From the IMG/VR virus record IMGVR_UViG_3300028277_000003, positions 1,436 through 65,435 of that record: a stretch of 64,000 nt of DNA, one strand, 5' to 3'. This DNA comes from a virus (lineage: Duplodnaviria; Caudoviricetes). Shown here in pieces: positions 1 to 64,000 of the stretch. The translations under genes and the position numbers were made by a program. The notes below the pieces were generated by a model, which ran no database searches, was not told the origin of the DNA, and worked only from the letters and a program-made list of their open reading frames with translations. Position 1 is the first letter of the stretch. Each line of letters starts with the position of its first letter.

Positions 1-2
1 CA

Positions 3-116
3 GCGAGATATTTAGATGAGGCTATCCCGTTAGACTTTCAAGGAAACGAAATCCGTTATACACAAGGTAGTCGCATACCAGATAATTTTCGTAATGAATG
101 GGGGTTTAACGAATGA
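3..116 (+). CDS. 3' end of a hypothetical protein (partial, enters from the left edge)
   Basis: Frame 3 is open from base 3 (ARYLDEAIPLDFQGNEIRYTQG...WGFNE*); its TGA overlaps the next ATG (ATGA at 113-116), the coupling pattern used throughout the window. Confidence 0.6.
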   Translation, partial: ARYLDEAIPLDFQGNEIRYTQGSRIPDNFRNEWGFNE

Positions 117-628
117 ACCCCTTCGACAAAGCGTGGCTTTTGCTCAAAGCGCCAATTGTGCCCGGTACGATGCATCAAACCGGGAAAAATGAGTATACCG
201 CTTTGTTTCAAGACCCACAAACTAATGAGATTCTTCCAGTGTATGGTTCTAAGCAATCTTATCCGGTGGCGATTGATGAGCATAATCCTGTGGGTGGAAA
301 TATTGATTCTTACAAAGCACAAATTTTAGAGGCCGGTGGCGAAAAATATGAGCGGGGCGGAAAACTATCGTATGATGATGACCCACGGCGGGCTATGACC
401 AGCATTTCTTCGGCGGATTTTACTAAGCCTGAAGTTGTACCACAGTGGACTCAGACGAGGGGTGAGCATAAAAATAAAGGATATATGCAGTCACTTTATG
501 ATTTTGCGGCGGTTATGGCGGCGAAGGATAAAAATCGAATTGTGCCGTCTGTTAGTCAGACTGAGGCGGTTAAGAATGCGTGGAAAGGTCGGGATGAATG
601 GCCGATACCTGACAATCTAGAGTTTTAA
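113..628 (+). CDS. Tagged protein with C-terminal GNAT acetyltransferase-like domain
   Basis: Starts MNPFDKAWLLLK; C-terminal TQTRGEHKNKGYMQSLYD...IVPSVSQTEAVKNAWK resembles GNAT motif A (xR/KxxGxxxxLY) and the following SQT..W segment. Confidence 0.6.
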   Translation: MNPFDKAWLLLKAPIVPGTMHQTGKNEYTALFQDPQTNEILPVYGSKQSYPVAIDEHNPVGGNIDSYKAQILEAGGEKYERGGKLSYDDDPRRAMTSISSADFTKPEVVPQWTQTRGEHKNKGYMQSLYDFAAVMAAKDKNRIVPSVSQTEAVKNAWKGRDEWPIPDNLEF

Positions 629-679
629 ATGGGAGGATACGCAATGAACCCCTTCGACAAAGCGTGGCTTTTGCTCAAA
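113..679 (+). repeat. Identical 36-bp direct repeat at two gene starts (113-148 and 644-679) encoding MNPFDKAWLLLK
   Basis: atgaaccccttcgacaaagcgtggcttttgctcaaa is present at both positions; the sequences diverge completely afterwards. Confidence 0.95.
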
Positions 680-1120
680 CAAGATACGCGTCAAAGTACG
701 TTAGGTGAGTATCATCCTGATTTTCCTTCTCCATATGGCGATGTGAAGTATTACCATGGGACAACAGTAGAGCCAGCGTCGAGAATTAACTTTGAAGGGT
801 TGAAGCCGACGGAACCTTCCACGCTAGGGTTGAATCAGATGCTAGAAAGATATGGAAGAGAAAAACTAAGTGAAATGTTTCCTAAAGGTGTATATGCAAC
901 CGATAATAAAGATGTAGCAGCCGATTATGCCTACACGAGAGGGCAAAATAGGAATCAACAGGGTCGAATATTTGGAATAAGGGAAGGGGCACCCCAACAA
1001 GCAAATCCTTCAACGAGGCCGCTCGCGCCCGATAACGTATTTCGATATGACGAAAAAATACCGAGACAGTATCTTACTCCGGTAGATTACCCAATTTTAG
1101 GTACGGAGATGAGTGAATGA
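644..1120 (+). CDS. Tagged ADP-ribosyltransferase-fold protein with PIP-box-like motif
   Basis: Start moved from 629 to 644 (GGAGG at 632-636; identical tag). Motifs YYHGT, INFEGLKP, GVYAT, AADYA and IPRQYL are typical of H-Y-type ART/Tpt1-KptA folds; QSTLGEY follows the tag. Confidence 0.7.
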   Translation: MNPFDKAWLLLKQDTRQSTLGEYHPDFPSPYGDVKYYHGTTVEPASRINFEGLKPTEPSTLGLNQMLERYGREKLSEMFPKGVYATDNKDVAADYAYTRGQNRNQQGRIFGIREGAPQQANPSTRPLAPDNVFRYDEKIPRQYLTPVDYPILGTEMSE

Positions 1121-1965
1121 GTGACTTTTCCATTTACGAAGTTGGTCCACGCGACGGTCTACAGAGCGCCGACACAATAACATCAACATATGACAAAGTA
1201 ACCCTGATACGAAAAATTGCTAAGGCCGGTATCAAAAATATTGAAGTTGGCTCAATGGTCAATCCTGACAGAGTTCCTAACATGGCCGATAGCGATGTGG
1301 TTTTTCTCAAAGTTCAAGATTTAGCGCCTGAGCACAATCTCGGTGTCTTAGTGCCTAATCGCAGGGGAGTTGAGAGAGGGAAGGCTGTAGGTGTGGAAAA
1401 GTTCAATATTTTTTTCTCGCCCTCTAATTACTTCAATATCAATAACTTCGGAAAGAGCCTAAATACGATTTTTGCTGAATATTGTGGTGCATTAGACGGA
1501 ATCCGACCCGAAAACGTTAGAGTATACCTTTCTACAGCCTTTGGATGTCCTATGATTGGTGAAATACCACAAGAAGACATGCTAAAAACCATGGAATGGG
1601 CTAATACGCTAGGTGATACTATCGTTTTGTCTGATACAATTGGCAATGCTAATCCGTCCTTAATTCGTAAAGTGATGCGTTTAACGGACAGAAAAATAGA
1701 TGCTAAGATAGCACTACATCTACATCATGGATTTAGAGAGGGTAGAATGTATGATAACTTGTCTGCTGGCTTTGATTGCGGGATTACTCAGTTCGATTCA
1801 AGCATTGGTGGGATGGGTGGATGTCCGTTTGTACCGGGTTCAGGGGGCAATTTAGCCACAGAACAATTAGTACATTGGGCTAGTAAAGAGAATCTTGATT
1901 GTGGTGTTACGACTAAAGACTTAGAACCGCTTATGAAGTTTGTAAATACTAGGCTAAAAGTATAG
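1117..1965 (+). CDS. hmgL: Hydroxymethylglutaryl-CoA lyase (DRE-TIM metallolyase), auxiliary metabolic gene
   Basis: EVGPRDGLQ, VRVYLSTAFGCP, LSDTIG, metal-binding HLH and FDSSIGGMGGCPFVPGSGGNLATE signature with catalytic Cys; full length (282 aa). Confidence 0.92.
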   Translation: MSDFSIYEVGPRDGLQSADTITSTYDKVTLIRKIAKAGIKNIEVGSMVNPDRVPNMADSDVVFLKVQDLAPEHNLGVLVPNRRGVERGKAVGVEKFNIFFSPSNYFNINNFGKSLNTIFAEYCGALDGIRPENVRVYLSTAFGCPMIGEIPQEDMLKTMEWANTLGDTIVLSDTIGNANPSLIRKVMRLTDRKIDAKIALHLHHGFREGRMYDNLSAGFDCGITQFDSSIGGMGGCPFVPGSGGNLATEQLVHWASKENLDCGVTTKDLEPLMKFVNTRLKV

Positions 1966-2018
1966 TAGCGACCACTATTGTCAAACAAACACCAATGATA
2001 ACATGTTGAATTATTTCT

Positions 2019-2048
2019 GCTATTCTAATTCTTAGATAGCCTTTTATT
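2019..2048 (+). terminator. Possible terminator between convergent genes
   Basis: gctat(t)ctaa-ttc-ttagatagc stem followed by cttttatt, lying between the stops of the lyase (+) and the 2059-2850 gene (-). Confidence 0.35.
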
Positions 2049-2058
2049 GCCATAGCAA

Positions 2059-2850
2059 TCATGTTACGGCGACCTGCCCGCCAGTTCCTGTACTGGCTTT
2101 TGCTCGACCTGCTGATGACAAATCTTCAATTCTTTTCATTTCGGCTTGTTGTTTGGCTTGATTATTTGCCATAGTTTGAGATGCCATCTGTTGTGCACCT
2201 GAAACCACACCGACAGTCCCCGCCTGCAATGCTTGTTTCTCCCCAGCGCTCAATGCTTCTGCTTTTGAACCATCAACGAGTTGTGTTTCGGTTGTGCTAG
2301 TATTGGTTAACCCCATACTACCATCACTATTCTTGTGTTGCCCCACCGCTTCATCTAAAGCCCTTCTTTTTGCTCCGGCTATTTGCTGTCCACTTGGATT
2401 CTGTGATATGGTTTCAGGAAGGCTACCTCCGCCTTGAAAATCATTTAAGGTTGGCTGTGGTGGTATAGAAGAGGCTTGGGGTTGCAAATCTTTTACTTGT
2501 TGCGAGTTTTCTAAGTAACTATCCCAATCTTTAGCACCTTCAGGTAGATTCAAACCTTCAGGTATATTTTTATATCCTCTTACTTTTACAGGATTTTGTT
2601 TCATGCCTGTATACCCTTTGCCTCTAAGAGCGTTCAAAGTATTACCTTTAGGAACTTGAGTTATTTTTCCCGCAGTCCTTGCATTTTTAACAGCAGCAAA
2701 TCTTTTGGCCGCCGCGCTAAGTAATTTATTTCCACCCGCTCTACCCGCTTGTGTTACTAATGCACCTGTTAATAACGGTAACGCTTGTACGAACTTTTCC
2801 ATGTTGTCTTTACCTTTCACCACTAAAACAGAAGGTGTGGCGGCTCCCAT
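2059..2850 (-). CDS. Ala/Gly/Gln-rich hypothetical protein, possible internal virion/ejection protein
   Basis: Only credible minus-strand gene; ATG at 2850 is preceded by AGGTGGGAG (RBS); N-terminus SVLVVKGKDNMEK-FVQALPLLTGAL, C-terminal helical Q/A-rich region. Confidence 0.7.
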   Translation of the reverse strand: MGAATPSVLVVKGKDNMEKFVQALPLLTGALVTQAGRAGGNKLLSAAAKRFAAVKNARTAGKITQVPKGNTLNALRGKGYTGMKQNPVKVRGYKNIPEGLNLPEGAKDWDSYLENSQQVKDLQPQASSIPPQPTLNDFQGGGSLPETISQNPSGQQIAGAKRRALDEAVGQHKNSDGSMGLTNTSTTETQLVDGSKAEALSAGEKQALQAGTVGVVSGAQQMASQTMANNQAKQQAEMKRIEDLSSAGRAKASTGTGGQVAVT

Positions 2851-3010
2851 ACTCCCACCTGTATTGCGGTGATGATGAGTGGTATGGAAAGAAGAAGTTG
2901 CAACAACTTGAACCTGCGGAAAGGGAACCACCACGAATACAGCACGAAGCGTAACATATTAGAAGTATCGCACTAGTAGAGAAGGTGTTAGCAGTACGGC
3001 GGAGAGCAAA

Positions 3011-3274
3011 ATGAAACCAATAGATGCAGCAATAAAACTTCTAAAATCTACCCCTTCTGCTCAAGTCGCTATGCAACACGATATGCCTTCTTACATGGAA
3101 GAAGCACTAAATCAAAGCGGTAAAACTCGTTCTGATAGCCGAAAAAAGAAAGACAAGGCATCAAAACTACGTCAAAAAATAGACGACCACGAAGAAGATT
3201 CTCAAATAATTGATTTTTACAGACAGAATCATCCTGAGTGGTTTGATTCATTTAGAAGTGGCGAAGGTGAGTAA
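3011..3274 (+). CDS. Small tagged hypothetical protein
   Basis: GGAGAG RBS; begins MKPIDAAIKLLK-S, a tag variant. Confidence 0.75.
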   Translation: MKPIDAAIKLLKSTPSAQVAMQHDMPSYMEEALNQSGKTRSDSRKKKDKASKLRQKIDDHEEDSQIIDFYRQNHPEWFDSFRSGEGE

Positions 3275-3854
3275 ATTGGATAAAAAACCAAAGAAAGGCG
3301 TTGCAGTAGTTATCAGCATTGGCCCAAAAATGAAAACTAAGCCCACCGATGCCGCTACTCCCGAAATGCCAATAAAGAAGTATGGTTCAATGCCGATGAA
3401 AAAGGCATGGAGCATTCTAAAAAATGAAGATTACCCTCCTATGAGTACTCGCTCAACACCAAGAAGTAGCCCTTATCGTTTTATGAATGAAAATCGTATT
3501 CATAGAGAAGGGGCGCAAAATCACGCTAGAGAAGATGACATAAACGATTCAGAATACGAAGATATGGAAGATATGGAACCGCCATATGGTAAACCTGAGT
3601 TTGGTAATGAAGGTGCACGTGAAGCAGAAATGAATCAAGCAGAACGTGCTGCAATAATGGCAGAAGGTATGCCTGAAATGCAAAGGCCACGTAGTGCACC
3701 TAGACCGGGTGACCCTAGATTTAGAGGCTCTAGAAGAAGTGATGCACCTCCCAATTCAGAAGGGTATCCTCCATTCTTTAATTCAGATGTTGAAGATTCT
3801 GCTCATAATCAACCAAGACCTAGTATGCCAAGAGACGTTTTTGCAAACAGGTGA
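3267..3854 (+). CDS. Low-complexity tagged hypothetical protein
   Basis: In the 3210-3854 ORF; GTG at 3267 overlaps the previous gene end; internal PMKKAWSILK tag; P/R/E/M-rich, probably disordered. Confidence 0.7.
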   Translation: MSKLDKKPKKGVAVVISIGPKMKTKPTDAATPEMPIKKYGSMPMKKAWSILKNEDYPPMSTRSTPRSSPYRFMNENRIHREGAQNHAREDDINDSEYEDMEDMEPPYGKPEFGNEGAREAEMNQAERAAIMAEGMPEMQRPRSAPRPGDPRFRGSRRSDAPPNSEGYPPFFNSDVEDSAHNQPRPSMPRDVFANR

Positions 3855-4300
3855 TTGGGTTGACTGCATTCAATGAGGCTTGGCAATTTCTCAAAACCGA
3901 GCCAATTGATATGCATCAAGGCTCAGATGGAACTTGGCGTGCACCTCAGGAAGATATAACACCAGAAAAAAAATTGTGGCAACAAATCCAAGCAAGAAAC
4001 GCACAGGCTAGGCAAAACTTGAGTGAAGACGTTTCCCACGCTCCAACTCAGGAAGAATTAGAAGCACACCCTGATTTTGGTAAAACGTGGTTTCCTAATT
4101 ACATTCCTAAAGATTACACAGGTAACACGATGGTTAACTCAGAAACAGGCAATTACGACCCGAATGACCCTAAAGGTTGGCATCCTATGGGGGAACCGGA
4201 GTTACCTGAAGGCATGACTATGGGAAACTATTTGGAGAGACAAAGTGAGCAGAATCCTGAACATCGGCGGTTAGGCCAAAGTGATAACCTTAGGAGATGA
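3851..4300 (+). CDS. Tagged hypothetical protein
   Basis: GTGA overlap with the previous stop; AFNEAWQFLK tag near the N-terminus. Confidence 0.75.
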   Translation: MIGLTAFNEAWQFLKTEPIDMHQGSDGTWRAPQEDITPEKKLWQQIQARNAQARQNLSEDVSHAPTQEELEAHPDFGKTWFPNYIPKDYTGNTMVNSETGNYDPNDPKGWHPMGEPELPEGMTMGNYLERQSEQNPEHRRLGQSDNLRR

Positions 4301-4375
4301 TGCGATGTGGACTCGGTAACACTTGGTTTGGTCCTAAACCTACATCACAACCGGGGTATTCAGGATGGATGTAAA

Positions 4376-6670
4376 ATGGTATTCAATAAATCTTGGAACT
4401 ATTTGAAAAGTGATTGGTCGTCTACTGATAGTTTATATGGTAATGAGTATGAAGATGAACCTAGTATAGAAAGAAAAAGACATACAGTAGATAATAATTA
4501 TCAAACCACGATACCACAATTTGACCCAAGATTAGATGAAACAACTGGTTGGCAGGGTGTAGAACCTGTTACGGCTATTCGTGTACAAGGAAATCATCGA
4601 AAGGCAGGTCAAGCCGTACCACAAGATGGTTCTAATAAAAACTTTGAAGGAGGTGACCCAAGACTTCCACAAAGGATTCCCGAAATACCCCATGATGATG
4701 ACCCTGTTTGGGATGACCCCGACTCACGATGGAGTAAAGACCCCAAATCGGGTTCAAGATATTATATGTCCGGTAAATATGAAGATGGTAAGTATAACCC
4801 TCGCAGTAAAAAACATTTTGCTGATTTGAAAAATGCAAAGGCTGGAACTTGGGCTGCAAAAAATACTGTCGGAGATATTCGTAATTTATTCACTCATAAC
4901 AACCACGAAAAGTTAGTTTACATTCGTGGAAATCTTGATAAATATGGTAAAGTACACAGAAGAGATAGTGATGAAGCGCAAGAAGATTTAGCAGAAGCGT
5001 TTATCGAACACGACAAAGATATTCCACGCGAAAGCCTTGTTGAAGTACCATTACGCGACCATTATTTACATCAAACGAGAGAGATGGGCACTCCTGACCT
5101 TGGTCCTAATAGACGTTCTAGTGAAAAAGGACGAATTAGTAGGTGGAATGACAAACCAGTACCTTGGGGTGAATCAAGGGAACCAACTAAAAAAATAGAA
5201 GATATGAATGATGATGAGTTTCAAGAATTTCAAGAATCATTATACGATAAAACCCCTGAAGAAATCCATGAGTTAACAAAAGGAAGTCCAATGGACATAG
5301 CCTTCCAGTTGCTCAAGGGAAAGACAAGGCAATCTACTCTTTGGGGTTACGACCCAAAAATGGTAGAGAACTTACTCGCAGAAGATAACAGTAATATTTT
5401 CATCGCCGCTAAACCCGGAAACGATGATATGCCCGATGATGAACAAAATGAGCGTTCGGATAAAATGCTACAAGACCTCGCCGCACTCAAAGAGAAACAT
5501 GGTCACTTCGATATAACCAGTGCCACAGGTAGAGCGCAGTGGGACGCAGAACCATCTTTCATGCTCACTAACGTGCCTGATAGTGCAAGGGATTCCATTA
5601 ATGAGATAGCGGTAAGATACGGTCAGGAATCCATGGGAATCTCGGAAAAGGGGGAGAAAGGGGTGAACTACGTTACACCGGAGGGGGAGGTAAAGGACAA
5701 GTTCAGTAGTATGGAGATGCAGGAAAAACCGGAGTACTCTACAGATTTTCCGAGTAGTCAGAGGCTGGCTTTTACGGGTTGGCAGGAAGCAAATAAGGCT
5801 AATCCAATGCACATAGCCTTCCAGTTGCTTAAGGGTTGGGCAGGTGGTGTTAGAGGTATAGGTAATAATGCCACGGACAACATTTATCATTATCCACACG
5901 AATTAGATTACGGCTCGATAGACGAATATATGGGTGAGAATCCTGATGCTACTCTCGGTAGTATGGTAACGCCGTATCTACAAGGACAGTTTACAAATAA
6001 TCCTCCTACAAATCCGCCAGCCTATCAAAGTGAAAGACCTACTCAATTACAAAGCACAGTTCCGGCACCTTTTCCACAAACCCCTGAACAAACAAAAGGC
6101 GTTCAGAATCTTATTAATGAGGGATTCGATGACTACGAGTCTAGGGACAGCGTAAGAAAACCTCATTATGACAGCATGAATAATGCAGTCAGAGTATTAT
6201 CTAGAAATTTAAGAGGAAACCCTGCATACAATTTTACGCCACCGGGAAGATTGCGAGGTACTAAGGGACAGGGCGGTAGAAGTAGGCAAATGCAGAATAT
6301 GAAACTACGAAGTATGTTAGATACCCCTGTATCTCAAAGCATGGCAGAGATGAACATACCGAAACAAGGAATATCAATTGCGGCAGGTGAACCAATGGAC
6401 ATAGCCTTCCAGTTGCTCAAAGAGCGCAAGTCACCAGCAGCATTTGCTCACAAGTTAGAGTATGACAAGCAATATCAAAAGACACCTAAGCGCGTAAAGT
6501 ACCGTGAGCAATTAAACGCAGAGCGTAGGAAGCGTGGCATATACGGTAAGGGTGGTGCGGATGTTAGCCACACACAAGGTGGTAAACTCACTCTTGAAAG
6601 CGCACATGCTAATAGAGCAAGACATTTCAAAAACAAAGGCACTCTCCGCAGGGTCAAGGTGAAAAAATGA
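4376..6670 (+). CDS. Four-module tagged polyprotein (ART-like?, SAM-lyase/DUF3293-like, unknown, HNH-like)
   Basis: Likely start ATG 4376 (MVFNKSWNYLK tag); three internal PM[DH]IAFQLLK repeats delimit unrelated modules. Confidence 0.75.
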   Translation: MVFNKSWNYLKSDWSSTDSLYGNEYEDEPSIERKRHTVDNNYQTTIPQFDPRLDETTGWQGVEPVTAIRVQGNHRKAGQAVPQDGSNKNFEGGDPRLPQRIPEIPHDDDPVWDDPDSRWSKDPKSGSRYYMSGKYEDGKYNPRSKKHFADLKNAKAGTWAAKNTVGDIRNLFTHNNHEKLVYIRGNLDKYGKVHRRDSDEAQEDLAEAFIEHDKDIPRESLVEVPLRDHYLHQTREMGTPDLGPNRRSSEKGRISRWNDKPVPWGESREPTKKIEDMNDDEFQEFQESLYDKTPEEIHELTKGSPMDIAFQLLKGKTRQSTLWGYDPKMVENLLAEDNSNIFIAAKPGNDDMPDDEQNERSDKMLQDLAALKEKHGHFDITSATGRAQWDAEPSFMLTNVPDSARDSINEIAVRYGQESMGISEKGEKGVNYVTPEGEVKDKFSSMEMQEKPEYSTDFPSSQRLAFTGWQEANKANPMHIAFQLLKGWAGGVRGIGNNATDNIYHYPHELDYGSIDEYMGENPDATLGSMVTPYLQGQFTNNPPTNPPAYQSERPTQLQSTVPAPFPQTPEQTKGVQNLINEGFDDYESRDSVRKPHYDSMNNAVRVLSRNLRGNPAYNFTPPGRLRGTKGQGGRSRQMQNMKLRSMLDTPVSQSMAEMNIPKQGISIAAGEPMDIAFQLLKERKSPAAFAHKLEYDKQYQKTPKRVKYREQLNAERRKRGIYGKGGADVSHTQGGKLTLESAHANRARHFKNKGTLRRVKVKK

Positions 6671-7023
6671 GTAATTATCCGTCATACCCAACGACACCTC
6701 CTAAAAAATGTGAATATTGTAATGGTGCTGGAATTATTGACCCTTATGGTGATGAAGAGGATGTGGCTCAGGCTGACCCAAGATATCCACATGAAACATG
6801 TTGGAAGTGCAAAGGAACAGGTATACAGACAGAATGGTCATTTAACCCATATATGCCTTCTTTCCACCCCCCTTCTTTCCACCCCCCTTCTTACCACGCC
6901 CCTCCCCCGTCCAAAATGGAATTAGGAGAGCCAACAATTAATTTTGACCCTGAATGGCAAGAAATGAATAAAAGTTCTAGTGTTGCATTTTCATTAGCGT
7001 GGAACTTACTTAAATCAGAATAA
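6667..7023 (+). CDS. DnaJ-type zinc-finger protein with C-terminal tag
   Basis: CEYCNGAG and CWKCKGTG (two CxxCxGxG motifs), SFHPP tandem repeat, ends AFSLAWNLLKSE. Confidence 0.75.
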   Translation: MSNYPSYPTTPPKKCEYCNGAGIIDPYGDEEDVAQADPRYPHETCWKCKGTGIQTEWSFNPYMPSFHPPSFHPPSYHAPPPSKMELGEPTINFDPEWQEMNKSSSVAFSLAWNLLKSE

Positions 7024-7024
7024 A

Positions 7025-7108
7025 CTGTCCGATAATTCCGATTGTACGTCTATACAAATATACATAATATTACTTGTATATAGACAATACATTAGATTAT
7101 TCGGACAG
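7025..7108. repeat. Long imperfect intergenic inverted repeat (about 84 nt)
   Basis: ctgtccgataat pairs with attat(t)cggacag; inner tgta-c-gtcta-tacaa pairs with ttgta-ta-tagac-aa-taca; AT-rich loop. Confidence 0.75.
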
Positions 7109-7155
7109 CCAACCCTTAAGATGACCCCCACTGTGGGCTAACACGAGGTCACAGC

Positions 7156-7815
7156 ATGAGCAGAGATGTAGGGGATACAAACGAAATGAAAATGACAGGG
7201 TTGATTTTATCTCAATCGGCCTTAGTTGGATTAGCAATAGGAGTATATAGTTCGGGTTTATGGATGCCCGCAGGTTCAAGTGCAAGTTCAACAATAGATG
7301 GTATGACTTATGCGATGGGTGCGCTTGCAGTTCAAACAATAGCATATTATTTGTTTAAGATGTTCTTTGAACAGTCTATGAAAGAGAAAGTGGAAGTTGC
7401 AGAATTACAAAGAAACAGGCAGAATATGTATAGACAGCAGCAAATGGGCTTTGACCAACGTAGAGTAGATTTAGAATTAAGGCAAATGGAATTACAATTA
7501 GAAAATGAATTACGTATGATGCACGAAGACCCTAATAGAGTATTAGATAATAATCAATTTTTTAATGGTGGTGCCGTTAGTGCTGGCGTTAAAGGAGACT
7601 ATCATAATACCTTCAACCCCGGACTCGTACCTGCGCATGGTGCAAAAAATGAGGCACCTATGAATCTTGGACTTTCTAGTACACAGCAAGCAGTTGATTC
7701 ATTGAATCAATCAAATATACCATCGCGTACTTTACCTATACCACCAAGAGATGGACAACCATCAAACCAGCGAATGAAAAAAGATGGTACACCGGATTTA
7801 AGATATAGAACCTAG
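7156..7815 (+). CDS. Membrane protein (2 TM helices) with coiled coil
   Basis: Hydrophobic segments LILSQSALVGLAIGVYSSGLW and MTYAMGALAVQTIAYYLFKMFF, followed by a Q/E/R/L-rich helix; GAGGT RBS. Confidence 0.8.
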   Translation: MSRDVGDTNEMKMTGLILSQSALVGLAIGVYSSGLWMPAGSSASSTIDGMTYAMGALAVQTIAYYLFKMFFEQSMKEKVEVAELQRNRQNMYRQQQMGFDQRRVDLELRQMELQLENELRMMHEDPNRVLDNNQFFNGGAVSAGVKGDYHNTFNPGLVPAHGAKNEAPMNLGLSSTQQAVDSLNQSNIPSRTLPIPPRDGQPSNQRMKKDGTPDLRYRT

Positions 7816-7829
7816 TGTGGTAGGACAAG

Positions 7830-8117
7830 ATGGTGCTACCCGGACAACTAATTCCTTCTCCTTTGCGTATATTTCGCAATGTTGGTGATGACTCGGTAGA
7901 AGAAACTCTTCGAGCAATGCATTTAGCAAACACCGTCGATAATACATATGAATGGGGCATTGGTTGGATTAGAACCGTACTCGTATCTTTTATCGCTGTT
8001 ATGTGTGTATCTGCTATGGAAGCAAATTCAGATTGGAATCTTTGGGAATTAACAGTTGAATGGTGGTATCAAAAAGCAGCAGACTTTGGTTCTTGGCTTA
8101 CTAATAAGTTTAGTTGA
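7830..8117 (+). CDS. Small membrane protein
   Basis: TM segment WGIGWIRTVLVSFIAVMCVSAM and a Trp-rich amphipathic C-terminus. Confidence 0.75.
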   Translation: MVLPGQLIPSPLRIFRNVGDDSVEETLRAMHLANTVDNTYEWGIGWIRTVLVSFIAVMCVSAMEANSDWNLWELTVEWWYQKAADFGSWLTNKFS

Positions 8118-8123
8118 TGCTTT

Positions 8124-8840
8124 ATGGTTGCTGCTAGTGGTAGTGTATTAGTGGGCGTGGCCTTGTATGGTAAACAGGCATATAATAATTGGAAATCACG
8201 AAGAGTAGGGATTTATGGCGCAACTATGGTCGGTAAGACGACTTTAGATAAATACATGACCACTCCGGGCGAAATGGAAGAAATACCCGAACATGAAAGA
8301 ACTACACATTTCAAATTAGTCACTCGTTATATATTACCCAAACCCACTCGTAAAAGAGTTCGTTGGGAAGGTGAGAGAAGGGTTATTCATTCTGCTGACA
8401 TAGGTGGTGAAGAGCGTTTTTGGAATCTTTGGATTGATGATATGGTAAATAGACAATGTGAGTACGTTATATTCATGTTTGACGATAGAGCGTTTCGAGG
8501 AGGGGATGAGGCTTTACAGCAAATAGGAGGATTCAGATTCTTAGTAGACAGTATAATAAACAGAAATTATAGGTATAGAAATTGGAAGAGTTGGAGAAGA
8601 GGTAAGAAATACGTACCTAAGATGATATTACTAGTTGCAAATAAAGCAGATAGGTATTTTGATGAAAAGGCAGCACAGTTGTGGAGAGAGGGTAGAATTG
8701 GAGAACATAAGATTTTTGACCCTTTTAGAGAAGACCTAATTAGATTACAAAAAGCAGGCGTACCAACACGTCGTTCGTTCATGGCTACGCGTATAGGTTG
8801 GAACGTAGAAAACACATTATTAGAGATGATAGATTACTGA
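8124..8840 (+). CDS. Ras-superfamily (Arf/Rab-like) small GTPase with N-terminal hydrophobic anchor
   Basis: G1 GATMVGKTT, G2 candidate ERTT, G3 DIGGEERFWNLW, YVIFMFD, G4 LLVANKAD, G5-like MATRIGWNVE. Confidence 0.85.
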   Translation: MVAASGSVLVGVALYGKQAYNNWKSRRVGIYGATMVGKTTLDKYMTTPGEMEEIPEHERTTHFKLVTRYILPKPTRKRVRWEGERRVIHSADIGGEERFWNLWIDDMVNRQCEYVIFMFDDRAFRGGDEALQQIGGFRFLVDSIINRNYRYRNWKSWRRGKKYVPKMILLVANKADRYFDEKAAQLWREGRIGEHKIFDPFREDLIRLQKAGVPTRRSFMATRIGWNVENTLLEMIDY

Positions 8841-8854
8841 CCTCAAAAGTGACC

Positions 8855-8862
8855 TTTTTAAT
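8855..8862 (+). promoter_or_regulatory. Candidate archaeal TATA box for a (near-)leaderless transcript
   Basis: TTTTTAAT about 25 nt upstream of ATG 8884 in a short intergenic gap, preceded by purine-rich CAAAAG (BRE-like). Confidence 0.45.
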
Positions 8863-8883
8863 GTGGTAGGGTGTGGGAGTAAC

Positions 8884-9063
8884 ATGGGGAAGGGGACGAC
8901 GACTACTGCATTAGTTTCCACAGGAGGCTCTAGTAATTCACTTAGAACTACTATTCCTATGTGGATTGTAGAGCAGTTTGGTCTATCTGCTGGCTCTAAA
9001 ATAGAATGGACTTTAGAAGTTAAAAATGGGGAAATGTCTATTTCAGTATGCCCACAGGAATGA
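8884..9063 (+). CDS. AbrB/MazE/SpoVT-type DNA-binding protein
   Basis: SLRTTIPMWIVEQFGLSAGSKIEW matches the swapped-hairpin consensus; ATG 8884 preferred over GTG 8863. Confidence 0.8.
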   Translation: MGKGTTTTALVSTGGSSNSLRTTIPMWIVEQFGLSAGSKIEWTLEVKNGEMSISVCPQE

Positions 9064-10037
9064 TACATATGGTAATGGGAATGAATCCTTTCTATAATCC
9101 ACAACAACAAAATCTTGGTCAAGTAAATGACGCTACATTAATGGCGTTGTCACAACAAGGAAATCCAAATTTTTCACACGCTGCTCTAATGGAACAAGCG
9201 TCTGCACAACAACAAATGCAAAGAATGGCAGCAGAAAAAAATATAGAAGTTCCTAAAGTAAACTTCTATCCTTCCCGTCACGCTAATCCATACAAAGCAA
9301 GAAAACTAGATATTCGTCAAGCGTACAAACTTTTGGCTCCTACAAAACGTGCTTTTTTTGACCCTAGAAGATTATTTCGCCATAGTAAATATATGTATAA
9401 TAAAGATACTGCTGTATGTTGTGTAGATGGTTGTAATGTGAAACAATTAATACAACATGATAATTTATATTCTAGAATAACTGATGAAGAGAGCGGTAGA
9501 ACACTTTGGGATATGTATTGGCAGAATCCAGTTACCGGAGAGTCTGAAGCGTTTATTGCTAGAGAGGGAGTAACTAGTGGTCGTAAAATGAGGGCTACCT
9601 ATTGTCCTGAGCATTTACATTTGTATCATTTGTTATGTAGGTGGGAAGACCAACAAGATATTGAAGATGAAATGAAACCTAGTCGTTTCCGTGATAAAAT
9701 AAAAAGAGGAGTTAGTATAGTTACGGTACCGATATCTACTGTTACTGGTGGGCAACAGGGACCAACACACCCTATGATTACAAAATACGAAGGCTTCTTT
9801 GCAGAAATATCAGCAGATGCTAGAGGTAGTAATGGTATTAGTATGCAACATTATACTAATCCGGTTACTGGAGATAATGATATAACAACTATAACATTTG
9901 ACATGAGAATGTTCCAAAAAGAATTAATGGAAATGAATCAAACAAATCCAGCATTTCAGGATGTTCTAAACCAACAGGCTCAAGTCCTTAACCCTGCTCC
10001 GACGATACCGGAAGCAGTAATGGAGGGTATGCAATGA
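9060..10037 (+). CDS. Hypothetical protein, Q-rich N-terminus, putative Zn site
   Basis: Long ORF with ATGA coupling at 9060 (start could be 9069); CCVDGC ... YCPEH ligand pattern. Confidence 0.75.
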   Translation: MIHMVMGMNPFYNPQQQNLGQVNDATLMALSQQGNPNFSHAALMEQASAQQQMQRMAAEKNIEVPKVNFYPSRHANPYKARKLDIRQAYKLLAPTKRAFFDPRRLFRHSKYMYNKDTAVCCVDGCNVKQLIQHDNLYSRITDEESGRTLWDMYWQNPVTGESEAFIAREGVTSGRKMRATYCPEHLHLYHLLCRWEDQQDIEDEMKPSRFRDKIKRGVSIVTVPISTVTGGQQGPTHPMITKYEGFFAEISADARGSNGISMQHYTNPVTGDNDITTITFDMRMFQKELMEMNQTNPAFQDVLNQQAQVLNPAPTIPEAVMEGMQ

Positions 10038-10678
10038 CTATGGGATGGAACAATCAACAGCCAACTACTAATGCGTTAAATCTTAGTCAAACAGGTGCAC
10101 CTATGGGTGGGTATAACGGCGGCTACTCAGCCCCACAACAAGGTTGGTATCAAACTCCACAACAACCCGGAATGTTAAATTCTATGTTTGCTGGTGCAAC
10201 TGGTCAAGACCCGTATAATCAACAAGCCATACTACCACCAAGTGAGACTGAGATTTTAATGACCATGTTAAACACTTCTTATCCAGTAGAAAGATTTCTT
10301 CAATCCCCAATCTTTCCTATGCTTTTAGAAGTTATTAGTCAGATTAATACATTTTCATTACTAAATGTAATTAAAAATGCTAGTTATAATTTTGATGAAG
10401 AGGCTGGTGTTTTTACATTAGATACTGCTAGTTTACCAACTGAACTACAAACTATGAGTTCAGAAAATATAATGTCACAAATGAACTCTATGACTAATAT
10501 GATTAATCAAACAGTTTCAAATGCAGATACACAGAGACAGCAAACAATGCAAAATGCACAACAGAGTATGCTACAAAATCAATTGTCTAATGCTCTGATG
10601 GACCCCGGTATATTAAATAATGCAGCACAAGGTACTGGTACTTTCTTCCGTAGTTTCTTAACAGGTGGAAGAGCATAA
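10034..10678 (+). CDS. Q/N/M/G-rich hypothetical protein
   Basis: GGAGG RBS, ATGA overlap, 214 aa; low-complexity ends around a helical core. Confidence 0.75.
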   Translation: MTMGWNNQQPTTNALNLSQTGAPMGGYNGGYSAPQQGWYQTPQQPGMLNSMFAGATGQDPYNQQAILPPSETEILMTMLNTSYPVERFLQSPIFPMLLEVISQINTFSLLNVIKNASYNFDEEAGVFTLDTASLPTELQTMSSENIMSQMNSMTNMINQTVSNADTQRQQTMQNAQQSMLQNQLSNALMDPGILNNAAQGTGTFFRSFLTGGRA

Positions 10679-10947
10679 TGTTAGGTGGCAATGCCTCTAG
10701 TAATTTTGGTGTACCAGTACCAAGACAAATAGCAGATATGTCAATGCATATGCTTGCGCCAAAAAGAGAAGTAATTGTAGATATGGTAATGGTACAATTA
10801 ATTAGTGCTATACTTATATTCATGGGGATTTTAATATTCAAAAATGGCGATATTAACCAAGGAGAAATGTCTATGTATTTGGTAGGAGTCTTTTTGTCCT
10901 TTATTCTCTTGACATCTATATATCAGCGAATAACGCGGTTTGTGTAA
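10678..10947 (+). CDS. Small 2-TM membrane protein
   Basis: Hydrophobic MVMVQLISAILIFMGILIF and MYLVGVFLSFILLTSIY; TAATG overlap with the previous gene. Confidence 0.75.
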   Translation: MLGGNASSNFGVPVPRQIADMSMHMLAPKREVIVDMVMVQLISAILIFMGILIFKNGDINQGEMSMYLVGVFLSFILLTSIYQRITRFV

Positions 10948-10955
10948 GCAATAGT

Positions 10956-10963
10956 GATTAAGC
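10956..10963 (+). promoter_or_regulatory. Candidate TATA box
   Basis: GATTAAGC about 25 nt upstream of ATG 10984, which sits in the same AACATG context as 8884. Confidence 0.35.
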
Positions 10964-10983
10964 ACACCTTACTCCGCATTAAC

Positions 10984-11667
10984 ATGGTTGAGCGAGAGCC
11001 AGTTATGAAACGTTCCTGTGCATTCTGTCAAAACGATGACAGAGTGGGTTTGGAAGAGGCCATTAAAAATGGTGAATTATCTTGTGCTCAATTAGATAAA
11101 GATATGAGTTGGAGGTCTAATACTGCCGACCGTCATTATCGTAATCACATGGGTCAATACCATATGGCTGCAAATCCATCTTGTTCTATTTGTTCAAGTG
11201 AAAATAGAGCAGATTATGAAAACAGATTCTTTACCGATGGTACTGAATCAGAATTAATAGCAGAAGAATTAGAAATTAAGGAGACTACAGTATATCATCA
11301 TATGAAGCATCACTTTCAACCGTTAGTTCAACGCTCGGCAGCGACAGAAGTTGCAATTACAGTCGGAAATGAAATTACAGTATTACGAAGTAATGTCGAA
11401 AAACTCAACGGAAAACTTTCAGAATTAATGGATGAAGGGAGCGTACATGAAGAAGGGTTTGTGAGAAATGCAGTAACTTTACATAAAGAAGTAAGAGAAT
11501 CAATAAAAGATTTAACCGGCTTCCAAGATAAATGGGGTACACAAATAGACGGTACTCAGGTAAATCAAACAATCAATATACTAAAAATAGAATTAGCAAA
11601 AGAAAGTCCTGAAAGTTGGAAAAGAATCAAAAGTAAGTTACAGGCAGAAATGGAGGAAGTTATATGA
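10984..11667 (+). CDS. Duplicated CxxC/HxxxH zinc-HTH protein with coiled coil; candidate terminase small subunit
   Basis: CAFC...RHYRNH and CSIC...HHMKHH repeats, each enclosing an HTH-like segment; then a coiled coil and the NQTINIL beta-tail. Confidence 0.5.
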   Translation: MVEREPVMKRSCAFCQNDDRVGLEEAIKNGELSCAQLDKDMSWRSNTADRHYRNHMGQYHMAANPSCSICSSENRADYENRFFTDGTESELIAEELEIKETTVYHHMKHHFQPLVQRSAATEVAITVGNEITVLRSNVEKLNGKLSELMDEGSVHEEGFVRNAVTLHKEVRESIKDLTGFQDKWGTQIDGTQVNQTINILKIELAKESPESWKRIKSKLQAEMEEVI

Positions 11668-12068
11668 TACCTGTGTCAGACTTAATGCAAGTCCAACATC
11701 CGGGTTATCGTACTTTTATACAATCTAATAATATGTCTGCTATACATTATCCTTTATTTTTTGATTATTGTATATGTGTGTCAGAAAGATTTAGACATTA
11801 TGCATATCAAGAGGCTAATGTACTAATTAATGAAAATAGTCTAATGCACATAATAGATTGTATAAAGCAATTAGACGATACAGATGAGCCTGAAATAGTA
11901 TTACCGTTAAGAGAACAAATAAGACATTCATGTTACGAGTTCTTAGAACATTGTAATGATATGTCTACTAAATTCAAAAGCCCAACCAGTATTTCTTTAT
12001 TCTACAATGAGTTAGGACAACTCGTGATGCAAACTGCTTTTGAATTTGCGGGGGTACAACATGACTAA
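11664..12068 (+). CDS. Hypothetical protein
   Basis: GGAGG RBS, ATGA overlap, 134 aa. Confidence 0.7.
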   Translation: MIPVSDLMQVQHPGYRTFIQSNNMSAIHYPLFFDYCICVSERFRHYAYQEANVLINENSLMHIIDCIKQLDDTDEPEIVLPLREQIRHSCYEFLEHCNDMSTKFKSPTSISLFYNELGQLVMQTAFEFAGVQHD

Positions 12069-13461
12069 GCCAGTTAAGATTTTGAAGTCAGGTATGACAA
12101 GTACTGGTAGCGATACTCGTATGTATGGACCGAGAGGCGAATCCTCTCACATGTTCCGTAGTAATCATGAAGATGAAGGGGATGTTTACGGAGCAGAAGG
12201 TGGTGAATATCGTGATGCGAGAATTGACCGCAAAAAGAAAGAGCGTAAAGAAAGAGAATCTGAAATGAATAAGTTAAGACATATTTCAGTAACTACAGCA
12301 GATTTACCTCCTGAAGACGAGGAAGAAAAAGATGAAGACTTAGAACCAACAAAATTCGATAATGAACTTGAGCCTTCTTTAATGACCGGTACTCCGGGTA
12401 ATTTCGGTGCTATGACTAGTATGGCTAATCAGGCTAGAGGACCGGGTTTTGCCGGTGGGCATAATTTTGCTATGGGAGAACCAATGGACATAGCCTTCCA
12501 GTTATTGAAAGGCGGGAGAGCCGGTTTTATAGGTAAAAAACCAAAGAGGGAAAAGGGTGCCAAAGCAAGAAGAGCGCATAAAGAAAGGCAGAAGAAATGG
12601 CGGCCTTCGACTGGAGAGTTCAAGAGACCTCCGGGTGGTATGACACCTGCTAGTGCTACATCTAGAAGAGCAAAGGCAAGAATGCGAGGTATTGCTGGTA
12701 GCAAGAAAACAGGGTTAGGTAGAGCACATCTTGCTGTCGAGATGTCTCACAGAGGTGTAAAAACTAAACAGCCTATGTCAAAAGATGTAAAGAGATATAG
12801 ACAATACCTAGGTCAGTCCGAAGCAAGAAAGCGTTTAGGTAACATACGAACTGTATCTTCTACACCTTCTAGATTTGGTGCACGTTCATACAAAGCGGGG
12901 TTAACTGGCGGTGGTACACTACAAAGTCTACTCCCCGGACAAGCCCAACAAATGAGAAGACCATCACTTAGGTCAATTAGACCTCCACCATTAATGCCAC
13001 CTACTGCACCAAACAGACCTACTTTACCTTCACCTTCCATACCGAGTCCTCCTGTAATGTCCCAACCAAGAATGGGAGTTGGGGTACAAAGTATGGCCGG
13101 CCAAAGTCCAAGTTACAGACCTAAGTTACCTAGTTCTTCGATACAAGGTGCACCTGTAATGACTGGTGAGATTGGAGAAGGTAGTGAACTACAAAAAAGG
13201 GGACTATCATACTACGACACCACAGAATTAAGACAATTACTCCTTGATGCTAAAAGAGCCTTGAACCGTAAAGAGAATAAGAAAAAAGGTAAAGGGGAGA
13301 AAAGCGTAGATGCTGCTAGTCATTTACCTGCCCATACAGAAGCAGGCCCGAAACAGACCACAAGACCTGAAGGCGCTACAGAAGATGCAAATAATGAGCC
13401 TCGCACATTTGGTATTAATCCTTTAGACCATCTTACAAGTAGAGGCGGTAGAACACCTTGA
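12061..13461 (+). CDS. Tagged low-complexity protein with acidic, basic and Pro-rich segments; probable internal head protein
   Basis: ATG 12061 after GGGGT; contains a PMDIAFQLLK copy separating an acidic N-terminal part from an R/K-rich part. Confidence 0.75.
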   Translation: MTKPVKILKSGMTSTGSDTRMYGPRGESSHMFRSNHEDEGDVYGAEGGEYRDARIDRKKKERKERESEMNKLRHISVTTADLPPEDEEEKDEDLEPTKFDNELEPSLMTGTPGNFGAMTSMANQARGPGFAGGHNFAMGEPMDIAFQLLKGGRAGFIGKKPKREKGAKARRAHKERQKKWRPSTGEFKRPPGGMTPASATSRRAKARMRGIAGSKKTGLGRAHLAVEMSHRGVKTKQPMSKDVKRYRQYLGQSEARKRLGNIRTVSSTPSRFGARSYKAGLTGGGTLQSLLPGQAQQMRRPSLRSIRPPPLMPPTAPNRPTLPSPSIPSPPVMSQPRMGVGVQSMAGQSPSYRPKLPSSSIQGAPVMTGEIGEGSELQKRGLSYYDTTELRQLLLDAKRALNRKENKKKGKGEKSVDAASHLPAHTEAGPKQTTRPEGATEDANNEPRTFGINPLDHLTSRGGRTP

Positions 13462-15872
13462 TTGACTCATTCATCATAATGAAATCTCTTTTACTTAGAA
13501 AGGGAGACGGTAATTACAACCTGTTTGCAGGCCAATTACAAGCCTTGAGATACCCTCCACCTGATTCTCATAATCCTGACCCTGACAGAATGGATATTCC
13601 AGCATTCGCACACACCGGAGCACATGGTGAAAACGAATCAGGTATTCCCGGCGTAGGTCACGTATACCCCGGTCAATGGAAAAAAGGAATGCATGATGAA
13701 AATGTCTACGGCGATGAATCAGGCGGAGAACACATGCATGGTATTGACGGCATTATACGAGCAGTTGGTGATTCTCTTTTACAACACGGTATTAAAGTAC
13801 CTGCTAAAGATGTAATACAAAAAGCCATAGACATGCATAATCAAGACCATAAAGAAAATAATCATTTACCAAATGTAGATGACGTTGCTTGGAGAAAAAT
13901 ACATTTATCGCCATTAACAGAACAAGACCATAGAGTTAGAAGTAATTATGACCAAGATGGTAATTTAACAACAACATACACTAATATGCATGGTGATGAC
14001 CATAGAAATGGTACTTATTTAGAATCTTATGCAGTACCGTTCAATAATCAACTTGGTCAAGTTATGGGTGAGTTAGGTCATCCTACACCTAACCAACATA
14101 GTTGGATAAAGAAACCTTACGTTAAACCACATAGATTACATTTAGTTCCTGATGGAGAGGGCGGAATGGAATTTGGCGCACAAGCGGTTGACACAGGTAA
14201 AGTAACTGATGGGAGAATACAACCGAGTCAAGCAGCAAAATGGGGAGGTAGAATGCCTGATAGTAGAGCCTTTCAAAATATATCATCTTGGGGTATTGCA
14301 CATCATTACCCAAACACATATTACATTCCTCAAAGAGACGCAGCCCCCGGACAAAAAAGCCAACCAAGAACACAAACAATTAATAGTTTTCTTCATCATA
14401 TGGCTTTAACGACTGGGAAAGACAGAGATGGTATTCTGAGTAATCTGATAGTTGATAGTTCAGGTGCTATGAAACATTTAGCAAACATACCGGGAGAAAT
14501 AAACGGTAAACCGATAAAAGCGTTATTACAAACCCCTGAAGGACAATTAGAGGCAGCAAAATATTTCTCTCAGTTTCCAGCATTTCAAGCAGTTTATGGA
14601 GAAAATAGAAATCCTAAATTTAATGAAGACGGTAGTGTGAAACAACCGGGTCAAACTGTTGGAAGAATGAATCATTTTTATGGTCAAAGATATGGTGATA
14701 CAGCAGAAGAAGGAAAAGGATTCGACCACTTTATGAGCCATAGTAGTAAAATTGGTGTTGAACACCAATTAACTGGTAAAATAGGCCATCATAATAGAGC
14801 AAAAGATGCTTGGAGTAATGTTGTGCTTGCAGCATCGCAAGGAATTAACCACATGGATGATGAAATATCTCCTGAGGATTTACAGGCCGCTAATATTAAT
14901 TTGTACGATACTCCTGAAACTAGGGCTAATGCTCCAAATATAAAAGCAATATTAGACCATTTGTTTCACACCCACACTATAGCAGGTGGACACGAAAGAA
15001 AAGAAATACCTACACAAGAAGAATTACAACAACTACAACCTATTGTAGATAATATAATTCAAGGTGGAACACATGAAGATAGAACTCAACTTGGCGTACC
15101 CGACTATATTAGATATTCAGAGATGCCTAATTCTATGACACCTGTGGGTGCATCTATGCAACCCGAAGAAAGTTCGTTAAAACCTAGAGATGGAAACGCA
15201 AAGGGTCAAGGCGGTGCACCTCTTCCGATTACCGGCGGGGCGGCGACGGCTGCAACTAATGCCGCACCACCACCTCAAACTCCACCTCAAACTCCACCAC
15301 CAGTCAGACAACTACAAGTAAACCCGAATACGCCGGGTTTAAACCCTGAGCAACAAATGAGAGCAAAGTTTGGTAACTCATCTCCTGAAACAGTTCAGAA
15401 TGTTATGTCTAGATTACCTCAATCACAATACCATCCTCAACAAGCGCAGACACTTTACCCCGGAGAAGCCCAAGTACCACCAGTCGGCGTATTATCTCCT
15501 CAAAGACAACAGCAAAGACAACAAGAGTTTCAACAAAATATGGGTGACCCCTACCAACGTTTTCTTTCTGACTATCCTACTAAAAGTAAAGATGGACATA
15601 ATGCTGCCATGGATAGATTAATCAAAGCGGTAGAAATTCTACAAATAGAAGATGCAAGAAGCGATGACGAAATAATCAAACACATGCCTTCAGTACAATT
15701 AAGTGTAAATTCAATTACAGATATTCTATATTTAGCGAAAATGTTAGAGATTACATCTATGGATGTTAGTACAATATTAAACACTAAAGGCGATTGGCAA
15801 AGAATATCTAAGACATACGGATACTCTGACAGAGTAGTAAAAGTCGTCAAGGTTTCATTCGGAGGTGTCTAG
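13458..15872 (+). CDS. Large His/Gln/Pro-rich hypothetical protein, probable internal virion protein
   Basis: 804-aa ORF with TTGA coupling; LLRK-G near the N-terminus, LIK-A near the C-terminus, PPQT repeats. Confidence 0.75.
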   Translation: MIDSFIIMKSLLLRKGDGNYNLFAGQLQALRYPPPDSHNPDPDRMDIPAFAHTGAHGENESGIPGVGHVYPGQWKKGMHDENVYGDESGGEHMHGIDGIIRAVGDSLLQHGIKVPAKDVIQKAIDMHNQDHKENNHLPNVDDVAWRKIHLSPLTEQDHRVRSNYDQDGNLTTTYTNMHGDDHRNGTYLESYAVPFNNQLGQVMGELGHPTPNQHSWIKKPYVKPHRLHLVPDGEGGMEFGAQAVDTGKVTDGRIQPSQAAKWGGRMPDSRAFQNISSWGIAHHYPNTYYIPQRDAAPGQKSQPRTQTINSFLHHMALTTGKDRDGILSNLIVDSSGAMKHLANIPGEINGKPIKALLQTPEGQLEAAKYFSQFPAFQAVYGENRNPKFNEDGSVKQPGQTVGRMNHFYGQRYGDTAEEGKGFDHFMSHSSKIGVEHQLTGKIGHHNRAKDAWSNVVLAASQGINHMDDEISPEDLQAANINLYDTPETRANAPNIKAILDHLFHTHTIAGGHERKEIPTQEELQQLQPIVDNIIQGGTHEDRTQLGVPDYIRYSEMPNSMTPVGASMQPEESSLKPRDGNAKGQGGAPLPITGGAATAATNAAPPPQTPPQTPPPVRQLQVNPNTPGLNPEQQMRAKFGNSSPETVQNVMSRLPQSQYHPQQAQTLYPGEAQVPPVGVLSPQRQQQRQQEFQQNMGDPYQRFLSDYPTKSKDGHNAAMDRLIKAVEILQIEDARSDDEIIKHMPSVQLSVNSITDILYLAKMLEITSMDVSTILNTKGDWQRISKTYGYSDRVVKVVKVSFGGV

Positions 15873-16535
15873 ATGGGTAAGGTCTATGTTTTAAGAAAAG
15901 ACGCCGATGCTAATCAATCGTCAGCCTTTATGATGGGCGGCGGCCAATCGGGAGGCGGTTTAGGAAACGTCATGTATAATCTACCAAATTGGGTTACACC
16001 TGAGGAAGCGGTTTATGGAACGTATGACAAACAGGGCAACGTCACATCGCCCGGAGCATTACCCACGGATGGTACTGCCACTCGCGAACAAGGTAAACAT
16101 GCAGAGAAATGGGCTAGAGGATTAGGCAGAGCGGGTCTATATGCTGGTGCTGGGTTAGGCGGTCTTAGCGCATTTTACAATTTGAGTTCTAGCGGTCAAC
16201 CGCTTGACTTTAGTGGGATGGCAAATATAGGTACTGCTGCTTATACTGGGGGACGGACTGCACAACCGTATTCTACCACTTTAGGAGCACGAATCGGGGT
16301 AAGAAGAGGAAGAGGAACGGGTACACCTGAGAATAATACTACTGTGCCTACAATCGCCTCTCCAAAACAATTACCTCCTCCTCGGACAATAGATGCTGAG
16401 TTTACAGAAGAAGAAGCGATGTCGCCTACTAATTCTGCAATGGATTCTTTACGAGAGGAGAGTAGAAAACAAAATTGGTTTAATAATAATGATAATTATC
16501 ATCCAATGAATGCTTTACGACAGGAGTATCCATGA
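15873..16535 (+). CDS. Gly-rich protein with glycine-zipper hydrophobic segment
   Basis: GGAGGTG RBS; MGKVYVLRK-D start; GLGRAGLYAGAGLGGLSAFY. Confidence 0.75.
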   Translation: MGKVYVLRKDADANQSSAFMMGGGQSGGGLGNVMYNLPNWVTPEEAVYGTYDKQGNVTSPGALPTDGTATREQGKHAEKWARGLGRAGLYAGAGLGGLSAFYNLSSSGQPLDFSGMANIGTAAYTGGRTAQPYSTTLGARIGVRRGRGTGTPENNTTVPTIASPKQLPPPRTIDAEFTEEEAMSPTNSAMDSLREESRKQNWFNNNDNYHPMNALRQEYP

Positions 16536-18013
16536 GTAAAAGTAAAGAAGAAATGGAAGCATTTATTCTTAATATGGATAAAGAGATGTCTAAGAAATCA
16601 TTCAAGTATTTTTTTGTAGATATGCTAGGTTTCTTGTACAATCATCATCATGAGTCTTGGAAAGTAGGTTTAGAAGAATCACAGTATTTTTGCGTTAAAG
16701 CGTCGAGAGACCACGGAAAATCTGTTTTCTTTATGATGTATGCCTTATGGTTAGCGGCATACAAACCTAATACCCACGTTATGATATTCTCCCACTCTCT
16801 TGAACAAACTCTTGAACACATGCGCTTTGTACGTAATATTATAGAAGGGAACGATATATTAAGACATTTGAAACCCCAAGGCAAACCTTGGGCTAAATCT
16901 TACTTTGAGTTTTCCAATGGTAGTCGTATGATGGCGAAGTCAGTTGGGGGTGCAACTCGTGGTTTCCACCCCGACATAGTAGTGTGTGATGATATTTTAT
17001 GGGGTACTACCGCCAGTGAACTTGCTAAAACAGCAGATTGGTTCTATGGGGTTTTGTTACCTGTACTTCACCACAGCAGTAAACTGATGATGGTAGGTAC
17101 TCCGTTTAGTTACAATGATTTGTATGCAGAATTAGAAGAGAAAGAAACATTTCGTGTTGAGACATATCCTGCGATAAATGAAGAGGGTGTTGCGCTATGG
17201 CCTGAGAGATGGGATTTAGGCGCACTAGAACATAGAAGAATGTCTATGCCCGCTATACAATTTTCACGTGAATATCTTTGTGAACCAATACATGACGTAG
17301 CCAGTATGTTTCCCGGCCCTATGTTAGAAAAATGTAGAGACCCGAAATTAGTTCTTTTAGATAGAGCAGAGACAAATTACAATGAGGAAGGTGAAGCAGA
17401 TGGTGTATTTGGTCAACACTTTATTGGACATGACCCCGCTATATCTTCTGACAAAAATGCTGATTTTACCGCTATGACTGTAATGAGACAAAAACCGGAT
17501 GAAATAATAAAAGAAATTGTCCATGTTGTACATGAAAGAGGTATGTCGTCTATGGCACAAAAAAGAATGATGGTCATGTTAAATAGTCGTTTTTCTCCTG
17601 ATTTAATCGAACTTGAAGGTAACAACTTTCAAAGAATGTTAGCACAAGAAATGAGAGAATTACGAGCAGATATGCCTATTCGTGTTTTCATGACTACTAG
17701 AGCAAAGAAAGAATCTCTTTTCATGTCCTTACTTCTTGCATTTGAGCAAGGACATATAAAACTCCCATACGGTGATGAAAGGAGCAGGGCTTATACTCAC
17801 AAAGTGGAACAAGAATTGAATAGATTCGGTATGCAAAAAAGTGGAAAGTTAGAAAGTGTGGGCGTTCATGACGATTTGGCTATGAGTCTTGCGCTTGCTA
17901 ATTGGGCATCTAAAGAGTTCAAGGGTAGCGTAACACTCTTAGATGATTATATGCCCGGATTTGATGAGTGGTTCAGGGGAGACGAGAAAACAGACTCTCT
18001 ATTGATACCTTAA
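16532..18013 (+). CDS. terL: Terminase large subunit
   Basis: Walker A ASRDHGKS, Walker B IVVCDD, coupling motif VGTP, FSREYLCEP, nuclease IGHDPA..D and HDDLAMSLALA. Confidence 0.95.
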   Translation: MSKSKEEMEAFILNMDKEMSKKSFKYFFVDMLGFLYNHHHESWKVGLEESQYFCVKASRDHGKSVFFMMYALWLAAYKPNTHVMIFSHSLEQTLEHMRFVRNIIEGNDILRHLKPQGKPWAKSYFEFSNGSRMMAKSVGGATRGFHPDIVVCDDILWGTTASELAKTADWFYGVLLPVLHHSSKLMMVGTPFSYNDLYAELEEKETFRVETYPAINEEGVALWPERWDLGALEHRRMSMPAIQFSREYLCEPIHDVASMFPGPMLEKCRDPKLVLLDRAETNYNEEGEADGVFGQHFIGHDPAISSDKNADFTAMTVMRQKPDEIIKEIVHVVHERGMSSMAQKRMMVMLNSRFSPDLIELEGNNFQRMLAQEMRELRADMPIRVFMTTRAKKESLFMSLLLAFEQGHIKLPYGDERSRAYTHKVEQELNRFGMQKSGKLESVGVHDDLAMSLALANWASKEFKGSVTLLDDYMPGFDEWFRGDEKTDSLLIP

Positions 18014-18081
18014 GGTGATGGAAATGAATAATACAATAGTAGATGAAAAGGACATGAATACTAGTACATGGAGGTAATTAT

Positions 18082-19224
18082 TTGAGTACTTTTTCTAAGA
18101 ACAATGATGGGTGGTTTGAGTCTAATTTAGGCTATTCCGCATCCGACTTAGTTTATCGTTTAAGGAAAGCGAGAAGAAGTAACAAAGATGAAAAAGAATT
18201 TATTGATAAAGCAATAGATGACATACGCACATTGAAGAGTATGGAATTAGATGCTACAATAGATGTACATGAATGGTGTAGTAAATATTCCGATGTGATT
18301 AAACAATTAGGAATGTCAGATAATAATATGAAAGCATTAAGGAAATTTGGAGACTCTCGTGGTGTTAGTTTACAAAGAGCATGTTATCAATGGGAAAAAG
18401 CAGATAGTGCTTTGAAAATGCTAGAAGAGTATGAAGATGTGTGGGAAGACGAACAGAAGAAAGCATGGGTCGCTGCTATGGATGGTAAAAGAGATGCTAG
18501 GAAAATATGGAAGGCCACGTTACATCAAATGGATAAATTAACTGATAAAGAGCAAGAAGCAATAAATAAAAGTTCTGAAGTTCTATTACAAAAAGGTGTT
18601 ATGAGTGGAAGAACTTTATTTGCTAATTTACATGATAGAAATATATTACATAAAAGTATGACATCTATGAAACTTGCAAAATTACTTTCTATGTATGGAG
18701 AAGAAGTTGATATTATTGCAGGTGCATCGAGAGGCACATTCGTTAAAATGGATAGAACTGGGTTAATCATAAAAGACCCATGGGCATATGCTGCTGGATT
18801 TTTAGATGCTGACGGATACATAACTATTACTGGTAGAGGTGAACCTAGGGCTGGTTTCATAGCAACAGGTACTAGAGGTAAAATACATTGTGAGCAATTA
18901 CAAAAAACATTAGATTGTGGGATTTTACAGTTAGACCAAAAAATTTACAAAGATGGTCAAAGAAGTCAACATAGATTACAGTTTTATTCTAAAGCAGATA
19001 TCAGTAAACTACTGAAAGGCATATTACCTTTCTTAGAAATGAAGAAAACGCAGGCTAAAGCAGTCCTTGCATATATTGAAGAAAACGATGGTTTAAAGAA
19101 AGAAGAACTAAAGAAAGTGGTAAGATATTACAATTGGAGCGATGACACCAATAAGTCGAATGCTCTCCTTTCGGAATGGGGAGTACAGGCCGACGATATA
19201 ACTAAGTGGGCGGAGGCGATATAA
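18082..19224 (+). CDS. Protein with C-terminal LAGLIDADG endonuclease-like domain and long helical N-terminal extension
   Basis: WAYAAGFLDADGYITI, then QLQKTLDCG, HRLQFYS and LLKGILPFLEMKKTQA, typical of single-motif LAGLIDADG domains; GGAGGT RBS before TTG. Confidence 0.85.
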   Translation: MSTFSKNNDGWFESNLGYSASDLVYRLRKARRSNKDEKEFIDKAIDDIRTLKSMELDATIDVHEWCSKYSDVIKQLGMSDNNMKALRKFGDSRGVSLQRACYQWEKADSALKMLEEYEDVWEDEQKKAWVAAMDGKRDARKIWKATLHQMDKLTDKEQEAINKSSEVLLQKGVMSGRTLFANLHDRNILHKSMTSMKLAKLLSMYGEEVDIIAGASRGTFVKMDRTGLIIKDPWAYAAGFLDADGYITITGRGEPRAGFIATGTRGKIHCEQLQKTLDCGILQLDQKIYKDGQRSQHRLQFYSKADISKLLKGILPFLEMKKTQAKAVLAYIEENDGLKKEELKKVVRYYNWSDDTNKSNALLSEWGVQADDITKWAEAI

Positions 19225-19225
19225 T

Positions 19226-20971
19226 ATGGCAGAAGAGCAAGGAAGAATAGGTCGTTTGATATCTGCGTTAGGTAGTCCTTTCAGAAGTCGTACAACTCCT
19301 GAACCACAGATGCCGTTGTATACGACGGGTATTCAAGAGCCTGTATTAGCGCAAGGAATTACAATTCCAGCGCTGTATGCGGTATCACAAGAAAATTTAA
19401 TTTTACGTACTGTAATATCTAAATTAAGTCAAGAGATATTTAGAAGAGGATACTTTTGGGAAAAGAAATTCCAACATAAGTGTGTGGATTGCGGAGAAGA
19501 GTACAAACAAGAAACAGAAGATTGTAGTTTATGTGGAGGGCAATTAAAACAACCCGATGTACAACAATTACTCTATCCTAAATGGTTACTAGAACAGCAA
19601 AACTCAATGGAACAAGATTTTATGCACGTTCTACAAGAAATAGAAAGAGACCTAGATGTGGTAGATGACGCATTTTTAATTTGTATAAAAGAATACTTCG
19701 TAGACCCTGAAGATTCAGATATTAAATTCTATAGAGTAAAAGAAGTAATTAGAGGAGACCCTATATTTATGAGAATAATTTCTGATAAGCGTGGTGTACG
19801 TGGTGGGAGATACAAAGTTTGTCCTTTACATAGAGACCAAATTTCTTACCCCGGTCAAGATGACAGTTGTGAAGTCTGTGGTAATAATATGCAAGAGGCA
19901 CATTATGCTAATATGGCCGGAAGCGGTAAAACACAATATTACCTTGAAGGTGAAGTAATACATATTAGTAAATATAATCCATCTAAGTTGTATGGTAGAA
20001 GTCCAGTAAATACAATGTGGAGACAAGCAATGACTCTTACTGCAATGGACAACTACATGTATACGTCGTATCAAAAGAGAAGGAGTCCTAAGGGGATTAT
20101 TTCTGTTACTACTGATAATCTAGAATCAATGAAGTCCTTTTGGAAAGGCGTTGATGAGAAGATGGAAAGAGACCCACACTACATACCTAAAGTTGGTATC
20201 GAATCTGCTACAGGCAGAGGTGGGGTCAATTGGGTCAAGTTCATGGACACTCTAGAAGAAATGCAATATATGCCTGTGAGAGATGAGTTAAGAAATAGAA
20301 TTGCGGCTTTCTATGGTGTTAGTAGCATCTTTATGATTGATAGCGGAAAAAGTGGCGGGTTGAATAACGAAGGTATGCAGATTCTTGTAACTAATCGTGC
20401 TGTTGAGTTTGGTCAGAAAGTATACACACAAGTGTTATTCCCTAGATTGTTAAAGCAAATGGAGGTAACAGATTGGAAATTAACTCTTTATCCAAATGAA
20501 GAAGAAGATGAAATTACGCGTCTACGAAGAGATGAGATGGAAGTTAACCTTGCACAAAGAATGATGATGCTTGGATATAAGCCTGAATTAATGGAACAAG
20601 GAGATAGGGATATTAGATTTACATATCGTCAGATGAATCAAGAACAAGATGGTGCACCTCCAATGCCTCCGGGTATGCAACCCCCACAAGGAATGTCGCC
20701 CGGAAGTGGCGGCCCAATGGCGGGTGGTCAGATGGGTCAACAAATGGGAGCACAACCACCGGGATTATTGGCTAATGCAATGCCTCCTTCACAACCCGGA
20801 GGAGAAGGTATGGGCATTAGAACTCCTAGAGGTCCAGCCTCTCCTCAGAACAGAACAAGTGGAGGCATGGGTTCTCCTATGAGCAGCGTTCAACAACGCG
20901 GACCAAAAAATTCCGTTGGACAGGACAATTCTCGCGCTTTAATGAACTCTAGACGAATAAAGGGCGCATAA
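19226..20971 (+). CDS. Portal protein
   Basis: Position after TerL; EVIHISKYNPSKLYGRSPV, PKGIISV, RNRIAAFYGVS portal-like motifs; two Zn-ribbon insertions; P/G/M/Q-rich tail. Confidence 0.88.
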   Translation: MAEEQGRIGRLISALGSPFRSRTTPEPQMPLYTTGIQEPVLAQGITIPALYAVSQENLILRTVISKLSQEIFRRGYFWEKKFQHKCVDCGEEYKQETEDCSLCGGQLKQPDVQQLLYPKWLLEQQNSMEQDFMHVLQEIERDLDVVDDAFLICIKEYFVDPEDSDIKFYRVKEVIRGDPIFMRIISDKRGVRGGRYKVCPLHRDQISYPGQDDSCEVCGNNMQEAHYANMAGSGKTQYYLEGEVIHISKYNPSKLYGRSPVNTMWRQAMTLTAMDNYMYTSYQKRRSPKGIISVTTDNLESMKSFWKGVDEKMERDPHYIPKVGIESATGRGGVNWVKFMDTLEEMQYMPVRDELRNRIAAFYGVSSIFMIDSGKSGGLNNEGMQILVTNRAVEFGQKVYTQVLFPRLLKQMEVTDWKLTLYPNEEEDEITRLRRDEMEVNLAQRMMMLGYKPELMEQGDRDIRFTYRQMNQEQDGAPPMPPGMQPPQGMSPGSGGPMAGGQMGQQMGAQPPGLLANAMPPSQPGGEGMGIRTPRGPASPQNRTSGGMGSPMSSVQQRGPKNSVGQDNSRALMNSRRIKGA

Positions 20972-20978
20972 TTAAAGT
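20971..20978 (+). promoter_or_regulatory. Candidate TATA box
   Basis: ATTAAAGT directly after the portal stop, about 30 nt upstream of the next start. Confidence 0.3.
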
Positions 20979-21002
20979 AGCATCGCATGTACGCAAAAGG
21001 CA

Positions 21003-21374
21003 GTGAATACCATGGACTTAATAAAAATGCACCCAATGGCTAGAAAAATGACCGCACATAATGAGGCATTCGGTAAGGCTATTGAAGACGGAAACGCTAA
21101 TGATGCACGCCAACACCTTAATGAAATATTAAAGTACGCTGCTAACTTAGAAACAGATTTAGATTTCGTTGTTACAAAATCAGAAACTGAGGTAGTAACT
21201 CCTGAAAATGGTTGGGAACACAAAAGTCCTGTTTTGAAGTTCAATAAAACAGGTTCAAACTTTGACCCCTCTATGAGAGATAGACAATTAAAAGGTACAA
21301 TAATCTCTGCAAGAACTAATACAACAATGCGACCGGCAAGAGGAACTTTTGGTCGCTATTCTCCGGGTAAATAA
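21003..21374 (+). CDS. Hypothetical head-associated protein
   Basis: 123 aa (alternative start ATG 21012); contains a VVTK-SE site. Confidence 0.7.
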   Translation: MNTMDLIKMHPMARKMTAHNEAFGKAIEDGNANDARQHLNEILKYAANLETDLDFVVTKSETEVVTPENGWEHKSPVLKFNKTGSNFDPSMRDRQLKGTIISARTNTTMRPARGTFGRYSPGK

Positions 21375-21389
21375 AACTGAGGCCATAAT

Positions 21390-21746
21390 ATGACAGAAAC
21401 AGAAGTAGATGTTACAGAACGTTTGATGAACGCTCTCATTTCTAAAATGGAAACTATGGATAGAGATATCCAATCGGTACGTGAAGAAAATTCTGTATTA
21501 AGAAAAGCCTTTGATAATCCACAATTAATTCTAAGAAAAGCAGGTTATATGCCGTATAATACGCCTATGACAGAAGACGTAAGTGCGGGTGCTTTTAGGT
21601 CTGATATGGATACTGTATCAGGAAATGTAATGAAGCAAGATGAAGGAAACCCTGACAAATACTCTAATGAACAAATTCACGAAATGAGTTGGGATGATAT
21701 ACATGATATGGCTGACCAACATAAAGAAGTAAAGGAGATGTACTAA
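21390..21746 (+). CDS. Small scaffold-like protein
   Basis: MTETE start, coiled coil and C-terminal SNEQIHEMSWDDIHDMA mirror the scaffold region at 28509-29327. Confidence 0.7.
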   Translation: MTETEVDVTERLMNALISKMETMDRDIQSVREENSVLRKAFDNPQLILRKAGYMPYNTPMTEDVSAGAFRSDMDTVSGNVMKQDEGNPDKYSNEQIHEMSWDDIHDMADQHKEVKEMY

Positions 21747-21747
21747 A

Positions 21748-22140
21748 ATGGTAAGACCTAGATACGAAGAAGCATCAACAGAAGTATACAACATGTTAAC
21801 GAAAGCACACAGTCTAGCAGATAGATTAGATACTCTTGAAAAAGATTCTGCAAAGCCAATGTGTCCTTGCGGTAGTGGAAAGGCGCAGAATATCTGTCCT
21901 TGTGACAATAACGTAGCGAAAGGCGACCATCATTACTCTACTACATTTTCTACAGAACCTGAAGGTATCGAGTTCCACGCAGAAAGTGGCGGTCGAACTC
22001 GTAATGCTTTCTATAACACAAATCAAAGTCTTTTAGATTCCACAGATGTAGCAAATAAAGGTGCTACAAGTGAAAGTGTAAATCTAGATGTTCTTCCAGT
22101 AAACACGCACGATACAGTAAATCGTCTCGTCGAGGGATGA
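21748..22140 (+). CDS. Hypothetical head-associated protein with SEC-C-like Zn motif
   Basis: PMCPCGSGKAQNIC; several hydrophobic-x-K/[AG] sites; GGAGATG RBS. Confidence 0.7.
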   Translation: MVRPRYEEASTEVYNMLTKAHSLADRLDTLEKDSAKPMCPCGSGKAQNICPCDNNVAKGDHHYSTTFSTEPEGIEFHAESGGRTRNAFYNTNQSLLDSTDVANKGATSESVNLDVLPVNTHDTVNRLVEG

Positions 22141-22289
22141 GATTGAGTAAAGTGTACGTCAAAAAAGGCGTAGCACAAATGGAACCCTGCAAGATGTGTG
22201 GAGCAACTGCGTATGAAGGTTGTAAACAAGCAAAAGGGCTTTCCTTAGGCGAATGTCCATATTACCGAAAATACAACCTTGGGGGTTGA
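22137..22289 (+). CDS. 50-aa Cys4 zinc-binding protein (below the ORF-track cutoff)
   Basis: MRLSKVYVKKGVAQMEPCKMCGATAYEGCKQAKGLSLGECPYYRKYNLGG*; ATGA overlap at the start and fills the gap up to the RBS of the next gene. Confidence 0.7.
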   Translation: MRLSKVYVKKGVAQMEPCKMCGATAYEGCKQAKGLSLGECPYYRKYNLGG

Positions 22290-22298
22290 GGTGATGAT

Positions 22299-25200
22299 AT
22301 GGAAGAAGATGCCGCAGAAGTATACATCAGACACCGTACTGAATTGATGAAAGCAATTTTTGATAACACTAATCCCGAACAAGAAGTCGGTGATTACTTA
22401 CTTTCTAAAATAAATCTAGAAAATCATGACATAACTTATGATAAGATAGGGCTAGATTTAGTCTGTGACTCTTATAGCAACTATGTCTTGACTAAGGCAA
22501 AGAAAAAGCAAGGAGAGACTGGTACTTTACACGGTCATAGACCTGCTATGGATAAAGTGTATGGTAGTAATCATGAATGGAAAAATAGAGTAAAGCGTGC
22601 ATGGAACGAAAATGATAATAAAAAACATAATTACAAACTACATTCTCCACAAAAAGATGGTGAAGATTATCTAAGTTACCACGAAAGAAATTTAATTCCC
22701 GATTCAATGAGACATGCTTTGTGGCCTGAAATAAACCCTCATACGATTGAGTTTGACCACAAGGATGAAACAAATGAGGCCATATTAAGGCCAACAGAAC
22801 ATTATAAAGACGCTAATCCATTTAGTGAAAAAAATCACCCTATGCGTAGAAGAAGAGTAGATACCAGTATGCCTGAGTGGGAAAGCACATTACGAAATTA
22901 TTATCTTTCTGATTTTGGATGGGCGAAGAAAGGTAAAGATATAGAAAATGCACACAAGTCTTTCCATACTAATAAAGATAAAACAGGCGTACAGGATATT
23001 CGAGAGTTAGTTAAAGTCGGAGAGGCTATTAAGGATAAAACTGGAATAGCAACTGGTAAGAAAGAAGATGAGTTTAAGACTGTAAAAAATGTAAAACACG
23101 GTATATATCATGGTATAAATAAAGGTACTGAAAGTCACAAAATGTCTTTCTTAGGTGGTAACGATGGTCATGAAGGTAGTATGAATCATCAAGATGATAT
23201 AAGAATTAGAGATTTTGAAAGATGGAAAAAAGATTACCCCGAACGTGTAAAACAATTAGAAGAAGATGGTGAGGATTTAGAAGAGACTCATTTTAATGAT
23301 AGAATGAGAAAGTTAGATAGTAATGATATTTTTGAAGAGAAAATAAATCCTAAGACTAGTACTAACGTTTATGAAAATATAGACAGACGTGGTGAATCTA
23401 CGTTAGAAGATGTGAAGAAAATACCTCATGGGCATGGAATGGGTTGGGATACATGGAATCATGGTTTAGAGTTCTTGAATCCAAAAGAAAGAAGTTTAGT
23501 CATGAAGCATATAAACGAACACGGTACCGATGACCCAGCACATCAATCAGTTACTTTACCTGATGGTCAAAGAATACACATGCATCGAATAAAAGCAAAT
23601 CTGCAAATGAGGAATAATGCAGAAGTAGACCATTGGACTAGAAGTCAAATGCACGCTGGCCCAAATAAGGCTAAACACATAGAAGCAAATACTGACAATC
23701 TAAAAACAGGAACTGAAGGAGTGGTATCTAAGGCATTAAAAGACACATTAATAAAAGATAATTTTCCATATCATGGTGAGCGTTTTAAGTATATAGAAAG
23801 AATGGTAAAAGATAAAAAAACTGGTGAATATAAACCGAAACTTGTAAAGACTAAATTGTTTGATGAAACTGCCCATGAAGCGTTAATTAGAAATTTAGAA
23901 GAGCATCACGAAGGGGATAAATTACTAGAATACGAAGAAGGGAAATTAACGACTGATGAAGAAAGTGGTGAGACAACAATAGCGCCCGGAAAAAGTAATT
24001 TACCACCATTTGATGCAAGAGATATAGGAGAATATCAAAAAAGCCTTAGTCAAGGTAAAACTATGAAAGAAGCATTTGGTAAAAAAATACATGCGGGTAG
24101 TGATGTAGTTTTAAGTCCTGAAGGATTACACACTTTAGTAGGATATAATAAAAATGATTTAACTAACTCACTACATCCTATGTTTAAAGGTCAAAAAAAA
24201 CCTTTCTTAGAAAAAAATATAATGAAAGAAGTTCTGAAAAATATAGATAGAAGTACAGGTATTGCTAATAAATCTAAAGATATAAGGAATGGAATGGGAA
24301 CGTTTAGAGCACCGAACGGGCCTAGAAAAGATAATCCTCTTTTAGAAGAAGGAGAAGAAAAAAACTACTATGACCATGAAGGTAAACTCAGAACTCTAGC
24401 ATATCCGTTTTCTCAGTCATTTACTAATCGAGGTGGTGTTGGTAGACCTATTACTACGCTTATGGAAATTTTACATGATTTTAAATCAGAAGGTCTTACA
24501 TCAAAAGGTGATGTAAAACCTACTTTGAAGTCACTTATAGAATATAAATTAAATCATAATATGGAGAAAGGAATAAGTACCTTGAAAGCAGGTTCTACAT
24601 CACCTTTTGGTGTTAAAGACGCAGACAATGTGATAGATGCAAACCCTTCTACTGTGGGGGCTTACGGTCACCTTCATTCTGACTACTTACCTACAAAACA
24701 ACAAAATCATTACTCCGCTTTAGGTATTTTATCAAAAACAGATACAACTTCACACTCTCAAAATTTAACTGGAACTAAAACGGGTAAGGGTAGAAACACC
24801 AAAACAAACAGTAGTGACCACGACCATACTCGGTCTCCCGGTTTAGCACCTTTGTTAGAACACGGTCTAGATAAAAAGTATAATAGTTCACTTACTAAAT
24901 ATTTGACGGGCAATCTTACATCTAACGCTTATACTCAGACAAGTGCTAGAAATATAATGTCGAGAGAGAAATATAGTAAATTGACTAAAGAACAACAACA
25001 ACAATATAATATTCAAGGTGAATCATCTGTTAGAAATTTAGCAGGTGAATCGCATTATCGTGCAACAGTAAATGGTAGTACTAGCCCGCCTAATAACCCA
25101 GCGCAGAGATTCTTAAACTTCAAAGATATAGAAAATAATCCTAATTATTTGAGTACAGGTGATGATATAGATGACGTTATGACTGCATTACCATCTAGTT

Positions 25201-27920
25201 ATATTAAAAATCCTAAAGATACTTTACCCAAAGGCTTCTTTGACGAGTTACTATCTATACAAGAAGAATTTGAAAATACAGATGACCCTGAAAAAATAAA
25301 ATACCTAAAAAGTATGCTTCAGCCATTACAAGAACAATACGCAACTGCAACAAAGAGACAAAGAGAATATGGAGGGCAATCCAAACCACGTGGCGACTTT
25401 GGCAATGTACGAAAATACATGGAAGAGGCTCACGGAAGCGATAGAGGCGGGATTGCAGAGATATTTAGAACAGTAATTGCACCTGCAATTCTAAAAAAGA
25501 AACCCGACGCATTCCATGAAGATAATCCTAAGGCTTTACTAAATATTTTGAGAGGTGTAAAAGATGCGCAAAGACATCTTTATGTTAATGGAGACCACAA
25601 TGTAAAGATTAGTGCACACACCCACTCATCCGAAGAAGAAGATATGTCATCTGATATACAATATAATTTAGCAAATCAAATGAAAACTCTAGGCCCATTA
25701 ACAAATAACGTAATTGACCCAAGTAAACATGGGGTGCAAGATGTATTAGAAATGTTAGATTTACCTAACGAAGATGCTCATAAAGAACATGCTCAAAGAT
25801 ATTTACAAACTTTATCCGGCCCAGTACATGCTTACAGCATAGGTCAACTTGCTACAATGAGTGGCCTTGATGGTAACCCGATGCAATGGAATCCGAAAGA
25901 TAAAGAAATGTTTGAAGGAAAAGGACACGGCGATGTTCACACTCACTTAGATAATGTATTGAGAGAAGGACAGGCTAGTTTTCCACCTGCTAGAAAAGAT
26001 ACAGGCAACATATACCCTAAAGGACATCCGAAAGAAGGACAAACATCAACAACCCCTAATAGGGATTTTGATAGAGCGCAAGCGTTATTCAAAAAAAATC
26101 CTATATACAATGCTCTAGGGTTTTTACATCAAAATGCAAGAAATGAAATGAAGTTAGGGGGATATGGTTTACAATATCACCAAGCACCTGCTCCTTTAGG
26201 TAAAAGAAGTAAACAAACTAACGCTCATAATAAAAGCATTGAAGGCACTTTATTACACGAAAGTCAATATGGTCAAGGTTCTTTAGATTACCACCATGCA
26301 AGAAGAAAAGATATTGCAAGTAATATACTGTCTTTTGACACTAGCCCTGATATTGATTTGAAATCTAAAGTTGAACCTAAAACAATTCACAGCATTGGTT
26401 GGGGTAATGAGCAAGTAAAACCACTTAGAAGTCATGAGGGTGCAACTCCAACCGACCAGTTCACCAGCGGTCTAATGGATTGGGGTTGGAGTGGAAAAGC
26501 AGAAATTGGTACAGAACACGATTTTGACGGTAACTCTGTTGTAGGCACTCATATGAGTGAAGAGAACTTCCCTTCTGTGCCTTTTAGTTATCTACAGTCT
26601 TTACTTCGAGATTCACATTCGCCTGAAAATATACAATCTATGTTAACTAATGCAGAACCCTTTACTCAATATCCCGCACAAATGACTCAAAATATTGATG
26701 GTGAAACACCAAGTGATGATTATCAGAATGTATCTAAAGCAGATTTACCTAAAGAAATACCACTAATAGAGCCACTACATAGAATCTTTGAACTTAAAGA
26801 CATGTCTGAATTAAGAGGCTTTACTGGTGAATGGGTTGTGTCTATTCACAAAGATGGTACAAGATGTAAAGTTAGTAAAAAGAATGGTAGAATAGCAATA
26901 GAAGACGAAAATGGCGTGAAGCAATCTTGTAGTGATGAATTAAGAGATTCATTCAAAGCGGCGTGTAAGAAAAATTATGTTGTTGACGGAATAATGGATG
27001 ATGGTGATTTCTATATTAATGACATTTTGTCATATGATAAGGATGAAGTTACTGAACTAACTACAAGAGAGCGCATTAAAATCTTAAGAGGGCAGTTTGA
27101 GAGTTACCACCCTGTATTCATACCTAGTCCATCTGATATTAGAATTACAGATGAAGTTGGACTAGAAGGTGCGGTAAAAGAATTGGGTAAAGATTCTGAT
27201 AAGTTATTGCTTCGTGATGCAAAGTCTACTTACATGAAAGGAGAAGAGAAGCATCCAAAGTGGGTATTACTTGCTAAATCTGATATTTTGTACCATGTGC
27301 CTTTTACTATGGAGATTGATGATAGTCACTTTATCATCAGATTACCCGAAGATGTTGTGAAATACGATATTGTAGATGAGAAGGCCGTGAACCCTGTAGC
27401 CGCTATCGGTGAAATAACCAATTCGGATTACTCTATACGGTTAGCAAAAAGCCTTGAGTCTTATTGGCAAGACGGTTTAATTGAATTGTTAAAAGAAGAA
27501 ACGCAAATTGAAATACAAGAGAAGGTAGGGGAAGAGACACAGATTGAACCTGAGTTAAACGAAGAAGAGATAGAAGAAGAAAGCGCTGGCATCTTGAAAC
27601 CTAAGAAAGATAGAAACTTAATTATGAAGCCAAACGATATGGCGAAGGCGCTATTACTAATTGAAAGAGCCTTAGATAAAATGCAAAAAGGCCATAGTAA
27701 CATGGCTGGAAGAGGATTAGGAATAGATGTTGGGGGCGGTGTTGAAAGCCCTCGTGGACCTACTTCTCTTACGGCAGAGCAGGCTTTGCCCGATTGGGAT
27801 ATGAAGAAGCGCCCTACTGAGGACTTGGAGAAGCCGGAAGATTATCCGGGTAGAAAACAGAAAAAGAGGCAATCCGTAGAGCAGTCTAGCGTTTTTAATG
27901 AAAGAAGCCTTGATGAGTAG
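22299..27920 (+). CDS. 1873-aa protein with C-terminal ATP-dependent DNA-ligase-like domain (apparently degenerate)
   Basis: GAGGTGA RBS; about 26739-27283 shows ligase-like order GEWVVSIHKDGTR, VVDG, FYINDIL, RERIKIL, LLLRDAKSTY, KWVLL; N-terminal about 1480 aa are K/H/E-rich and of unknown function. Confidence 0.75.
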   Translation: MEEDAAEVYIRHRTELMKAIFDNTNPEQEVGDYLLSKINLENHDITYDKIGLDLVCDSYSNYVLTKAKKKQGETGTLHGHRPAMDKVYGSNHEWKNRVKRAWNENDNKKHNYKLHSPQKDGEDYLSYHERNLIPDSMRHALWPEINPHTIEFDHKDETNEAILRPTEHYKDANPFSEKNHPMRRRRVDTSMPEWESTLRNYYLSDFGWAKKGKDIENAHKSFHTNKDKTGVQDIRELVKVGEAIKDKTGIATGKKEDEFKTVKNVKHGIYHGINKGTESHKMSFLGGNDGHEGSMNHQDDIRIRDFERWKKDYPERVKQLEEDGEDLEETHFNDRMRKLDSNDIFEEKINPKTSTNVYENIDRRGESTLEDVKKIPHGHGMGWDTWNHGLEFLNPKERSLVMKHINEHGTDDPAHQSVTLPDGQRIHMHRIKANLQMRNNAEVDHWTRSQMHAGPNKAKHIEANTDNLKTGTEGVVSKALKDTLIKDNFPYHGERFKYIERMVKDKKTGEYKPKLVKTKLFDETAHEALIRNLEEHHEGDKLLEYEEGKLTTDEESGETTIAPGKSNLPPFDARDIGEYQKSLSQGKTMKEAFGKKIHAGSDVVLSPEGLHTLVGYNKNDLTNSLHPMFKGQKKPFLEKNIMKEVLKNIDRSTGIANKSKDIRNGMGTFRAPNGPRKDNPLLEEGEEKNYYDHEGKLRTLAYPFSQSFTNRGGVGRPITTLMEILHDFKSEGLTSKGDVKPTLKSLIEYKLNHNMEKGISTLKAGSTSPFGVKDADNVIDANPSTVGAYGHLHSDYLPTKQQNHYSALGILSKTDTTSHSQNLTGTKTGKGRNTKTNSSDHDHTRSPGLAPLLEHGLDKKYNSSLTKYLTGNLTSNAYTQTSARNIMSREKYSKLTKEQQQQYNIQGESSVRNLAGESHYRATVNGSTSPPNNPAQRFLNFKDIENNPNYLSTGDDIDDVMTALPSSYIKNPKDTLPKGFFDELLSIQEEFENTDDPEKIKYLKSMLQPLQEQYATATKRQREYGGQSKPRGDFGNVRKYMEEAHGSDRGGIAEIFRTVIAPAILKKKPDAFHEDNPKALLNILRGVKDAQRHLYVNGDHNVKISAHTHSSEEEDMSSDIQYNLANQMKTLGPLTNNVIDPSKHGVQDVLEMLDLPNEDAHKEHAQRYLQTLSGPVHAYSIGQLATMSGLDGNPMQWNPKDKEMFEGKGHGDVHTHLDNVLREGQASFPPARKDTGNIYPKGHPKEGQTSTTPNRDFDRAQALFKKNPIYNALGFLHQNARNEMKLGGYGLQYHQAPAPLGKRSKQTNAHNKSIEGTLLHESQYGQGSLDYHHARRKDIASNILSFDTSPDIDLKSKVEPKTIHSIGWGNEQVKPLRSHEGATPTDQFTSGLMDWGWSGKAEIGTEHDFDGNSVVGTHMSEENFPSVPFSYLQSLLRDSHSPENIQSMLTNAEPFTQYPAQMTQNIDGETPSDDYQNVSKADLPKEIPLIEPLHRIFELKDMSELRGFTGEWVVSIHKDGTRCKVSKKNGRIAIEDENGVKQSCSDELRDSFKAACKKNYVVDGIMDDGDFYINDILSYDKDEVTELTTRERIKILRGQFESYHPVFIPSPSDIRITDEVGLEGAVKELGKDSDKLLLRDAKSTYMKGEEKHPKWVLLAKSDILYHVPFTMEIDDSHFIIRLPEDVVKYDIVDEKAVNPVAAIGEITNSDYSIRLAKSLESYWQDGLIELLKEETQIEIQEKVGEETQIEPELNEEEIEEESAGILKPKKDRNLIMKPNDMAKALLLIERALDKMQKGHSNMAGRGLGIDVGGGVESPRGPTSLTAEQALPDWDMKKRPTEDLEKPEDYPGRKQKKRQSVEQSSVFNERSLDE

Positions 27921-27929
27921 TCCCGTAGC

Positions 27930-27937
27930 ATATATGT
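27930..27937 (+). promoter_or_regulatory. Candidate TATA box for the capsid operon
   Basis: ATATATGT in the intergenic gap, followed by a GGTGA RBS and GTG start at 27966. Confidence 0.4.
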
Positions 27938-27965
27938 AGTAAGGTTTTACGTATGGTGAATTAGT

Positions 27966-29327
27966 GTGCTCGGTAGTCAACAACTATTCAGAAACGGCGA
28001 TGGCCCAATTAGTATCCTCAAGGGTGCTAATGACCTCATCGTTGCTGGTTATGCCAGCGTTGAAGTTGTAGACAAGCAAGGCGACGTAATAACAAAGGAG
28101 GCATTGAAACACGCATTTCGGAAATTCATGGAAAATCCGTCATACAGAAATGTTCAATTGGCTCACAGTAATATACAAATTGGAGACGTTGTACCGAATT
28201 ACACAGATAATGAAGGGAGGTTGTGGAAAAGCGAAGTCGATGATGTCGGAATGTTTGTAGTTGTAAAATTACGAGACGACATCGAGAAAGCAAAAGAGGT
28301 TTCAGCAGAAATCAGAAAAGGCGTTCTCAGAGGATTCAGTATCGGTGGTCAAGCGTTTAAAAGAGTCAGAAAATCAGACCCAAAACGAGGAGACTACCAA
28401 GAAATAAGCAAACTGGAACTTCATGAAATAACGATTTGTGAAAAAGGCATCAATCCCGAAGCAACATTTAGCATACTAAAAGAAGATAACAACACGGAAG
28501 TGAATAAAATGACAGAAACAGAAAATGATAATGAAATGATGAAACAACTTGGTAGCGTACTTTCGCGTTTAGAAGGTCGGCTTGACGATATGGAAAAGGG
28601 CGAAAAACCTGCTTTCCTTGAAGAGAAGAAAGACGACGATAAGAAAGATGACAAGAAGAAAGAAGAAGTAGCGGCAGTAGAGGAAGTAGAAAAGTCAGAA
28701 TACTCTGATGTAATTACTTCTGATTACCTTAACTGGATGGAAGACACTCTAAAGAGTGCTGGAGTAAATACTGCCGAGGCACGTACTCACTTCGACGACT
28801 TAGAGAAAGCCAACCTAGGCTCTACACCTGAAGAAATTCAGGCTAACCACAAAGGTCTAACTGGTCAAGCACCGGGTAGAACACAAGAAGGTGGAAACCC
28901 ATCAACCGGTGCTATCGCAGCAACCACAGGCGGTGGAGTGAAGAAATCAGATTTCATTAACCCAGCATCACTTACAGACTCAGACATTGAGTCTGCGTAT
29001 GAAGTATACAAAGCAGCGGCTCTTGAAGAAGAGTTCCGTGGCTCTCTAGAAAATGATTTCGCATCTCGATATGCGTCAGAGCGTACAACAGAAGTTGCAA
29101 AAGCAGAAGCAGCAGCATATGATGCACGTGGACCACTAGATGAGATAAACAAAGCAATCAGCGCACTTTCGGAGCGTATTGAAGCAATCACCACTCCAAC
29201 AGAAACTGGAGAGCAAATCACAAAATCGGATGCTGATGCACCAACACTAACAGTTCCTTCAACAGAAGATTTAGCAAAAATGTCATGGGATGAAGTTCAT
29301 AACTTGGCATCTAAGGCTTTTGAGTGA
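27966..29327 (+). CDS. HK97-type prohead protease fused to scaffolding domain
   Basis: IVAGYASVEVVDKQGDVI, catalytic His (LAHSN), GFSIGG nucleophile motif, LHEITIC..GINPEA; acidic coiled-coil C-terminal half; directly upstream of the capsid gene. Confidence 0.92.
   Translation: MLGSQQLFRNGDGPISILKGANDLIVAGYASVEVVDKQGDVITKEALKHAFRKFMENPSYRNVQLAHSNIQIGDVVPNYTDNEGRLWKSEVDDVGMFVVVKLRDDIEKAKEVSAEIRKGVLRGFSIGGQAFKRVRKSDPKRGDYQEISKLELHEITICEKGINPEATFSILKEDNNTEVNKMTETENDNEMMKQLGSVLSRLEGRLDDMEKGEKPAFLEEKKDDDKKDDKKKEEVAAVEEVEKSEYSDVITSDYLNWMEDTLKSAGVNTAEARTHFDDLEKANLGSTPEEIQANHKGLTGQAPGRTQEGGNPSTGAIAATTGGGVKKSDFINPASLTDSDIESAYEVYKAAALEEEFRGSLENDFASRYASERTTEVAKAEAAAYDARGPLDEINKAISALSERIEAITTPTETGEQITKSDADAPTLTVPSTEDLAKMSWDEVHNLASKAFE
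28509..29327 (+). CDS. Nested in-frame scaffolding protein (internal start)
   Basis: GGAAGTGA RBS-like sequence, then AT-rich spacer and ATG at 28509, immediately after the protease domain ends. Confidence 0.55.
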   Translation: MTETENDNEMMKQLGSVLSRLEGRLDDMEKGEKPAFLEEKKDDDKKDDKKKEEVAAVEEVEKSEYSDVITSDYLNWMEDTLKSAGVNTAEARTHFDDLEKANLGSTPEEIQANHKGLTGQAPGRTQEGGNPSTGAIAATTGGGVKKSDFINPASLTDSDIESAYEVYKAAALEEEFRGSLENDFASRYASERTTEVAKAEAAAYDARGPLDEINKAISALSERIEAITTPTETGEQITKSDADAPTLTVPSTEDLAKMSWDEVHNLASKAFE

Positions 29328-29356
29328 TATAGAATATAAAATGGAGATGAAATAAA

Positions 29357-30526
29357 ATGGCACGAAATTACGTACGAACAATAACAGACATGGAAAGATA
29401 CTACTATGGAGCAGGTAACGCAATGGGTTACTCATACTCAGGTAGTGAATTACTCAAGGCCGACAGCCCTATGCTGTCAACAACAGGTGGTACATACCAA
29501 GCAATCTATGGTCGCAAAGTATGGTCACAATTAAATCAAGAATTTAACGCATTCTCTATCCTACCAAAGAAACCATGGGATAGAAGTGGATGGCGAGTTA
29601 TCACCGATAGGCCAAACAGCGGAGCAATTGCTGGTAGCGGTATTGCTGAGAACGGCACACTACCTGAAACTATTAAACCAGCATTCCAACATGTGGCAGC
29701 AAAACCTAAGACTATCGCTCACACATTCGATATGTCTGAAACTGCTATCTTCCTTGCTGACAAGGATGACGGAATGGGCGATATTCGCTCAGTCATGAAA
29801 GAGGAAATGGGTAAACATCACGCAGAAGTCATCAATAAGATGATGTGTGGTGACGTTGACACAGTAGCAGGCAATAATTTCGAGTCTCTTGACCGAGTTA
29901 CTGCTGGATACGCTGCCGGTGCTGCATCTAAGACTGGACTAAGTACAGACGGTGATGCAATAAACGCAAACGGTGACCTAGACATATACAGTATTAGCAG
30001 AAGTGCAAATACATGGTCTAACGCTGAAATGAGTGTAAACGCAGTAGGTGGGACGCAAACCGATAGAACACTTTCTCTAGACTTATTAGATGAGATGTTC
30101 CAAAAGATGTGGATTCGTGGTGGAAACCCGAAAGTTATGTTAACTGGATATGATACTCTAATGAGAATCCAGCAACTTCTACAATCACAACAGAGGTTCA
30201 TGGAAGAGAAGAGAGTTACCCCTACCTACAACGGTGTAAAGGGTGTACCCGGAATCGAGGCTGGTTTCATCGTAGCAACATACAACGGTGTACCAATCAT
30301 TCCTACAAAGAACATGGCAGCAGACACACTATCAAGAGTTTACTACCTAGATACAGATTACTTACACTTCAGCACAGCAATTCCAACACAATACTTTGAG
30401 AGTGGAATAGAAACTGGTGACCCATTCGCAATCAACAGACTGGGCCAAGAAGGACTATACCGTACTATGGGAGAACTATGGACAACTTTCTTCGGAGCAC
30501 AAGGGAGCGTAAGAGACCTCAAATGA
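29357..30526 (+). CDS. Major capsid protein (HK97 fold)
   Basis: Position after protease/scaffold, 389 aa; GIAENGTLP, E-loop-like FQHVAAKPKTIAHTF, ATYNGVPIIP, YYLDTDYL; putative propeptide ending ELLK-A. Confidence 0.92.
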   Translation: MARNYVRTITDMERYYYGAGNAMGYSYSGSELLKADSPMLSTTGGTYQAIYGRKVWSQLNQEFNAFSILPKKPWDRSGWRVITDRPNSGAIAGSGIAENGTLPETIKPAFQHVAAKPKTIAHTFDMSETAIFLADKDDGMGDIRSVMKEEMGKHHAEVINKMMCGDVDTVAGNNFESLDRVTAGYAAGAASKTGLSTDGDAINANGDLDIYSISRSANTWSNAEMSVNAVGGTQTDRTLSLDLLDEMFQKMWIRGGNPKVMLTGYDTLMRIQQLLQSQQRFMEEKRVTPTYNGVKGVPGIEAGFIVATYNGVPIIPTKNMAADTLSRVYYLDTDYLHFSTAIPTQYFESGIETGDPFAINRLGQEGLYRTMGELWTTFFGAQGSVRDLK

Positions 30527-30560
30527 GGTTGTCTTGGAGATAATAAAGGAGTGAAAAGAT

Positions 30561-30956
30561 ATGGCAGATACATTAACATTAGGCGGAACAGCGACAGCGG
30601 CATTAGTAGGAGCATGGGAACTTAGAGCGGGTTCTCATAACACTACAGAATGGTTAGATGGAGCAGCAGATACATCCTATCCGGGCGGGGGTCCGGGTAC
30701 ATTCAGCGCAGTAAATAGCGATGGAGCAAACGGATACGACCCAGCACCAAAGATGGCATTAATTAACGTAACAGGTGGAGCAGATGGTGAAACAATCATT
30801 CTCTCCGGTGGAGCATCAGCAATCCTGAGCGTTATGGCGACCGATGGTGGTACAGCAGCAGTAGCAGTTGGAGCATCCTTTACAGGACTAACAGCAACCT
30901 TGCAATACCTAAGTGGTTCAGCAAACGTTACAACAGTAATGGTACTATACAACTGA
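30561..30956 (+). CDS. Probable capsid decoration/minor structural protein
   Basis: Immediately after the MCP, strong RBS, small A/G/T-rich beta protein. Confidence 0.6.
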   Translation: MADTLTLGGTATAALVGAWELRAGSHNTTEWLDGAADTSYPGGGPGTFSAVNSDGANGYDPAPKMALINVTGGADGETIILSGGASAILSVMATDGGTAAVAVGASFTGLTATLQYLSGSANVTTVMVLYN

Positions 30957-30966
30957 GGTGGTTTAA

Positions 30967-31398
30967 CTGCCTATAGTTACATTTGTTGGCAATCTCTACA
31001 TGAGACCTAATACAGACCCCTCTATGGGTGACTGGATTAGAGGTAATCCTGTAGAAGTTACTGAAGATTGGTTAGTTGCTAATAAAAGGCAATTAAAACC
31101 ATCATTGTTTGTAATAGAAGGTGCAGCATACGATTTGCTAAATGACGGACTACCTGATGTGGGTTGGATAAAAGCAGACATCGTTACATGGTTAAAACAA
31201 CAAGGTCTAGAAGTATCTAATGGATACAAAACTAAGTCTTCATTGTTATCAATGGTGGATGGTGTTTTAACCCCAGCCCCTGTCGAAGAAGTTGTAGTCG
31301 AAGTCGCCGCTGAAATTGTCGAAGAAGTTGTAGTCGTAGAGACTCCAATTGAAGAAGCAGTTGTTGAGGCAGTAGAAACAACAGAACAAGAAATTTAA
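30967..31398 (+). CDS. Hypothetical structural-region protein with E/V-rich tail (probable CTG start)
   Basis: GAGGTGG RBS at 30955-30961 is followed by an in-frame CTG at 30967 (PIVTFVGNLYM...); C-terminal VEEVVV repeats. Confidence 0.65.
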   Translation: MPIVTFVGNLYMRPNTDPSMGDWIRGNPVEVTEDWLVANKRQLKPSLFVIEGAAYDLLNDGLPDVGWIKADIVTWLKQQGLEVSNGYKTKSSLLSMVDGVLTPAPVEEVVVEVAAEIVEEVVVVETPIEEAVVEAVETTEQEI

Positions 31399-31412
31399 GG
31401 AGATAAAAAAAT

Positions 31413-31691
31413 ATGGCATTTAGTAGTACAGAAGATAACAGAACACACGTATTAGGCGACCTGATGATGGTTACCGGAGATTGGAACGCAGCGAGCGTAG
31501 CAACAGGCACGATAGTAACGGGCCTATCAGATATTCTTGCTTGCGGAGTAATGGGCGACACCTTTGGTGACGTTACTGGTGGAGGCGTAGACGGAGCATT
31601 TGCTATCGTCGCAGACGCAGCACCCGGCTCATTAGTAGTCGATTGCGTCAGTGGAAACACTGGTTCTTGGTGGGCATTAGGAAAGCGCTGA
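31413..31691 (+). CDS. Small structural protein
   Basis: AAGGAGA RBS; 92 aa, G/A/D/V-rich, ends WWALGKR. Confidence 0.7.
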   Translation: MAFSSTEDNRTHVLGDLMMVTGDWNAASVATGTIVTGLSDILACGVMGDTFGDVTGGGVDGAFAIVADAAPGSLVVDCVSGNTGSWWALGKR

Positions 31692-31708
31692 TTAAGGCGG
31701 TGACCTAA

Positions 31709-31903
31709 ATGGTAAAAGCGATACAAGTAATTGGACCTTACAGCCCTAGAGATTTCTCAGGGGCAGGTAATGACGGTACGTTAAGCACCGCTATGACTAC
31801 TGATATCGAAGCATTAACTGGCTATGCTAGTGCTAAAATAATCTCAGTCGAGCCAACCACAGTATTAGGAAATATATTCTTAGTAATATATCAGAAAGCA
31901 TAA
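31709..31903 (+). CDS. Small hypothetical protein
   Basis: GGTGA RBS, 64 aa, in operon. Confidence 0.65.
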   Translation: MVKAIQVIGPYSPRDFSGAGNDGTLSTAMTTDIEALTGYASAKIISVEPTTVLGNIFLVIYQKA

Positions 31904-31922
31904 TAGAAGGTGGTGTGAGTGA

Positions 31923-32222
31923 ATGTCAGGATTCGAGTTACAAACGCTTGATATCGACGACATAAGCAGAGCACAAAAACAAACAGTTCGCGCAGATATT
32001 ACATACGACGCTCATACAGTGAATACAGACTCGCCTTTGAGCGGTATCACTACTAAACAGAGGACAAGAACGAGTGAACTCTCCGATGTACTCGATATAG
32101 GAGCAGGTACACGCTGTGCTCATTGTGGTATGCTTCACTTTTTATGGAGAGCAACCTGCGGCGCATGCGACAGACCTATGGAGTATAACCTCGGTAGCCG
32201 TAACGAGGAGGCGAGGCTCTAA
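31923..32222 (+). CDS. Zinc-ribbon protein
   Basis: CAHCG...CGACD. Confidence 0.7.
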   Translation: MSGFELQTLDIDDISRAQKQTVRADITYDAHTVNTDSPLSGITTKQRTRTSELSDVLDIGAGTRCAHCGMLHFLWRATCGACDRPMEYNLGSRNEEARL

Positions 32223-33790
32223 TGCCACAAGTATTCAGTCCGGGTGAGGGAGAGACAAGACCTCTTGACCCAACAGCAGTCGTTTATACCACAGCACAGA
32301 AAGTTGCTGATTTATTAGACATAGGCCCACAAGAAGCGGTAGTTGCCTCATATAATAGCGATAATAACGGCGTGTATGTTACTGGTGCTGATTATAGAAA
32401 TATTGGATTCTCTTCAGGAGACGTTATACTTGTTTATTCAGATGCAGACCCAATGGGATTTGAAAAAGAAATTGGCGCACCTACAACAAGCATCAATGGT
32501 GTAAAATTACCTTTTGCTAGTGGTACTGTTACCGCATCAGATTATCAAACTGCTGATAACACTTACATTCAGAATCAAGCCTCTTTCTCTAATGGTAGAA
32601 CACGAGGTGTTACGAAAAGTAAAGTTGAAGATATTATACTACGTATGCAAGACCACATAGACAATAGAACCCATAATGCTTGGAGACCTTATCTTGTGCA
32701 AGCGGAATACATTAATTTCGACACATACAAGCCGTATAGACGTAGATACTACACAGATTATGTAGGTACAGCGCCTCTATTATTTAGAAATGTACAGCAA
32801 ATATTACGTCTTGAACTATGGCAAGGAGACGATTATAGAGAGATAGCATCAGCGGAAGCACGTCTTTTAATTCCTGAAACGGTACAAGGAGAAACAGGTT
32901 CTATAGTCCTATCACCGGGTAATGGGACGGCAGCGACAATGACAATTGGTACAGGTACTAATCAATGGAGGTCTGCTTTTGATAAAAATACAACAGCACA
33001 GAATCTTGCTGATTTAATTAATAAAGAAGATAGAGTAGGCAAAACATCTGTGGAATTTGTACCAGCCTTTACTCTTGAAGGTAATACTTCTAACGTGGCT
33101 GTACATAATGAGTTTTTAGCATCTGCAAATTCGGATTATGGTACGGGGATTATAAAAATTACAAGTATGAGAGATACAAAAGGTGGAGAATCTTCTAGTA
33201 TAGTTACCACAAATACCAATATTGAAATCTCTCAAACTACTAGTGTAAGCACTACATTTACTAGTTTGGCTAGTACAACAATAACAGTAGCCACGACAGA
33301 TGGATTTGTGGCTGCTGGAGTAGTTGTAGACGCTAGTGGGGATGTATTTAGTTACACAGGAAAAACAGATACTACGTTTACGGGCTGTACGATAGTTGTA
33401 GGTTCTGCGTTATCTGATATCGCTGGGGCATTAAAGCAAGATAAGTTTGTTATTGATTTACACGGTGGTAGTTCTAGTGGAGATAAAGGTCGTTTGCGCG
33501 ATTGGTGGATGGATTCAGAAATGGGCATTATCTACTTTAACAACTCATACCCTTTCTTTGAATGGAATGCAATCAAAACATCTTATATTTATGGCGAAAG
33601 ATATGTAGACAAGGCTATTGAAGATATATGTACTAAAATGGTAGCCATTGACTTACTCTTAAGTGACGATAGAAGCGTACTCATACCTGAAGGTACACAG
33701 AATGTAGACATATCGTCTAAGATTCAACTTTACAAAATGGACATAGAAAAGACATTTCCTCGTTATATAGAGGTGGTTACCTTTGAGTGA
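32222..33790 (+). CDS. Probable head-tail adaptor with inserted beta-domains
   Basis: VYTTAQKVADLL N-terminus, ILRMQDHIDNRT and YIYGERYVDKAIEDICTKMVAIDLL resemble adaptor (SPP1 gp15/HK97 gp6-like) proteins; position after the head genes. Confidence 0.65.
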   Translation: MPQVFSPGEGETRPLDPTAVVYTTAQKVADLLDIGPQEAVVASYNSDNNGVYVTGADYRNIGFSSGDVILVYSDADPMGFEKEIGAPTTSINGVKLPFASGTVTASDYQTADNTYIQNQASFSNGRTRGVTKSKVEDIILRMQDHIDNRTHNAWRPYLVQAEYINFDTYKPYRRRYYTDYVGTAPLLFRNVQQILRLELWQGDDYREIASAEARLLIPETVQGETGSIVLSPGNGTAATMTIGTGTNQWRSAFDKNTTAQNLADLINKEDRVGKTSVEFVPAFTLEGNTSNVAVHNEFLASANSDYGTGIIKITSMRDTKGGESSSIVTTNTNIEISQTTSVSTTFTSLASTTITVATTDGFVAAGVVVDASGDVFSYTGKTDTTFTGCTIVVGSALSDIAGALKQDKFVIDLHGGSSSGDKGRLRDWWMDSEMGIIYFNNSYPFFEWNAIKTSYIYGERYVDKAIEDICTKMVAIDLLLSDDRSVLIPEGTQNVDISSKIQLYKMDIEKTFPRYIEVVTFE

Positions 33791-34115
33791 TACAGAAAAA
33801 ATAGTTTACGATGAGTGGAAGAAAACTATAACTGCTGAATTAAGTAATAAAGAGTATCAAGCAGATTTACAAAAGGCAGTCACAGAAGGTCCGGCGGAAT
33901 ATAGAGAGGCTGTAGAACGTTCTGAAAGAGGACTAGAACCCAAAAACATGAGCATTGAGCAAGAATCTGCGATGAAAAATAGAGTCAATAGACGAATGAT
34001 GACAGAATCCCCCGGTCTTATGGAACACAAACTAAAGAATGATGGTGGTAAATTAGTACCTGATTTTAAAGCCCATGAGCGTGAAAAACGTAAGAAGGAG
34101 TTTGCTAAATGGTAG
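33783..34115 (+). CDS. Hypothetical protein (neck region)
   Basis: GAGGTGG RBS with TTG start; charged helical 110 aa. Confidence 0.65.
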   Translation: MSDTEKIVYDEWKKTITAELSNKEYQADLQKAVTEGPAEYREAVERSERGLEPKNMSIEQESAMKNRVNRRMMTESPGLMEHKLKNDGGKLVPDFKAHEREKRKKEFAKW

Positions 34116-34558
34116 CGACATTCGATGAAGGTATTGATGTAGTACTTGATGTACTCAAAAATAACTGGACTAGAGGTAACACTAACAATTACAAACCTGT
34201 GATTATTGATATAGCAGATGAAAGTCCTGAACGTGGTAAGAGACTTGACCTTGATAGAACGGATTATATTATGGTGTTTGAAACAGCACATAACGAAGAG
34301 TTACCTGAGATGTTGTATGATTTCGTCACCACACGTATCAATATTACAGTTGATATGCGTACTACGAGAAGTAGAGACCAACTGAAAAAGATGGAGAACG
34401 AATTAAGAAGATGCATACATCTTAAAAGGAAAGGTGATGGTGTAAACTTTGATAGGCTTGTGTACAAAACACGTACCGACTTATCAGATAGAAGTAAAAA
34501 ACTGTTCAGAATGACCTTTCAGATAGAAGTTGTTATCTTTGCAGAGTTAATCCCATGA
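34109..34558 (+). CDS. Probable tail terminator/completion protein
   Basis: 149 aa immediately before the tail tube gene; alpha/beta pattern INITVDMRT...FRMTFQIEV. Confidence 0.55.
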   Translation: MVATFDEGIDVVLDVLKNNWTRGNTNNYKPVIIDIADESPERGKRLDLDRTDYIMVFETAHNEELPEMLYDFVTTRINITVDMRTTRSRDQLKKMENELRRCIHLKRKGDGVNFDRLVYKTRTDLSDRSKKLFRMTFQIEVVIFAELIP

Positions 34559-34572
34559 GGTGAGAGAGAGCC

Positions 34573-37050
34573 ATGCCATCGACAGTATACAAGGGTGATT
34601 TGTCCGAGATAACCTTCGGACACGAAACAGGAGTGAGATTAGAGCATGATTATGCAGCAGGTACATCTTTTACAGATGCTACTTGTGATTACAATAATGC
34701 TGTAACAATAACAAACGATGCTAATGCTGCAATAGTAACTGGATTACGAGTGACTGGTACAGGTATTCCAACTGACGCTTATGTTGCCTCAATAGTAAGT
34801 TCTAATGCTGCCGGAGCAACGACTTCATTTACTTTATCTGTTGCTACTACTGGTGGTGCTGTAACTAACGGTACACTAACCTTTGACCCCGATTTCAAGT
34901 TTATCGCTGGTGGTGGAGATAAAGATACAGTAAGTGATACTAGTGTAATTTCTTTTAGAGGTGGTCAAGCGGATACTCCTGTATTTGAAGGCATTCTTGA
35001 ATACCCTAATGGTATGTTAGTCGGCAGTAAAGTAATATTTACAATAGCAAGTGGCAGTCCTGAATGGGATACGCAAGACGACTATGCGGTATCGGGTAGG
35101 ATGTTTACTATAATTAAACAAGAAGTTGCTACAAGTGGTGATAACAACGGATGTACCGAAATTACTATTACACCCGCTTTGAAAACAGACCATAGTTCAG
35201 TAGACAAAGATTCTAAGGCTAATGATGTAATGACTATCTTACCTTTTACGACACCTGCGATGGACGTAGGTATGCAACACGCTGATGCAGCAAACACATC
35301 TGCTGAGAGTGTATTGACTGACCAATTCGTTGGACTAGTAAGCACTGTCGCACTTCCTGAGACTAAAGTAGACCTCAAGAGATACCATGTTGTAGGACTT
35401 GGTAGAGATGTGGCAGTACAAGTACCGGGCAGATTTACTAATACCGGTGGTTCATTCGAGTGTAACATACACAATGGTCGATGGTTCTATTATTGTTTAG
35501 GACATGAAGTTGTAAGTGCACCGGAAGTTAGACAAGATGGGCATGGAAGTGAAACATATACATTGACAGCAGCCGCTTATTCAGGTGACTCGTACATTAC
35601 ATTCGATAGTAGCGGTTCTACTAATCCAGCAATTAATTCTGTGAATGTAGGTGTAGGTGATTACGTTTTCTTACTCGGCGGTGACAATACAGAAGGTGTT
35701 GACAAAGTAGATGTGCAGAGTTACAGAGATACAAATGTAAATGCGGAAGTATTTACAGACGCTACTTGTGGCTACAACGATGACCCAACTATTACAATGG
35801 ATAGTACCGCTAAGTTAATTGTTGGTATGTCTGTGTCCGGTACAGATATTCCTAGTGGTGCGACAGTATCTAGTATAACTAACTCTACTACTTTTGAATT
35901 GAGTGCATCCACCACAGGTGGTAGTGTAACTAATGGTACTCTAACTTTTGACCCAAGAGATATTTCTGCATGGCCGAATGTAGACGCTACGAAAATAATT
36001 GATAAGGCTATGAAAGAAGAAGCAAGAAGAATAGTAGCCATTACTGTAACTGGTGGTATTGGTAAAGTTTGGTTAGACGACCCTCTACAATTCTCGTATG
36101 AAGATAATACAGTAGTAGAGTTTGCTAGATATGCAGCAGATGATAGCAATGGTAGTCCACATAGAAACACGACCACAGGGGCAATCACTAAACCAGTCAG
36201 TCATTTGTTCTTCTCTCGTACAACTGTGCCTTCTTTTGCTATGGAAGTCAGTGTTAGAAGAAGAGACATAGACAGTAACGATGGTACTACCGATGGTGGT
36301 ACAGGAGATTCAAAACAACTAACACGTGTCTTTAGAGGCTGTAAAGTGAAAGATTTCTCACTAACCACAGACACAGACGCTGCTCTAAGATTGACAGCAA
36401 ACTTCGATTCAGCATTGTGTTACACAGATACTGGTAGGTTAGAAGCAAGTAACAAGGGAGATAGATACAATACACACAGACTCTTTGAAGATACTGCTAA
36501 TACAGAAGTAAAGAGAAAGATTTCAGGTATTGGTAAAGGGACTCAGAAACCATTTATGTTTTACAACGGTTCTATATCTATGCTAGGTACAACATTGGGT
36601 CAAGTTGTTTCATTCACATTAAACGGTAAGACTGGTGTAGAGCAGTACTATACTATTGGTGCGGCTAACATAGCGAATAGTGCTACTGACCAAGTGCCAT
36701 TTGCTGGTACTCGTAACCCTACACTAGCAGTAGAGGGTAAAACAGAGTATGACCTTGAAATGGAGATAATCGTAGACGACCCTCTATTCTATCACAATAT
36801 GCGTAGAGCAGTTGAAAACTTTGATGAAACAGACGAGACTGCGCAAACAGATGCAGACATGATACGTTTATCTTTCACAAAACAAGTATCTAGCGGTACG
36901 GCAGAATCTATTGACATACTAATGGATGATTATTACATCGTTGAAGCACCACTACCCGTACCTGAGGATAAAGGACCATTGAGGGCAAAACTAAAGATTC
37001 TACCTAAATCAGTAAAGGTTATCGCTGTTGATACAGTTATACACGCTTGA
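34573..37050 (+). CDS. Major tail (tube) protein with inserted accessory domains
   Basis: YKGDLSEITFGHET start, TVPSFAMEV, RVFRGCKVKDFSL, PFMFYNGSI are tube-like; lies upstream of chaperone and tape measure; two copies of a ~70-aa insert. Confidence 0.7.
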   Translation: MPSTVYKGDLSEITFGHETGVRLEHDYAAGTSFTDATCDYNNAVTITNDANAAIVTGLRVTGTGIPTDAYVASIVSSNAAGATTSFTLSVATTGGAVTNGTLTFDPDFKFIAGGGDKDTVSDTSVISFRGGQADTPVFEGILEYPNGMLVGSKVIFTIASGSPEWDTQDDYAVSGRMFTIIKQEVATSGDNNGCTEITITPALKTDHSSVDKDSKANDVMTILPFTTPAMDVGMQHADAANTSAESVLTDQFVGLVSTVALPETKVDLKRYHVVGLGRDVAVQVPGRFTNTGGSFECNIHNGRWFYYCLGHEVVSAPEVRQDGHGSETYTLTAAAYSGDSYITFDSSGSTNPAINSVNVGVGDYVFLLGGDNTEGVDKVDVQSYRDTNVNAEVFTDATCGYNDDPTITMDSTAKLIVGMSVSGTDIPSGATVSSITNSTTFELSASTTGGSVTNGTLTFDPRDISAWPNVDATKIIDKAMKEEARRIVAITVTGGIGKVWLDDPLQFSYEDNTVVEFARYAADDSNGSPHRNTTTGAITKPVSHLFFSRTTVPSFAMEVSVRRRDIDSNDGTTDGGTGDSKQLTRVFRGCKVKDFSLTTDTDAALRLTANFDSALCYTDTGRLEASNKGDRYNTHRLFEDTANTEVKRKISGIGKGTQKPFMFYNGSISMLGTTLGQVVSFTLNGKTGVEQYYTIGAANIANSATDQVPFAGTRNPTLAVEGKTEYDLEMEIIVDDPLFYHNMRRAVENFDETDETAQTDADMIRLSFTKQVSSGTAESIDILMDDYYIVEAPLPVPEDKGPLRAKLKILPKSVKVIAVDTVIHA

Positions 37051-37059
37051 GGTGGTATA

Positions 37060-37833
37060 GTGTTACCAACTGCTGTTAAAAGAGTTCAATTCTACTCACG
37101 CAATTCTCATGAAAAATATGTCTATTGGCTAATTGATATTGTCAAAGTACCATACGATAAGGCTTTGTTAAAGACTAATTCTAGAAATGTCGTAGATGCG
37201 ATGGTTGTTAAAATGATAAACGAAGGTAAAACCATTACAGAGACTACTGTACTAGCGCCCATAATTCGAGAAATAGAAGATGTTACAGAAGATACCGTAG
37301 TAGAACCTATAGTAGAACCTATACTAGAAGAAATAGAAGAGCAGATAGAGCAGATAGAGCCGTCATGGGTTGAATCCGCTAGAGGCGCAATAGGTGACGT
37401 AGTGGAAGACGTAGCGGAAGAAATACAAGAGAGGGTAGAAGACGTTGTTGAAGTTATTGAAAATGTTATCGAAGATACAGTTGGGTTTACTTTTGACAGA
37501 CCTGTTGAAGTTACTGAAGAAATGATGATAGTCCCCGATGTTGACAATCCGTTTGGTGGGGAAATTGATTACAATTCTTTCACCATAAGAGAACTCCAAA
37601 AAGAATGTAAAGCGCGTGGAATCACTATTCGTGGCACTAAATCTGAGGTAGTGTTAAGGCTACGACACGATGACGCAGGGATTGTCGAACAACCGACACA
37701 AGGTGTAACCGATGCCCCCTCGCAAGAGGCTGCGGACGTAACGCCGGATGCCCCCTCGCAAGAGGCTGCGACCGAGGAAGTGACAACAAATGACGATAGT
37801 AGACAAACAGAACTTACTGACGAAGAAGAGTGA
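37060..37833 (+). CDS. Highly acidic protein with SAP/HeH domain
   Basis: YNSFTIRELQKECKARGITIRGTKSEVVLRL matches the SAP consensus; E/V/D-rich linker; GAGGTGG RBS with GTG. Confidence 0.75.
   Translation: MLPTAVKRVQFYSRNSHEKYVYWLIDIVKVPYDKALLKTNSRNVVDAMVVKMINEGKTITETTVLAPIIREIEDVTEDTVVEPIVEPILEEIEEQIEQIEPSWVESARGAIGDVVEDVAEEIQERVEDVVEVIENVIEDTVGFTFDRPVEVTEEMMIVPDVDNPFGGEIDYNSFTIRELQKECKARGITIRGTKSEVVLRLRHDDAGIVEQPTQGVTDAPSQEAADVTPDAPSQEAATEEVTTNDDSRQTELTDEEE
37711..37770 (+). repeat. 24-bp direct repeat, period 36 (DAPSQEAA x2)
   Basis: gatgccccctcgcaagaggctgcg at 37711-37734 and 37747-37770. Confidence 0.9.
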
Positions 37834-38152
37834 ACAAAGGCACGAAATCCGTGTAGACAAAGAAAATCCTGATTTAATGATGGAAGTATGGGTTAGAGAA
37901 TTAACTTTCTTTGATGTACAAAAAGCCGCACAAAGTATGTTTCAGATGGATGGCGATGACATATCGCTGAATCTAGAAGGATACTGGCGTTACGCATTTT
38001 CCAACTGGGTAGTTAGAACTAACCCTGAATTAACCGTAGATGACATGATGAGCCTAAATGCATATGTCGGTCAACAAATTGCCTCTCTATTACCAAAGCC
38101 CGATGAACTGGCGGAGGCAATGCAGGGGGGTTTTACGAAAGCGAGCAACTAA
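37790..38152 (+). CDS. Tail assembly chaperone (lambda G-like)
   Basis: 120 aa between tube and tape measure; EVWVRELTF motif; slippery site near the 3' end. Confidence 0.75.
   Translation: MTIVDKQNLLTKKSEQRHEIRVDKENPDLMMEVWVRELTFFDVQKAAQSMFQMDGDDISLNLEGYWRYAFSNWVVRTNPELTVDDMMSLNAYVGQQIASLLPKPDELAEAMQGGFTKASN
38128..38134 (+). promoter_or_regulatory. Programmed -1 ribosomal frameshift site G GGT TTT
   Basis: X XXY YYZ heptamer in the correct phase; the -1 frame is open from 38131 through the 38206-38427 ORF. Confidence 0.8.
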
Positions 38153-38427
38153 GAGTTCGGCAATTTCTAAAGAAAAAGGTAATAAAAAATCCTGACGATT
38201 TAGAAATGCAGATGCAGTTGTTCGCCTACATCGTAGCGAAACATTACAGCATATCGCTGTCTGAGGTATACCATATGAGTGAAGGCGTGTTCAAACAATC
38301 CCTATCTTGGGCATTGGCTATTAATGAAGAAGAGCGTCTCGCAGAGAAGAAGCAAGACCTTGAGAATAGAACAGACAGTAGCGATGTTGTAGACTTCGAT
38401 TATACATTTTTAGAAGGAGAGGATTGA
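38131..38427 (+). CDS. Tail assembly chaperone T-like segment (expressed as a G-T frameshift fusion)
   Basis: -1 frame reads FYESEQLRVRQFLKKK...YIVAKHYSISLSEVYHMS, typical of T-domain helices. Confidence 0.7.
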   Translation, partial: FYESEQLRVRQFLKKKVIKNPDDLEMQMQLFAYIVAKHYSISLSEVYHMSEGVFKQSLSWALAINEEERLAEKKQDLENRTDSSDVVDFDYTFLEGED

Positions 38428-38429
38428 TT

Positions 38430-39359
38430 ATGGCTCTAGGTGCATTACTCAATTCTTTGGCTTCTATGACTAGTTCTCTAAGCAGTATAGGTAACATAAT
38501 GAGTTCATTAGGTAGCGCCGCATCTAAGATAGGTGAGGCTTTAGGTAAAGCCTTTAGTTTTGCAAAAAAGAAAGCAAAACAAGCATTTGATGCTATAAAA
38601 GATATATGGGATAAGACAATTAGTCCTTTGTGGGATTGGTATAAAGCACGTTCATTAGAATCTTTAGGAATTATAAAATCTGCTTTTGGTAGTTTATTAA
38701 AAGGGATGAAAAATTTATGGAACAGTACCGTTATGCCGATATGGGATTTAATGAAAACTGCTATGATGTTTTGGGTTAACTTATTTTCAGGTGAGTGGGG
38801 TAAAGCCCTAGGTAATGTCAAAACGATATGGGGCGCTACATTTGGTAAATTATGGAGTGGGTTAAAATCTGCCGCAGGTAAAGCATTAGGGGGCATCAAG
38901 ACTTTATGGGGTGTTATAGTTGGTACTATGGGTACTATATTCGATGCTACTATTGGAAATGCATTTGATAAATTAAAATCAGCAGCACAAGGTGTATTTG
39001 ATACAATAGGTAGTGCATGGGATACTGTCACATCTGTTATGTCTACCATATATGATAAAACATTAGGTAGAATATTTGATGCAATAGGTGGTGCACTCAA
39101 AGGTATATTTAACTTCGGTAAATCGGTAGTAGGTGGTGTAGCAGACCTAGGTAGTGGTGCTATAAATGCCGTTACAGGTGGTAGTGGAGATAGTGATTCA
39201 CCTTCTTCGGGTGGCAACACGTTCAATATGACATTCAATTTAAGTGGTCTTACAGACCGTACAGATAAAAGAGAATTGGCGAGAGAAATAAGTGATTTGA
39301 TACAACAAGAATTGTCACGTAGTTCAGGCGGCGGTGGAAGAATTGGAAGGGGATACTGA
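38430..39359 (+). CDS. Short tape measure protein
   Basis: After G/GT; ~11-residue W/F periodicity (IWDKTISPLWD, LWNSTVMPIWD, IWGATFGKLWS); ends NTFNMTFNLSG...LAREISDLIQQEL. Confidence 0.8.
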   Translation: MALGALLNSLASMTSSLSSIGNIMSSLGSAASKIGEALGKAFSFAKKKAKQAFDAIKDIWDKTISPLWDWYKARSLESLGIIKSAFGSLLKGMKNLWNSTVMPIWDLMKTAMMFWVNLFSGEWGKALGNVKTIWGATFGKLWSGLKSAAGKALGGIKTLWGVIVGTMGTIFDATIGNAFDKLKSAAQGVFDTIGSAWDTVTSVMSTIYDKTLGRIFDAIGGALKGIFNFGKSVVGGVADLGSGAINAVTGGSGDSDSPSSGGNTFNMTFNLSGLTDRTDKRELAREISDLIQQELSRSSGGGGRIGRGY

Positions 39360-40642
39360 TGGCTGCTGGTATACCGATTAGATTAGTTCAAGAAAATCAC
39401 AACACAATAGAATTAGACGCAACGTCTATGACTCTTTCTACTTCTAGAAAAGTGGGTGGAATGGCTATACCTTTTACTGGTAGTAAGCGCATAGGTATGG
39501 ATTTGAACATTAATAGCGCTATGATAAACATTCAAGGCATCATTGCAGACGATAGAGAGGGTACAAAGAGTACAGCACACAGCGCTACAATTAATTTTGG
39601 TAAAACGCACAGTCAAGAAACTCAATGGAATACGACTTCTAACTTAAGCGGATTAAGTGGTCAAACACTCAAGATTCAGAAATTCGATACAGGGATTTCA
39701 TCGGGTGTTATACAAATTACTTTTACACCTGCTGGAACTACTACATCTAACGGTGTTACATCTAGTGGTGCATCTACAATGAATTTAACTAGTGCTGCTG
39801 ATTTTTCTGCATCAGGTAGTGGTACAATAGATGGAGATGGATTTACATGGACTGGTAAAAGTACTAATCAACTTACAGGAGTAAGTGGTGTAAGTGGTAC
39901 TAAAGCAGATGATGTAACAGTTATTCAAACTAGTACTACCGCTGATATTTTATCTGCTGGAAGAATAGTATACACTAGTACGTTAATACCATCTCAATTA
40001 GTAGCGGCTTTAGTTACATACATTAATACAAATCACGCATCATTTATTACCGCTAGTGCGGTATCGGGTGTAGACTACAATGATGTAACTTCTAATTGTA
40101 TACTCAATATAGTAATGACGACTTTGGGCAAAAATACTACTATGGCTAGAACTACCCCTTTGTGGAAGGGTAGCGGAGATTTTTGGAATGAACCAATAAC
40201 TCAAACATTTGCAGGTGGCTCTGATGGTGGAAAGAAATCTGCTGGTGACAAAACTATGGATTTATACGGCATAATCAACAACAGCAAAAGTAGAGGACAT
40301 ACCACCACGATTATCAATAAGCACATACTACAAAATAGTAGAACAAAAGAACTTAAAGATTACATTATTGGTTTACAAATACCATATAACTCTACCTTGA
40401 AAGCAACTGGTGGTGACGAATACGTTGCGAGAAACTTCTTCATGCCTACTGGAAACTATGATGGATTAGACAAAACATCAGAAGGTAATAATTTACCCGC
40501 TAGTGTAACATTTGACACAGGAGAAGAAAGAACCGGAATACAGGGTTCTGTACAAAAGTTTGATATTACATACGATGCTGGAGAATCGGTTTATAAATTC
40601 AATATGATATTTGCACCGATAGATAATTTGATTCTATCATAG
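39359..40642 (+). CDS. Probable distal tail (Dit-like) protein with central insertion
   Basis: Directly after TMP; N-terminal IGMDLNINSAMINIQG and C-terminal GSVQKFDITYDAGESVYKFNMIF flank a T/S/G-rich insert. Confidence 0.6.
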   Translation: MAAGIPIRLVQENHNTIELDATSMTLSTSRKVGGMAIPFTGSKRIGMDLNINSAMINIQGIIADDREGTKSTAHSATINFGKTHSQETQWNTTSNLSGLSGQTLKIQKFDTGISSGVIQITFTPAGTTTSNGVTSSGASTMNLTSAADFSASGSGTIDGDGFTWTGKSTNQLTGVSGVSGTKADDVTVIQTSTTADILSAGRIVYTSTLIPSQLVAALVTYINTNHASFITASAVSGVDYNDVTSNCILNIVMTTLGKNTTMARTTPLWKGSGDFWNEPITQTFAGGSDGGKKSAGDKTMDLYGIINNSKSRGHTTTIINKHILQNSRTKELKDYIIGLQIPYNSTLKATGGDEYVARNFFMPTGNYDGLDKTSEGNNLPASVTFDTGEERTGIQGSVQKFDITYDAGESVYKFNMIFAPIDNLILS

Positions 40643-40661
40643 ATAACTTGGGGGAAGGCAT

Positions 40662-43600
40662 TTGACAGTAATTAGCCGTAAGAATCATGGGTTTTTCTTT
40701 AACGGCATTACTGACAGTATCATTGTACCCGAAGGCGACTTTAGCGAATTAGGTCATAAGACGACGAGAGGCACCGATGATGTCAGAGTCATTCTTTCCG
40801 AAAACGCACCTTCTTCTACACGTAATGAGGGTGCAACATCAGGCATCTACAATAAACATCTTACAATAGAAGCGTGGGTAATGCCTGATTGTGGCGGTAC
40901 AATAATAGAGAAAGAAGGCCAATACAAACTTTCACTCGGCCATGTTGACACACCCGGCCCCGCTAAGTTTGAAGTCTTTATGATTGGAGATGGTGGAGAA
41001 GCGAGGTACGAGTTAACTACCGCTACATTAGATACTGACAGATACGAAGGTACTGTATATCCACATATCGAATACCAAGGCATACAAGATTCATACAATA
41101 GATTCGTTGGTAGCAGAGACGATGCCACTGAACTTAATAAAAATCATAGACCTTTGATACATGTAATAGCGACAGTAAGAACTAACGCAATACAACTGTA
41201 TATTAATGGGGAATTAGTCGCATCCCAATCTATCAAAGATAGGGATTTAGCACTACAAATCTCCACTAAACAAACATACATTGGGGGTAAAGGTGGAGAA
41301 TTTAGAGGTACACTAGAAGGTATTCACCTTAACGCATCTTTCAAAACTTCAATGGTAGACGGAAATGCCCCCTTAGCAGATAGTGATACTCTCTTGTTGT
41401 ATAGATTTGAAGAGCCTATTGCACCTATTGAAGAAGTTTTTACTTATAGCGCTCACGCAAGTAGTAGTGGTTTATCTACATTAACAATGACTAAGGTAGA
41501 TGCTCAATCACTTGCTTCTAAACTCACAGGTAATGCTGTAACAACAGGCACTGTTGACTTCACGTCTTCTCCTTATAGTTCAGGAGATTATGAAGTATTA
41601 GATTCATCATCAGGTTCTACTGTGGTAAGGGCTGTTTCACATGTACCGTATAATATACTAGTGAATCCTGATGGTATAACGCCTTCAACTAGTAAACCTA
41701 ACCAAAAACCTCCTGAAAGACTAAGATTACATTCTATAAACAATCTAGAAAATGCTAATCCTACGTTAACAGTTTCTAGTATTCATTTAGATTTTGTAAA
41801 CACTAGTAATAGCAATAATGGGTTAATAGGAGCATTGAATACGTCTAGAAGTGCTGGTGTTGACAATCATTTTATTGTGGTAGGGGCAGACTTGTTAATT
41901 GAAAGTGGTACATCTAAACCATATCAACCGCCCCACTATTCCTCACAGATAATAGATAGAACAGGACAAATGGTATTAGATGAGAGCGTTTTCGAGAATC
42001 ATGGTTTTGTGTATTCTAGTGCAATTGCTACAACCACATCAGATACAAATAATCCGTTTGCTGTGGCGTGGCCTACTAGCATAAGTGAAGATTTTCAAAT
42101 AGGTCACAGCGGTAGACATATTAAGAATCATGTCGAAGGCCACGCTTTCTTACGAATGCTACCTAAGGCTATTGATGAGATAATAGACCAAGAAGCAGAT
42201 GGTGGTCCTTATGCTGATATTATAGACGTAATATACAATAATATGCATAGAGGCATAGACAAGCAAGTTTCTGTTAATAGTCTAGTAGATGTGTATAGAG
42301 ATTTTAATGAGATAGTTATAGATAACGTTGTTAACACTAGTACTGTTACTGTAGCGTATAATTCTTACAATGGTACTAGCAGTCCACCTGCTGGTAAAAG
42401 AAAGTTAATTGCGATAGGTGGTCCTAATTTTAACTACACGTCTTTTGCACTAAAAGGTCCAATTCCTCAGTATAATAAATATGATGCTGATAATGATGAG
42501 ACACACCACGATAGTAACATTAGAGATTATCACGTTACACCATCTAAAGAAAGTAGAGTCGCTATATTACATGTACCTAGATTAGCGGCCTTGACTCCAT
42601 CTCTTTCTCCATTTGTGGAAATACATTACAATGCGATTGATTTGACTGGCGCTAGTATGAGCGGCACAGTACAACCTTTACTTATGGTAGAGAAAACTGT
42701 GCCATCGTCAGATACATTGGTAAGTGGCTCGGAGTATGTCTATGATTCTATAATCCATGCAATTGGTTCAGGTATGACATTACATGCACCCGGCGGATAC
42801 ATAGATGTCTATGCGTCTGAATTAGGTATTGATTCTCCAATAATTTCAGAGCATGGATTAGTGGGTGATACATCAGAAGGATATTCAGCCGATACGGAAA
42901 TTGATGAAAGTTTAACACCCGCTAATTACACTCCAAGAAATAATACAGATTCTATACAAAACGGTACACCGCAAGCCATAATTGAATCTGTGAGTGCAAC
43001 TGGGGTGCATGAATCTTCATTTAATAAATTATATCTTAATAAGATAGACAAAACTAAATCCTTGACTGATAAAGGTAGTTATTATAGAATTGAGCCTGAT
43101 TTAGTATTAGATAGTGGTTCTGCTGGACAGTTTGATACAGGTACAGTATCTTCATCATCACATATACACGAAACATTCGATATTATAGATAACCATATCT
43201 TAACAGGTACTAACAATGGTGATTTTAGAATCTTCATTCAGCCTTCAGATAGAAGAAGAAGCCTACAACTATCTAACGTTAATATATCTACAACATTTAA
43301 TAGCGCTACGATATTGTATCTGTTGAGTCGTGCTAAGGTAAGGTCGATTGAAGAAAGTGTTGGCGAGGATGGTGGTTTTACCACATTAAATTGTATAGGC
43401 GTAGGAGATAGCCTAGTATCCCGCTCAATTGATTTTACTGGTAAGGGTAGCCCTGACTCGCATATAGTCAAGGAAATAGAGCCTAATGCGCCTGTTGTCA
43501 CTGTTACACTTGGTGGTCCGGGTCAAGGTGCTATGGATACTAGACCAGTATTTCAACGCAGTATGTTAGCGCACGAAGCATACTCTACACGCAGGTCGTA

Positions 43601-46600
43601 TGCTGTAACTGCTACTAAACTAGTAGTACCTAATAATGACACAGGTACATTACACATTAAACCCTTAAATAATGAAAGCGAAGACTTAGCAAGTTGGGGC
43701 ACATATGGATTTCCTAGGTATGGTAGAATACACTTACAAGATGGTAGTAGTGCTAAATACACTAGTAAAACAGGCACTACATTTGTATTTGCAGCAGCAG
43801 CATTAGGTTCAGGAGATTTTATTTCTAATAACGGTAGTGAGTATTTATCTATTGCAAAATTACTAAATGCGCTGGGTTACATGAAAGGTCCGACATCAGG
43901 TACTGTAACCATAAATGGTAATTTTACAATATATAACGAATCAGGATTTGGTGAAAACTCTGACTTAGAAAATGGTACTACTGTAAACGATAGAATGCAT
44001 CAAACTATGAATGATGTACAACATGATTACCAACTAGGTACTCAATATGCTAGTACTAGAGCACTTGCAGAAATACCTGTATTTGCAGAACAATTTTTCC
44101 ACGATTCAGTAGGACCAAATAACGCTTTTAAAATACATGTAGATGCGACGCATACCGCACACACGTACAATCCTAGTCCAGTTGGTAGAAGGCAAAAAAG
44201 CGAAAATGAACTTGCTGATAGAGAAGCACACTCTGCATATTCTACTGCTATTTCTAATAATACACACGTACCTTCTACTTCTGTAATAAAATGGGATGCA
44301 ACTAACCTAAAACTGTATGTCAATGATATAGGTATTTTTCCAGCAGCAACAACGTCTGCATCTACTTTTCAAGATATAGATACACAATTAAGATATAGAA
44401 AAGTATTTTTAAATAGTGGAGATTGGGCTTGGTATAGAAATAATCCTTCTAGTGATGGATATTTACAAATTGGTTTAGTTAACAATTCTTTGTATAACAT
44501 GACTGAAAAGTTTACAGAGTTTTTACAACCCGGTGTTAGTGTATTTATTGGTGGTCCAGTAGTAGACGATAGTGTAAGGGCTATATCATCAGATATTTTA
44601 ACCCCTTCATCAGATTATGAAAATAGAGATGAATACTATTATGATGCTGCAAGTGTTAAAACTCAAGGTGGAAATGTAGATTATGGTTTACGTCAATATG
44701 TTAGTGCGGTTGAGTTTAAGGCTGGACCTGAAAGTAATCCACATGCTGCAAGAATAGATAGTAAACGTGCTACTGGTAAGGTGTTGTCTGCTACTGTAAC
44801 AAAATTAAGTGCGTATAACGATAAAGCAATTACAGTTACACTAAGTGCCGATGACTTCGTTAAGTTTCCAAATCTAGGATATGATACACTTGCTGATGCA
44901 TCCTCTGCTACTGGCGATTTAGGCTATGAAGTACAATACAACGATAATGGTACAATTTACAAATATCAATATCATGGTCATATTAAAACAATAAACAGTG
45001 TCGCTACTCCTAAAAATAGTATTACTTTAGTATTGCAATCTTCGGGTAGTACCTATCCTCTTGTATCATACGGCATAACAATTAACAATCCTTTAGGAAG
45101 CAATTATAGTAATGGTCATACTAATGCAATGAGTGCATCTGTTGGTACACCAAATAATATTTTTACAGTAGGAGATTCTATATTTATTGCGAATGGTACA
45201 AACAGAGGTGAAATCACTGCTGTCTCCTCTACTACTATTACTGTCGGTGGGGGTATTACTGGAACAATAGGCGATGATACTGTACTATACGGTCATGGTT
45301 TACCTGATGGAATAGATATAACACTTACAAGTAAGCGTAGAACTATACTCGGTACTTCTGTAAGTGCGATAGTTAGTGATGGCTCTCAATACTATCGTGA
45401 ATTAAAAAACAGTCTTAATATTGATACTAACATAGCGATTACAGCAGCAAGTGCTGCATCTAGTATAGAAATCACTAATCAGGCTGGTAAGAATGTAAAT
45501 AATTTACATGGTATAAATGTAAAGAAAGATGATATTATTTATTATTACATTGATGGAAGTCCTGATACAATCAGAAAAATAGGTACTGTTACTAAAGTTA
45601 CAGAAGCAAATAGTGATGATGAACAAACTATCACTTTGAGTGCTACCGGACCAGTAATACCTTCTAGTGCTAAACTTGCAGTATGGATTGGTGATTATGA
45701 AGATAAAGATGCTGTGTTAAACGCTACATGGATAAATCCGTATGCACAAGGTGGACTTCGTGACGGAGATACAGTATGGGCTAATATGTCATACAATAAC
45801 CCTCATGCCGTCGAAGGTCTATTCGCTAAGAGTAGAGGTGTGTTGAATGAATCACAAGTGTGGAATGCGTTTGATAATGGTGCAGGTGAATTAGACACAA
45901 CTAACCCTAGAGATAGCATCCCATTAGAGAACTTTTTAATTGGTAACACTTGTTTAGAAACTGCAAGAAATTATGTGCAACATGTAAACAGAACAGTTGA
46001 AGAAAATTATCTAGCACTCGGACTTACATCGGCACAAGCACCCGTTGTAGCCTATATCGACCCTTACTTGTCTACCGACGAACACGCACGTGTGTTGTTA
46101 TACAATGTGGCACATGACAAAGAGTTCATCGCATTCCAAGATATACACATGCAAGTGCAGACTAGTTCACAGGCTACACAAATAGGTTGGCCTAAAGAAG
46201 TGGTAGAAAGCGGCGACACAAGTAGAACAGAATTACACAAAGTCAACGCTGCGTACAACGGTTCAGGTCCAAGTCCATGGACTACGCAAATAGATGTTAC
46301 AAACGGCTTTTTATCTCAGAACCCATACATACGAAGTACTCAACAATCTAAGTATATAGAAAGCGCTTACGCACATGATTTAGCAAATAGACATACTAAT
46401 GATTTGTTAGATAGTAGCACTATTGATAGTTTAACCGAAGTTGATAGCGAACCTGCTCTACCGACAGATGGTAGAAAAATAGAGGGGGCTAGATTGTATG
46501 GTAAGGCACACGGCCATCACGTACATACGGGATATTCCTATGGTGGAGAAGTTAGTGGACTTTCAACAGGATACAGTCTTACGCCTAGAACTAACGATAG

Positions 46601-49600
46601 TGTAGTATTATTCAAAATTGCTAATCCATTACATTCTTTTTCACGCATTCCAAATAATAATGTTAGTGTGTATGTAGAAGAACTATCTTCATTAAGAACA
46701 GATACTACTGGTTGCTCTTTAAGAGACCCGTCTACTTTCTTTGATACTCCTGATGGTACTAGAGTTATACCTGCATTTTTGTGTCTAAAGGGTATACGTA
46801 ATACTACTCTTGATTTATCTTCACATGGTGAATCTAGATTACAGCATTTACCTCAATGGAAAGATATGGATTTTATCAGAAGATTGACGATTGACTTAGG
46901 TGTAGTATCCCAAAAAGATAGTGTAGTAAACACTTTAGCGGGTGCAGAAGAAATAGTTCGCTTAGTTAATCAACATGCTGCGTTAACTGCTAGAGTACAA
47001 ACTGGTTCAGCGCACGACCCTTCACCGTTTTGGGATACTGATAACGGAGACAGGGGTACACATATGGGGTATATACGCGCTCACATAGGTAGGGAAGTTC
47101 AAGATTTAAACGGGAATGTAGGTTACACAATTGTTCTTCATAGTACAGTACCGGGGGCAAGTGGTAGAAACTTCTGTGCTTGGTTAGATAATAGTAACGG
47201 GCAAACGTCTTATCAACCTCAATTCTTAGTAGGACATGGAGGTAGATGGAGAAACTTTTGGGCATTACCTGATGAAAGAGAAGGAGAAAATATGCACCCT
47301 GCTCCAATGCCTTTGAATAAACACGGTAGACCGTTTGCACCGATTACTACACTACAACAATATATTACATCGTCTAATAGTGGTGAAGATGTAATTAGTG
47401 TTGCAGACTACGATGATAATGCTGTAATGAGAGCAGTGTCTGACTCAATTAGCGGTAAAGGCCACAATACAATAAATACAGAATCTTTAGACATTAAAGG
47501 TTCATCATCTTCATTAATCAAAGGTTTAAGAACTGGTACAAACGCTATTGGAAGAATAAACTTTGGTGGGTTAGTAGCAAGCGGTGTACCGGGTTGGTCT
47601 CCCCATGCTGGTAAATGGGGATGTGGAGAGCAAAATAGCAACTCTTACACTAAAAGATATGGGACTTTATCTACAACAACATACTCAAGTTACATACCTA
47701 CTAAAGATATATCTAGCGATGTAGTGGGTAATGAGCCGATTTATGGATTTAGATTTAAGAATAATATAGGTGCAGATTCGGGTGTTCGTTTTATCTACAA
47801 AAAAATAGGAGATGCTTTTGCTAATAACAATACTTCGTTACCTAATACAATAGATGATGAAGTCTGTGTATTCTTTGACGACAGAGACGTAGCACAAGGT
47901 GGATTCACTATTGGAAAACACGTTCAAGGTTCAGGAGATATTACAGGTCGTATGGAAATTGCAAGTACTACCACAATAGATGGCTCTAGTGTAAATATTA
48001 CTACTACTGAACATAATTGGTTAGGTGGTAAGTGGAGAGGTGTACCGTCGCCTGATTGTACTATTCTCGTAGATGATATTGTTCTTAGCGGTACTAAATT
48101 AACTATAACTCATAAAGTACCATTTACTACTTCTTTTGGTAGTGATAAATTAGGTTATTATGGATTTCCTAAAGAAAATGGCGTTATACATATTTCAGGA
48201 TATAAAGAAACTAATGCTCCTTCGGCAGTTGCAAACTTAGGATATACCGCGTCTTATACGTATAGAGACGGAGATGTATTCTATGGAGTACAAGGTATAA
48301 CGTCTACTCAATTAGCAACTATGAATGAGTTTTATCAAATATCTTCATCTGCTAACTGGACTTGTTTGTTAACAGATGAGATTATGGCTGCCGTAACAGC
48401 AGCCGCAATTAACGCAGGTGAAGAAATAAATACAGAAGATGGTTTAACATTCGATTGTACTAATATGTATGCAGCAGATGGAAAAACATTAGGTGAATGG
48501 GGTGTAAGCCCTAATGCAATTAAGATAAGAAGTTATGATACTAAAAATAAGATTAAACCATTAAGTAAAAGTTTTACTGCTACTTTACATCAAGACCAAG
48601 GAATTAAAGCAGCACATTTAGAGTTTGGAGAAATAGAAAAAGCAGTTAGACCTAGCGGTACTGCTGATTGGACTTTTGGTACATCGCGTGCAGTAACTGA
48701 TACATTAATAGATGATAGCAGTAGAAACGTAGATTGTGGTTATATACCTTACACTTTATTGCAAATTAATACCTTGGCTAAGGGAAGTAATGCTAATACT
48801 GCAACACCAGTTTTAGTTGATTCACAAAACGTACCAGTTGATATTAATAATTGGTCAGAAGGATTGAGAGGCGTACAATTCACTCGTTCTTGTGGAGACC
48901 ACATTTTACCTAAAATAGATAACCCTCATGTAATCATTGATGTTAGTGAAAGTGCCTCTTTTGGATTAAGAGCAGATTTAACACATAGAGCATACCATTT
49001 GATGATACCTTATTACAGACCTTCCCCAACACCGTCATTGGTAAGTGCACCTGAAAGAAAAAGAATATGGATTTCTTCTACTAAAAGTATTGTTGCGACT
49101 GCTAAAGGAATGCTAACTAGTTCAGATGTAACTACTTTAGAATGGGTTGCAGATACGGCTACTGAAAATTGGCCTACTGCCCAAGGTAGCATAGATTTAC
49201 TAACATCTCTATATGCATCTACTGACAATACAAGAGAGTTCGATGGACTGCGCTCTATCGGTAGCGTATTCTCTGAACCAATAGTTTACTTCCGTGGTGG
49301 AAAAAGTAGTAAAGACCACAGTGTTCCCCTCTTCTTTGGTGGAGGATTCAGCGGTGTTACTCTCGACGTTAATGACGGAACCACAAATGACTATTCATCA
49401 TTCTATACTCATCCATACGCCAACGGGCCAACTGGTGTCACCGGATTACAGAATGCCAATGAAATATCTACGAGTTACGCTATGTTAGATGGAAATGCAA
49501 TGTTTGCATTCTTCCCCGGCGCTGCATTGTGTAATCAGCATCGTGGTAGTATTACTCCACCTGCATTCAATCAACAAAACATTCTCGCACCTGATTTGGG

Positions 49601-52600
49601 TAAGGGTGGAGACCCTAGTAAGGGTGGTGTAACATACGGTACAGGTGAGATAAAAGCGAAACCAGTACCACTTGTACTAAGGTTTGCTCATCCGACTGCA
49701 CGATATGAAGACCACGCAGATGGTACAGATAGTAAGACCACTTACCTAATATTTGGTCCGGGTCAAGCATTTCCATTTACACAAGAAGTGGCTGATGCAG
49801 ATAGTGGTAATGCCGCTAATACCAAAGAGCCATTTCCGGGCAGAGTTATCGTAAGCGGTAACACGTGGGCATCTATACCATTAGACGAAACTATTGCAGA
49901 CTCAAGGCACGTATTCCCGAATCATATTGTTAATGAGAAATACAATTTCATGCCACCGAGCAAGGTATACTACGACGCTACTGCTGGTTTCCATTGGAGA
50001 GCAATGGTAAATTGGGAAAGCCCTGCTGGATACTGTTGGAAGGGTAAGTTCTCACAAAGACCTGAACATGGTAGGCATTATGGTCAACAGTTCAACGATA
50101 GCACACCATACGATGTAACAGGTACAGCGCAAATAGGATACGACTTAACACATATACATCCTAAGATACATACGCCTACTATTGGATTTGGTATCACTAT
50201 GGCGGCAGATACGGTATGGCACATGGATGGTGGTTTCCATCCGGGCGGCTCATGGTTAGACAATCAAATTACATTCAATCCGCCACACGTGGGTAAATCT
50301 GCCGCTAGGGTATTGAGTAGCAATTGGGAACGTGCAAACCAAATACACCCTACTGCGTTTAGAACTTCGGGCGTGCTTACAGGTCGCATTTTAGATTACA
50401 TAGGGAATGGTAGTGAAGCCGTAGCAACAGCAGATGCAAAGATGGAATACATCGTAGTAGATGCGACACGTTGTCAGAACGGTGAAGAACTCGCTACTGT
50501 ACTAGGTGCTGCAATAAACGCATTCCCCGGCGCTGGGGCACTCAAGTCTCTAGGCGGTACGCATATGCCGTCTATGGGTAATGCAATGCGTCAAGATAGA
50601 TACGGGTGGATACCGCTTGCTGGAGAATCTAATTATGTGAATGATAGCGCTACTGGTAATTACGTAGATAGTCCAGCAAATAGTTCACAAACAACATTAG
50701 AACAATTACCCGCATCAGGTTGGATTAGATTACATCAAGGGACTAACACTAGATTCGCTTGCTATCATTCTAGGGAAGTATTAGCAGATAGTAGCGATTG
50801 GAAAGTTAGATTCTATCTTGCGCCTAATAGAATAGACGGTTTGAATAAAATAGAAGCACCTGAAACTTGGGAAAAACACATAGATAATGATGGAACGGCT
50901 TTTACTGATTCAATTTCTAGTTCTTACACCCTTTATGTATGGAGCAAAGCGGGTACAATGCGTTTCAATAACGAGAATGTGTCAGCACGCGACCACATGA
51001 CACAAGTTCACTTCTCAGGTATTGTAGATGCTGTTGATAGAACAAAACCAATAGGTGCAGTTGGTTGGCATGGTGAGAGATACTCTTATCTGAATAGTTT
51101 GAAGATAAGTACTACTATAACAAAGAATACCAGTTCTACAACAACTAGCGGATATGCTGCTGGGTTAGGTGCATACCATGAGATGCTTAACTTCTCACCA
51201 TACGGAACTGCTGGTACAGTAATGAACGTACATAGTAACATACCTGTTGTAGCACCAATGCAAGGGAGTCCTGAAAGTACACCTACGATTGACGGTATAG
51301 GAGATGCATTAGGTAGACATATTACCAAGACTTACTTCTATGAAAAATACAACTTAATTACTAATGGCGGTGGTGGTTGGGATACTAGTCTAGATACAGA
51401 TGTAAATACTAGTAATAATCAAGGATATAGATTTACAGATACGGATGCTACTGGAAATGATAATCAATGGGTCGCACCTACTAACTACACCACTACATTA
51501 CCTAAGGAACTAACAACACCACAGGGGTTGTACAGTAGTGCATTCTTAGTAGTCAGTTACGAATGTGAGAGTTCATTAATTGCAAAGTTCGATAGAGACG
51601 GAATAACTGCAAACGGTGATTGGTTACAAATCATAGGACAAGGTAGTAACCCAATCACATACGCTGGTACTACACAATGGGATGAAAGATTCCACGGTCA
51701 AGATAGATTCATCGCACCTGCAAACGCTGGACCGAATGTAGAGGCTCTAATCGTTGAAGGTACGACAGTACCTGTTGGAGATGGTGGTGGTAATTGGGCT
51801 GATACAACATTCTCAGGCGGCTCAGGAACATATTTTCACAGCGCCACACCTACTGATTTGTTATTGAAAAACGCTACACCGGGTCTAAATAAGACAGGTG
51901 ATTTACTGTTCGACCTAGACCATTCTGTTGGTTCTGCATTACTACATACAGATGATGCAGAACGTAATACATCTGCTGATAAATATGCAGCAGCACATAG
52001 TAGTGGTTTCCCCGTTAATTATTGGATGGGTGATGTAAACGCATTACAGATGTATCAAGATTCAGCCGCTAAGAACTTCTCAGTAGAGAATATAGTGTGG
52101 AAGAGAATGGATGGTGGTAACCTCAGTATGCCAGCAATCAATGCACGTGGTCTTGGTGCAGTACCGTGGATGACACGTGTGAATAGTAACACAGCATATC
52201 AGACTGGTGAGAAGATATACGGTAACGTAAGATTCTCCTTTGAAACAACTAATAGTGCAATGTTACCTATACTACAAGCACAGGAGTTAGCACATCCTGA
52301 ATTAATGCGTAAACATCCATACAAGATTGGTAATGTACTGAATATACCTAATGAGGAGATACAATTCCAAAGTATTACAGTTAGAGATGAAACAGGGCAA
52401 GTACACAAGATAGAGGGCGGTAGCCCGCTGGGGACTATCATACGTGGATTCCGTGTACCTGAAAACAGAGGCGTGAAAGGTAACGCGCCTGCACTTGCTA
52501 ATAGTGGTAAGATACCTAACTTGAAAGTACAGTTACCTGACCCTAACAGCATACCGGGCAACATAGTAGTTCGTTCAGGATTCGACCCAATACAAGCGTA

Positions 52601-55600
52601 CCAACACGAAACAATAGGTTCAGGTGGTATGATGCATCCTGATATGAGTGAGAGTGACATAGGACATTTATTTGATAATAGCGTAGCGGGTCCACGTCAA
52701 GCACCAACATATGAGAATCACAACTGGGAACGTATCAACCCAGTAACCTTCGATTCAGAACTAGGTGCGTGGAATGACAACTCTCCATTACAGACTAGTT
52801 ATGAATTACATGACCGTACACTATTCTTCCATGTCACTAAAATGGGTCATTCTCATACACACCGCTATCCTACTGTGTATACACACGCAGGTGGCGTAGA
52901 GACTGACATAGTATCTGTTACAGCATGGGATTCTAGCACCAATGTATTGACAGTAGATGCTACATTAGATGTACAAGTATTCGATGCTGGGTTTGGTACT
53001 AAAGAAGATACTCGAAAGTTCCTACGTGTGTACAACCCGACAACCGATGAAGGTGCTGTGTGTACATATATAGCACAAAACGATGCTACAATAGATGTTA
53101 TTGGAGATGTCAACTTCGCTACATTTATGGCAGGTCAAACTGTTACAAATCTAAAGGTAGTACCATCGTATTACATACCTGCGGGAAGCAACAGGTTCTT
53201 CGCAGCACGTCGTTTATCAGACCATGCAGAGGTTAGCGGCAACTCTCCTGATATGGCTAATACTCTGTATTATGTATCGGGGCAGACAGTAGGCTACGAC
53301 GCATACAGTAAACCTGTATTGACACCTATGCCATTCCCAAGAATGGGACATCACTTCGTTACACCCACTATGCCTATGCTGCCCGGACATTGGGCGCACC
53401 CTGCTTATCAAAATCTATACAGAAGACATTTGATTGATTACCAAATGACAAACGGTTTCGTTGATTCAGGTCTAATTAGTGATAACGCTACATCAACTAA
53501 TAAAAAAGCAGCGGTAGGTACTGCAATAGGTACGGGCGCTATAACTGAAAACATTCATGCAATGGATGCTGAAATTAACTTTAGTGGGATAAATGCAGCC
53601 CCAAGCGGTCCCAGCGACGTACATGGCGGTGCATTTACCCTTATGTTCGAGAGTGGTGTGAAATATGACGGTTACGGTATATTAGCATCATCTGATGGTA
53701 CAAGTACAACTTTAGCAGCAACGGTTAACAAAGCAGGTGGTCACAGTATTGTACTTGAGGCTGCTAGTGAATATACACAAGGTAGACACTTCCCCGACCC
53801 TGCGGAAGTGGGTGCTTACCAAATAGTCATACAGCCTAATGTGTTTGATAATCAATTAATAGGCTATCACAACAATTCAGGCGCTGCATTGACCAGTCAG
53901 CAAATAAACACAGTTATTGGCATAAAAATGGATAGTAACGGTAATGTGGATGGTGCTAAAGGTGGTCTTACATTAGTATTAGCAAAAGCCACACAAGCGG
54001 ATGTACGAGGTTGTGAAGTATTCATCAATGAAGCAATATTAGATATTAGTAATGACCAAGGAAGTCAATTCACAAACATACCACCATTGATGTTGTATAA
54101 CCATGTAGGTATACAATTAACAGAAAGCCCTACATTTACAAGAAAGGGATTCCCATATAGCAAAATGTTCAGCGATGCAACCCCTGCACATACTTTGCAT
54201 ATACCTTGGTGGAGCATATTACATAAGAATGCAATCAAACATAATGGGTCAGCACTTTCAGAAGCAACGAATTACAGAAAACTATCTCAATATAGTCCCG
54301 AAGATTACTACATGTTTATGAGAAGTACATTTGGAAGTGTAGGAAGTCAGTTAACTATTAACGGATATACATCTTTGTACTTTGATATATATGATAAATA
54401 CAATAAAAGTATAAGTCTAAATCCAAAATGTACTGTTGTATCTTTCAATACTAATGGAACAATAGTTGTAGATAACGCAAATACGTTCCCGATGTATCCT
54501 TACTACCAACAAAGAATACAGTATACTGGTAAGAATGGAACAATCTATACTAAAACCCTAACGAGCGTTAGTGGAGATACTGCTGCAACAATCAATATAC
54601 CCAAAACATTGACATTAGGTGCTAAATCAGGCGCTGATGGTTTTTGGGATAACATATATGATGATGCAATACTTACTTTAACACATAGTTACAATACATT
54701 ACCAGCGGGTGAACTACTTACGAATAAACGTAAGAGTGTATTTGCGAATATATTACCTGATATAATTAATGGTAATCAAGATACATATAGTAATCATGTA
54801 CCTGATGCATTCCTATGTATGTGGCATCCTAACCTCGGTAGACCTAATACATACTTCTCAGATAATACATCTCGTAGTTGGAAAGGTAATGCAGTTAACA
54901 AAGCAGCATATAATTCATTACCTGAACATTTTGAAACTATACATTATCACGATTTTACACATGCAATGAGTACAGGCCCATTTGATTACTTAATTAAGAG
55001 ACCTAGTATAAATAAAATTGGTGCATTATCTCAATTCATAGATAGAACTTGTGATTTTACAAACAATGATGCTACTGTTGCAATGGATAGTACATCGTTG
55101 TTGGTAGTCGGTATGGGTGTGACTGGTGCTGGGATACCATCAGGAACAACAGTAGCCAGTATAACTAACTCTACCACTTTTGAATTAAGTGCAACTGTGT
55201 CGAATGGTGGACTTACTGTCACAAATGGCGCTTTAACGTTCACAGAACCCACATTAAACGGATTTTGGCCTTGTGGCAGTCGTGGCGGTCCACATGCAAG
55301 TAAACTAGACTTGTATGGAATGGCCTCTACGTCTTGGAATGTACATAATACGTCTACAAGCGCTAATTTCGCCTCTAATAGCAACTTAGAGTGGATAGAT
55401 TCTGACGATGATGGTAGTTATGCTGTATCTGCGGGTATTGCGACTGGTTCCATGGATGAGTTTAGAAGAAGGCCGTATGGTTACCGTAACGCTGTACGTC
55501 AAGCCTATAACAGACCAAGATACGATATCAACAGCGTGCGTGCAGTGTATGAAGCAGGGGCATCAGGTTCTGCTCAAAATACCACTAACTACGACGCAGG

Positions 55601-57503
55601 TCCACTTATACAAACAGAGGACTACAAAATCAGCAACCAAGCGAATGATGGTGTTAACCTTCAATGGTCATACGGCGGTGGTGCTGGAAATAACAATGTG
55701 GATAAACCAACCACGTATGTTGGGATTATGGAACGTCAGAGCAACTTTACAGGAATGTTAAATCAAGACCAAGAGGGTTGGCAAGTGAGATATAGCGATG
55801 GTAGAAGGATGTCAAGACCCTTCGGTACACCAGTGCGCACAATACGAAATCCAGCACGTACTGAAAGAGACTGGTGGGGTGATGAAGAGGGTAAAGGAGA
55901 AACAAGCCTATCTGTGGCCTCTCAGTACTATCTGATAGATTGGTGGGGTAATGAGCGTGGAGAGGCTGTAAGGCGTGCTCCAGTGCGCGGATTCGGTATT
56001 AGACCATCATGGGATTGCGGTGACGCATATGACAACGGTAGCAATACTGCACATGCGCGTATTTGGAACAGTGGTAAACCTCTATTCAATCTGAAAGGTA
56101 TAGCCAACTTGACTAATGGAAATATAACAATAACTGACGGTTATACAATACCTCGATTCGGTGGTGTGTTGAATAATATTAACAACGCTAACACGAATGA
56201 ATTAGTAGATGTGTTTGCGCCTGTGCATTCACTGCGTGTAGGTGATATGGGTAATGGAAGAGGTGTAAGATATCCAACTGCATTCAATGAAGATATACTC
56301 ACAGAACTATCAACTCCTGTGCATAAGACTGGTATTGTACTGAGTCATAATACTGCCGAACCGTTGTTTGGAGATGGCCTGTTGCGCCCGCGTAACGCTG
56401 TACTGCAAGCCGATGAAGTTAAGAGAGGTATCAGTGCTAAACTAGGTATAGATGACTTTGGTTTGTTGAAATCAGAAGCAACAGTTAGTGATAGAGTAGA
56501 AGAAATAATAGGTACTAGCGTGCATAAGGACGTTATTTCACGAAACAGCCCAAGGATTGGTTTAGACGCACAAGTAGTAGAAGGTATAGAACAAAACCAC
56601 GTTGTAATTAATACCGAGGCTCACAGTTTACATACCGACAGAAATATAGGTCAACGAGTTATATTGGAAGGCGCTATGCAAATTGAAGGTAGCCTAGCAG
56701 ATGCTGATTATACATCTATTGGATTTAATAGACAAGGCGCTGGCTCTGCTGTTTCTGCTGTACATAGATATTCACATACTAATGTGTTTAGACCATATGG
56801 TGGCTCATACATAATTGAAACAAAGAGTTATGCTGGTTTATTCAATGACTTAGGTTGGGGCGTAGCCTCATTAACTGGTAGTAATGATACTAGTAATCCT
56901 TACCAAGACGTTAACCAATATAACACAGATACTGTTAGAAATAATGAAGAAGATAATATTGTAAAGTTCATGATTAGACCTGTAAGAGTCTTAGACGCTA
57001 AACATACTGAAGTATATCGTATACACAATTCACTACATAGTGGTTCGCCGCAATATGTTCAAAATTACCTACATGCGACTTCGGGAGGTAAGTATGGTAT
57101 ATTTACATATGAGACGGAAAATGGTAGAGCGCCAACAGCAAACCTCACGACAGGTAGAAGTATACCTGATGGTAATGGACCATACCTACCTATCTTCGTA
57201 TTTGACCACACAAGCGCATTCACAACCCCTCTAAGTTATGGTCCAAAATTACTTGGTACAGGTGTAACTGGATTTGATAGTACTAGTCTAAAATCTAGCG
57301 TATCGAGGGTCATTATAAGCGAAAACACGCTACAACACCATCGTTCCGATGCACCTAGAAGAAGGCAAGAGAAAGATACAGATGATGAACTAAAAAGGAG
57401 TGATTACAGCATAAAACCAAGATTTAGTCAATCTTTACATAATAAAGGTCACAAGGGTGATGTTGATTTTAACGTTACAGACCATAGCGGAGATGGCGCA
57501 TAA
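40662..57503 (+). CDS. Giant (5613 aa) tail-tip/adhesin-like protein with N-terminal LamG/concanavalin-A domain
   Basis: Uninterrupted 16.8-kb ORF; LTIEAWVMP, HVIATV..AIQLYINGELVAS, FRGTLEGIHL and LLLYRFEE in the first ~250 aa; T/S/G/N-rich beta composition. Confidence 0.8.
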   Translation: MTVISRKNHGFFFNGITDSIIVPEGDFSELGHKTTRGTDDVRVILSENAPSSTRNEGATSGIYNKHLTIEAWVMPDCGGTIIEKEGQYKLSLGHVDTPGPAKFEVFMIGDGGEARYELTTATLDTDRYEGTVYPHIEYQGIQDSYNRFVGSRDDATELNKNHRPLIHVIATVRTNAIQLYINGELVASQSIKDRDLALQISTKQTYIGGKGGEFRGTLEGIHLNASFKTSMVDGNAPLADSDTLLLYRFEEPIAPIEEVFTYSAHASSSGLSTLTMTKVDAQSLASKLTGNAVTTGTVDFTSSPYSSGDYEVLDSSSGSTVVRAVSHVPYNILVNPDGITPSTSKPNQKPPERLRLHSINNLENANPTLTVSSIHLDFVNTSNSNNGLIGALNTSRSAGVDNHFIVVGADLLIESGTSKPYQPPHYSSQIIDRTGQMVLDESVFENHGFVYSSAIATTTSDTNNPFAVAWPTSISEDFQIGHSGRHIKNHVEGHAFLRMLPKAIDEIIDQEADGGPYADIIDVIYNNMHRGIDKQVSVNSLVDVYRDFNEIVIDNVVNTSTVTVAYNSYNGTSSPPAGKRKLIAIGGPNFNYTSFALKGPIPQYNKYDADNDETHHDSNIRDYHVTPSKESRVAILHVPRLAALTPSLSPFVEIHYNAIDLTGASMSGTVQPLLMVEKTVPSSDTLVSGSEYVYDSIIHAIGSGMTLHAPGGYIDVYASELGIDSPIISEHGLVGDTSEGYSADTEIDESLTPANYTPRNNTDSIQNGTPQAIIESVSATGVHESSFNKLYLNKIDKTKSLTDKGSYYRIEPDLVLDSGSAGQFDTGTVSSSSHIHETFDIIDNHILTGTNNGDFRIFIQPSDRRRSLQLSNVNISTTFNSATILYLLSRAKVRSIEESVGEDGGFTTLNCIGVGDSLVSRSIDFTGKGSPDSHIVKEIEPNAPVVTVTLGGPGQGAMDTRPVFQRSMLAHEAYSTRRSYAVTATKLVVPNNDTGTLHIKPLNNESEDLASWGTYGFPRYGRIHLQDGSSAKYTSKTGTTFVFAAAALGSGDFISNNGSEYLSIAKLLNALGYMKGPTSGTVTINGNFTIYNESGFGENSDLENGTTVNDRMHQTMNDVQHDYQLGTQYASTRALAEIPVFAEQFFHDSVGPNNAFKIHVDATHTAHTYNPSPVGRRQKSENELADREAHSAYSTAISNNTHVPSTSVIKWDATNLKLYVNDIGIFPAATTSASTFQDIDTQLRYRKVFLNSGDWAWYRNNPSSDGYLQIGLVNNSLYNMTEKFTEFLQPGVSVFIGGPVVDDSVRAISSDILTPSSDYENRDEYYYDAASVKTQGGNVDYGLRQYVSAVEFKAGPESNPHAARIDSKRATGKVLSATVTKLSAYNDKAITVTLSADDFVKFPNLGYDTLADASSATGDLGYEVQYNDNGTIYKYQYHGHIKTINSVATPKNSITLVLQSSGSTYPLVSYGITINNPLGSNYSNGHTNAMSASVGTPNNIFTVGDSIFIANGTNRGEITAVSSTTITVGGGITGTIGDDTVLYGHGLPDGIDITLTSKRRTILGTSVSAIVSDGSQYYRELKNSLNIDTNIAITAASAASSIEITNQAGKNVNNLHGINVKKDDIIYYYIDGSPDTIRKIGTVTKVTEANSDDEQTITLSATGPVIPSSAKLAVWIGDYEDKDAVLNATWINPYAQGGLRDGDTVWANMSYNNPHAVEGLFAKSRGVLNESQVWNAFDNGAGELDTTNPRDSIPLENFLIGNTCLETARNYVQHVNRTVEENYLALGLTSAQAPVVAYIDPYLSTDEHARVLLYNVAHDKEFIAFQDIHMQVQTSSQATQIGWPKEVVESGDTSRTELHKVNAAYNGSGPSPWTTQIDVTNGFLSQNPYIRSTQQSKYIESAYAHDLANRHTNDLLDSSTIDSLTEVDSEPALPTDGRKIEGARLYGKAHGHHVHTGYSYGGEVSGLSTGYSLTPRTNDSVVLFKIANPLHSFSRIPNNNVSVYVEELSSLRTDTTGCSLRDPSTFFDTPDGTRVIPAFLCLKGIRNTTLDLSSHGESRLQHLPQWKDMDFIRRLTIDLGVVSQKDSVVNTLAGAEEIVRLVNQHAALTARVQTGSAHDPSPFWDTDNGDRGTHMGYIRAHIGREVQDLNGNVGYTIVLHSTVPGASGRNFCAWLDNSNGQTSYQPQFLVGHGGRWRNFWALPDEREGENMHPAPMPLNKHGRPFAPITTLQQYITSSNSGEDVISVADYDDNAVMRAVSDSISGKGHNTINTESLDIKGSSSSLIKGLRTGTNAIGRINFGGLVASGVPGWSPHAGKWGCGEQNSNSYTKRYGTLSTTTYSSYIPTKDISSDVVGNEPIYGFRFKNNIGADSGVRFIYKKIGDAFANNNTSLPNTIDDEVCVFFDDRDVAQGGFTIGKHVQGSGDITGRMEIASTTTIDGSSVNITTTEHNWLGGKWRGVPSPDCTILVDDIVLSGTKLTITHKVPFTTSFGSDKLGYYGFPKENGVIHISGYKETNAPSAVANLGYTASYTYRDGDVFYGVQGITSTQLATMNEFYQISSSANWTCLLTDEIMAAVTAAAINAGEEINTEDGLTFDCTNMYAADGKTLGEWGVSPNAIKIRSYDTKNKIKPLSKSFTATLHQDQGIKAAHLEFGEIEKAVRPSGTADWTFGTSRAVTDTLIDDSSRNVDCGYIPYTLLQINTLAKGSNANTATPVLVDSQNVPVDINNWSEGLRGVQFTRSCGDHILPKIDNPHVIIDVSESASFGLRADLTHRAYHLMIPYYRPSPTPSLVSAPERKRIWISSTKSIVATAKGMLTSSDVTTLEWVADTATENWPTAQGSIDLLTSLYASTDNTREFDGLRSIGSVFSEPIVYFRGGKSSKDHSVPLFFGGGFSGVTLDVNDGTTNDYSSFYTHPYANGPTGVTGLQNANEISTSYAMLDGNAMFAFFPGAALCNQHRGSITPPAFNQQNILAPDLGKGGDPSKGGVTYGTGEIKAKPVPLVLRFAHPTARYEDHADGTDSKTTYLIFGPGQAFPFTQEVADADSGNAANTKEPFPGRVIVSGNTWASIPLDETIADSRHVFPNHIVNEKYNFMPPSKVYYDATAGFHWRAMVNWESPAGYCWKGKFSQRPEHGRHYGQQFNDSTPYDVTGTAQIGYDLTHIHPKIHTPTIGFGITMAADTVWHMDGGFHPGGSWLDNQITFNPPHVGKSAARVLSSNWERANQIHPTAFRTSGVLTGRILDYIGNGSEAVATADAKMEYIVVDATRCQNGEELATVLGAAINAFPGAGALKSLGGTHMPSMGNAMRQDRYGWIPLAGESNYVNDSATGNYVDSPANSSQTTLEQLPASGWIRLHQGTNTRFACYHSREVLADSSDWKVRFYLAPNRIDGLNKIEAPETWEKHIDNDGTAFTDSISSSYTLYVWSKAGTMRFNNENVSARDHMTQVHFSGIVDAVDRTKPIGAVGWHGERYSYLNSLKISTTITKNTSSTTTSGYAAGLGAYHEMLNFSPYGTAGTVMNVHSNIPVVAPMQGSPESTPTIDGIGDALGRHITKTYFYEKYNLITNGGGGWDTSLDTDVNTSNNQGYRFTDTDATGNDNQWVAPTNYTTTLPKELTTPQGLYSSAFLVVSYECESSLIAKFDRDGITANGDWLQIIGQGSNPITYAGTTQWDERFHGQDRFIAPANAGPNVEALIVEGTTVPVGDGGGNWADTTFSGGSGTYFHSATPTDLLLKNATPGLNKTGDLLFDLDHSVGSALLHTDDAERNTSADKYAAAHSSGFPVNYWMGDVNALQMYQDSAAKNFSVENIVWKRMDGGNLSMPAINARGLGAVPWMTRVNSNTAYQTGEKIYGNVRFSFETTNSAMLPILQAQELAHPELMRKHPYKIGNVLNIPNEEIQFQSITVRDETGQVHKIEGGSPLGTIIRGFRVPENRGVKGNAPALANSGKIPNLKVQLPDPNSIPGNIVVRSGFDPIQAYQHETIGSGGMMHPDMSESDIGHLFDNSVAGPRQAPTYENHNWERINPVTFDSELGAWNDNSPLQTSYELHDRTLFFHVTKMGHSHTHRYPTVYTHAGGVETDIVSVTAWDSSTNVLTVDATLDVQVFDAGFGTKEDTRKFLRVYNPTTDEGAVCTYIAQNDATIDVIGDVNFATFMAGQTVTNLKVVPSYYIPAGSNRFFAARRLSDHAEVSGNSPDMANTLYYVSGQTVGYDAYSKPVLTPMPFPRMGHHFVTPTMPMLPGHWAHPAYQNLYRRHLIDYQMTNGFVDSGLISDNATSTNKKAAVGTAIGTGAITENIHAMDAEINFSGINAAPSGPSDVHGGAFTLMFESGVKYDGYGILASSDGTSTTLAATVNKAGGHSIVLEAASEYTQGRHFPDPAEVGAYQIVIQPNVFDNQLIGYHNNSGAALTSQQINTVIGIKMDSNGNVDGAKGGLTLVLAKATQADVRGCEVFINEAILDISNDQGSQFTNIPPLMLYNHVGIQLTESPTFTRKGFPYSKMFSDATPAHTLHIPWWSILHKNAIKHNGSALSEATNYRKLSQYSPEDYYMFMRSTFGSVGSQLTINGYTSLYFDIYDKYNKSISLNPKCTVVSFNTNGTIVVDNANTFPMYPYYQQRIQYTGKNGTIYTKTLTSVSGDTAATINIPKTLTLGAKSGADGFWDNIYDDAILTLTHSYNTLPAGELLTNKRKSVFANILPDIINGNQDTYSNHVPDAFLCMWHPNLGRPNTYFSDNTSRSWKGNAVNKAAYNSLPEHFETIHYHDFTHAMSTGPFDYLIKRPSINKIGALSQFIDRTCDFTNNDATVAMDSTSLLVVGMGVTGAGIPSGTTVASITNSTTFELSATVSNGGLTVTNGALTFTEPTLNGFWPCGSRGGPHASKLDLYGMASTSWNVHNTSTSANFASNSNLEWIDSDDDGSYAVSAGIATGSMDEFRRRPYGYRNAVRQAYNRPRYDINSVRAVYEAGASGSAQNTTNYDAGPLIQTEDYKISNQANDGVNLQWSYGGGAGNNNVDKPTTYVGIMERQSNFTGMLNQDQEGWQVRYSDGRRMSRPFGTPVRTIRNPARTERDWWGDEEGKGETSLSVASQYYLIDWWGNERGEAVRRAPVRGFGIRPSWDCGDAYDNGSNTAHARIWNSGKPLFNLKGIANLTNGNITITDGYTIPRFGGVLNNINNANTNELVDVFAPVHSLRVGDMGNGRGVRYPTAFNEDILTELSTPVHKTGIVLSHNTAEPLFGDGLLRPRNAVLQADEVKRGISAKLGIDDFGLLKSEATVSDRVEEIIGTSVHKDVISRNSPRIGLDAQVVEGIEQNHVVINTEAHSLHTDRNIGQRVILEGAMQIEGSLADADYTSIGFNRQGAGSAVSAVHRYSHTNVFRPYGGSYIIETKSYAGLFNDLGWGVASLTGSNDTSNPYQDVNQYNTDTVRNNEEDNIVKFMIRPVRVLDAKHTEVYRIHNSLHSGSPQYVQNYLHATSGGKYGIFTYETENGRAPTANLTTGRSIPDGNGPYLPIFVFDHTSAFTTPLSYGPKLLGTGVTGFDSTSLKSSVSRVIISENTLQHHRSDAPRRRQEKDTDDELKRSDYSIKPRFSQSLHNKGHKGDVDFNVTDHSGDGA

Positions 57504-58915
57504 TGGGACTTATTCAATCATCAAAAGGTCGATTCGATAGTACTTTGACTAATGTAATGAACGATATTAGACAACCTGTGTTCATAGACAACGCAGTACA
57601 TTATGCTAAGATAGAGCCTAGAAGTGCAGGTAAGACTAGAGTTACTATCGAAGCGGTAAACGCTGATAATTACGATTTAGCGACAGAACGTACATATTCT
57701 TTAGTTGAATCTGAATCTAGTATTATCATTACGCATACTGAAACTGACGGTCATTCGCTGAAAAGCGATGTATGGTCTAGTAAAGGTAAAAATACAGTTA
57801 CAGATTTGTTGTATAGTGAAGATAATCCCGTAGATAGAATTATGAGAAGTACTATGACATCAACTGATAATGGATTACAGATTGATTTACGAAATATGAA
57901 AACCCGCACTCTCAAAGAAATAGGCTTTGATGACGACATCATACATTTAGGACAAAATATGGACATAGGCTTCAGAACTACCGATTTAGCAATTAATTTA
58001 TCTCAAAGTGTACCTAACGCTATTACCGCTGTAACATTAGGCTCATCTAGAACAGTAACTAAAATGAGCGATAATAGACGTAAAAACAGTAACGTGTTTT
58101 TAGCAGCAGATTTCTATGGTGTTAATCTAATTACCGCTTTACGATTTGTTACTAGACATGATAATCGAGTAACTATAATGAATAAACACGGAGTCTTAAA
58201 CTATGTACCGTTTAACTTTGCAGATGTGAGTAGAAAAATAGATGGAAATATTCGTTTCGGTTCTAAAGATTCTAGTCCGATGGACAATATAGAAAACCGT
58301 ATAACCGTTCAAGGTCAACAAATAGCATTAAATGAAAACTTGATTCTTACAATGGATGATAGAAGTAAACAGCAGAGTAAATACAGTTCTGATATACTGG
58401 AAAACTCAATACCTATTTTTGATGCATCTATCACTAGTACATCTCGTGCAAAAACAGTGGCGCGTCAAATTCTAAAAGCAAATGCATCTGTATCGGGTTC
58501 GCTAAGGTCTGACGGACATCCTAACTTATGGGATGTTAGACCGGGCGATATCATAGAATATGATGGTAATAGATTAACTATACTAAAAGCGCAACATAGA
58601 TTATCTAACGCTTTGAGTAATTTCACCTTCTTAAGTACAAATTCAGGTCTTGAAGGTGTTTTACAAGGAATAAAACAAGGTAGTATTACTGAAACATCTA
58701 AGAGAAGGCCGGACAAAACAAATCAGATACATACTGAGAATTTTTCATTCTTCGATAATATAGAAATAATTGTCACACCCACAATCACAATTACTGAATT
58801 ATCACACGCGGGCTTCCTTATTGGCCGAAATAGCGAAAGGGGAGTGCTCGGTGGGAACAACGAGACTATCGGACTCATCGAAAAAGAAACCATAATAATA
58901 GAGGGGGAATCATAA
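57503..58915 (+). CDS. Probable baseplate hub/Tal-like protein
   Basis: IENRITVQG, ARQILKANA, DVRPGDIIEYDG..LTILKAQHRL resemble hub-protein motifs; position after the giant protein. Confidence 0.6.
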   Translation: MGLIQSSKGRFDSTLTNVMNDIRQPVFIDNAVHYAKIEPRSAGKTRVTIEAVNADNYDLATERTYSLVESESSIIITHTETDGHSLKSDVWSSKGKNTVTDLLYSEDNPVDRIMRSTMTSTDNGLQIDLRNMKTRTLKEIGFDDDIIHLGQNMDIGFRTTDLAINLSQSVPNAITAVTLGSSRTVTKMSDNRRKNSNVFLAADFYGVNLITALRFVTRHDNRVTIMNKHGVLNYVPFNFADVSRKIDGNIRFGSKDSSPMDNIENRITVQGQQIALNENLILTMDDRSKQQSKYSSDILENSIPIFDASITSTSRAKTVARQILKANASVSGSLRSDGHPNLWDVRPGDIIEYDGNRLTILKAQHRLSNALSNFTFLSTNSGLEGVLQGIKQGSITETSKRRPDKTNQIHTENFSFFDNIEIIVTPTITITELSHAGFLIGRNSERGVLGGNNETIGLIEKETIIIEGES

Positions 58916-59259
58916 TGCCAGCAAACGACCATTTGAAGCGATTGATGATAGAAACAATAGCCGATAACATCAATGAAATGGTTATCGGATTTGATAGTAC
59001 GCCTGCTACTAGTAGTGACGGAAGTGCAGGTAGACCAGCGATAACAATAATACCTACTGTACGTATTATGGATAATTCAACTCTTTTAGTAGAGGGTAGT
59101 TTAACAACAGCAGACACATTCGACGAAACACTCAAAGAAGTATTCGTGCAATTAAGGGGTACAAGCGGATTCACCCCGATTACAAGACATGTTTTCAATC
59201 CGATAAAGAAAACATCAACAAACGAAGTAGTAATCCAATTAATGATAGAGGTAAAGTGA
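58915..59259 (+). CDS. Small tail-tip protein
   Basis: 114 aa; ends RHVFNPIKKTSTNEVVIQLMIEVK, similar to fibre-attachment domains; TAATG coupling. Confidence 0.55.
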   Translation: MPANDHLKRLMIETIADNINEMVIGFDSTPATSSDGSAGRPAITIIPTVRIMDNSTLLVEGSLTTADTFDETLKEVFVQLRGTSGFTPITRHVFNPIKKTSTNEVVIQLMIEVK

Positions 59260-59263
59260 TATT

Positions 59264-61711
59264 ATGGTAGAAAACGTCGTTTCAGGACATACGGGCACAT
59301 TGACAGATGGGGATTATATTCTCTCTCCATCTTTAACGAATATATTTGAAGGTATACATGGTAATGGAATCTTGATGTATGAAGATACAGCGACAGGTGA
59401 CAGTAATAGAAATGCGAAGATAACTACACCGGGATATGTATCGGACAATGGAACTAACTCAATTATAGTAAGAGGCGGTTATTCTGTATTAGATGGATTA
59501 ATCATACCTTTTGGTAACATAGCGGCAGGTGCTACACAAACTATAACATTACAACAAAGTACTATCGAAGGTAGCACATCCGCATTAACTACCGGCCAAT
59601 CTTGTTTGTTAGTTGTTTATGCTTGTAGTGACACAGAATCCCCAAGATACGGTATCCACATTGAACAGGGCACCGCAGTATCCACAGGATTTCCTGTAAC
59701 ACCTGAAAATTTCCTGAGTGATACAAGTGGTCTAAATGGTAGTCTAAATCTCGCATCTAAGCAAAGCACAGCCCTCGCAGTTGTAAAATGTATTTTTAAC
59801 GCAGGTGCAGGGGATTTAGATATGGAAGTGGATACTGTATATGACGTACGTACATTCGTAAAACCTAGCCCTATTTACCTTAGTCCTATGACTACAGGCG
59901 TTGTTGGTAACCAAAGCAACAGAGTTGATTCAGCAGCAGACCTAGATGGTATGCATGGCGGTGGAGATGAGGTAGGGGGACTATCATCTTCCAACTTCGG
60001 CGCTATATGGCAATCATACAGTTATGGTACCGATGGCACAGATGGAGACCACGTGCTGTACTTTAGCGGTAAACAAGGCGGCTCAAGAAGAACACATCGA
60101 ATCGGTCCGAATAAAATTAGTGTATTGAATACGGCACAGAACGTTAGATTCGACGGGCCGAATATATTTAACGCAACGCCAGCAAGCGGTGATATTAACA
60201 TAACACCTACTGGTACCTTTCCTCCAAGTCACATGATTATAGTCAATAATGCTCAGTCTAGTACTCATAAAGTCATATTTGACCCTAGTGGACTCAGTAA
60301 TGGCTCTGCTACTGTGGGAGATGTAGGTACATCTTCATCTGCTATATTTGTTTACAATGGTACTGCATGGGTCAAAGTATTCGCAACATCATCAGCAGCG
60401 GGCGTGAGCGGTTCGGCAGGCGCTATACAAATAAGCGACGGTAGTGCATTTTCCAACGACGCGCAACTCACATTTACCACAGCGAGTAACACACTCAACG
60501 TAGGTGGGCCGATAATTATGGGAGGACTTCTTACCGATGCTAGTGGTATAGCACTCAAAGCCAGTGTGACAAGCAACCCTGCTGGTTCAGGACCGGATGC
60601 GCGAACCTTGTGGTATGACGACGGTAACGATGTACTCAAGTTCGGTGCATCAACAGTTCAATTTACTGATAGTGCTGGATTAATGGATATAAACGGATTA
60701 TCTGCTGCTGTATTAGCATCAGGTGATTTCGTATCTTTTTCAGACACAAATGCTTCTAATGTTACTAAAAAAGAATCAATAGATGATGTTGCTACATTAT
60801 TCGCAGGTACGGGTTTAACCGCATCTAGCGCTGTAATCGGCGTTGACGCTAATCAAGCGGGCATCACTAGTATAGGCCCAGCAGGTACATTGACTGTGAA
60901 TCAAGACTTGACTGTAACAGGTAATTTAATTGTAAGCGGTGCATCTACAACATTGAATGTCAGCGAATTACAGATAGACGACAAACAAATAGAATTAGCA
61001 CACTCACCTAGCGGCTCAGAGGGTGACGATGCAGCAGTAGACGGTGCAGGTATAATAGTCAAGTCTTCTGATAGCGACAAAAGTATACTATGGATGAACG
61101 ATACTGATGGTTGGGAATTTAATCAACATGTGTTTCCCGCATCGGATAGTGCTTTGAATATAGGCTCAGATACAATTAGATTTGCCACAGGTTATCTCGA
61201 CACACTTGTTTCCACCAACCTTACAATAGACACGAATCTATTGAAGACTGACTCTGCAAATAATCGAGTTGGTATCAACCAAGCAGCACCCGATGCACCA
61301 TTCCAAGTAGAGGAACTCGGCTTTGGTTACGGTACTGGTACTCGTACATGGAATGGAGTCGTTGGGCACGCTTCAGGCGCATCAGTAATAACAATTAATC
61401 TGTTTAAGAGAACAGAATTTAAGGCCGCTAAACTACTTGTCTCGGTTGAAAATACTACTGATTCTACGTATGAGACATCGGAAATGGTGCTTACTCATAG
61501 CGGTACAACCAACGCCGCAGCCGATATTATAGCAGACGATGTATTTCTGTCTGTATATGGTACGGTGACAACCGTAACAGCCAAACAAGGGGTGTATCAA
61601 GGCGTTGTAACGGGAAGTGGAAATAGTCAATACATTCAATTACAAGTCACGCCTACGATAGCCGACAAGAGTGTAACGGTGCGCGTATCGTGGCAAGCAT
61701 TAACAATATAA
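59264..61711 (+). CDS. Tail fibre protein
   Basis: VSGSAGAIQISDGSAF, LTVTGNLIVSGASTTLNVSELQIDDKQIEL and NNRVGINQAAPDAPFQV are fibre-type segments; GAGGT RBS. Confidence 0.75.
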   Translation: MVENVVSGHTGTLTDGDYILSPSLTNIFEGIHGNGILMYEDTATGDSNRNAKITTPGYVSDNGTNSIIVRGGYSVLDGLIIPFGNIAAGATQTITLQQSTIEGSTSALTTGQSCLLVVYACSDTESPRYGIHIEQGTAVSTGFPVTPENFLSDTSGLNGSLNLASKQSTALAVVKCIFNAGAGDLDMEVDTVYDVRTFVKPSPIYLSPMTTGVVGNQSNRVDSAADLDGMHGGGDEVGGLSSSNFGAIWQSYSYGTDGTDGDHVLYFSGKQGGSRRTHRIGPNKISVLNTAQNVRFDGPNIFNATPASGDINITPTGTFPPSHMIIVNNAQSSTHKVIFDPSGLSNGSATVGDVGTSSSAIFVYNGTAWVKVFATSSAAGVSGSAGAIQISDGSAFSNDAQLTFTTASNTLNVGGPIIMGGLLTDASGIALKASVTSNPAGSGPDARTLWYDDGNDVLKFGASTVQFTDSAGLMDINGLSAAVLASGDFVSFSDTNASNVTKKESIDDVATLFAGTGLTASSAVIGVDANQAGITSIGPAGTLTVNQDLTVTGNLIVSGASTTLNVSELQIDDKQIELAHSPSGSEGDDAAVDGAGIIVKSSDSDKSILWMNDTDGWEFNQHVFPASDSALNIGSDTIRFATGYLDTLVSTNLTIDTNLLKTDSANNRVGINQAAPDAPFQVEELGFGYGTGTRTWNGVVGHASGASVITINLFKRTEFKAAKLLVSVENTTDSTYETSEMVLTHSGTTNAAADIIADDVFLSVYGTVTTVTAKQGVYQGVVTGSGNSQYIQLQVTPTIADKSVTVRVSWQALTI

Positions 61712-61726
61712 TATAGGTGAAATGAT

Positions 61727-64000
61727 ATGGGTACGGCACGAAACTTTAGCGTAAAAACAGGATTAGATATAGACGACGGCGATTTAACATTAACCGATGG
61801 AGATATCTTATTAACGGCTGGATTTTTACAGAGTACACCAGCGTCAGGTAATCCGTTAAAAATCAACGGTTCTACAATTTCAACTTTATCAGGTAACCAC
61901 GCTATTAACATTACACCTCATGGAATAGGCTCAGTAGTTATTTCTAAAACAGACATTAACGGTGGTACAATTGACGGTACTACCATTGATACATCTGACA
62001 TTACAGTAGGTAGTGAAAAAACGCTCAATGTATCGGGTGGTACACTAACAACTTCTCAAGCACAGAAACTTGCTATCGTTGAAGGAGTTGGCGCTCATAC
62101 AGACATAGGCGCTTACAATTTTAGAGCAAGTACTCTGATAGCGGATGTTGCTGATGGTACTGCACCACTTACAATTACATCTACAACTAAAGTTGCTAAT
62201 CTGAACGTGGAACAATTAGACGGCTCGGATTGGACAGCAGCGCCCGCTACTACTTTCGGTACTGACGGCTCAGGTGTAGATGTAACATTCCACTCCGCTA
62301 CTAGTGGTGACAATATGTTGTGGGATACTAGTGCAAAGCAATTGAAAATTGTCGGTACTGCTAGCAGTGTTGCACTTGATGTTGATACTGGTGACTTCAC
62401 AGTTGGTGCTTATGGATTAACTAATGCTGGTGCAGCGACTATCGCTTCAATGGCCGGTGACTGGACTAACGAAGGCAGAACTGTGGCCGATGCTGGTATT
62501 CTTACAACTGTTGACATTAATGGTGGTACAATTGATGCTGCTGATATTACAGTAGGTAGCGGTAAGACACTCAATGTGTCTGCCGGTACGCTTACTCTTG
62601 CAGCCAACCAAATTAGCGGAGATGCAGTTGAAGGAGGAACAATTGCTGCTACTACCATCACGGCTCTTACAACTGCTGGAATTACAGCGACTGCTAATCT
62701 TGACATTGGTGATTACACCATAACTGGCACTCGTTTTATCTCTGATATTGCTACTGGGACTGCACCTTTGGCAGTAACATCTACAACCGAAGTTGCCAAT
62801 CTAAATGTAGCGCAACTTAGTGGTGCTGATTGGGATGAACCTCTAGCAATTGGTGGCACTACTGCGGCTGCTGGTACATTCAGTACGCTAACTGCAACCA
62901 GTTTAGAAACATCTAGTTGGGGTAAAATAAACGGAAATGCAAGAGAAAGTACCACTAATTTCCAAGTCAATGCTTCCGCTAGAAGCGGTGGAGCAACGGG
63001 AGGTACAACAATATATGCAGAAGCGAGATTATATTCTGATATAGCGAATGATGATATGGCAGGGGTATATAATAATTATACAGGTATGGCTAATTCATTA
63101 ATTTTAGAAAATGCTGAGAATGTAGTTGATTCAGGTCAAGGTATTATTTACACAGTTGGAACAGGCGCAGATACTGGTAGTACATATGCTGCTGGTAGAA
63201 TGTCGAGTACGGATAACAGGTACACAATAGGGTACTTTGCTGATAACTGGGATGAAATAGGTTATGCTAACTCCGCCGGCGATGGTCAAGATACAGAAAA
63301 TCCACTATTGTTGGCTAATTCTCTCCTTCACATAGGTGCTGATGGAGACTTGACGTTACATAAAGCCGGAGGAACATTAAGTTTCACTTCAAATACTGAT
63401 AAAATAACAAGTTTCGTAGGTAGTGCGAGTGCGACTGCGAGCGCCGCCTATGTTTTACCAACAGCCGTACCATCAGGCGGTAGTAAGATTTTACAATCCA
63501 CAACAAGCGGTGTAATGAGTTGGGTAGCGGCTGGTAGCGGTGAAACCAATCAAAATGCATGGGGTATTATTACTGTTCCAGCGGGGACAACAACACAAAC
63601 AGCAGCAGTAGATGCGGATTCAATTGCTTTTACTGTAGCAGACGGAATTAAAATTACCGGCGGAACTGATACAATTGAGTTTGCACTAAATGTCGATGGT
63701 GCCGGGGCATCGCCTATTGCAAGCGGTGATTTGATTGCTTTTGCAGATGTATCTCATGCTTCTAATAGAACTCAAAAAGAGTCAATTGACGATATCGCTG
63801 CGCTATTCGCTGGCACAGGTCTTACTGCTGCTAGTGCTGTAATAAGTGTCGATGCTGCGCAGACGGCTGCTACCAGTAGTATGACTAGTACTACATCACG
63901 TACAATCACAACTCCATTACTTAGTGTCGAAAGCGGTACTTCTAGTAAACCTGTTATACAAATTAAAAATACACACGACGGTACTACTGGAGCAGAACTA
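61727..64000 (+). CDS. Tail fibre protein (partial, runs off the right edge; absent from the ORF track)
   Basis: GGTGA RBS, MGTARNFSVKTGLDIDDG start; the segments translated (start, internal repeats, end) share one frame; repeated DINGGTID and GTAPLx[IV]TSTTxVANLNV units. Confidence 0.8.
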   Translation, partial: MGTARNFSVKTGLDIDDGDLTLTDGDILLTAGFLQSTPASGNPLKINGSTISTLSGNHAINITPHGIGSVVISKTDINGGTIDGTTIDTSDITVGSEKTLNVSGGTLTTSQAQKLAIVEGVGAHTDIGAYNFRASTLIADVADGTAPLTITSTTKVANLNVEQLDGSDWTAAPATTFGTDGSGVDVTFHSATSGDNMLWDTSAKQLKIVGTASSVALDVDTGDFTVGAYGLTNAGAATIASMAGDWTNEGRTVADAGILTTVDINGGTIDAADITVGSGKTLNVSAGTLTLAANQISGDAVEGGTIAATTITALTTAGITATANLDIGDYTITGTRFISDIATGTAPLAVTSTTEVANLNVAQLSGADWDEPLAIGGTTAAAGTFSTLTATSLETSSWGKINGNARESTTNFQVNASARSGGATGGTTIYAEARLYSDIANDDMAGVYNNYTGMANSLILENAENVVDSGQGIIYTVGTGADTGSTYAAGRMSSTDNRYTIGYFADNWDEIGYANSAGDGQDTENPLLLANSLLHIGADGDLTLHKAGGTLSFTSNTDKITSFVGSASATASAAYVLPTAVPSGGSKILQSTTSGVMSWVAAGSGETNQNAWGIITVPAGTTTQTAAVDADSIAFTVADGIKITGGTDTIEFALNVDGAGASPIASGDLIAFADVSHASNRTQKESIDDIAALFAGTGLTAASAVISVDAAQTAATSSMTSTTSRTITTPLLSVESGTSSKPVIQIKNTHDGTTGAEL

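Follow-up and report, generated by a model that had tools for sequence, protein, structure and literature searches.

Some viruses and protein compartments are known to direct unrelated cargo proteins by means of short shared peptides, among them the capsid targeting sequence (CTS) of phage T4. The T4 internal proteins IPI-III and the Alt ADP-ribosyltransferase carry N-terminal propeptides of 10-19 residues, which target these otherwise unrelated, fast-changing proteins to the prohead core and are removed by the prohead protease gp21 (PMC9026906). The front part of the peptide serves targeting and the back part serves processing, at [LI]-x-E sites with the cut after Glu, and the same protease also processes itself and the capsid protein. 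In giant bacterial phages such as phiKZ and SPN3US, proteomic work has shown that many head-internal and ejection proteins with propeptides are cut by a prohead protease, some of them at several sites, although the descriptions consulted report only a short motif ending in Glu and not a longer shared leader. In HK97, the gp4 protease removes the N-terminal delta domain of gp5, a scaffolding domain of 103 residues, inside the prohead (PMC10275583). The HK97 cut follows Lys103. HK97 is not known to possess a set of tagged cargo proteins. On the other hand, Family 1 encapsulins bring unrelated cargo into an HK97-fold shell by a short C- or N-terminal targeting peptide, which binds the shell protein directly, is not reported there to be cleaved, and has a consensus containing G-S-L-K near its end (PMC8346489).

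Here we describe a 12-residue amphipathic helix, ending mostly in Leu-Leu-Lys, that an uncultured ocean virus places in front of, between or behind many unrelated small proteins. We found no published description of it. The virus is represented by a 65-kb record, IMGVR_UViG_3300028277_000003, of which one stretch of 64,000 nucleotides (the window; positions 1,436 to 65,435) was analysed. The record is a magrovirus, a tailed virus of Poseidoniales archaea. Its major capsid protein (MCP) is 31-34% identical to the MCPs of haloviruses HVTV-1 and HCTV, the figure given for magroviruses by Philosof et al. (2017), and an MCP of 65% identity lies on a 106-kb contig of a Poseidoniales single-cell genome. 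A sequence-only reading of the window had pointed out 11 copies of a motif on unrelated proteins and had interpreted it as an archaeal-virus equivalent of the T4 signal, which loads host-takeover or anti-defence proteins into the procapsid, is clipped off at maturation and lets the cargo be injected with the DNA.

The observation itself stands up to re-examination. A six-frame regular-expression scan of the window gave 12 hits, of which 11 are on the + strand, in real open reading frames (ORFs) between nt 107 and 12,522, at every position previously listed, and one is a spurious hit on the - strand. A half-tag DNA pattern (A-[W/F]-x-x-L-K) gave 9 matches, all on the + strand at 131-12,510, whereas shuffled sequences gave 1.88 +/- 1.46; none of 100 shuffles reached 9, the largest value being 8. 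Two more N-terminal copies lie upstream of the window, at nt 104 and 808 of the record, which therefore holds 13. A position-specific scoring matrix (PSSM) built from these 13 scores them 24-36, and the next best hit in the record scores 14.0. One correction concerns the gene at about 3860, whose probable TTG start gives a canonical tag. The 12 cargo segments of this record are indeed unrelated to each other, the lowest pairwise BLAST E-value being 0.054. The features are collected in the table below.

Table. Tag copies and candidate processing sites in the window (all on the + strand).
Position	Feature	Observations
113..148	N-terminal tag of a 171-aa protein (113-628); cargo GNAT-like by weak fold match	AF2 model with pLDDT 83.6; tag forms helix 3-11. 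Foldseek top hits mostly GNAT acetyltransferases, E 5.5e-3 to 0.1. R-x-R-G-Y-A motif conserved in 11 relatives
644..679	N-terminal tag of a 158-aa protein (644-1120); cargo ADP-ribosyltransferase (ART)-like by weak fold match	The 52 nt at 628-679 are 88% identical to 97-148, identity ending at the Lys codon. AF2 model with pLDDT 70; tag forms helix 3-14, followed by a low-confidence linker 12-21. Foldseek top hits KptA/Tpt1, Arr, PARP and other ART folds, E 1.7e-3 to 0.1
3011..3046	N-terminal tag (variant with Ile in place of Phe and Trp) of an 87-aa protein (3011-3274)	PSSM score 24.3
3387..3422	N-terminal tag of a roughly 154-aa acidic protein (ATG 3390-3854)	PSSM score 28.0
3860..3895	N-terminal tag of a roughly 146-aa protein; probable start TTG 3860 (ORF ends at 4300)	PSSM score 27.5; codon 3860 is TTG
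4373..4408	N-terminal tag (ATG 4376) of a 764-aa polyprotein-like ORF (4376-6670)	PSSM score 24.8
5282..5317	Internal tag 1 of the polyprotein-like ORF (internal type, [GS]-E-P-M-D-I-A-[FW]-x-L-L-K)	PSSM score 32.0
5798..5833	Internal tag 2 of the polyprotein-like ORF	PSSM score 31.6
6386..6421	Internal tag 3 of the polyprotein-like ORF, preceding an 82-aa basic module that is a stand-alone tagged gene in other viruses	PSSM score 33.1; phrog_6437, E 6.8e-19, on the module; stand-alone forms in L144 and L170 (L, loci of relatives)
6979..7014	C-terminal tag of a 118-aa Cys-rich protein (6667-7023); only two residues follow the Lys	PSSM score 25.3; weak DnaJ_CXXCXGXG Pfam hit, E 0.001, below the cut-off
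12475..12510	Internal tag in a 473-aa protein (12040-13461), between an acidic N-terminal part and a 316-aa basic part (20% Lys+Arg)	PSSM score 33.1
28008..28022	Candidate self-processing site 1 of the protease-scaffold protein (27966-29327): I-S-I-L-K ending at K19, directly before the S78 core	Pfam Peptidase_S78, E 4.3e-9, residues 22-173. Leader variable, but [IL]-x-[ILV]-[LIV]-K kept; K19 kept in at least 90% of 33 sequences
28467..28481	Candidate processing site 2: F-S-I-L-K ending at K172, at the end of the S78 domain and before a variable acidic linker and the scaffold-like part	F168, I170, K172 and D174 invariant in 33 sequences; last-5 PSSM score 10.2, reached by 0.08% of 5-mers in long ORFs
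29444..29458	Candidate maturation site in the MCP (29357-30526): S-E-L-L-K ending at K34, followed by Ala	Pfam SU10_MCP, E 1.8e-11. [ED]-[LI]-L-K-[AS]-D present in all 35 distinct N-termini from 102 MCP ORFs

The tag is specific and was found almost only on magrovirus-type contigs. Over 2.35 Mb of related DNA, 438 PSSM hits reach 16 or more, against 0 in reversed-protein controls. In the Poseidoniales single-cell genome, the 106-kb viral contig has 17 coding-strand hits of 15 or more, while four other contigs, 264,664 bp in all, have 1. A refined DNA pattern found only 12 stretches in 596 Gb of cellular genomes, of which one is that viral contig and six are one Glaciecola gene, and a looser pattern hit at least 116 stretches of IMG/VR. 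The tagged genes lie co-oriented just upstream of the terminase-portal-protease-MCP block in this virus, and there or right after the MCP in relatives. In a complete relative (G001), no hit of 15 or more lies between 3.7 and 81 kb, a stretch that holds the DNA polymerase. On the other hand, the related halovirus HVTV-1 shows no shared N-terminal tag in the 33 CDS inspected.

Relatives yield 386 distinct copies (237 N-terminal, 85 internal, 12 C-terminal and 52 ambiguous), attached to about 180-206 unrelated cargo families; 361 cargos fall into 180 BLAST clusters, 120 of them singletons. Two position-specific forms can be distinguished, which read M-x-[AP]-F-[DN]-x-A-W-x-hydrophobic-L-K at N-termini and [GS]-E-P-M-D-[IL]-A-[WF]-x-L-L-K inside long ORFs. 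Among the 237 N-terminal copies, Ala is kept in 226, Trp in 227 and Lys in 231, although most loci used for the census were fetched with a DNA pattern for the N-terminal form, which inflates the conservation seen at the fixed positions of the pattern. The tag marks module boundaries as well, because the same cargo occurs with an N-terminal tag as a separate gene in one virus and with an internal tag inside a longer ORF in another. Examples are L140 versus L150, the basic 80-aa module, and the ART-like family in L208, and in all, 17 of 68 multi-member clusters mix both forms.

The residues around the end of the tag resemble the context of a cleavage site. After the Lys, Pro occurs in 0 of 233 cases and Ala in 57 of 233, and Pro occupies the next position in 50 of 233, although the distinct sequences are related by descent, so that p-values at these P1' and P2' positions overstate independence. 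Met follows the Lys in 42 of 233 cases (background 2.9%), as if the tag had been placed in front of complete genes. AF2 models place the tag as a separate helix followed by a low-confidence linker. The genome encodes an S78 prohead protease in its head module, and the ending hydrophobic-x-[IL]-L-K recurs at two conserved boundaries of this protease, next to variable flanks, and near the MCP N-terminus. However, this likeness covers only the last 3-5 residues. Full 12-residue PSSM scores of the protease and MCP sites are -1.5 to 2.2, and a 5-mer scoring 8 or more occurs at 0.15% of positions in long ORFs, so that about 0.6 is expected by chance in a 400-aa protein. The first 34 MCP residues are as conserved as the rest of the protein and partly alignable by eye to HVTV-1; the MCP site is therefore weak evidence on its own, and cleavage at K34 is not established.

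We consider the most likely reading, with a probability of about 0.6, to be a portable address label combined with a protease cut site. In this view, the front part (F-D-x-A-W) would dock a cargo protein onto a component of the assembling procapsid, possibly the scaffold, the inner face of the capsid protein or a small adaptor, whereas the back part would be recognized by the HK97-type S78 prohead protease of the virus, which would cut after the Lys. Cutting would free N-terminally tagged cargo, split multi-tag polyproteins into modules, and process the protease itself and possibly the capsid protein, and the freed cargo would stay in the head and enter the host with the DNA. In the 12 distinct copies where the tag is C-terminal, cutting would release nothing, so at least these must act by binding alone. 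What our analysis demonstrates is that the tag exists, is selected as protein, is virus-specific, is fused to well over a hundred unrelated families and marks module boundaries, whereas loading into the head, cleavage at the tag Lys and injection of the cargo are inferred from sequence alone, magroviruses being uncultured and without proteomic, structural or genetic data. The earlier interpretation is thus supported in part: the archaeal host, the portability and virus specificity of the tag, the recurrence of its ending in the protease and MCP, and the parallel with T4 all hold, while host takeover and anti-defence remain inference only.

The parallel with the T4 CTS is apt as an analogy, not as homology. 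In both cases, a short peptide, mostly N-terminal, is shared by otherwise unrelated proteins of one virus, with an ADP-ribosyltransferase among the T4 cargos and an ART-like protein, by weak fold match, among those of this virus. No sequence likeness exists, however; the present tag ends in L-K, presumably cut after Lys, and the protease matches Pfam S78. Tags also occur internally, in polyprotein-like ORFs, and at C-termini, and tagged genes are many more per genome, with 13 copies in this 65-kb record and 17 on the viral contig of the single-cell genome. The protease family is that of HK97, but the scaffold is fused to the protease rather than to the MCP. As for encapsulin targeting peptides, only the L-K of the G-S-L-K stretch is shared, a protease-like cut-site signature is present in our tag, and the shell is the MCP of a tailed virus with terminase, portal and tail genes. 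No N-terminal MuF or other known trafficking domain, as in MuF-type or polymorphic-toxin head-packaged effectors, was found, since no Pfam family was assigned to any tagged protein of the window.

Two alternatives appear unlikely, although neither is excluded. The tag might be a processing signal only, which marks where the viral protease or a host protease cuts precursors and polyproteins so as to activate or separate modules in the cytoplasm, while capsid loading does not occur or depends on other features. The multi-tag ORFs, fusion and fission at tags, the absence of Pro after the Lys, the ending shared with the protease's own boundaries, and the acidic pro-part that precedes the basic part of the 473-aa protein fit this view. 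But twelve residues are conserved, far more than the 3-5 shared with the protease and MCP sites, so the front part must do something besides being cut, and C-terminal tags would be pointless as cut sites. Moreover, as in HK97 and T4, prohead proteases of this family are generally co-assembled into procapsids and act there, and the protease of this virus is fused to a scaffold-like part with a conserved C-terminal motif. Equally unlikely in our judgement, the tag might be a docking helix for a partner other than the capsid, such as a viral or host hub protein, a chaperone, a membrane, or a replication or assembly factory, with the final Lys kept for binding. Its short amphipathic helix and its occurrence at N-terminal, internal and C-terminal positions, like the terminal targeting peptides of encapsulin cargo (PMC8346489), agree with such a role, and the evidence for capsid location is only indirect. 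Yet residue identities are kept strictly, partly owing to the search pattern, and this reading leaves unexplained the exclusion of Pro after the Lys, the match to protease boundaries and the placement beside the head genes.

That the repeat is a DNA or RNA element, such as a translation-initiation region, a promoter or a recombination handle, with the peptide as a by-product, is close to refuted. It is true that some copies are nearly identical as DNA: those at 113 and 644 also share their upstream 16 nt, and the four internal-type copies are 84-89% identical to their reference copy over 37 nt. N-terminal copies follow a G-rich Shine-Dalgarno-like stretch, and tags may well help cassette exchange as a side effect. 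However, synonymous codon variation occurs at every conserved residue, both within this record and across relatives, for example Ala GCG/GCA/GCT/GCC and five different Leu codons, and Gly and Ser alternate at one position through unrelated codons. DNA identity between copies ends exactly at the Lys codon, the reading frame and strand are always the coding ones, and internal copies sit in open frames hundreds of codons from any start. The conservation is therefore in the protein.

With regard to the cargos, the sequence-only reading had proposed GNAT-, ART-, SAM-lyase-, HNH- and Zn-finger-like families. Pfam supports none of these labels; the Zn-finger-like label has one sub-threshold Pfam hit, and SAM-lyase and HNH have no support. 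Among 20 cargo-cluster representatives, only 1 has a Pfam hit over the cut-off, DUF6321. The GNAT-like and ART-like labels receive weak fold support. For the GNAT-like cargo, the model is good, but Foldseek E-values are 5.5e-3 or worse with TM about 0.4, and the Atlas lead scores 0.91. For the ART-like cargo, the model is moderate and all top Foldseek hits are ART folds, but none has E <= 0.001 and TM is about 0.4; the Atlas lead is PARP/Arr, and His38 and Tyr84, without a third assigned catalytic residue, are invariant in 15 relatives.

The features of the window are collected in the table below. An archaeal host is well supported, since the major capsid protein (MCP) is 31-34% identical to those of haloviruses HVTV-1 and HCTV, the relationship reported for magroviruses by Philosof et al. 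2017, and an MCP 65% identical to that of the window lies on a 106-kb contig (G006:C2, loci L227-L232) of a Poseidoniales single-cell genome. This magrovirus-like contig carries 17 tagged ORFs and provides a direct virus-host link for the group. Furthermore, IMG/VR holds at least 599 stretches encoding close relatives of the MCP, which are 77-99% identical among the 80 kept.

Features of the window (nt 1436-65435 of the 65,435-nt IMG/VR record) and the support for each
Position (nt)	Feature	Observation
97-148 and 628-679	Start regions of two neighbouring tagged genes	52 nt shared at 88% identity, covering the ribosome-binding region plus the tag, then complete divergence
113-628	171-aa tagged protein	GNAT-like by weak fold match
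644-1120	158-aa tagged protein	ADP-ribosyltransferase-like by weak fold match
1117-1965	Untagged HMGL-like gene	Pfam PF00682, E 1.8e-26; inside the array of tagged genes, an unusual metabolic gene for this position
12040-13461	473-aa protein	Acidic part, then the tag, then a 316-aa part with 20% Lys+Arg
16532-18013	Large terminase	T4-type
18082-19224	LAGLIDADG-like ORF	Weak Pfam hit, E 0.006; between the terminase and portal genes
19226-20971	Portal	
21390-21746	118-aa protein	Between portal and protease; C-terminal motif shared with the protease-scaffold protein
22299-27920	1873-aa ORF	Between portal and protease
27966-29327	S78 prohead protease	Fused to a long scaffold-like C-terminal part
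29357-30526	MCP	SU10-type, HK97-fold
34573-37050	825-aa protein	Segment of about 70 aa present twice
40662-57503	5613-aa ORF	One of the tail genes, in the tail region, no stop over 16.8 kb; the same segment of about 70 aa once more, at about 55,000-55,400

The observation made in the sequence-only reading, that one short peptide recurs on a set of unrelated proteins, is confirmed, and every copy listed there is present. Of 12 hits to a regular expression, 11 are on the coding strand between nt 107 and 12,522, and two more N-terminal copies lie just upstream of the window in the same record. A half-tag DNA pattern gave 9 matches against 1.88 +/- 1.46 in shuffled sequence, with 0 of 100 shuffles reaching 9, and a position-specific scoring matrix (PSSM) built from the 13 copies separates them (24-36) from everything else in the record (14.0 or less). 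Conserved residues are written with many synonymous codons and DNA identity between copies stops at the Lys codon, so that the unit of selection is a peptide. It exists in two forms, an N-terminal one, M-x-[AP]-F-[DN]-x-A-W-x-hydrophobic-L-K, and an internal one, [GS]-E-P-M-D-[IL]-A-[WF]-x-L-L-K. We considered whether the internal G-E-P-M is only a read-through ribosome-binding site, a translated Shine-Dalgarno sequence plus start codon, but this was rejected because, among 62 internal copies, all four Pro codons are used, Gly and Ser alternate through unrelated codons, and the spacing to the ATG is too short.

The tag is widespread among relatives. Four magrovirus records (this one and three relatives) carry 13, 9, 8 and 4 hits of 16 or more, all on the coding strand. 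A DNA pattern for the N-terminal form hit at least 116 IMG/VR stretches, against a rough estimate of about 14 chance hits; of 115 loci examined, 68 carry several PSSM hits, 44 carry one and 3 carry none, and about 8-10 look like chance matches inside unrelated long ORFs. Over 2.35 Mb, 438 hits reach 16 or more against 0 in reversed-protein controls, and 386 of these are distinct, comprising 237 N-terminal, 85 internal, 12 C-terminal and 52 ambiguous copies. Most of these loci were retrieved with the pattern itself, which fixes F, D/N, A, W, L and K, although the internal form and the unfixed positions are independent of that choice. The tag appears to be specific as well. A refined pattern found only 12 stretches in 596 Gb of cellular genomes, of which six belong to one Glaciecola gene and one is the viral contig of the Poseidoniales single-cell genome. 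That contig has 17 coding-strand hits of 15 or more, nearly all at ORF starts, whereas four other contigs of the same cell, 264,664 bp in all, have one weak hit. In G001, a complete relative, no hit of 15 or more lies between 3.7 and 81 kb, the stretch that holds the DNA polymerase. An equal frequency of the tag on replication or host proteins, which had been set beforehand as grounds for refuting the proposal, was therefore not found as far as could be checked. On the other hand, no shared N-terminal tag was seen among the 33 CDS read in a 41-kb stretch of halovirus HVTV-1.

The 12 cargo segments of this record share no similarity, the lowest pairwise E-value being 0.054. Across relatives, 361 cargos fall into 180 clusters, 120 of them singletons, and form 206 clusters when split at tags. 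Pfam and PHROGs are nearly silent on these proteins: searches with the tagged proteins of the window gave no informative family except phrog_6437, of unknown function, and a Pfam search with 20 cargo-cluster representatives gave 1 hit over the cut-off, DUF6321. The 171-aa protein gives a confident model whose Foldseek neighbours are mostly GNAT acetyltransferases, and it keeps an R-x-R-G-Y-A stretch; a word-index homologue search found only the protein itself, and its relatives came instead from clustering of the retrieved loci. The 158-aa protein gives a moderate model whose neighbours are all ADP-ribosyltransferase-superfamily folds. No Foldseek match in either search reaches E 0.001, so these are leads rather than assignments. 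In both models the tag is a separate N-terminal helix, followed in the second by a low-confidence linker. A short TRQSTL stretch follows the tags at 644 and 5282, but the likeness is 11 residues long with E 0.39, and in the 644 family the stretch belongs to the conserved domain.

Several features suggest that the tag marks a module boundary and a candidate cut site. The same cargo appears as a stand-alone gene with the N-terminal form in one virus and as a later segment of a multi-tag ORF with the internal form in another. Examples among the loci are L140 versus L150; the 80-aa basic module, which is the last segment of the window's 764-aa ORF but stand-alone in loci L144 and L170; and the ADP-ribosyltransferase-like family, which is internal in locus L208. 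In all, 17 of 68 multi-member clusters mix both forms, although some internal assignments only reflect long open upstream frames. The residue after the Lys is never Pro (0 of 233), but is Ala in 57 and Met in 42 of 233, and the next residue is Pro in 50 of 233; these sequences are related by descent, so the p-values are not independent tests. The frequent Met suggests that the tag was placed in front of complete genes. The 52 nt shared by the two neighbouring genes at the start of the window are consistent with recent tag-mediated recombination or gene conversion.

A possible link to the prohead protease comes from its own sequence. In 65 distinct protease homologues the N-terminal leader is variable, yet [IL]-x-[ILV]-[LIV]-K is kept immediately before the conserved S78 core, and A-T-F-[SR]-I-L-K-[EQ]-D is kept at the end of the S78 domain, before a variable acidic linker. 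In a 33-sequence alignment K19 is kept in at least 90% of sequences, and F168, I170, K172 and D174 are invariant. The MCP has [ED]-[LI]-L-K-[AS]-D at residues 31-36 in all 35 distinct N-termini, including the 61%-identical MCP of the single-cell contig. This is the weakest link in the argument, because only the last 3-5 residues are shared, full-tag PSSM scores of these sites are -1.5 to 2.2, and comparable 5-mers occur at about 0.15% of positions. Position and conservation support the two protease sites, whereas the whole MCP N-terminus is conserved, so that conservation of the site there is uninformative; MCP cleavage rests on nothing beyond analogy. A complex prediction with the protease-scaffold protein (alignment of 33) and the first 42 residues of tagged proteins (alignment of 61) scored 0.00 against a mark of 0.32, which says nothing either way.

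A second shared short motif, M-S-W-[DES]-[DE]-[IV]-H, lies about 15-20 residues from the C-terminus of exactly two proteins per genome in four genomes, the protease-scaffold protein and the 118-aa protein. It may be the capsid-binding tail of scaffold-like proteins, and the 118-aa protein could be a second scaffold or an adaptor. The reading of the tag as a copy of this C-terminal motif was rejected, since neither C-terminal tail is among the best tag-PSSM windows of its protein in this genome, where the best windows score only 4.0 and 3.2, and only a loose W-x-x-hydrophobic-basic likeness is visible by eye.

Taken together, the analysis establishes a portable, protein-level, virus-specific tag on very many unrelated families, at module boundaries and beside the head genes, whereas its mode of action is inferred. 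In the mechanism we propose, the front of the helix would dock cargo to a procapsid component, and the S78 protease, co-assembling through its scaffold part, would cut after the Lys, so that cargo is freed inside the head and leaves with the DNA. The 12 distinct C-terminal tags fit binding but not release, and the two functions are therefore separable, as reported for T4, where targeting and processing map to different residues of the capsid targeting sequence (CTS). The sequence-only interpretation, in which the tag loads cargo into the procapsid, is clipped off at maturation and lets the cargo be injected, is thus only partly supported; it is plausible, internally consistent and testable, but there is no direct evidence for loading, cutting or injection, and we put the probability of the combined capsid-loading and cut-site reading at about 0.6.

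The closest functional analogue is the T4 CTS with its protease gp21. The logic proposed here is the same, including an ADP-ribosyltransferase among the cargo (here ADP-ribosyltransferase-like by weak fold match), but there is no sequence relationship, the presumed site chemistry, the protease family and the host domain differ, and the polyprotein and C-terminal arrangements have no counterpart in the T4 literature consulted. Encapsulin targeting peptides also load HK97-fold shells, and their published consensus contains G-S-L-K near its end, although they are not described as cleaved. Giant-phage head maturation shares the many-substrate protease logic. Full-text literature searches and term look-ups in magrovirus papers found no description of this tag, although gene tables in supplementary files could hold annotations outside their reach.

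Magroviruses are among the most abundant viruses of the surface ocean, and their hosts are uncultured (Philosof et al. 2017). Most of their genes have no known function. If the tag marks virion cargo, one rule would assign a cellular location and a time of action to 10-18 genes per genome and to well over a hundred orphan families. It would also show that tag-directed capsid loading, known from T4-like phages, arose independently in archaeal viruses with a different protease family and a different cut-site chemistry, and would provide a short natural peptide for loading foreign proteins into an HK97-fold shell. A more far-reaching possibility, which we regard as tentative, is that magroviruses run a modular cargo code, in which one 12-residue helix acts as loading label and protease cut site and, because it is also a conserved 36-nt cassette boundary, serves as the recombination handle through which hundreds of effector families are swapped, fused and split among viruses. 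The virus head would then be a programmable protein-delivery vehicle for an abundant ocean archaeon, carrying enzymes such as ADP-ribosyltransferase-like and acetyltransferase-like proteins into the host ahead of gene expression.

The 1873-aa ORF occupies the position that HVTV-1 gives to very large head-module ORFs. Its last 384 residues contain a K-D-G-T-R stretch and give sub-threshold Pfam hits to the ATP-dependent DNA ligase adenylation domain (E 0.007) and the Snurportin cap-binding domain, and in G001 the homologous ORF has a tag-like site (PSSM 20.9) 383 residues from its end. The repeated segment in the 825-aa protein and the 5613-aa ORF, T-D-A-T-C-x-Y-N ... T-N-G-T-L-T-F-D-P, was seen by eye in the translations and may be a shared fibre or Ig-like domain.

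Follow-up and report, generated by a model that had tools for sequence, protein, structure and literature searches.

Why should four unrelated modules of one open reading frame (ORF) in an archaeal virus be joined by almost the same short stretch of DNA, and is it this DNA or the peptide encoded by it that is under selection? The locus lies in a stretch of 64,000 nucleotides (the window) from a tailed virus which, judged by its capsid protein, is archaeal and magrovirus-like; the description of such viruses used for comparison was taken from parts of PMC5434244. In the window search, the HK97 capsid protein was about 33% identical to those of haloarchaeal siphoviruses only, and terminase, portal and prohead protease are also encoded in the window. 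The reading frame of the ORF (4307/4376-6670) is unbroken along its entire length, and the module coordinates given by the sequence-only reading proved correct when checked on it. The parts of the ORF and a related copy of the repeat are:

4376..6670, plus strand: ORF of four modules, 764 aa when counted from the ATG at 4376, with an in-frame GTG at 4307
4376..4408, plus strand: degenerate N-terminal tag MVFNKSWNYLK of module 1
4409..5281, plus strand: module 1, family F5, GC3 0.235
5282..5317, plus strand: tag 1, GSPMDIAFQLLK
5318..5797, plus strand: module 2, SAM-lyase-like fold, GC3 0.487
5798..5833, plus strand: tag 2, ANPMHIAFQLLK
5834..6385, plus strand: module 3, family F9
6386..6421, plus strand: tag 3, GEPMDIAFQLLK
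6422..6667, plus strand: module 4, a very basic domain of 82 aa, phrog_6437
12475..12510, plus strand: fourth tag copy, GEPMDIAFQLLK, separating two modules of ORF 12040-13461

The 30-mer CCAATGGACATAGCCTTCCAGTTGCTCAAG stands at 5288, 5804 and 6392 with 0, 2 and 1 mismatches, respectively, and had no match in 100 dinucleotide shuffles, which bears out the earlier description of four modules split by three near-identical 30-bp repeats. The copy that had been noticed in another gene was recovered as well, as the repeat search grouped 12475-12511 (89% over 37 nt, 30-mer start 12481), inside ORF 12040-13461, with the three repeats of the ORF. The repeat codes for 12 residues, [GS]EPMDIAFQLLK, hereafter the tag, and the junctions read ELTK-GSPMDIAFQLLK-G, EANK-ANPMHIAFQLLK-G and SIAA-GEPMDIAFQLLK-E. 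The K/[GA] sites said to flank the tag on both sides are thus present at two junctions of the window but are no feature of the system, since K or R directly precedes the tag in only 86/251 internal tags of relatives; excision of the linker by double cleavage, which had been proposed from them, is therefore not general. The final K, on the other side, is found in 251/251.

The tag is a short conserved peptide carried by unrelated proteins, with at least 12 copies in 8 ORFs between 1 and 13 kb of the window and none beyond. A regular expression for the tag gave 9 matches in six frames, each in a sense ORF within the first 13 kb, where a looser N-terminal form, M-x-P-[FMI]-[DE]-x-A-W-x-[LV]-L-K, was found on at least five other ORFs. 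The tagged genes sit upstream of the terminase, outside the head gene group. The further tags are:

113..148, plus strand: N-terminal tag MNPFDKAWLLLK of ORF 113-628, its 36 nt the same as 644-679
644..679, plus strand: N-terminal tag MNPFDKAWLLLK of ORF 644-1120
3011..3046, plus strand: N-terminal tag MKPIDAAIKLLK of ORF 3011-3274
3390..3422, plus strand: tag MPMKKAWSILK in ORF 3210-3854
3866..3895, plus strand: tag AFNEAWQFLK by the start of ORF 3851-4300
6985..7023, plus strand: tag-like AFSLAWNLLKSE and stop, ending ORF 6667-7023; in the closest relative, a mini-ORF that consists of a tag only aligns with it

The last of these is an orphan tag at the right edge of a variable island, present both in the window and in the closest relative, L014. 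At loose Pfam thresholds, the part of a tagged ORF at 149-628 matched nothing and that at 680-1120 gave only a sub-threshold PARP hint (E 0.11). Conservation of the tag reaches 98% per position. Internal tags vary far less than N-terminal ones: at position 4, 245/251 internal tags have M, while the N-terminal tags (n=30) have F in 17, M in 6, I in 4 and L in 3 cases. The N-terminal tags keep the peptide pattern although their DNA is quite different. No match to AFQLLK was obtained in a literature text search and no mention of the tag was found; the main text of those magrovirus and archaeal-virus papers that were searched by terms contained no polyprotein, tag or cleavage motif, though supplementary annotation tables might list such ORFs.

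Of the four modules, module 1 had no match in Pfam, PHROG or ESM Atlas, and its family takes the first position in 11/11 relatives, while the family of module 3 has 7 members among 151 proteins. Module 2 was modelled by AF2 with pLDDT 80 and its best Foldseek match was the T3 SAM lyase 8bb1_E (E 2.7e-6, TM 0.63/0.68, probability 1.00), the match spanning the full 147 residues; 7ock, 6znb and 6zm9 were also matched. Sequence identity to SAM lyases is 13-16%, and the Pfam hits for SAM lyase (PF23780/DUF3293) stayed under their cut-offs (DUF3293, E 0.0016, 19.5 bits against 25; S-AdoMet_lyase, E 0.017, 15.5 bits against 28). As its profile had 0 matches among PDB sequences, the SAM lyase was found solely via the fold search. 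Module 2 is predicted to fold like T3 SAM lyase and would be a putative enzyme, presumably anti-restriction. It is compositionally foreign, and the impression that it is richer in G/C-ending codons was confirmed, as its GC3 of 0.487 compares with a gene mean of 0.288 (sd 0.049, from 30 genes); modules 3 and 4 have 0.310 and 0.427.

In this class of proteins, module 4 is the constant part at the C-terminus. Residues 707-777 matched phrog_6437 (E 7e-19) on profile positions 11-82 of 86, and tblastn matched Syn5 gp50, P60 and S-CBP2; the bacterial-phage homologue Syn5 gp50 is without the tag. The module also stands alone with an N-terminal tag, in P0062, which starts MNPIDVAWRLLKERVSPEAK, and N-terminal and internal tags are therefore of one kind. 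Its AF2 model was poor (pLDDT 61.6), no Foldseek match against PDB had E <= 0.001, and its profile had 0 matches among PDB sequences. An HNH-like beta-beta-alpha reading of this module (D-x-S-H...N-R-A-R-H) was an impression by eye that found no support. Neither Pfam nor PHROGs gave a peptidase or a signature domain of polyvalent proteins in the ORF.

Through comparison with relatives, the modules were seen to behave as independent units. The tag plus module 4 as query matched 921 cluster representatives, and 151 relatives yielded 402 modules in 39 families and 96 singletons, combined in 90 architectures with up to eight modules in one gene. With module-4 HSPs left out, 62% of 1143 HSP ends were no more than 5 aa away from a tag edge, the null giving 8%, and the same was true of 33% of 679 internal HSP starts (null 8%). 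The four modules thus have no fixed order among the relatives, and the breakpoints coincide with the tags. The homologue of module 2 lies within the homologue of gene 12040-13461 in L006, downstream of module 4 in L012 and L020, and immediately ahead of it in L019, and the same modules are found both alone and fused. In the metagenomic comparison, which used Logan contigs only, a contig of run X9 left the window precisely at 4375/4376, and contigs of runs X9 and X11 carried the exact tag adjoining sequences unlike those of the window. One contig joins 4375 to 6390 (9 letters between, side 34), where the gene of a relative opens directly with the canonical tag. Another joins 5318 to 6390 (side 31), for which one more tag-X-tag-module 4 protein is the simplest reading. 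Contig ends at the repeated 30-mer and uncovered parts are expected from assembly and prove nothing.

A candidate function of the tag came from its last residues, as the tag end F-x-L-L-K recurs as F-x-[IL]-L-K at a domain boundary of the prohead protease. The sites concerned are (a slash marks the putative cut):

27966..29327, plus strand: S78 prohead protease with scaffold-like C-terminal part; ISILK/G at residues 15-19, ATFSILK/ED at residues 166-174
29444..29458, plus strand: SELLK (residues 30-34), close to the start of the major capsid protein 29357-30526

The Pfam S78 domain covers residues 22-173 and ends at ATFSILK/ED. The pattern [FWY]x[LIVM]LK was counted 11 times over 20,288 aa, with 1.2 expected; nine of these are tags and one is ATFSILK/ED. 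One of the two non-tag matches is about what chance would give, though not at that position. The capsid protein of halovirus HVTV-1 has MSK/AD at the place matching SELLK. In 71/71 readable loci of relatives the protease junction has I[LI]K with [EQ]D after it; the protease N-terminus has [ILV][LIV]K behind a variable leader in 67/67, and the capsid site is SELLK/[AS]D in 58/58. These relatives share at least 76% identity in the capsid protein, however, and with such closeness conservation says little by itself. Where the motif varies to FRIIK/ED (5 loci), the module-4 query used to look for the tag was unmatched in two records, both fragments. A complex prediction of protease residues 20-166 with a 42-aa tag segment scored 0.01, which speaks neither for nor against.

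The explanation which we favour, and which we hold to have an even chance of being right, is that the tag is a putative capsid-cargo address and cleavage tag similar to the T4 CTS, whose coding DNA doubles as a crossover point. Heading many small accessory proteins and standing between the modules of multi-module proteins, the tag would dock cargo onto the assembling procapsid, and the HK97-type (S78) prohead protease would cut after L-L-K and separate the modules. Such cleavage is suggested by the motif shared with ATFSILK/ED, ISILK/G and the capsid site SELLK/AD. The modules, among them the SAM-lyase-like enzyme and the small, very basic module 4, could then travel inside the head and reach the host along with the DNA. 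As one and the same tag delimits every module, its DNA offers a short homology; recombination there would leave breaks in frame and functional, so that modules may be exchanged, lost and gained among related viruses. A SAM-lyase-like module is a cargo sensible early in infection, which was counted for this reading. Other points were counted against it. T3 SAM lyase is the product of an early expressed gene and is not known to be a packaged protein. A cut after K would leave the tag attached to the C-terminal end of the preceding module, an odd outcome for an address at the N-terminus, and the greater uniformity of internal tags is unexplained by a shared receptor. Moreover, the tag regular expression had no match in the related HVTV-1 (50 kb).

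Alternatively, the tag may be a helix that docks proteins to a different shared partner (a chaperone, a membrane, or a hub protein of host or virus, for example), the proteins remaining uncut and having no link to the capsid. The tag is indeed short and amphipathic and is predicted to be helical at residues 3-14 in the model of module 4, and the position of the tagged genes apart from the head genes would suit such a role. We nevertheless consider it unlikely, as it leaves unaccounted for why the last five residues of the tag are the motif that ends the protease domain, why K closes every one of the 251 internal tags, and why modules occur both alone and fused, which is natural if cleavage undoes the fusion.

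The sequence-only reading had instead taken the repeat as a recombination handle, and we asked whether the 30-bp DNA could itself be the selected element and the peptide its by-product. The synonymous codons are conserved among the repeats as claimed, 21/26 comparable ones being identical within the ORF; the chance of two independent copies sharing all codons is 4e-4 at the codon usage of this genome, and the codons retained in every copy are rare ones (GCC 9%, CTC 6%, TTG 15%, CAG 20%). Tags of the same ORF have a synonymous identity of 0.658 (181/275) against 0.491 for tags on different contigs, an excess reached by 0/5000 label shuffles. The uniformity of internal tags, the orphan and half-decayed tags present at junctions and the contigs that break and branch at the tag would also fit, but contig breaks at a repeated 30-mer are expected with assembly words of 31 letters. 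Between genomes the picture is different. In the comparison of the window with L014, synonymous identity was 0.73 for tags and 0.70 for orthologous backbone genes, so there is no excess conservation of the DNA between close genomes. Exactly PMDIAFQLLK is encoded with varied codons in 28 IMG/VR stretches; as viruses differ freely in the codons and hardly at all in the peptide, and N-terminal tags keep its pattern with quite different DNA, selection acts mainly on the peptide, and we place the primary constraint at the protein level from these codon comparisons. Selection alone would retain recombinants that break at tags, since tags lie at domain boundaries. The earlier claim thus holds as far as independent cassettes are concerned, which in relatives are reordered, located elsewhere, alone or absent with breaks at the tags, and hardly extends to DNA as the primary function, which we judge improbable. 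No integrase family was detected by Pfam in the 20 window ORFs scanned, and the repeats are in-frame coding sequence, unlike the attachment sites of site-specific cassette systems.

Internal starts at the ATG of each repeat had also been suggested, and the tags could in that case be hidden gene starts, an SD-like GGNGA with the ATG of P-M-D giving a nested set of proteins. The methionine at position 4, nearly constant in internal tags and mostly Phe in N-terminal ones, and the presence of GGTGAACCAATG and GGAGAACCAATG in the window are in favour of this. GGAG or GGTG, however, precedes the ATG in only 15/60 tags, AGCGAA being the commonest spelling (19/60), a start at this Met would give a tag without the x-P of N-terminal tags, and the frames stay open across the junctions in hundreds of proteins, all of which makes hidden starts very doubtful. 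Plain domain accretion into an ordinary multidomain protein with a conserved linker and no shared function is hardly credible, for although multidomain phage proteins of variable architecture are common according to parts of PMC5512222, the same 12 residues head many single-domain proteins of the island and linkers are not normally 98% conserved per position.

The capsid-cargo reading was compared with known systems. The T4 CTS is removed by the gp21 prohead protease, at whose cleavage site it ends. According to parts of PMC3012670, T4 internal proteins IPI-III bear this short conserved N-terminal CTS on otherwise unrelated, fast-changing accessory or anti-defence proteins. The likeness lies in a short conserved peptide on unrelated proteins of one virus; here, however, the virus is archaeal, the protease is of HK97/S78 type, the putative site ends in Leu-Leu-Lys where that of T4 has Glu, and the tag also lies between modules of long ORFs. 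In the polyvalent proteins known from phages and from conjugative elements (Iyer et al. 2017), several unrelated effector domains likewise share one polypeptide, and their architecture varies. Parts of PMC5512222 predict that these proteins pass into the host together with the DNA and undergo processing, with embedded peptidase domains effecting the release. Our four unrelated modules and 90 architectures among 151 relatives resemble them, but passages of PMC5512222 mention no shared delimiting peptide ('linker' has 0 occurrences), whereas here a 12-residue tag bounds every module, the ORF has no peptidase module and the same tag heads stand-alone genes. In the Dar system of phage P1, DarA is cut by the protease Pro and is an anti-restriction protein packed in the head, as described in parts of PMC12810830. 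Both would have in common that an anti-restriction cargo is packed in the head and loses its N-terminus to the prohead protease, packaging being inferred in the window virus; the passages of PMC12810830 describe no shared portable tag or polyprotein format, and the P1 proteins were shown experimentally while ours are read from their genes. Module 2 shares with the T3 SAM lyase/Svi3-3 family a predicted fold over its full 147 residues, but differs in its low identity, below the Pfam cut-offs, and in being embedded in an archaeal-virus polyprotein. Integron-like and other site-specific cassette systems possess a dedicated recombinase, which was not found in the Pfam-scanned ORFs.

Magroviruses are among the most abundant archaeal viruses of the surface ocean, and the functions of most of their genes are unassigned. 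If the tag is shared, dozens of orphan proteins per genome would fall into one functional class, likely virion cargo, and the tag would point to the proteins that these viruses deliver at entry. A SAM-lyase-like cargo would hint at restriction or another SAM-dependent defence in the uncultured Poseidoniales. The system would, if true, be the first counterpart of T4 capsid targeting in an archaeal virus and would show in nature how cassettes are swapped in frame at a repeat that codes for a peptide, and the pair of tag and protease can be tested in vitro with no need of host culture. We tentatively extend this to a tag with three roles, as capsid address, head-protease mark and 36-base crossover at which co-infecting viruses trade injected anti-defence modules in frame and without an integrase; this is possible but on balance rather unlikely. 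Were it true, a common pool of cassettes would serve a whole order of abundant ocean archaeal viruses.

A 30-mer at position 5288 recurs at 5804 (two mismatches) and 6392 (one mismatch) within the uninterrupted reading frame of ORF 4376-6670, with a fourth copy at 12475-12511 in a different ORF and zero matches in shuffled sequence. The three repeats of ORF 4376-6670 translate as GSPMDIAFQLLK, ANPMHIAFQLLK and GEPMDIAFQLLK, a 12-residue peptide (hereafter the tag) that separates four modules. Module 2 gave a confident predicted fold (pLDDT 80) resembling T3 SAM lyase and Svi3-3 SAM lyase, with weak Pfam support for this likeness. Modules 1 and 3 had no match in profile and sequence searches (Pfam and PHROG; Atlas for module 1), and for module 4, small and very basic, structure modelling and fold search assigned no fold. 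The module 3' of the fourth tag (12511-13458; 7176-8100 in the related locus L006) comprises 316 residues, is very basic and rich in Gly, Pro and Arg, sits two genes 5' of the terminase region and is kept in all relatives examined at 41-76% identity.

A looser pattern placed the tag at the N-terminus of ORFs 113-628, 644-1120, 3011-3274 and 3851-4300. By the same pattern module 1 opens with it (MVFNKSWNYLK), ORF 6667-7023 terminates in it and ORF 3210-3854 contains it internally. One regular expression had all nine of its matches within sense ORFs of the first 13 kb of the window and no match in the remaining frames, the remaining 51 kb or 50 kb of the virus HVTV-1. The neighbouring ORFs 113-628 and 644-1120 both begin with the tag MNPFDKAWLLLK, encoded by 36 identical bases (113-148 and 644-679). 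These bases form a second class of tag-coding repeat, which the related loci L014 and L025 carry at 91-94% identity. An untagged HMGL-like gene (HMG-CoA lyase family; 1117-1965; Pfam E 1.8e-26) lies within this island of tagged genes. The back-translated pattern of PMDIAFQLLK retrieved 28 IMG/VR stretches in which the peptide was exact and the codons variable. Internal tags (251 in 151 proteins) follow the consensus [SG]-E-P-M-[DE]-I-A-[MF]-[QR]-L-L-K, with 94-100% conservation at each of the positions P, M, A, L, L and K, and 30 N-terminal tags follow P-[FMIL]-[DE]-x-A-W-x-[VLFI]-L-K. As module 4 also occurs singly behind an N-terminal tag (proteins P0062 and P0135), the two forms are one device; the module 4 homologue gp50 of cyanophage Syn5 is without a tag.

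Relatives were collected with a single profile spanning tag and module 4, which returned 921 cluster representatives with E of 0.001 or less, 236 of them with E of 1e-30 or less. The best 150 of the 921 (119-1354 residues, 0-7 strictly defined tags each) and the window's protein, split at tags, yielded 402 modules in 39 families and 96 singletons, arranged in 90 distinct architectures. Since possession of module 4 was the selection criterion, only its position is informative: it was terminal in 126 of 126 family members, and 131 of the 145 proteins with the exact NRARHF motif have it no more than 30 residues from the C-terminus. Tagless C-terminal extensions occur in 14 of these 145, several with a CxxC zinc ribbon. 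The module 1 family held first position in 11 of 11 cases, and the nine members of the module 2 family had six kinds of left neighbour. When HSPs reaching module 4 were excluded, 62% of 1143 HSP ends and 33% of 679 internal HSP starts fell within five residues of a tag edge, against a null of 8% for each.

L006 carries a module 2 homologue directly behind the tag in its counterpart of gene 12040-13461, with a half-decayed tag (...SVMVLK) at the far end of the insert; in L019 the module 2 homologue immediately precedes tag and module 4, and in L012 and L020 it comes after module 4. In the latter two (2611-3342 and 1569-2300) the passage from module 4 is tagless, through the join ...GTLR-x-x-NK|AQQTL. 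The closest relative, L014, is colinear with the window over 7028-12928 at 80% DNA identity, but of ORF 4376-6670 it has no more than the tags and module 4 (88% identity). Where the variable island (about 1-7100) ends on the right, L014 has a tag-only mini-ORF and the window the tag-like end of ORF 6667-7023. In the conserved block downstream, 8124-8840 has a weak, sub-threshold Roc/small-GTPase match (E 0.0043). The sequence-only reading had predicted cassettes added, swapped or deleted with breakpoints at the repeats; census, HSP statistics and loci together show that neither the order of the modules nor the gene that carries them is fixed and that breakpoints coincide with tags, contrary to both a fixed module order and breakpoints off the repeats.

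Contigs from four marine sequencing runs were aligned to window 3800-7400. In runs X9 and X11 the exact tag is adjoined, on either side, by sequence unlike the window's, with loose ends at 5317, 6381, 6414, 6420 and 6423, and one X9 contig diverges at 4375, just ahead of the ATG, continuing through nine other letters into a canonical tag. Contig ends at the repeated 30-mer arise from assembly and were left out of the evidence. Co-occurring genomes thus carry the same tag DNA beside other modules. GC3 of modules 1-4 was 0.235, 0.487, 0.310 and 0.427 (30 genes, 0.288 +/- 0.049), which bears out the by-eye impression that module 2 is richer in G/C-ending codons. As its homologues in five other viruses (GC3 0.25-0.38) fall below the rough background of their own loci, the high value belongs to the window's copy rather than to the family and fits recent acquisition. 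Third-position GC across loci L001-L028 ranges from about 0.21 to 0.64 (rough count, long ORFs), so that module transfers among them should leave compositional marks such as that of module 2.

The tag codons of the window are rare in its genome, and full agreement of two independent copies has a chance of 4e-4. In a set of 60 tags, synonymous codons agree at 65.8% for pairs within one ORF, a level reached by none of 5000 label shuffles, versus 49.1% for pairs between contigs; pairs on the same contig in different ORFs (n=24) share 53.5%. Tag DNA has therefore been locally copied or homogenised. The peptide is nevertheless retained across many codon spellings, and between the window and L014 synonymous-site identity is 0.73 for tags versus 0.70 for orthologous backbone genes, non-orthologous tag copies being as similar as orthologues. 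Because spelling varies and tags are no closer than the backbone, we conclude that selection acts on the tag peptide and not mainly on its DNA, whose identity is a result of copying and provides 19-29 bases of perfect homology. Breaks at tags may reflect this homology or selection, which would also favour them as tags are domain boundaries; the data are compatible with both. Of the proposal that tag DNA is a recombination handle, the shuffling with breakpoints at tags holds; a crossover point in tag DNA is plausible but unproven.

The IMG/VR record (65.4 kb, of which the window covers 64 kb) is about 60% complete by CheckV, and the window encodes the following:
16532-18013, T4-type large terminase
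19226-20971, portal
27966-29327, S78 prohead protease
29357-30526, HK97-type capsid protein
The capsid protein shares 31-34% identity with its counterparts in the haloarchaeal siphoviruses HVTV-1, HCTV-1 and HCTV-5, and its remaining matches are to viruses of methanogens only. This pattern agrees with the published description of magroviruses (PMC5434244), and we call the virus magrovirus-like. Two giant ORFs are present, 40662-57503 (5613 residues) and 22299-27920 (1873 residues), the latter directly 3' of the portal and without a significant match in Pfam and PHROG searches. Between terminase and portal, a 380-residue ORF (18082-19224) has a weak, sub-threshold LAGLIDADG_3 match (E 0.006).

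The window's 20,288 encoded residues contain the core [FWY]x[LIVM]LK 11 times, against 1.2 expected: in nine tags, once in the 5613-residue ORF and once in the protease protein. The last (ATFSILK|ED, residues 166-174) coincides with the end of the Pfam S78 domain (22-173), at which point a variable acidic linker leads into a scaffold-like part. Among relatives, all 67 readable loci have [ILV][LIV]K at the end of the protease's variable N-terminal leader, all 71 have I[LI]K then [EQ]D at the junction, and all 58 have SELLK|[AS]D as capsid residues 30-36; these relatives are close, and such conservation counts as a lead, not proof. The corresponding place in the HVTV-1 capsid protein reads ...MSK|AD. 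Leader end, protease junction and capsid N-terminal region are classical cutting places of prohead proteases.

Internal starts at the repeat ATG are disfavoured, as no more than 15 of 60 tags have an SD-like sequence (GGAG or GGTG), and double cleavage excising the linker is not general, since K or R precedes the tag in only 86 of 251. T4 capsid targeting offers the precedent of a cargo tag ending in a protease site. Given this precedent and the sites shared at classical cutting places, the most economical and most likely reading is that of a head-cargo and cleavage tag ending in the prohead protease's site. The tag is primarily a peptide signal, which would address cargo to the head and at whose end the prohead protease would cut.

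Follow-up and report, generated by a model that had tools for sequence, protein, structure and literature searches.

A five-gene cassette with a divergent ArvA/Arf-like small GTPase is inherited as a unit in magrovirus-type tailed archaeal viruses

A divergent small GTPase, two small integral membrane proteins and two orphan soluble proteins are encoded by five genes that form a single inherited unit across deeply divergent magrovirus-type viruses, tailed viruses whose hosts are abundant ocean archaea. The cassette was analysed in a stretch of 64,000 nucleotides, called the window here, which comes from the record of a magrovirus-type tailed archaeal virus, 60% complete (IMGVR_UViG_3300028277_000003). 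Our literature search found no paper describing it. The cassette is a candidate means by which these viruses could affect the host membrane or exit through it.

Architecture and conservation of the cassette

The features of the region are as follows.

7025..7108, + strand: nested hairpin/palindrome within the 132-nt gap that precedes the cassette
7156-7815, + strand: gene 1, membrane protein of 219 aa with two hydrophobic segments (13-37, 49-71)
7830-8117, + strand: gene 2, single-pass membrane protein of 95 aa (TM at 46-63)
8124-8840, + strand: gene 3, divergent ArvA/Arf-like small GTPase of 238 aa with all five G motifs
8863-9063, + strand: AbrB/MazE-type small DNA-binding protein of 66 aa (Pfam PF04014, 1.7e-5)
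9048-10037, + strand: gene 4, orphan Cys/His protein of 329 aa (alignments A3, A8)
10034-10678, + strand: gene 5, Q/N-rich protein of 214 aa (ORF)
10678-10947, + strand: small protein of 89 aa with two TM segments
10954-11667, directly after the cassette: Zn-ribbon/HTH/coiled-coil protein, possible small terminase

An earlier note had claimed seven ORFs in 7156..10947 as one cluster, and each is present on the + strand at the coordinates listed. Do they stay together in other viruses? Two sets of viral loci were compared, 80 anchored on the GTPase and 41 anchored on the terminase, together with three far more distant viral clades (L086, L213 and L242), where the GTPase identity is 33-39%. The order 2TM/coiled-coil protein, 1TM protein, GTPase, Cys/His protein and Gln/Asn-rich protein is fixed in 80/80 GTPase-anchored and 41/41 terminase-anchored loci, and the same five-gene order is found in the three distant clades despite different flanking genes. 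Gene 1 was scored in 78/80 and 40/41 loci, gene 2 in 79/80 and 41/41, and genes 4 and 5 in all loci of both sets. Synteny across relatives had been set as a check on the cluster; since the cassette genes co-occur so rigidly, the objection foreseen in the earlier note, that they do not occur together in relatives, fails. Nevertheless only five of the seven genes are core. The AbrB gene, located between genes 3 and 4, is an accessory insert, present in 55/80 GTPase-anchored loci, 35/41 terminase-anchored loci and 16/68 loci of another set, and not found in the L086, L213 and L242 loci. The 89-aa 2-TM protein is a clade-specific addition of two clades: its gene occurs in 79/80 and 41/41 loci with an 81-aa analogue in L086, and none was seen after gene 5 in L213, L217, L221, L242 and L246.

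The surroundings of the cassette differ among clades. In the window it has the same orientation as TerL, portal, protease and MCP and adjoins the packaging and head genes. Both here and in the L086 clade it runs gap-free into the 10954-11667 protein, which in the window is followed by basic proteins and then by TerL at 16532. In the L213 clade a thermosome gene lies upstream, and in the L242 clade a capsid gene lies directly upstream.

Gene 1 has no Pfam, PHROG, NCBIfam or PADLOC family match. Its hydrophobic segments (Kyte-Doolittle 19-aa maximum of 1.57 for the first and 1.08 for the second in the window, the second being weak here and clearer in other clades) precede a helical, coiled-coil-like stretch rich in R/E/Q, after which come a disordered tail and the C-terminal motif KKDGTPDLRY; GLILxQ, TYAMGA..AYY.FKMFF and RRxDxELR..E.QLE are near-invariant among 20 sequences (alignment A5). 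Analogues of like build were found in L086, L213, L221 and L242. Gene 2 combines a conserved soluble N-terminal helix (F15..DDSVEETLRAMHxANTVDNTYE; alignment A4) with a Trp-rich tail, and analogues of 72-82 aa stand immediately 5' of the GTPase in L086, L213, L217, L221, L242 and L246. In the same six loci, analogues of gene 5 stand directly behind gene 4. The centre of gene 5 itself is helical and conserved, its ends are rich in Gln/Asn/Met/Gly and its C-terminal tail is apolar and Gly-rich, with no family match in Pfam, PHROG, NCBIfam or PADLOC.

Gene 4 had been called a Zn protein. It does carry a Cys/His motif (C186-P-x-H189-L-H-L-Y-H194), besides a basic KARKxxIK..L.P.KR and Cys124, but the site is not invariant: C186 and H189 are each kept in 10/11 sequences, and C124 is the only invariant one of these residues across four clades. 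Its AF2 model has a pLDDT of 68.8 and is regarded as having no structural match because the best structural Z is only 5.2; likewise no PDB profile match, no Pfam family and nothing in Atlas was found for it.

The GTPase and its relatives

Is gene 3 a real GTPase? The motifs quoted earlier for G1, G3 and G4 are there in the 8124-8840 translation, within a full set of five: G1 is G32ATMVGKT39, G2 is Thr60 within ERTxH, the G3 region is D92IGGEERFWNLW103 (G3 at 92-95), G4 is N173KAD176, and G5 lies at about 220-222, reading MAT here and ISA in other clades. There are 541 homologues at E<=0.001, the AF2 model (pLDDT 88.2, pTM 0.85) resembles Ras-superfamily folds, and dN/dS is 0.041 against the relative L003, one pair only. 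For these reasons the ORF is far beyond chance, and by its sequence gene 3 is a real Ras-superfamily small GTPase under strong purifying selection. Its median identity of 70.6% is the highest in the block, compared with 82.5% for TerL. Among 152 distinct family sequences, G1 is kept in 150 and both DxxG and NKxD in all 152; Thr60 and the family-specific R110, D120, R122, P165 and H195 are kept in all clades. This motif conservation suggests that the protein binds guanine nucleotide. Glu96 takes the place of the catalytic Gln, as had been pointed out, and the family has Q in 75 sequences, E in 45, D in 22 and H in 10. His is also found at this position in Sar1 and SR-beta. Because the position varies in this way, GTP is probably hydrolysed slowly or with the help of a partner acting in trans.

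The hydrophobic N-terminus noted before corresponds to an apolar helix at 3-23 in the model, but its approximately 15 apolar or small residues are too short for a standard TM helix, and its hydrophobic moment is low to moderate (0.29-0.53). The helix is retained in all clades and abuts the G domain. Judged from its composition, it may bind the membrane.

Which cellular GTPases are most similar? The viral protein lies in the ArvA/Arf/Sar neighbourhood. It had been described as Arf/Rab-like, and the former half of this label holds while Rab does no better than generic Ras-like proteins. The VIA-align structural ranking places Arf6 first (Z 17.6, rmsd 2.5, 162 aligned; another Arf6 entry 17.5) and gives Sar1 a Z of 17.0, with Arl8 and Asgard ArfR also among the top neighbours. 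In Foldseek the highest target TM-score among the 48 matches listed is 0.71, for 8oum_E; the best GTPase matches of the PDB profile searches are Asgard ArfR (8OUN) and Arl8. These ArfR structures are those of GerdArfR1 (PDB 8OUM/8OUN; bioRxiv 10.1101/2024.02.28.582541). The N-terminal helix ahead of the G domain is Arf-like, and the viral switch II DIGGQxRFxxxW is similar to that of Arl8. However, all PDB profile E-values are weak (2e-5 or worse), with repeated RecA chains second and third in one search, and sub-threshold Pfam matches among 31 members are to Roc in 18, MMR_HSR1 in 7 and Arf in 6 (E<=0.1, best 0.0048). The viral protein is also 40-60 residues longer with inserts, and its N-terminal segment in the window is apolar, not clearly amphipathic. 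SR-beta is comparable as a membrane-anchored Arf-like GTPase (structural Z 15.9 for 2fh5_B, then 15.1 and 14.2), but it has a true N-terminal TM anchor and an SRX/longin partner, and no SRX/longin-like domain was found in the cassette. Virus-encoded Ras-superfamily GTPases are known from giant viruses; mimivirus Rab (PDB 5XC5) has a Z of 15.2, and 49 among the 50 BFVD fold matches listed come from named giant viruses. Those proteins were captured recently from eukaryotic Rab, Ran or Ras and work on the endomembranes of the host, whereas the present family is found in a tailed virus that infects a prokaryote. It counts 76 representatives at E<=0.001 among 1.84 billion, with no close cellular source.

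Within archaeal genomes, the closest cellular relative appears from profile comparison to be ArvA, a relationship new here. ArvA (OapA, HVO_3014), an archaeal vesiculating GTPase that drives the budding of vesicles, is encoded by the arvA-arvB-arvC operon of Haloferax volcanii; Mills et al. (PNAS 2024, PMC10927574) report that its knockout abolishes extracellular-vesicle formation and its overexpression leads to hypervesiculation. The hhalign comparison of the viral profile with ArvA gives a probability of 95.2 and E of 2.7e-8 over 69 columns, confined to the N-terminal half of the GTPase. Searching five ArvB-bearing archaeal genomes with the viral profile, ArvA was the best match in 5/5 (E 1.6e-4 to 3.8e-3), and the next-best match had E of 0.08 or weaker. 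In each of these small GTPases an N-terminal helix abuts beta-1, and they have in common (I/V)G(I/V)YG..xGKTTL, IP.E.R in switch I, NKxD, QHP(I/V) before G5, and ISA..G.N(I/V)E. Each is encoded in a small operon beside non-enzymatic partners, including one with Cys motifs, and ArvA acts on the cytoplasmic membrane. There are differences as well. At G3, ArvA reads DTPG and the viruses read Dx(G/A)G[QEDH] with RFWNLW behind it; ArvA has a helical insert of about 27 residues after G3, while the viral inserts lie after switch I and between G4 and G5; and ArvB and ArvC are soluble, while the viral cassette has two integral membrane proteins in addition. The cassette partners proved unrelated to ArvB and ArvC (probability 0.1 and 1.3). 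Searched with the ArvA profile, G001 did not yield its viral GTPase at E<=0.001, and the similarity is to be taken as weak and one-sided.

A possible role at the host membrane

What does the cassette do? We tentatively read it as a virus-encoded, membrane-bound GTP switch with a putative late membrane-deforming role in virion release, a reading that seems plausible to us but short of probable. When GTP is bound, the N-terminal helix would engage the host membrane from the cytoplasmic side, like the helices of Arf, Sar1 and ArvA, and at this site the GTPase would partner with the 2TM/coiled-coil and 1TM proteins. The Cys/His and Gln-rich proteins might regulate this assembly, be its effector or scaffold it. 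In the late phase of infection it could bend, vesiculate or weaken the membrane of a host without a rigid wall so that virions are released, with the timing set by the nucleotide state. This reading draws on the ArvA likeness, the fixed gene order, the strong conservation of the GTPase, the orientation shared with the head and packaging genes, and the ArvB counts for the host order and phylum given below. In line with the earlier note, no endolysin-type Pfam family was found among the window ORFs of at least 100 aa; the window covers only 60% of the genome, so that a lysis gene of the conventional kind could be located outside it. Several points weigh against release. The ArvA similarity is weak, the cassette partners are unrelated to ArvB and ArvC, and the hydrophobic moment of the N-terminal segment is modest. 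A tailed non-enveloped virion has no obvious need of budding. Finally, "late" is not certain, since in one clade the cassette follows a thermosome gene, at the replicative/structural boundary.

The 219-aa and 89-aa proteins resemble class II phage holins in being small, with two hydrophobic segments and charged tails, and in their position within a late-looking gene string of a lytic virus. The likeness is by build only, and gene 1 is long for a holin and has a coiled-coil-like domain; no cassette protein has a holin family match and no endolysin is adjacent. The 89-aa protein is a holin-like candidate.

If the cassette does not serve release, it might be a platform on which capsid assembly or DNA packaging is tethered to the membrane or organised there by the GTPase and its membrane partners, or a switch between replication and packaging; in neither case would the membrane be breached. 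The gap-free run towards TerL in the window and L086 clades, the capsid gene just ahead in L242, and conservation on a par with core morphogenesis genes would all fit. However, the five genes remain together while their flanking genes differ between clades, and PMDIAFQLLK, a motif of the neighbouring large proteins, is missing from the cassette proteins, although two clades have a weak trace of it in gene 4. We know of no tailed virus whose head assembly or packaging depends on a small GTPase or on membrane proteins. These two variants taken jointly are considered unlikely.

Takeover of the host surface is another possibility that we rate as improbable: vesicle shedding or envelope remodelling would remove receptors, make decoys, exclude superinfection or block division. 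Small membrane proteins are typical of exclusion systems. An ArvA-like GTPase also fits, given the hypervesiculation on ArvA overexpression (PMC10927574). ArvB was found in 123/301 genomes of the host's phylum but in 0/101 of the host order, where no clear ArvA was found either; the virus would then bring vesiculation as a new capacity. On the other side, genes of exclusion and decoy systems usually vary and are accessory, while this block is fixed in every locus of both sets, its GTPase is strongly constrained (by the one dN/dS pair), and there are no PADLOC matches, though the PADLOC library targets host defence.

Finally, it is quite doubtful that gene 3 is a soluble regulatory GTPase (e.g. 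for translation, ribosomes or signalling) linked to membrane genes by operon economy alone, or a nucleotide-binding pseudo-switch with a purely structural role. In favour of this, weak sub-threshold Pfam matches to Roc and MMR_HSR1 are as frequent as those to Arf, the catalytic Gln is not conserved, and the best PDB matches of ArvA itself are EngA/Der/Era. Against it, all clades keep the apolar N-terminal helix, the two membrane-protein neighbours stay adjacent while the surroundings rearrange, and the top structural neighbours, Arf6 and Sar1, are membrane-helix GTPases.

Candidate control elements

The AbrB-type protein, which passes the Pfam MazE_antitoxin cut-off narrowly (25.1 bits, cut-off 24.7), is a possible regulator of the cassette. 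Upstream, inverted repeats were detected at 7025..7108, and the RNA fold of this segment has -23.5 kcal/mol (z -5.36; 0/200 shuffles as stable). On its 3' side follow a TATA-like CTTAAGA, a ribosome-binding-like GAGGTCA and the ATG at 7156. The segment is probably a terminator or operator together with the cassette promoter. By eye, the hairpin arms GTCCGAT(A/G)AT and GTCTATACA recur 5' of gene 1 in L003, L007, L010, L015 and L019.

Gene order and conservation of the GTPase cassette

The earlier note had read seven ORFs between 7156 and 10947 as a cluster of membrane proteins around a small GTPase, and all seven are present as described. They are listed here with the helix-turn-helix (HTH) protein that follows them.

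7156-7815, +, 219-aa protein with two hydrophobic segments and a coiled-coil-like stretch (gene 1)
7830-8117, +, 95-aa protein with one transmembrane (TM) segment (gene 2)
8124-8840, +, GTPase, 238 aa
8863-9063, +, AbrB insert
9048-10037, +, 329-aa protein (gene 4)
10034-10678, +, Q/N-rich protein (gene 5)
10678-10947, +, 89-aa protein with two TM segments
10954-11667, +, 237-aa Zn-ribbon/HTH protein with two CxxC-type pairs and a helical C-terminal half

Do these genes stay together in related viruses? The clustering described in the earlier note is borne out by a fixed gene order at loci collected from two sides, one set anchored on the GTPase and the other, an independent entry point, on the terminase. 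In the GTPase-anchored set most of the misses are cuts at contig ends, and the order is invariably the same.

Occurrence of cassette genes at viral loci (number among 80 GTPase-anchored loci; number among 41 terminase-anchored loci with at least 9 kb upstream)
219-aa protein: 78; 40
95-aa protein: 79; 41
GTPase: 80; 41
AbrB: 55; 35
329-aa protein: 80; 41
Q/N-rich protein: 80; 41
89-aa protein: 79; 41
HTH protein: 80; 41

A profile of distant members brought in 80 further loci, 68 of them with enough flanking sequence, and tblastn showed the full order in 59 of these 68. Five of the other nine (L213, L217, L221, L242 and L246) were examined by ORF and share one five-gene build.

Gene 1: 133-278 aa, two hydrophobic segments and a charged helical stretch
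Gene 2: one-TM protein of 72-82 aa, followed by the GTPase
Gene 4: homologue of the 329-aa protein, 225-260 aa
Gene 5: Gln-rich protein of 237-278 aa

The surroundings of these distant loci differ: upstream of the cassette lies a thermosome gene in L213, L217 and L221, and a capsid gene with three small genes in L242 and L246. Since the same build recurs between different flanks, the conserved unit is five genes, to which clades have added AbrB, the 89-aa protein and the connection with the HTH protein. The HTH protein follows the cassette only in the clades of the window and of L086, the 106-kb viral contig of a Poseidoniales single-cell genome, which has the five genes, the two-TM protein, the HTH protein and the subsequent genes. 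The AbrB gene matches PF04014 (E 1.7e-5) with 25.1 bits, barely above the cut-off of 24.7, which puts its product with the swapped-hairpin DNA-binding proteins of AbrB/MazE/SpoVT type.

Over the 41 terminase-anchored loci the median identity to the window reaches 82.5% in the large terminase (TerL); below it come the GTPase (70.6%), the HTH protein (67.5%), the 329-aa protein (64.2%) and the 95-aa protein (61.7%). In a single pair, the window against the related locus L003, the GTPase has a dN/dS of 0.041, and the genes around it have 0.11-0.23.

The 132-nt gap ahead of the cassette folds as a nested hairpin (7025-7108, z -5.36), the arms of which recur in the five relatives inspected, and a TATA-like element and a GAGGTCA motif come after it. 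At the same place, inspection by eye showed other subclades to have a hairpin rich in GC together with a CTTTAT(G/C) element. The hairpin and the promoter-like elements suggest that the cassette opens a transcription unit, and the AbrB protein could act on the upstream palindrome. In the marine RNA libraries of one study, two short contigs are identical to 7240-7464 and 7824-8066, which is not proof of transcription; the same libraries hold one 40-nt piece (3588-3627), leave the remainder of 3000-20000 uncovered and carry no information on timing.

Motifs, fold and relatives of the viral GTPase

The GTPase carries G32ATMVGKT39 (G1), D92IGGEERFWNLW103 (G3) and N173KAD176 (G4). The whole-family alignment places G2 at Thr60, the switch-I threonine inside a conserved ERTxH, and G5 at M220-A-T in the window, which reads (I/M)(S/A)(A/T) across the family; R110, D120, R122, P165 and H195 are invariant residues specific to the family. 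An AF2 model built from the alignment is confident (pLDDT 88.2, pTM 0.85) and shows a helix at 3-23, then the G domain, six-stranded and enlarged by helices that follow switch I and separate G4 from G5. With both the Ras-superfamily (TRAFAC) motifs and the six-stranded G domain found, the proposal of a small GTPase stands. A look through 958 candidates, weak as evidence, found no fused or longer form.

A census of 152 distinct sequences found G1 in 150, DxxG in all 152 and NKxD in all 152. At the position of the catalytic Gln after DxxG the window has Glu96, as the earlier note had pointed out, and the residue varies over the 152 sequences (Q 75, E 45, D 22, H 10). Judged by these motifs, nucleotide binding appears conserved but the canonical hydrolysis residue is not, which points to slow intrinsic hydrolysis or to catalysis aided by a partner. 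The unusual and variable residue is of interest for GTPase mechanism. This variability speaks for the rival explanation that the GTPase is a soluble regulator or a pseudo-switch, and the apolar N-terminus, which is kept in all clades, speaks against it. Arf proteins have an amphipathic helix next to the G domain; the hydrophobic moment of the viral N-terminal helix is only 0.29 for the GTPase of the window and 0.36-0.53 for those of other clades.

Which small GTPases are nearest? Foldseek gave at least 500 PDB matches at E<=0.001, and all 48 listed are G proteins of Ras, Rab, Rho or Arf type or complexes containing one; it did not resolve subfamilies, the matches all lying near E 1e-8, and among the 48 GerdArfR1 has the highest target TM-score (0.71). 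A structural ranking by VIA-align against 48,161 chains gave Z of 13-17.6 to small GTPases. Arf6 (Z 17.6, rmsd 2.5, 162 aligned), Arf6 again (17.5) and Sar1 (17.0) come first, followed by an Asgard RagA-like protein (16.0) and SR-beta (15.9); the best Rab is that of mimivirus (15.2), which leaves Arf/Sar a lead of about 2 Z units. Among GTPases, the best match in PDB profile searches is the Asgard ArfR 8OUN (E 2e-5 to 6e-5), with Arl8A/B at about 5e-4 and Rab33B after it. In a viral structure library, 49 of the 50 matches listed come from named giant viruses of eukaryotes and are of Ras, Rab or Ran type. Family profiles respond faintly. Pfam gives Roc (E 0.0043) and MMR_HSR1 (0.027) for the window GTPase, both below their cut-offs, and the Arf profile PF00025 gives no match to it at E<=0.1. 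The same profile matched 6 of 31 family members at E<=0.1 (best E 0.0048), and the L086 GTPase scores 17.3 bits, under the cut-off of 22.3. There is no PHROG match for the GTPase, and PHROGs, NCBIfam and PADLOC return nothing on the cassette proteins except TIGR00231 (small_GTP), which matches the GTPase at E 0.012-0.018 (0.012 for the window protein). Some JGI records label the family automatically as 'GTPase SAR1 family protein'.

The comparison extends to Haloferax, where, according to the parts consulted of PMC10927574 and of the review PMC10791045, the small GTPase ArvA (OapA) drives formation of extracellular vesicles and shares its operon with ArvB (DUF2073) and ArvC (Zn ribbon). An ArvA set was assembled from GTPase genes adjoining ArvB at 11 of 12 loci, the remaining locus having none. 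By hhalign the viral family matches ArvA with probability 95.2 and E 2.7e-8 over 69 columns, which cover the end of the N-terminal helix, G1, switch I, beta-2/beta-3 and G3. A control within single genomes used five whole genomes that carry ArvB: to the viral profile, the ArvA gene ranked first in all five (E 1.6e-4 to 3.8e-3); the other GTPases there gave E of 0.08 or worse, with a match to the P-loop only. In a joint alignment the two share (I/V)G(I/V)YG..xGKTTL, a G(D/E)(V/I)..(I)P.E.R switch-I segment, NKxD, ISA..G.N(I/V)E and QHP(I/V), the last containing the viral invariant His195.

Is the viral GTPase then a member of the ArvA or of the Arf family? At G3 ArvA, unlike the virus, reads DTPG, and a long helical insert follows. 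A search of 101 Poseidoniales genomes with the ArvA profile turned up a single match, weak and partial, and the viral GTPase of the single-cell genome was not retrieved at E<=0.001. The partners are also different: the cassette proteins have no Pfam match to ArvB (OapB, PF09846) or ArvC (Zn ribbon), and a profile comparison finds gene 4 unrelated to ArvC (probability 1.3) and ArvB (0.1). The Arf family is defined, in the part consulted of 10.1101/2024.02.28.582541, by an interswitch toggle that frees the helix upon GTP binding. Weighing the matches toward ArvA against the DTPG, the insert, the failed reverse search and the unrelated partners, we place the viral family in the ArvA/Arf/Sar neighbourhood and file it in neither the ArvA nor the Arf family.

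Virus, host and genome setting

All long ORFs from 3210 to the end of the window lie on the + strand. The head genes and their neighbours are as follows.

16532-18013, +, T4-type large terminase
18082-19224, +, HNH endonuclease-like ORF between large terminase and portal (PHROG 5046, E 4.8e-7)
19226-20971, +, portal
27966-29327, +, S78 prohead protease
29357-30526, +, HK97-type major capsid protein (MCP)

In a phage collection the MCP is matched best by the haloarchaeal tailed viruses HCTV-5, HVTV-1 and HCTV-1 (31-34% identity, E 1e-52 to 8e-54), and all 11 records matching it are archaeal viruses. The window takes in nearly the whole 65,435-base IMG/VR record, which is rated 60% complete; no replication gene lies within it, relatives were found on contigs up to about 110 kb, and a distant relative of the cassette sits on the 106-kb contig of the Poseidoniales single-cell genome. 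The part consulted of PMC5434244 describes a thermosome gene for group A magroviruses. For the order Magrovirales we looked to HK97-type head genes nearest to those of haloarchaeal Druskaviridae, a genome of about 100 kb and a link to Marine Group II. Together with the Poseidoniales contig and the thermosome gene beside the cassette in one clade, the capsid matches and contig sizes identify a virus of Marine Group II archaea, tailed and of magrovirus type (order Magrovirales).

The family is isolated. A full HMMER pass over 1.84 billion cluster representatives gave only 76 at E<=0.001; the eight full-length representatives examined align end to end as the same GTPase family. A word-indexed search brought up 541 proteins with E<=0.001, of which the 120 listed show 68-94% identity; some carry source labels of the Tara ocean survey. 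By tblastn the GTPase has no match at E<=0.01 in 50,697 phage records, a collection that seemingly lacks magrovirus records or hides close ones. Among 301 sampled Poseidoniales genomes the viral profile matched only the viral contig of the single-cell genome, which argues that the GTPase is not a recent capture from the host; a PF00025 search of that genome has this viral gene as its sole match. Short cassette-bearing contigs are also binned in Maricaulis, Parvibaculum and Asgard ('Promethearchaeati') MAGs (L082, L083, L084 and L085); they are almost certainly mis-binned viral contigs and no evidence for those hosts.

Some other genes of the window are of note in their own right. An HMGL-like gene (pyruvate carboxyltransferase/aldolase family; 1117-1965, Pfam E 1.8e-26) may be an auxiliary metabolic gene, and a SAP-domain protein (37060-37833, Pfam E 3e-9) lies among the tail genes. 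The structural block has two giant ORFs of 5613 aa (40662-57503) and 1873 aa (22299-27920), and the only Pfam match in them (E 7.4e-7) falls close to the beginning of the larger, in a Laminin_G_3/concanavalin-like stretch. The 5613-aa protein, of remarkable size for an archaeal virus, may be a fibre or adhesin.

Partner proteins and proposed function

In the 219-aa protein, GLILxQ and TYAMGA..AYY.FKMFF are kept within the two hydrophobic segments; an RRxDxELR..E.QLE stretch is kept as well, and often a C-terminal KKDGTPDLRYK. By the positive-inside rule both ends would be cytoplasmic. Conservation in the 95-aa protein falls in the soluble N-terminal helix (F15, DDSVEETLRAMH, NTVDNTYE) and not in the TM segment, a pattern that would suit a docking site. 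An uncontrolled complex prediction of the GTPase, GTP and Mg with this protein gave ipSAE of 0.00 and 0.30 against a mark of 0.32, which speaks neither for nor against a contact. The 329-aa protein carries a basic KARKxxIK..L.P.KR segment, and the earlier note had labelled a member of the cluster a Zn protein. That label is weakened. A zinc site would be expected to show four conserved Cys/His ligands; C124, C186, H189, H191 and H194, with a CPxHLHLYH motif, are invariant within the window clade, but over four clades C124 is the sole invariant (L213 has Ser in place of C186, and L217 Ala in place of H189), and we therefore do not call it a zinc protein. Its AF2 model is mediocre (pLDDT 68.8); the best structural match, to connexins at Z 5.2, is noise, and it has no PDB profile match, no usable ESM Atlas match and no detectable fold or family. 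Pfam on the partner proteins of three other clades gave noise only (E>=0.0076). The 237-aa protein has a GerE/HTH_20-like helix-turn-helix (E 3-5e-4, below cut-offs), is conserved at 64-68% and could be a small terminase or a late regulator, the large terminase gene lying three genes downstream.

What might the cassette do? The exit of archaeal tailed viruses from their hosts is an open question in the part consulted of the review PMC10791045, and no endolysin-type family was found in the window. Our tentative reading, the best supported of those considered, is that the cassette is a membrane-bound GTP switch module at the host cytoplasmic membrane, with virion release as its likeliest role. 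It draws on what the genes are and how well they are conserved and linked, on the apolar N-terminal helix, on the Arf/Sar/ArvA neighbourhood, on the negative search for endolysin-type families and on the co-orientation with morphogenesis genes. The GTPase would engage the membrane in a GTP-dependent manner, the five proteins would contact one another, and the cassette would act late in infection and alter the host membrane. Less likely rival explanations are that the cassette serves as an assembly platform or that it serves surface takeover or exclusion. For the egress question, this strictly conserved GTPase and the membrane partners encoded with it are a concrete, clonable target.

There is a more specific scenario, which we consider unlikely: a magrovirus would bring a self-contained vesiculation machine, made of a much-altered ArvA/Arf-type GTPase and its own membrane receptors and scaffold, into a host order seemingly without ArvABC, and GTP-driven budding or scission would release or spread tailed virions among wall-less archaeal cells. 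ArvB (PF09846, 'OapB') is present in 123 of 301 sampled genomes of the host phylum and in none of 101 sampled Poseidoniales genomes, many of them incomplete, and Poseidoniales may be without the known euryarchaeal vesiculation operon. If true, the scenario would give a coat-GTPase-like egress system in a prokaryotic virus, with neither holin nor endolysin. The likeness to ArvA connects the viral protein with the one euryarchaeal GTPase that has so far been demonstrated to drive membrane budding. Ras-superfamily switches are rare in viruses of prokaryotes, and this one is of interest for how Arf-like membrane switches evolved beyond eukaryotes and Asgard archaea.

A literature search found no paper mentioning a GTPase in magroviruses or Poseidoniales viruses, and annotation tables in supplements might name the gene. 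Magrovirus with GTP led only to a mention of GTP cyclohydrolase, and a GTPase in viruses of Poseidoniales or Marine Group II only to unrelated Asgard or AOA papers. The term GTPase is absent from the parts consulted of PMC5434244, whose supplements may list the gene, PMC10160649, PMC11706807 with one supplement, and PMC8651126.

A short motif, (E/S/N)PM(D/H)IAFQLLK(G/E), recurs on both sides of the cassette. Three copies (5297-5350, 5813-5866 and 6401-6454) lie in a 787-aa protein (ORF 4307-6670) and one (12490-12543) in a 473-aa basic protein (ORF 12040-13461); a degenerate copy (6982-7020) ends a 118-aa Zn-ribbon protein (ORF 6667-7023). Strict copies occur in 36 of the 85 loci scanned (80 relatives and five distant loci, the latter without a copy), and the N-terminus of gene 4 reads VSFQLLK or VSYELLK in two distant clades. 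The motif may be a prohead-protease cleavage signal, a capsid-targeting signal or a shared docking peptide.
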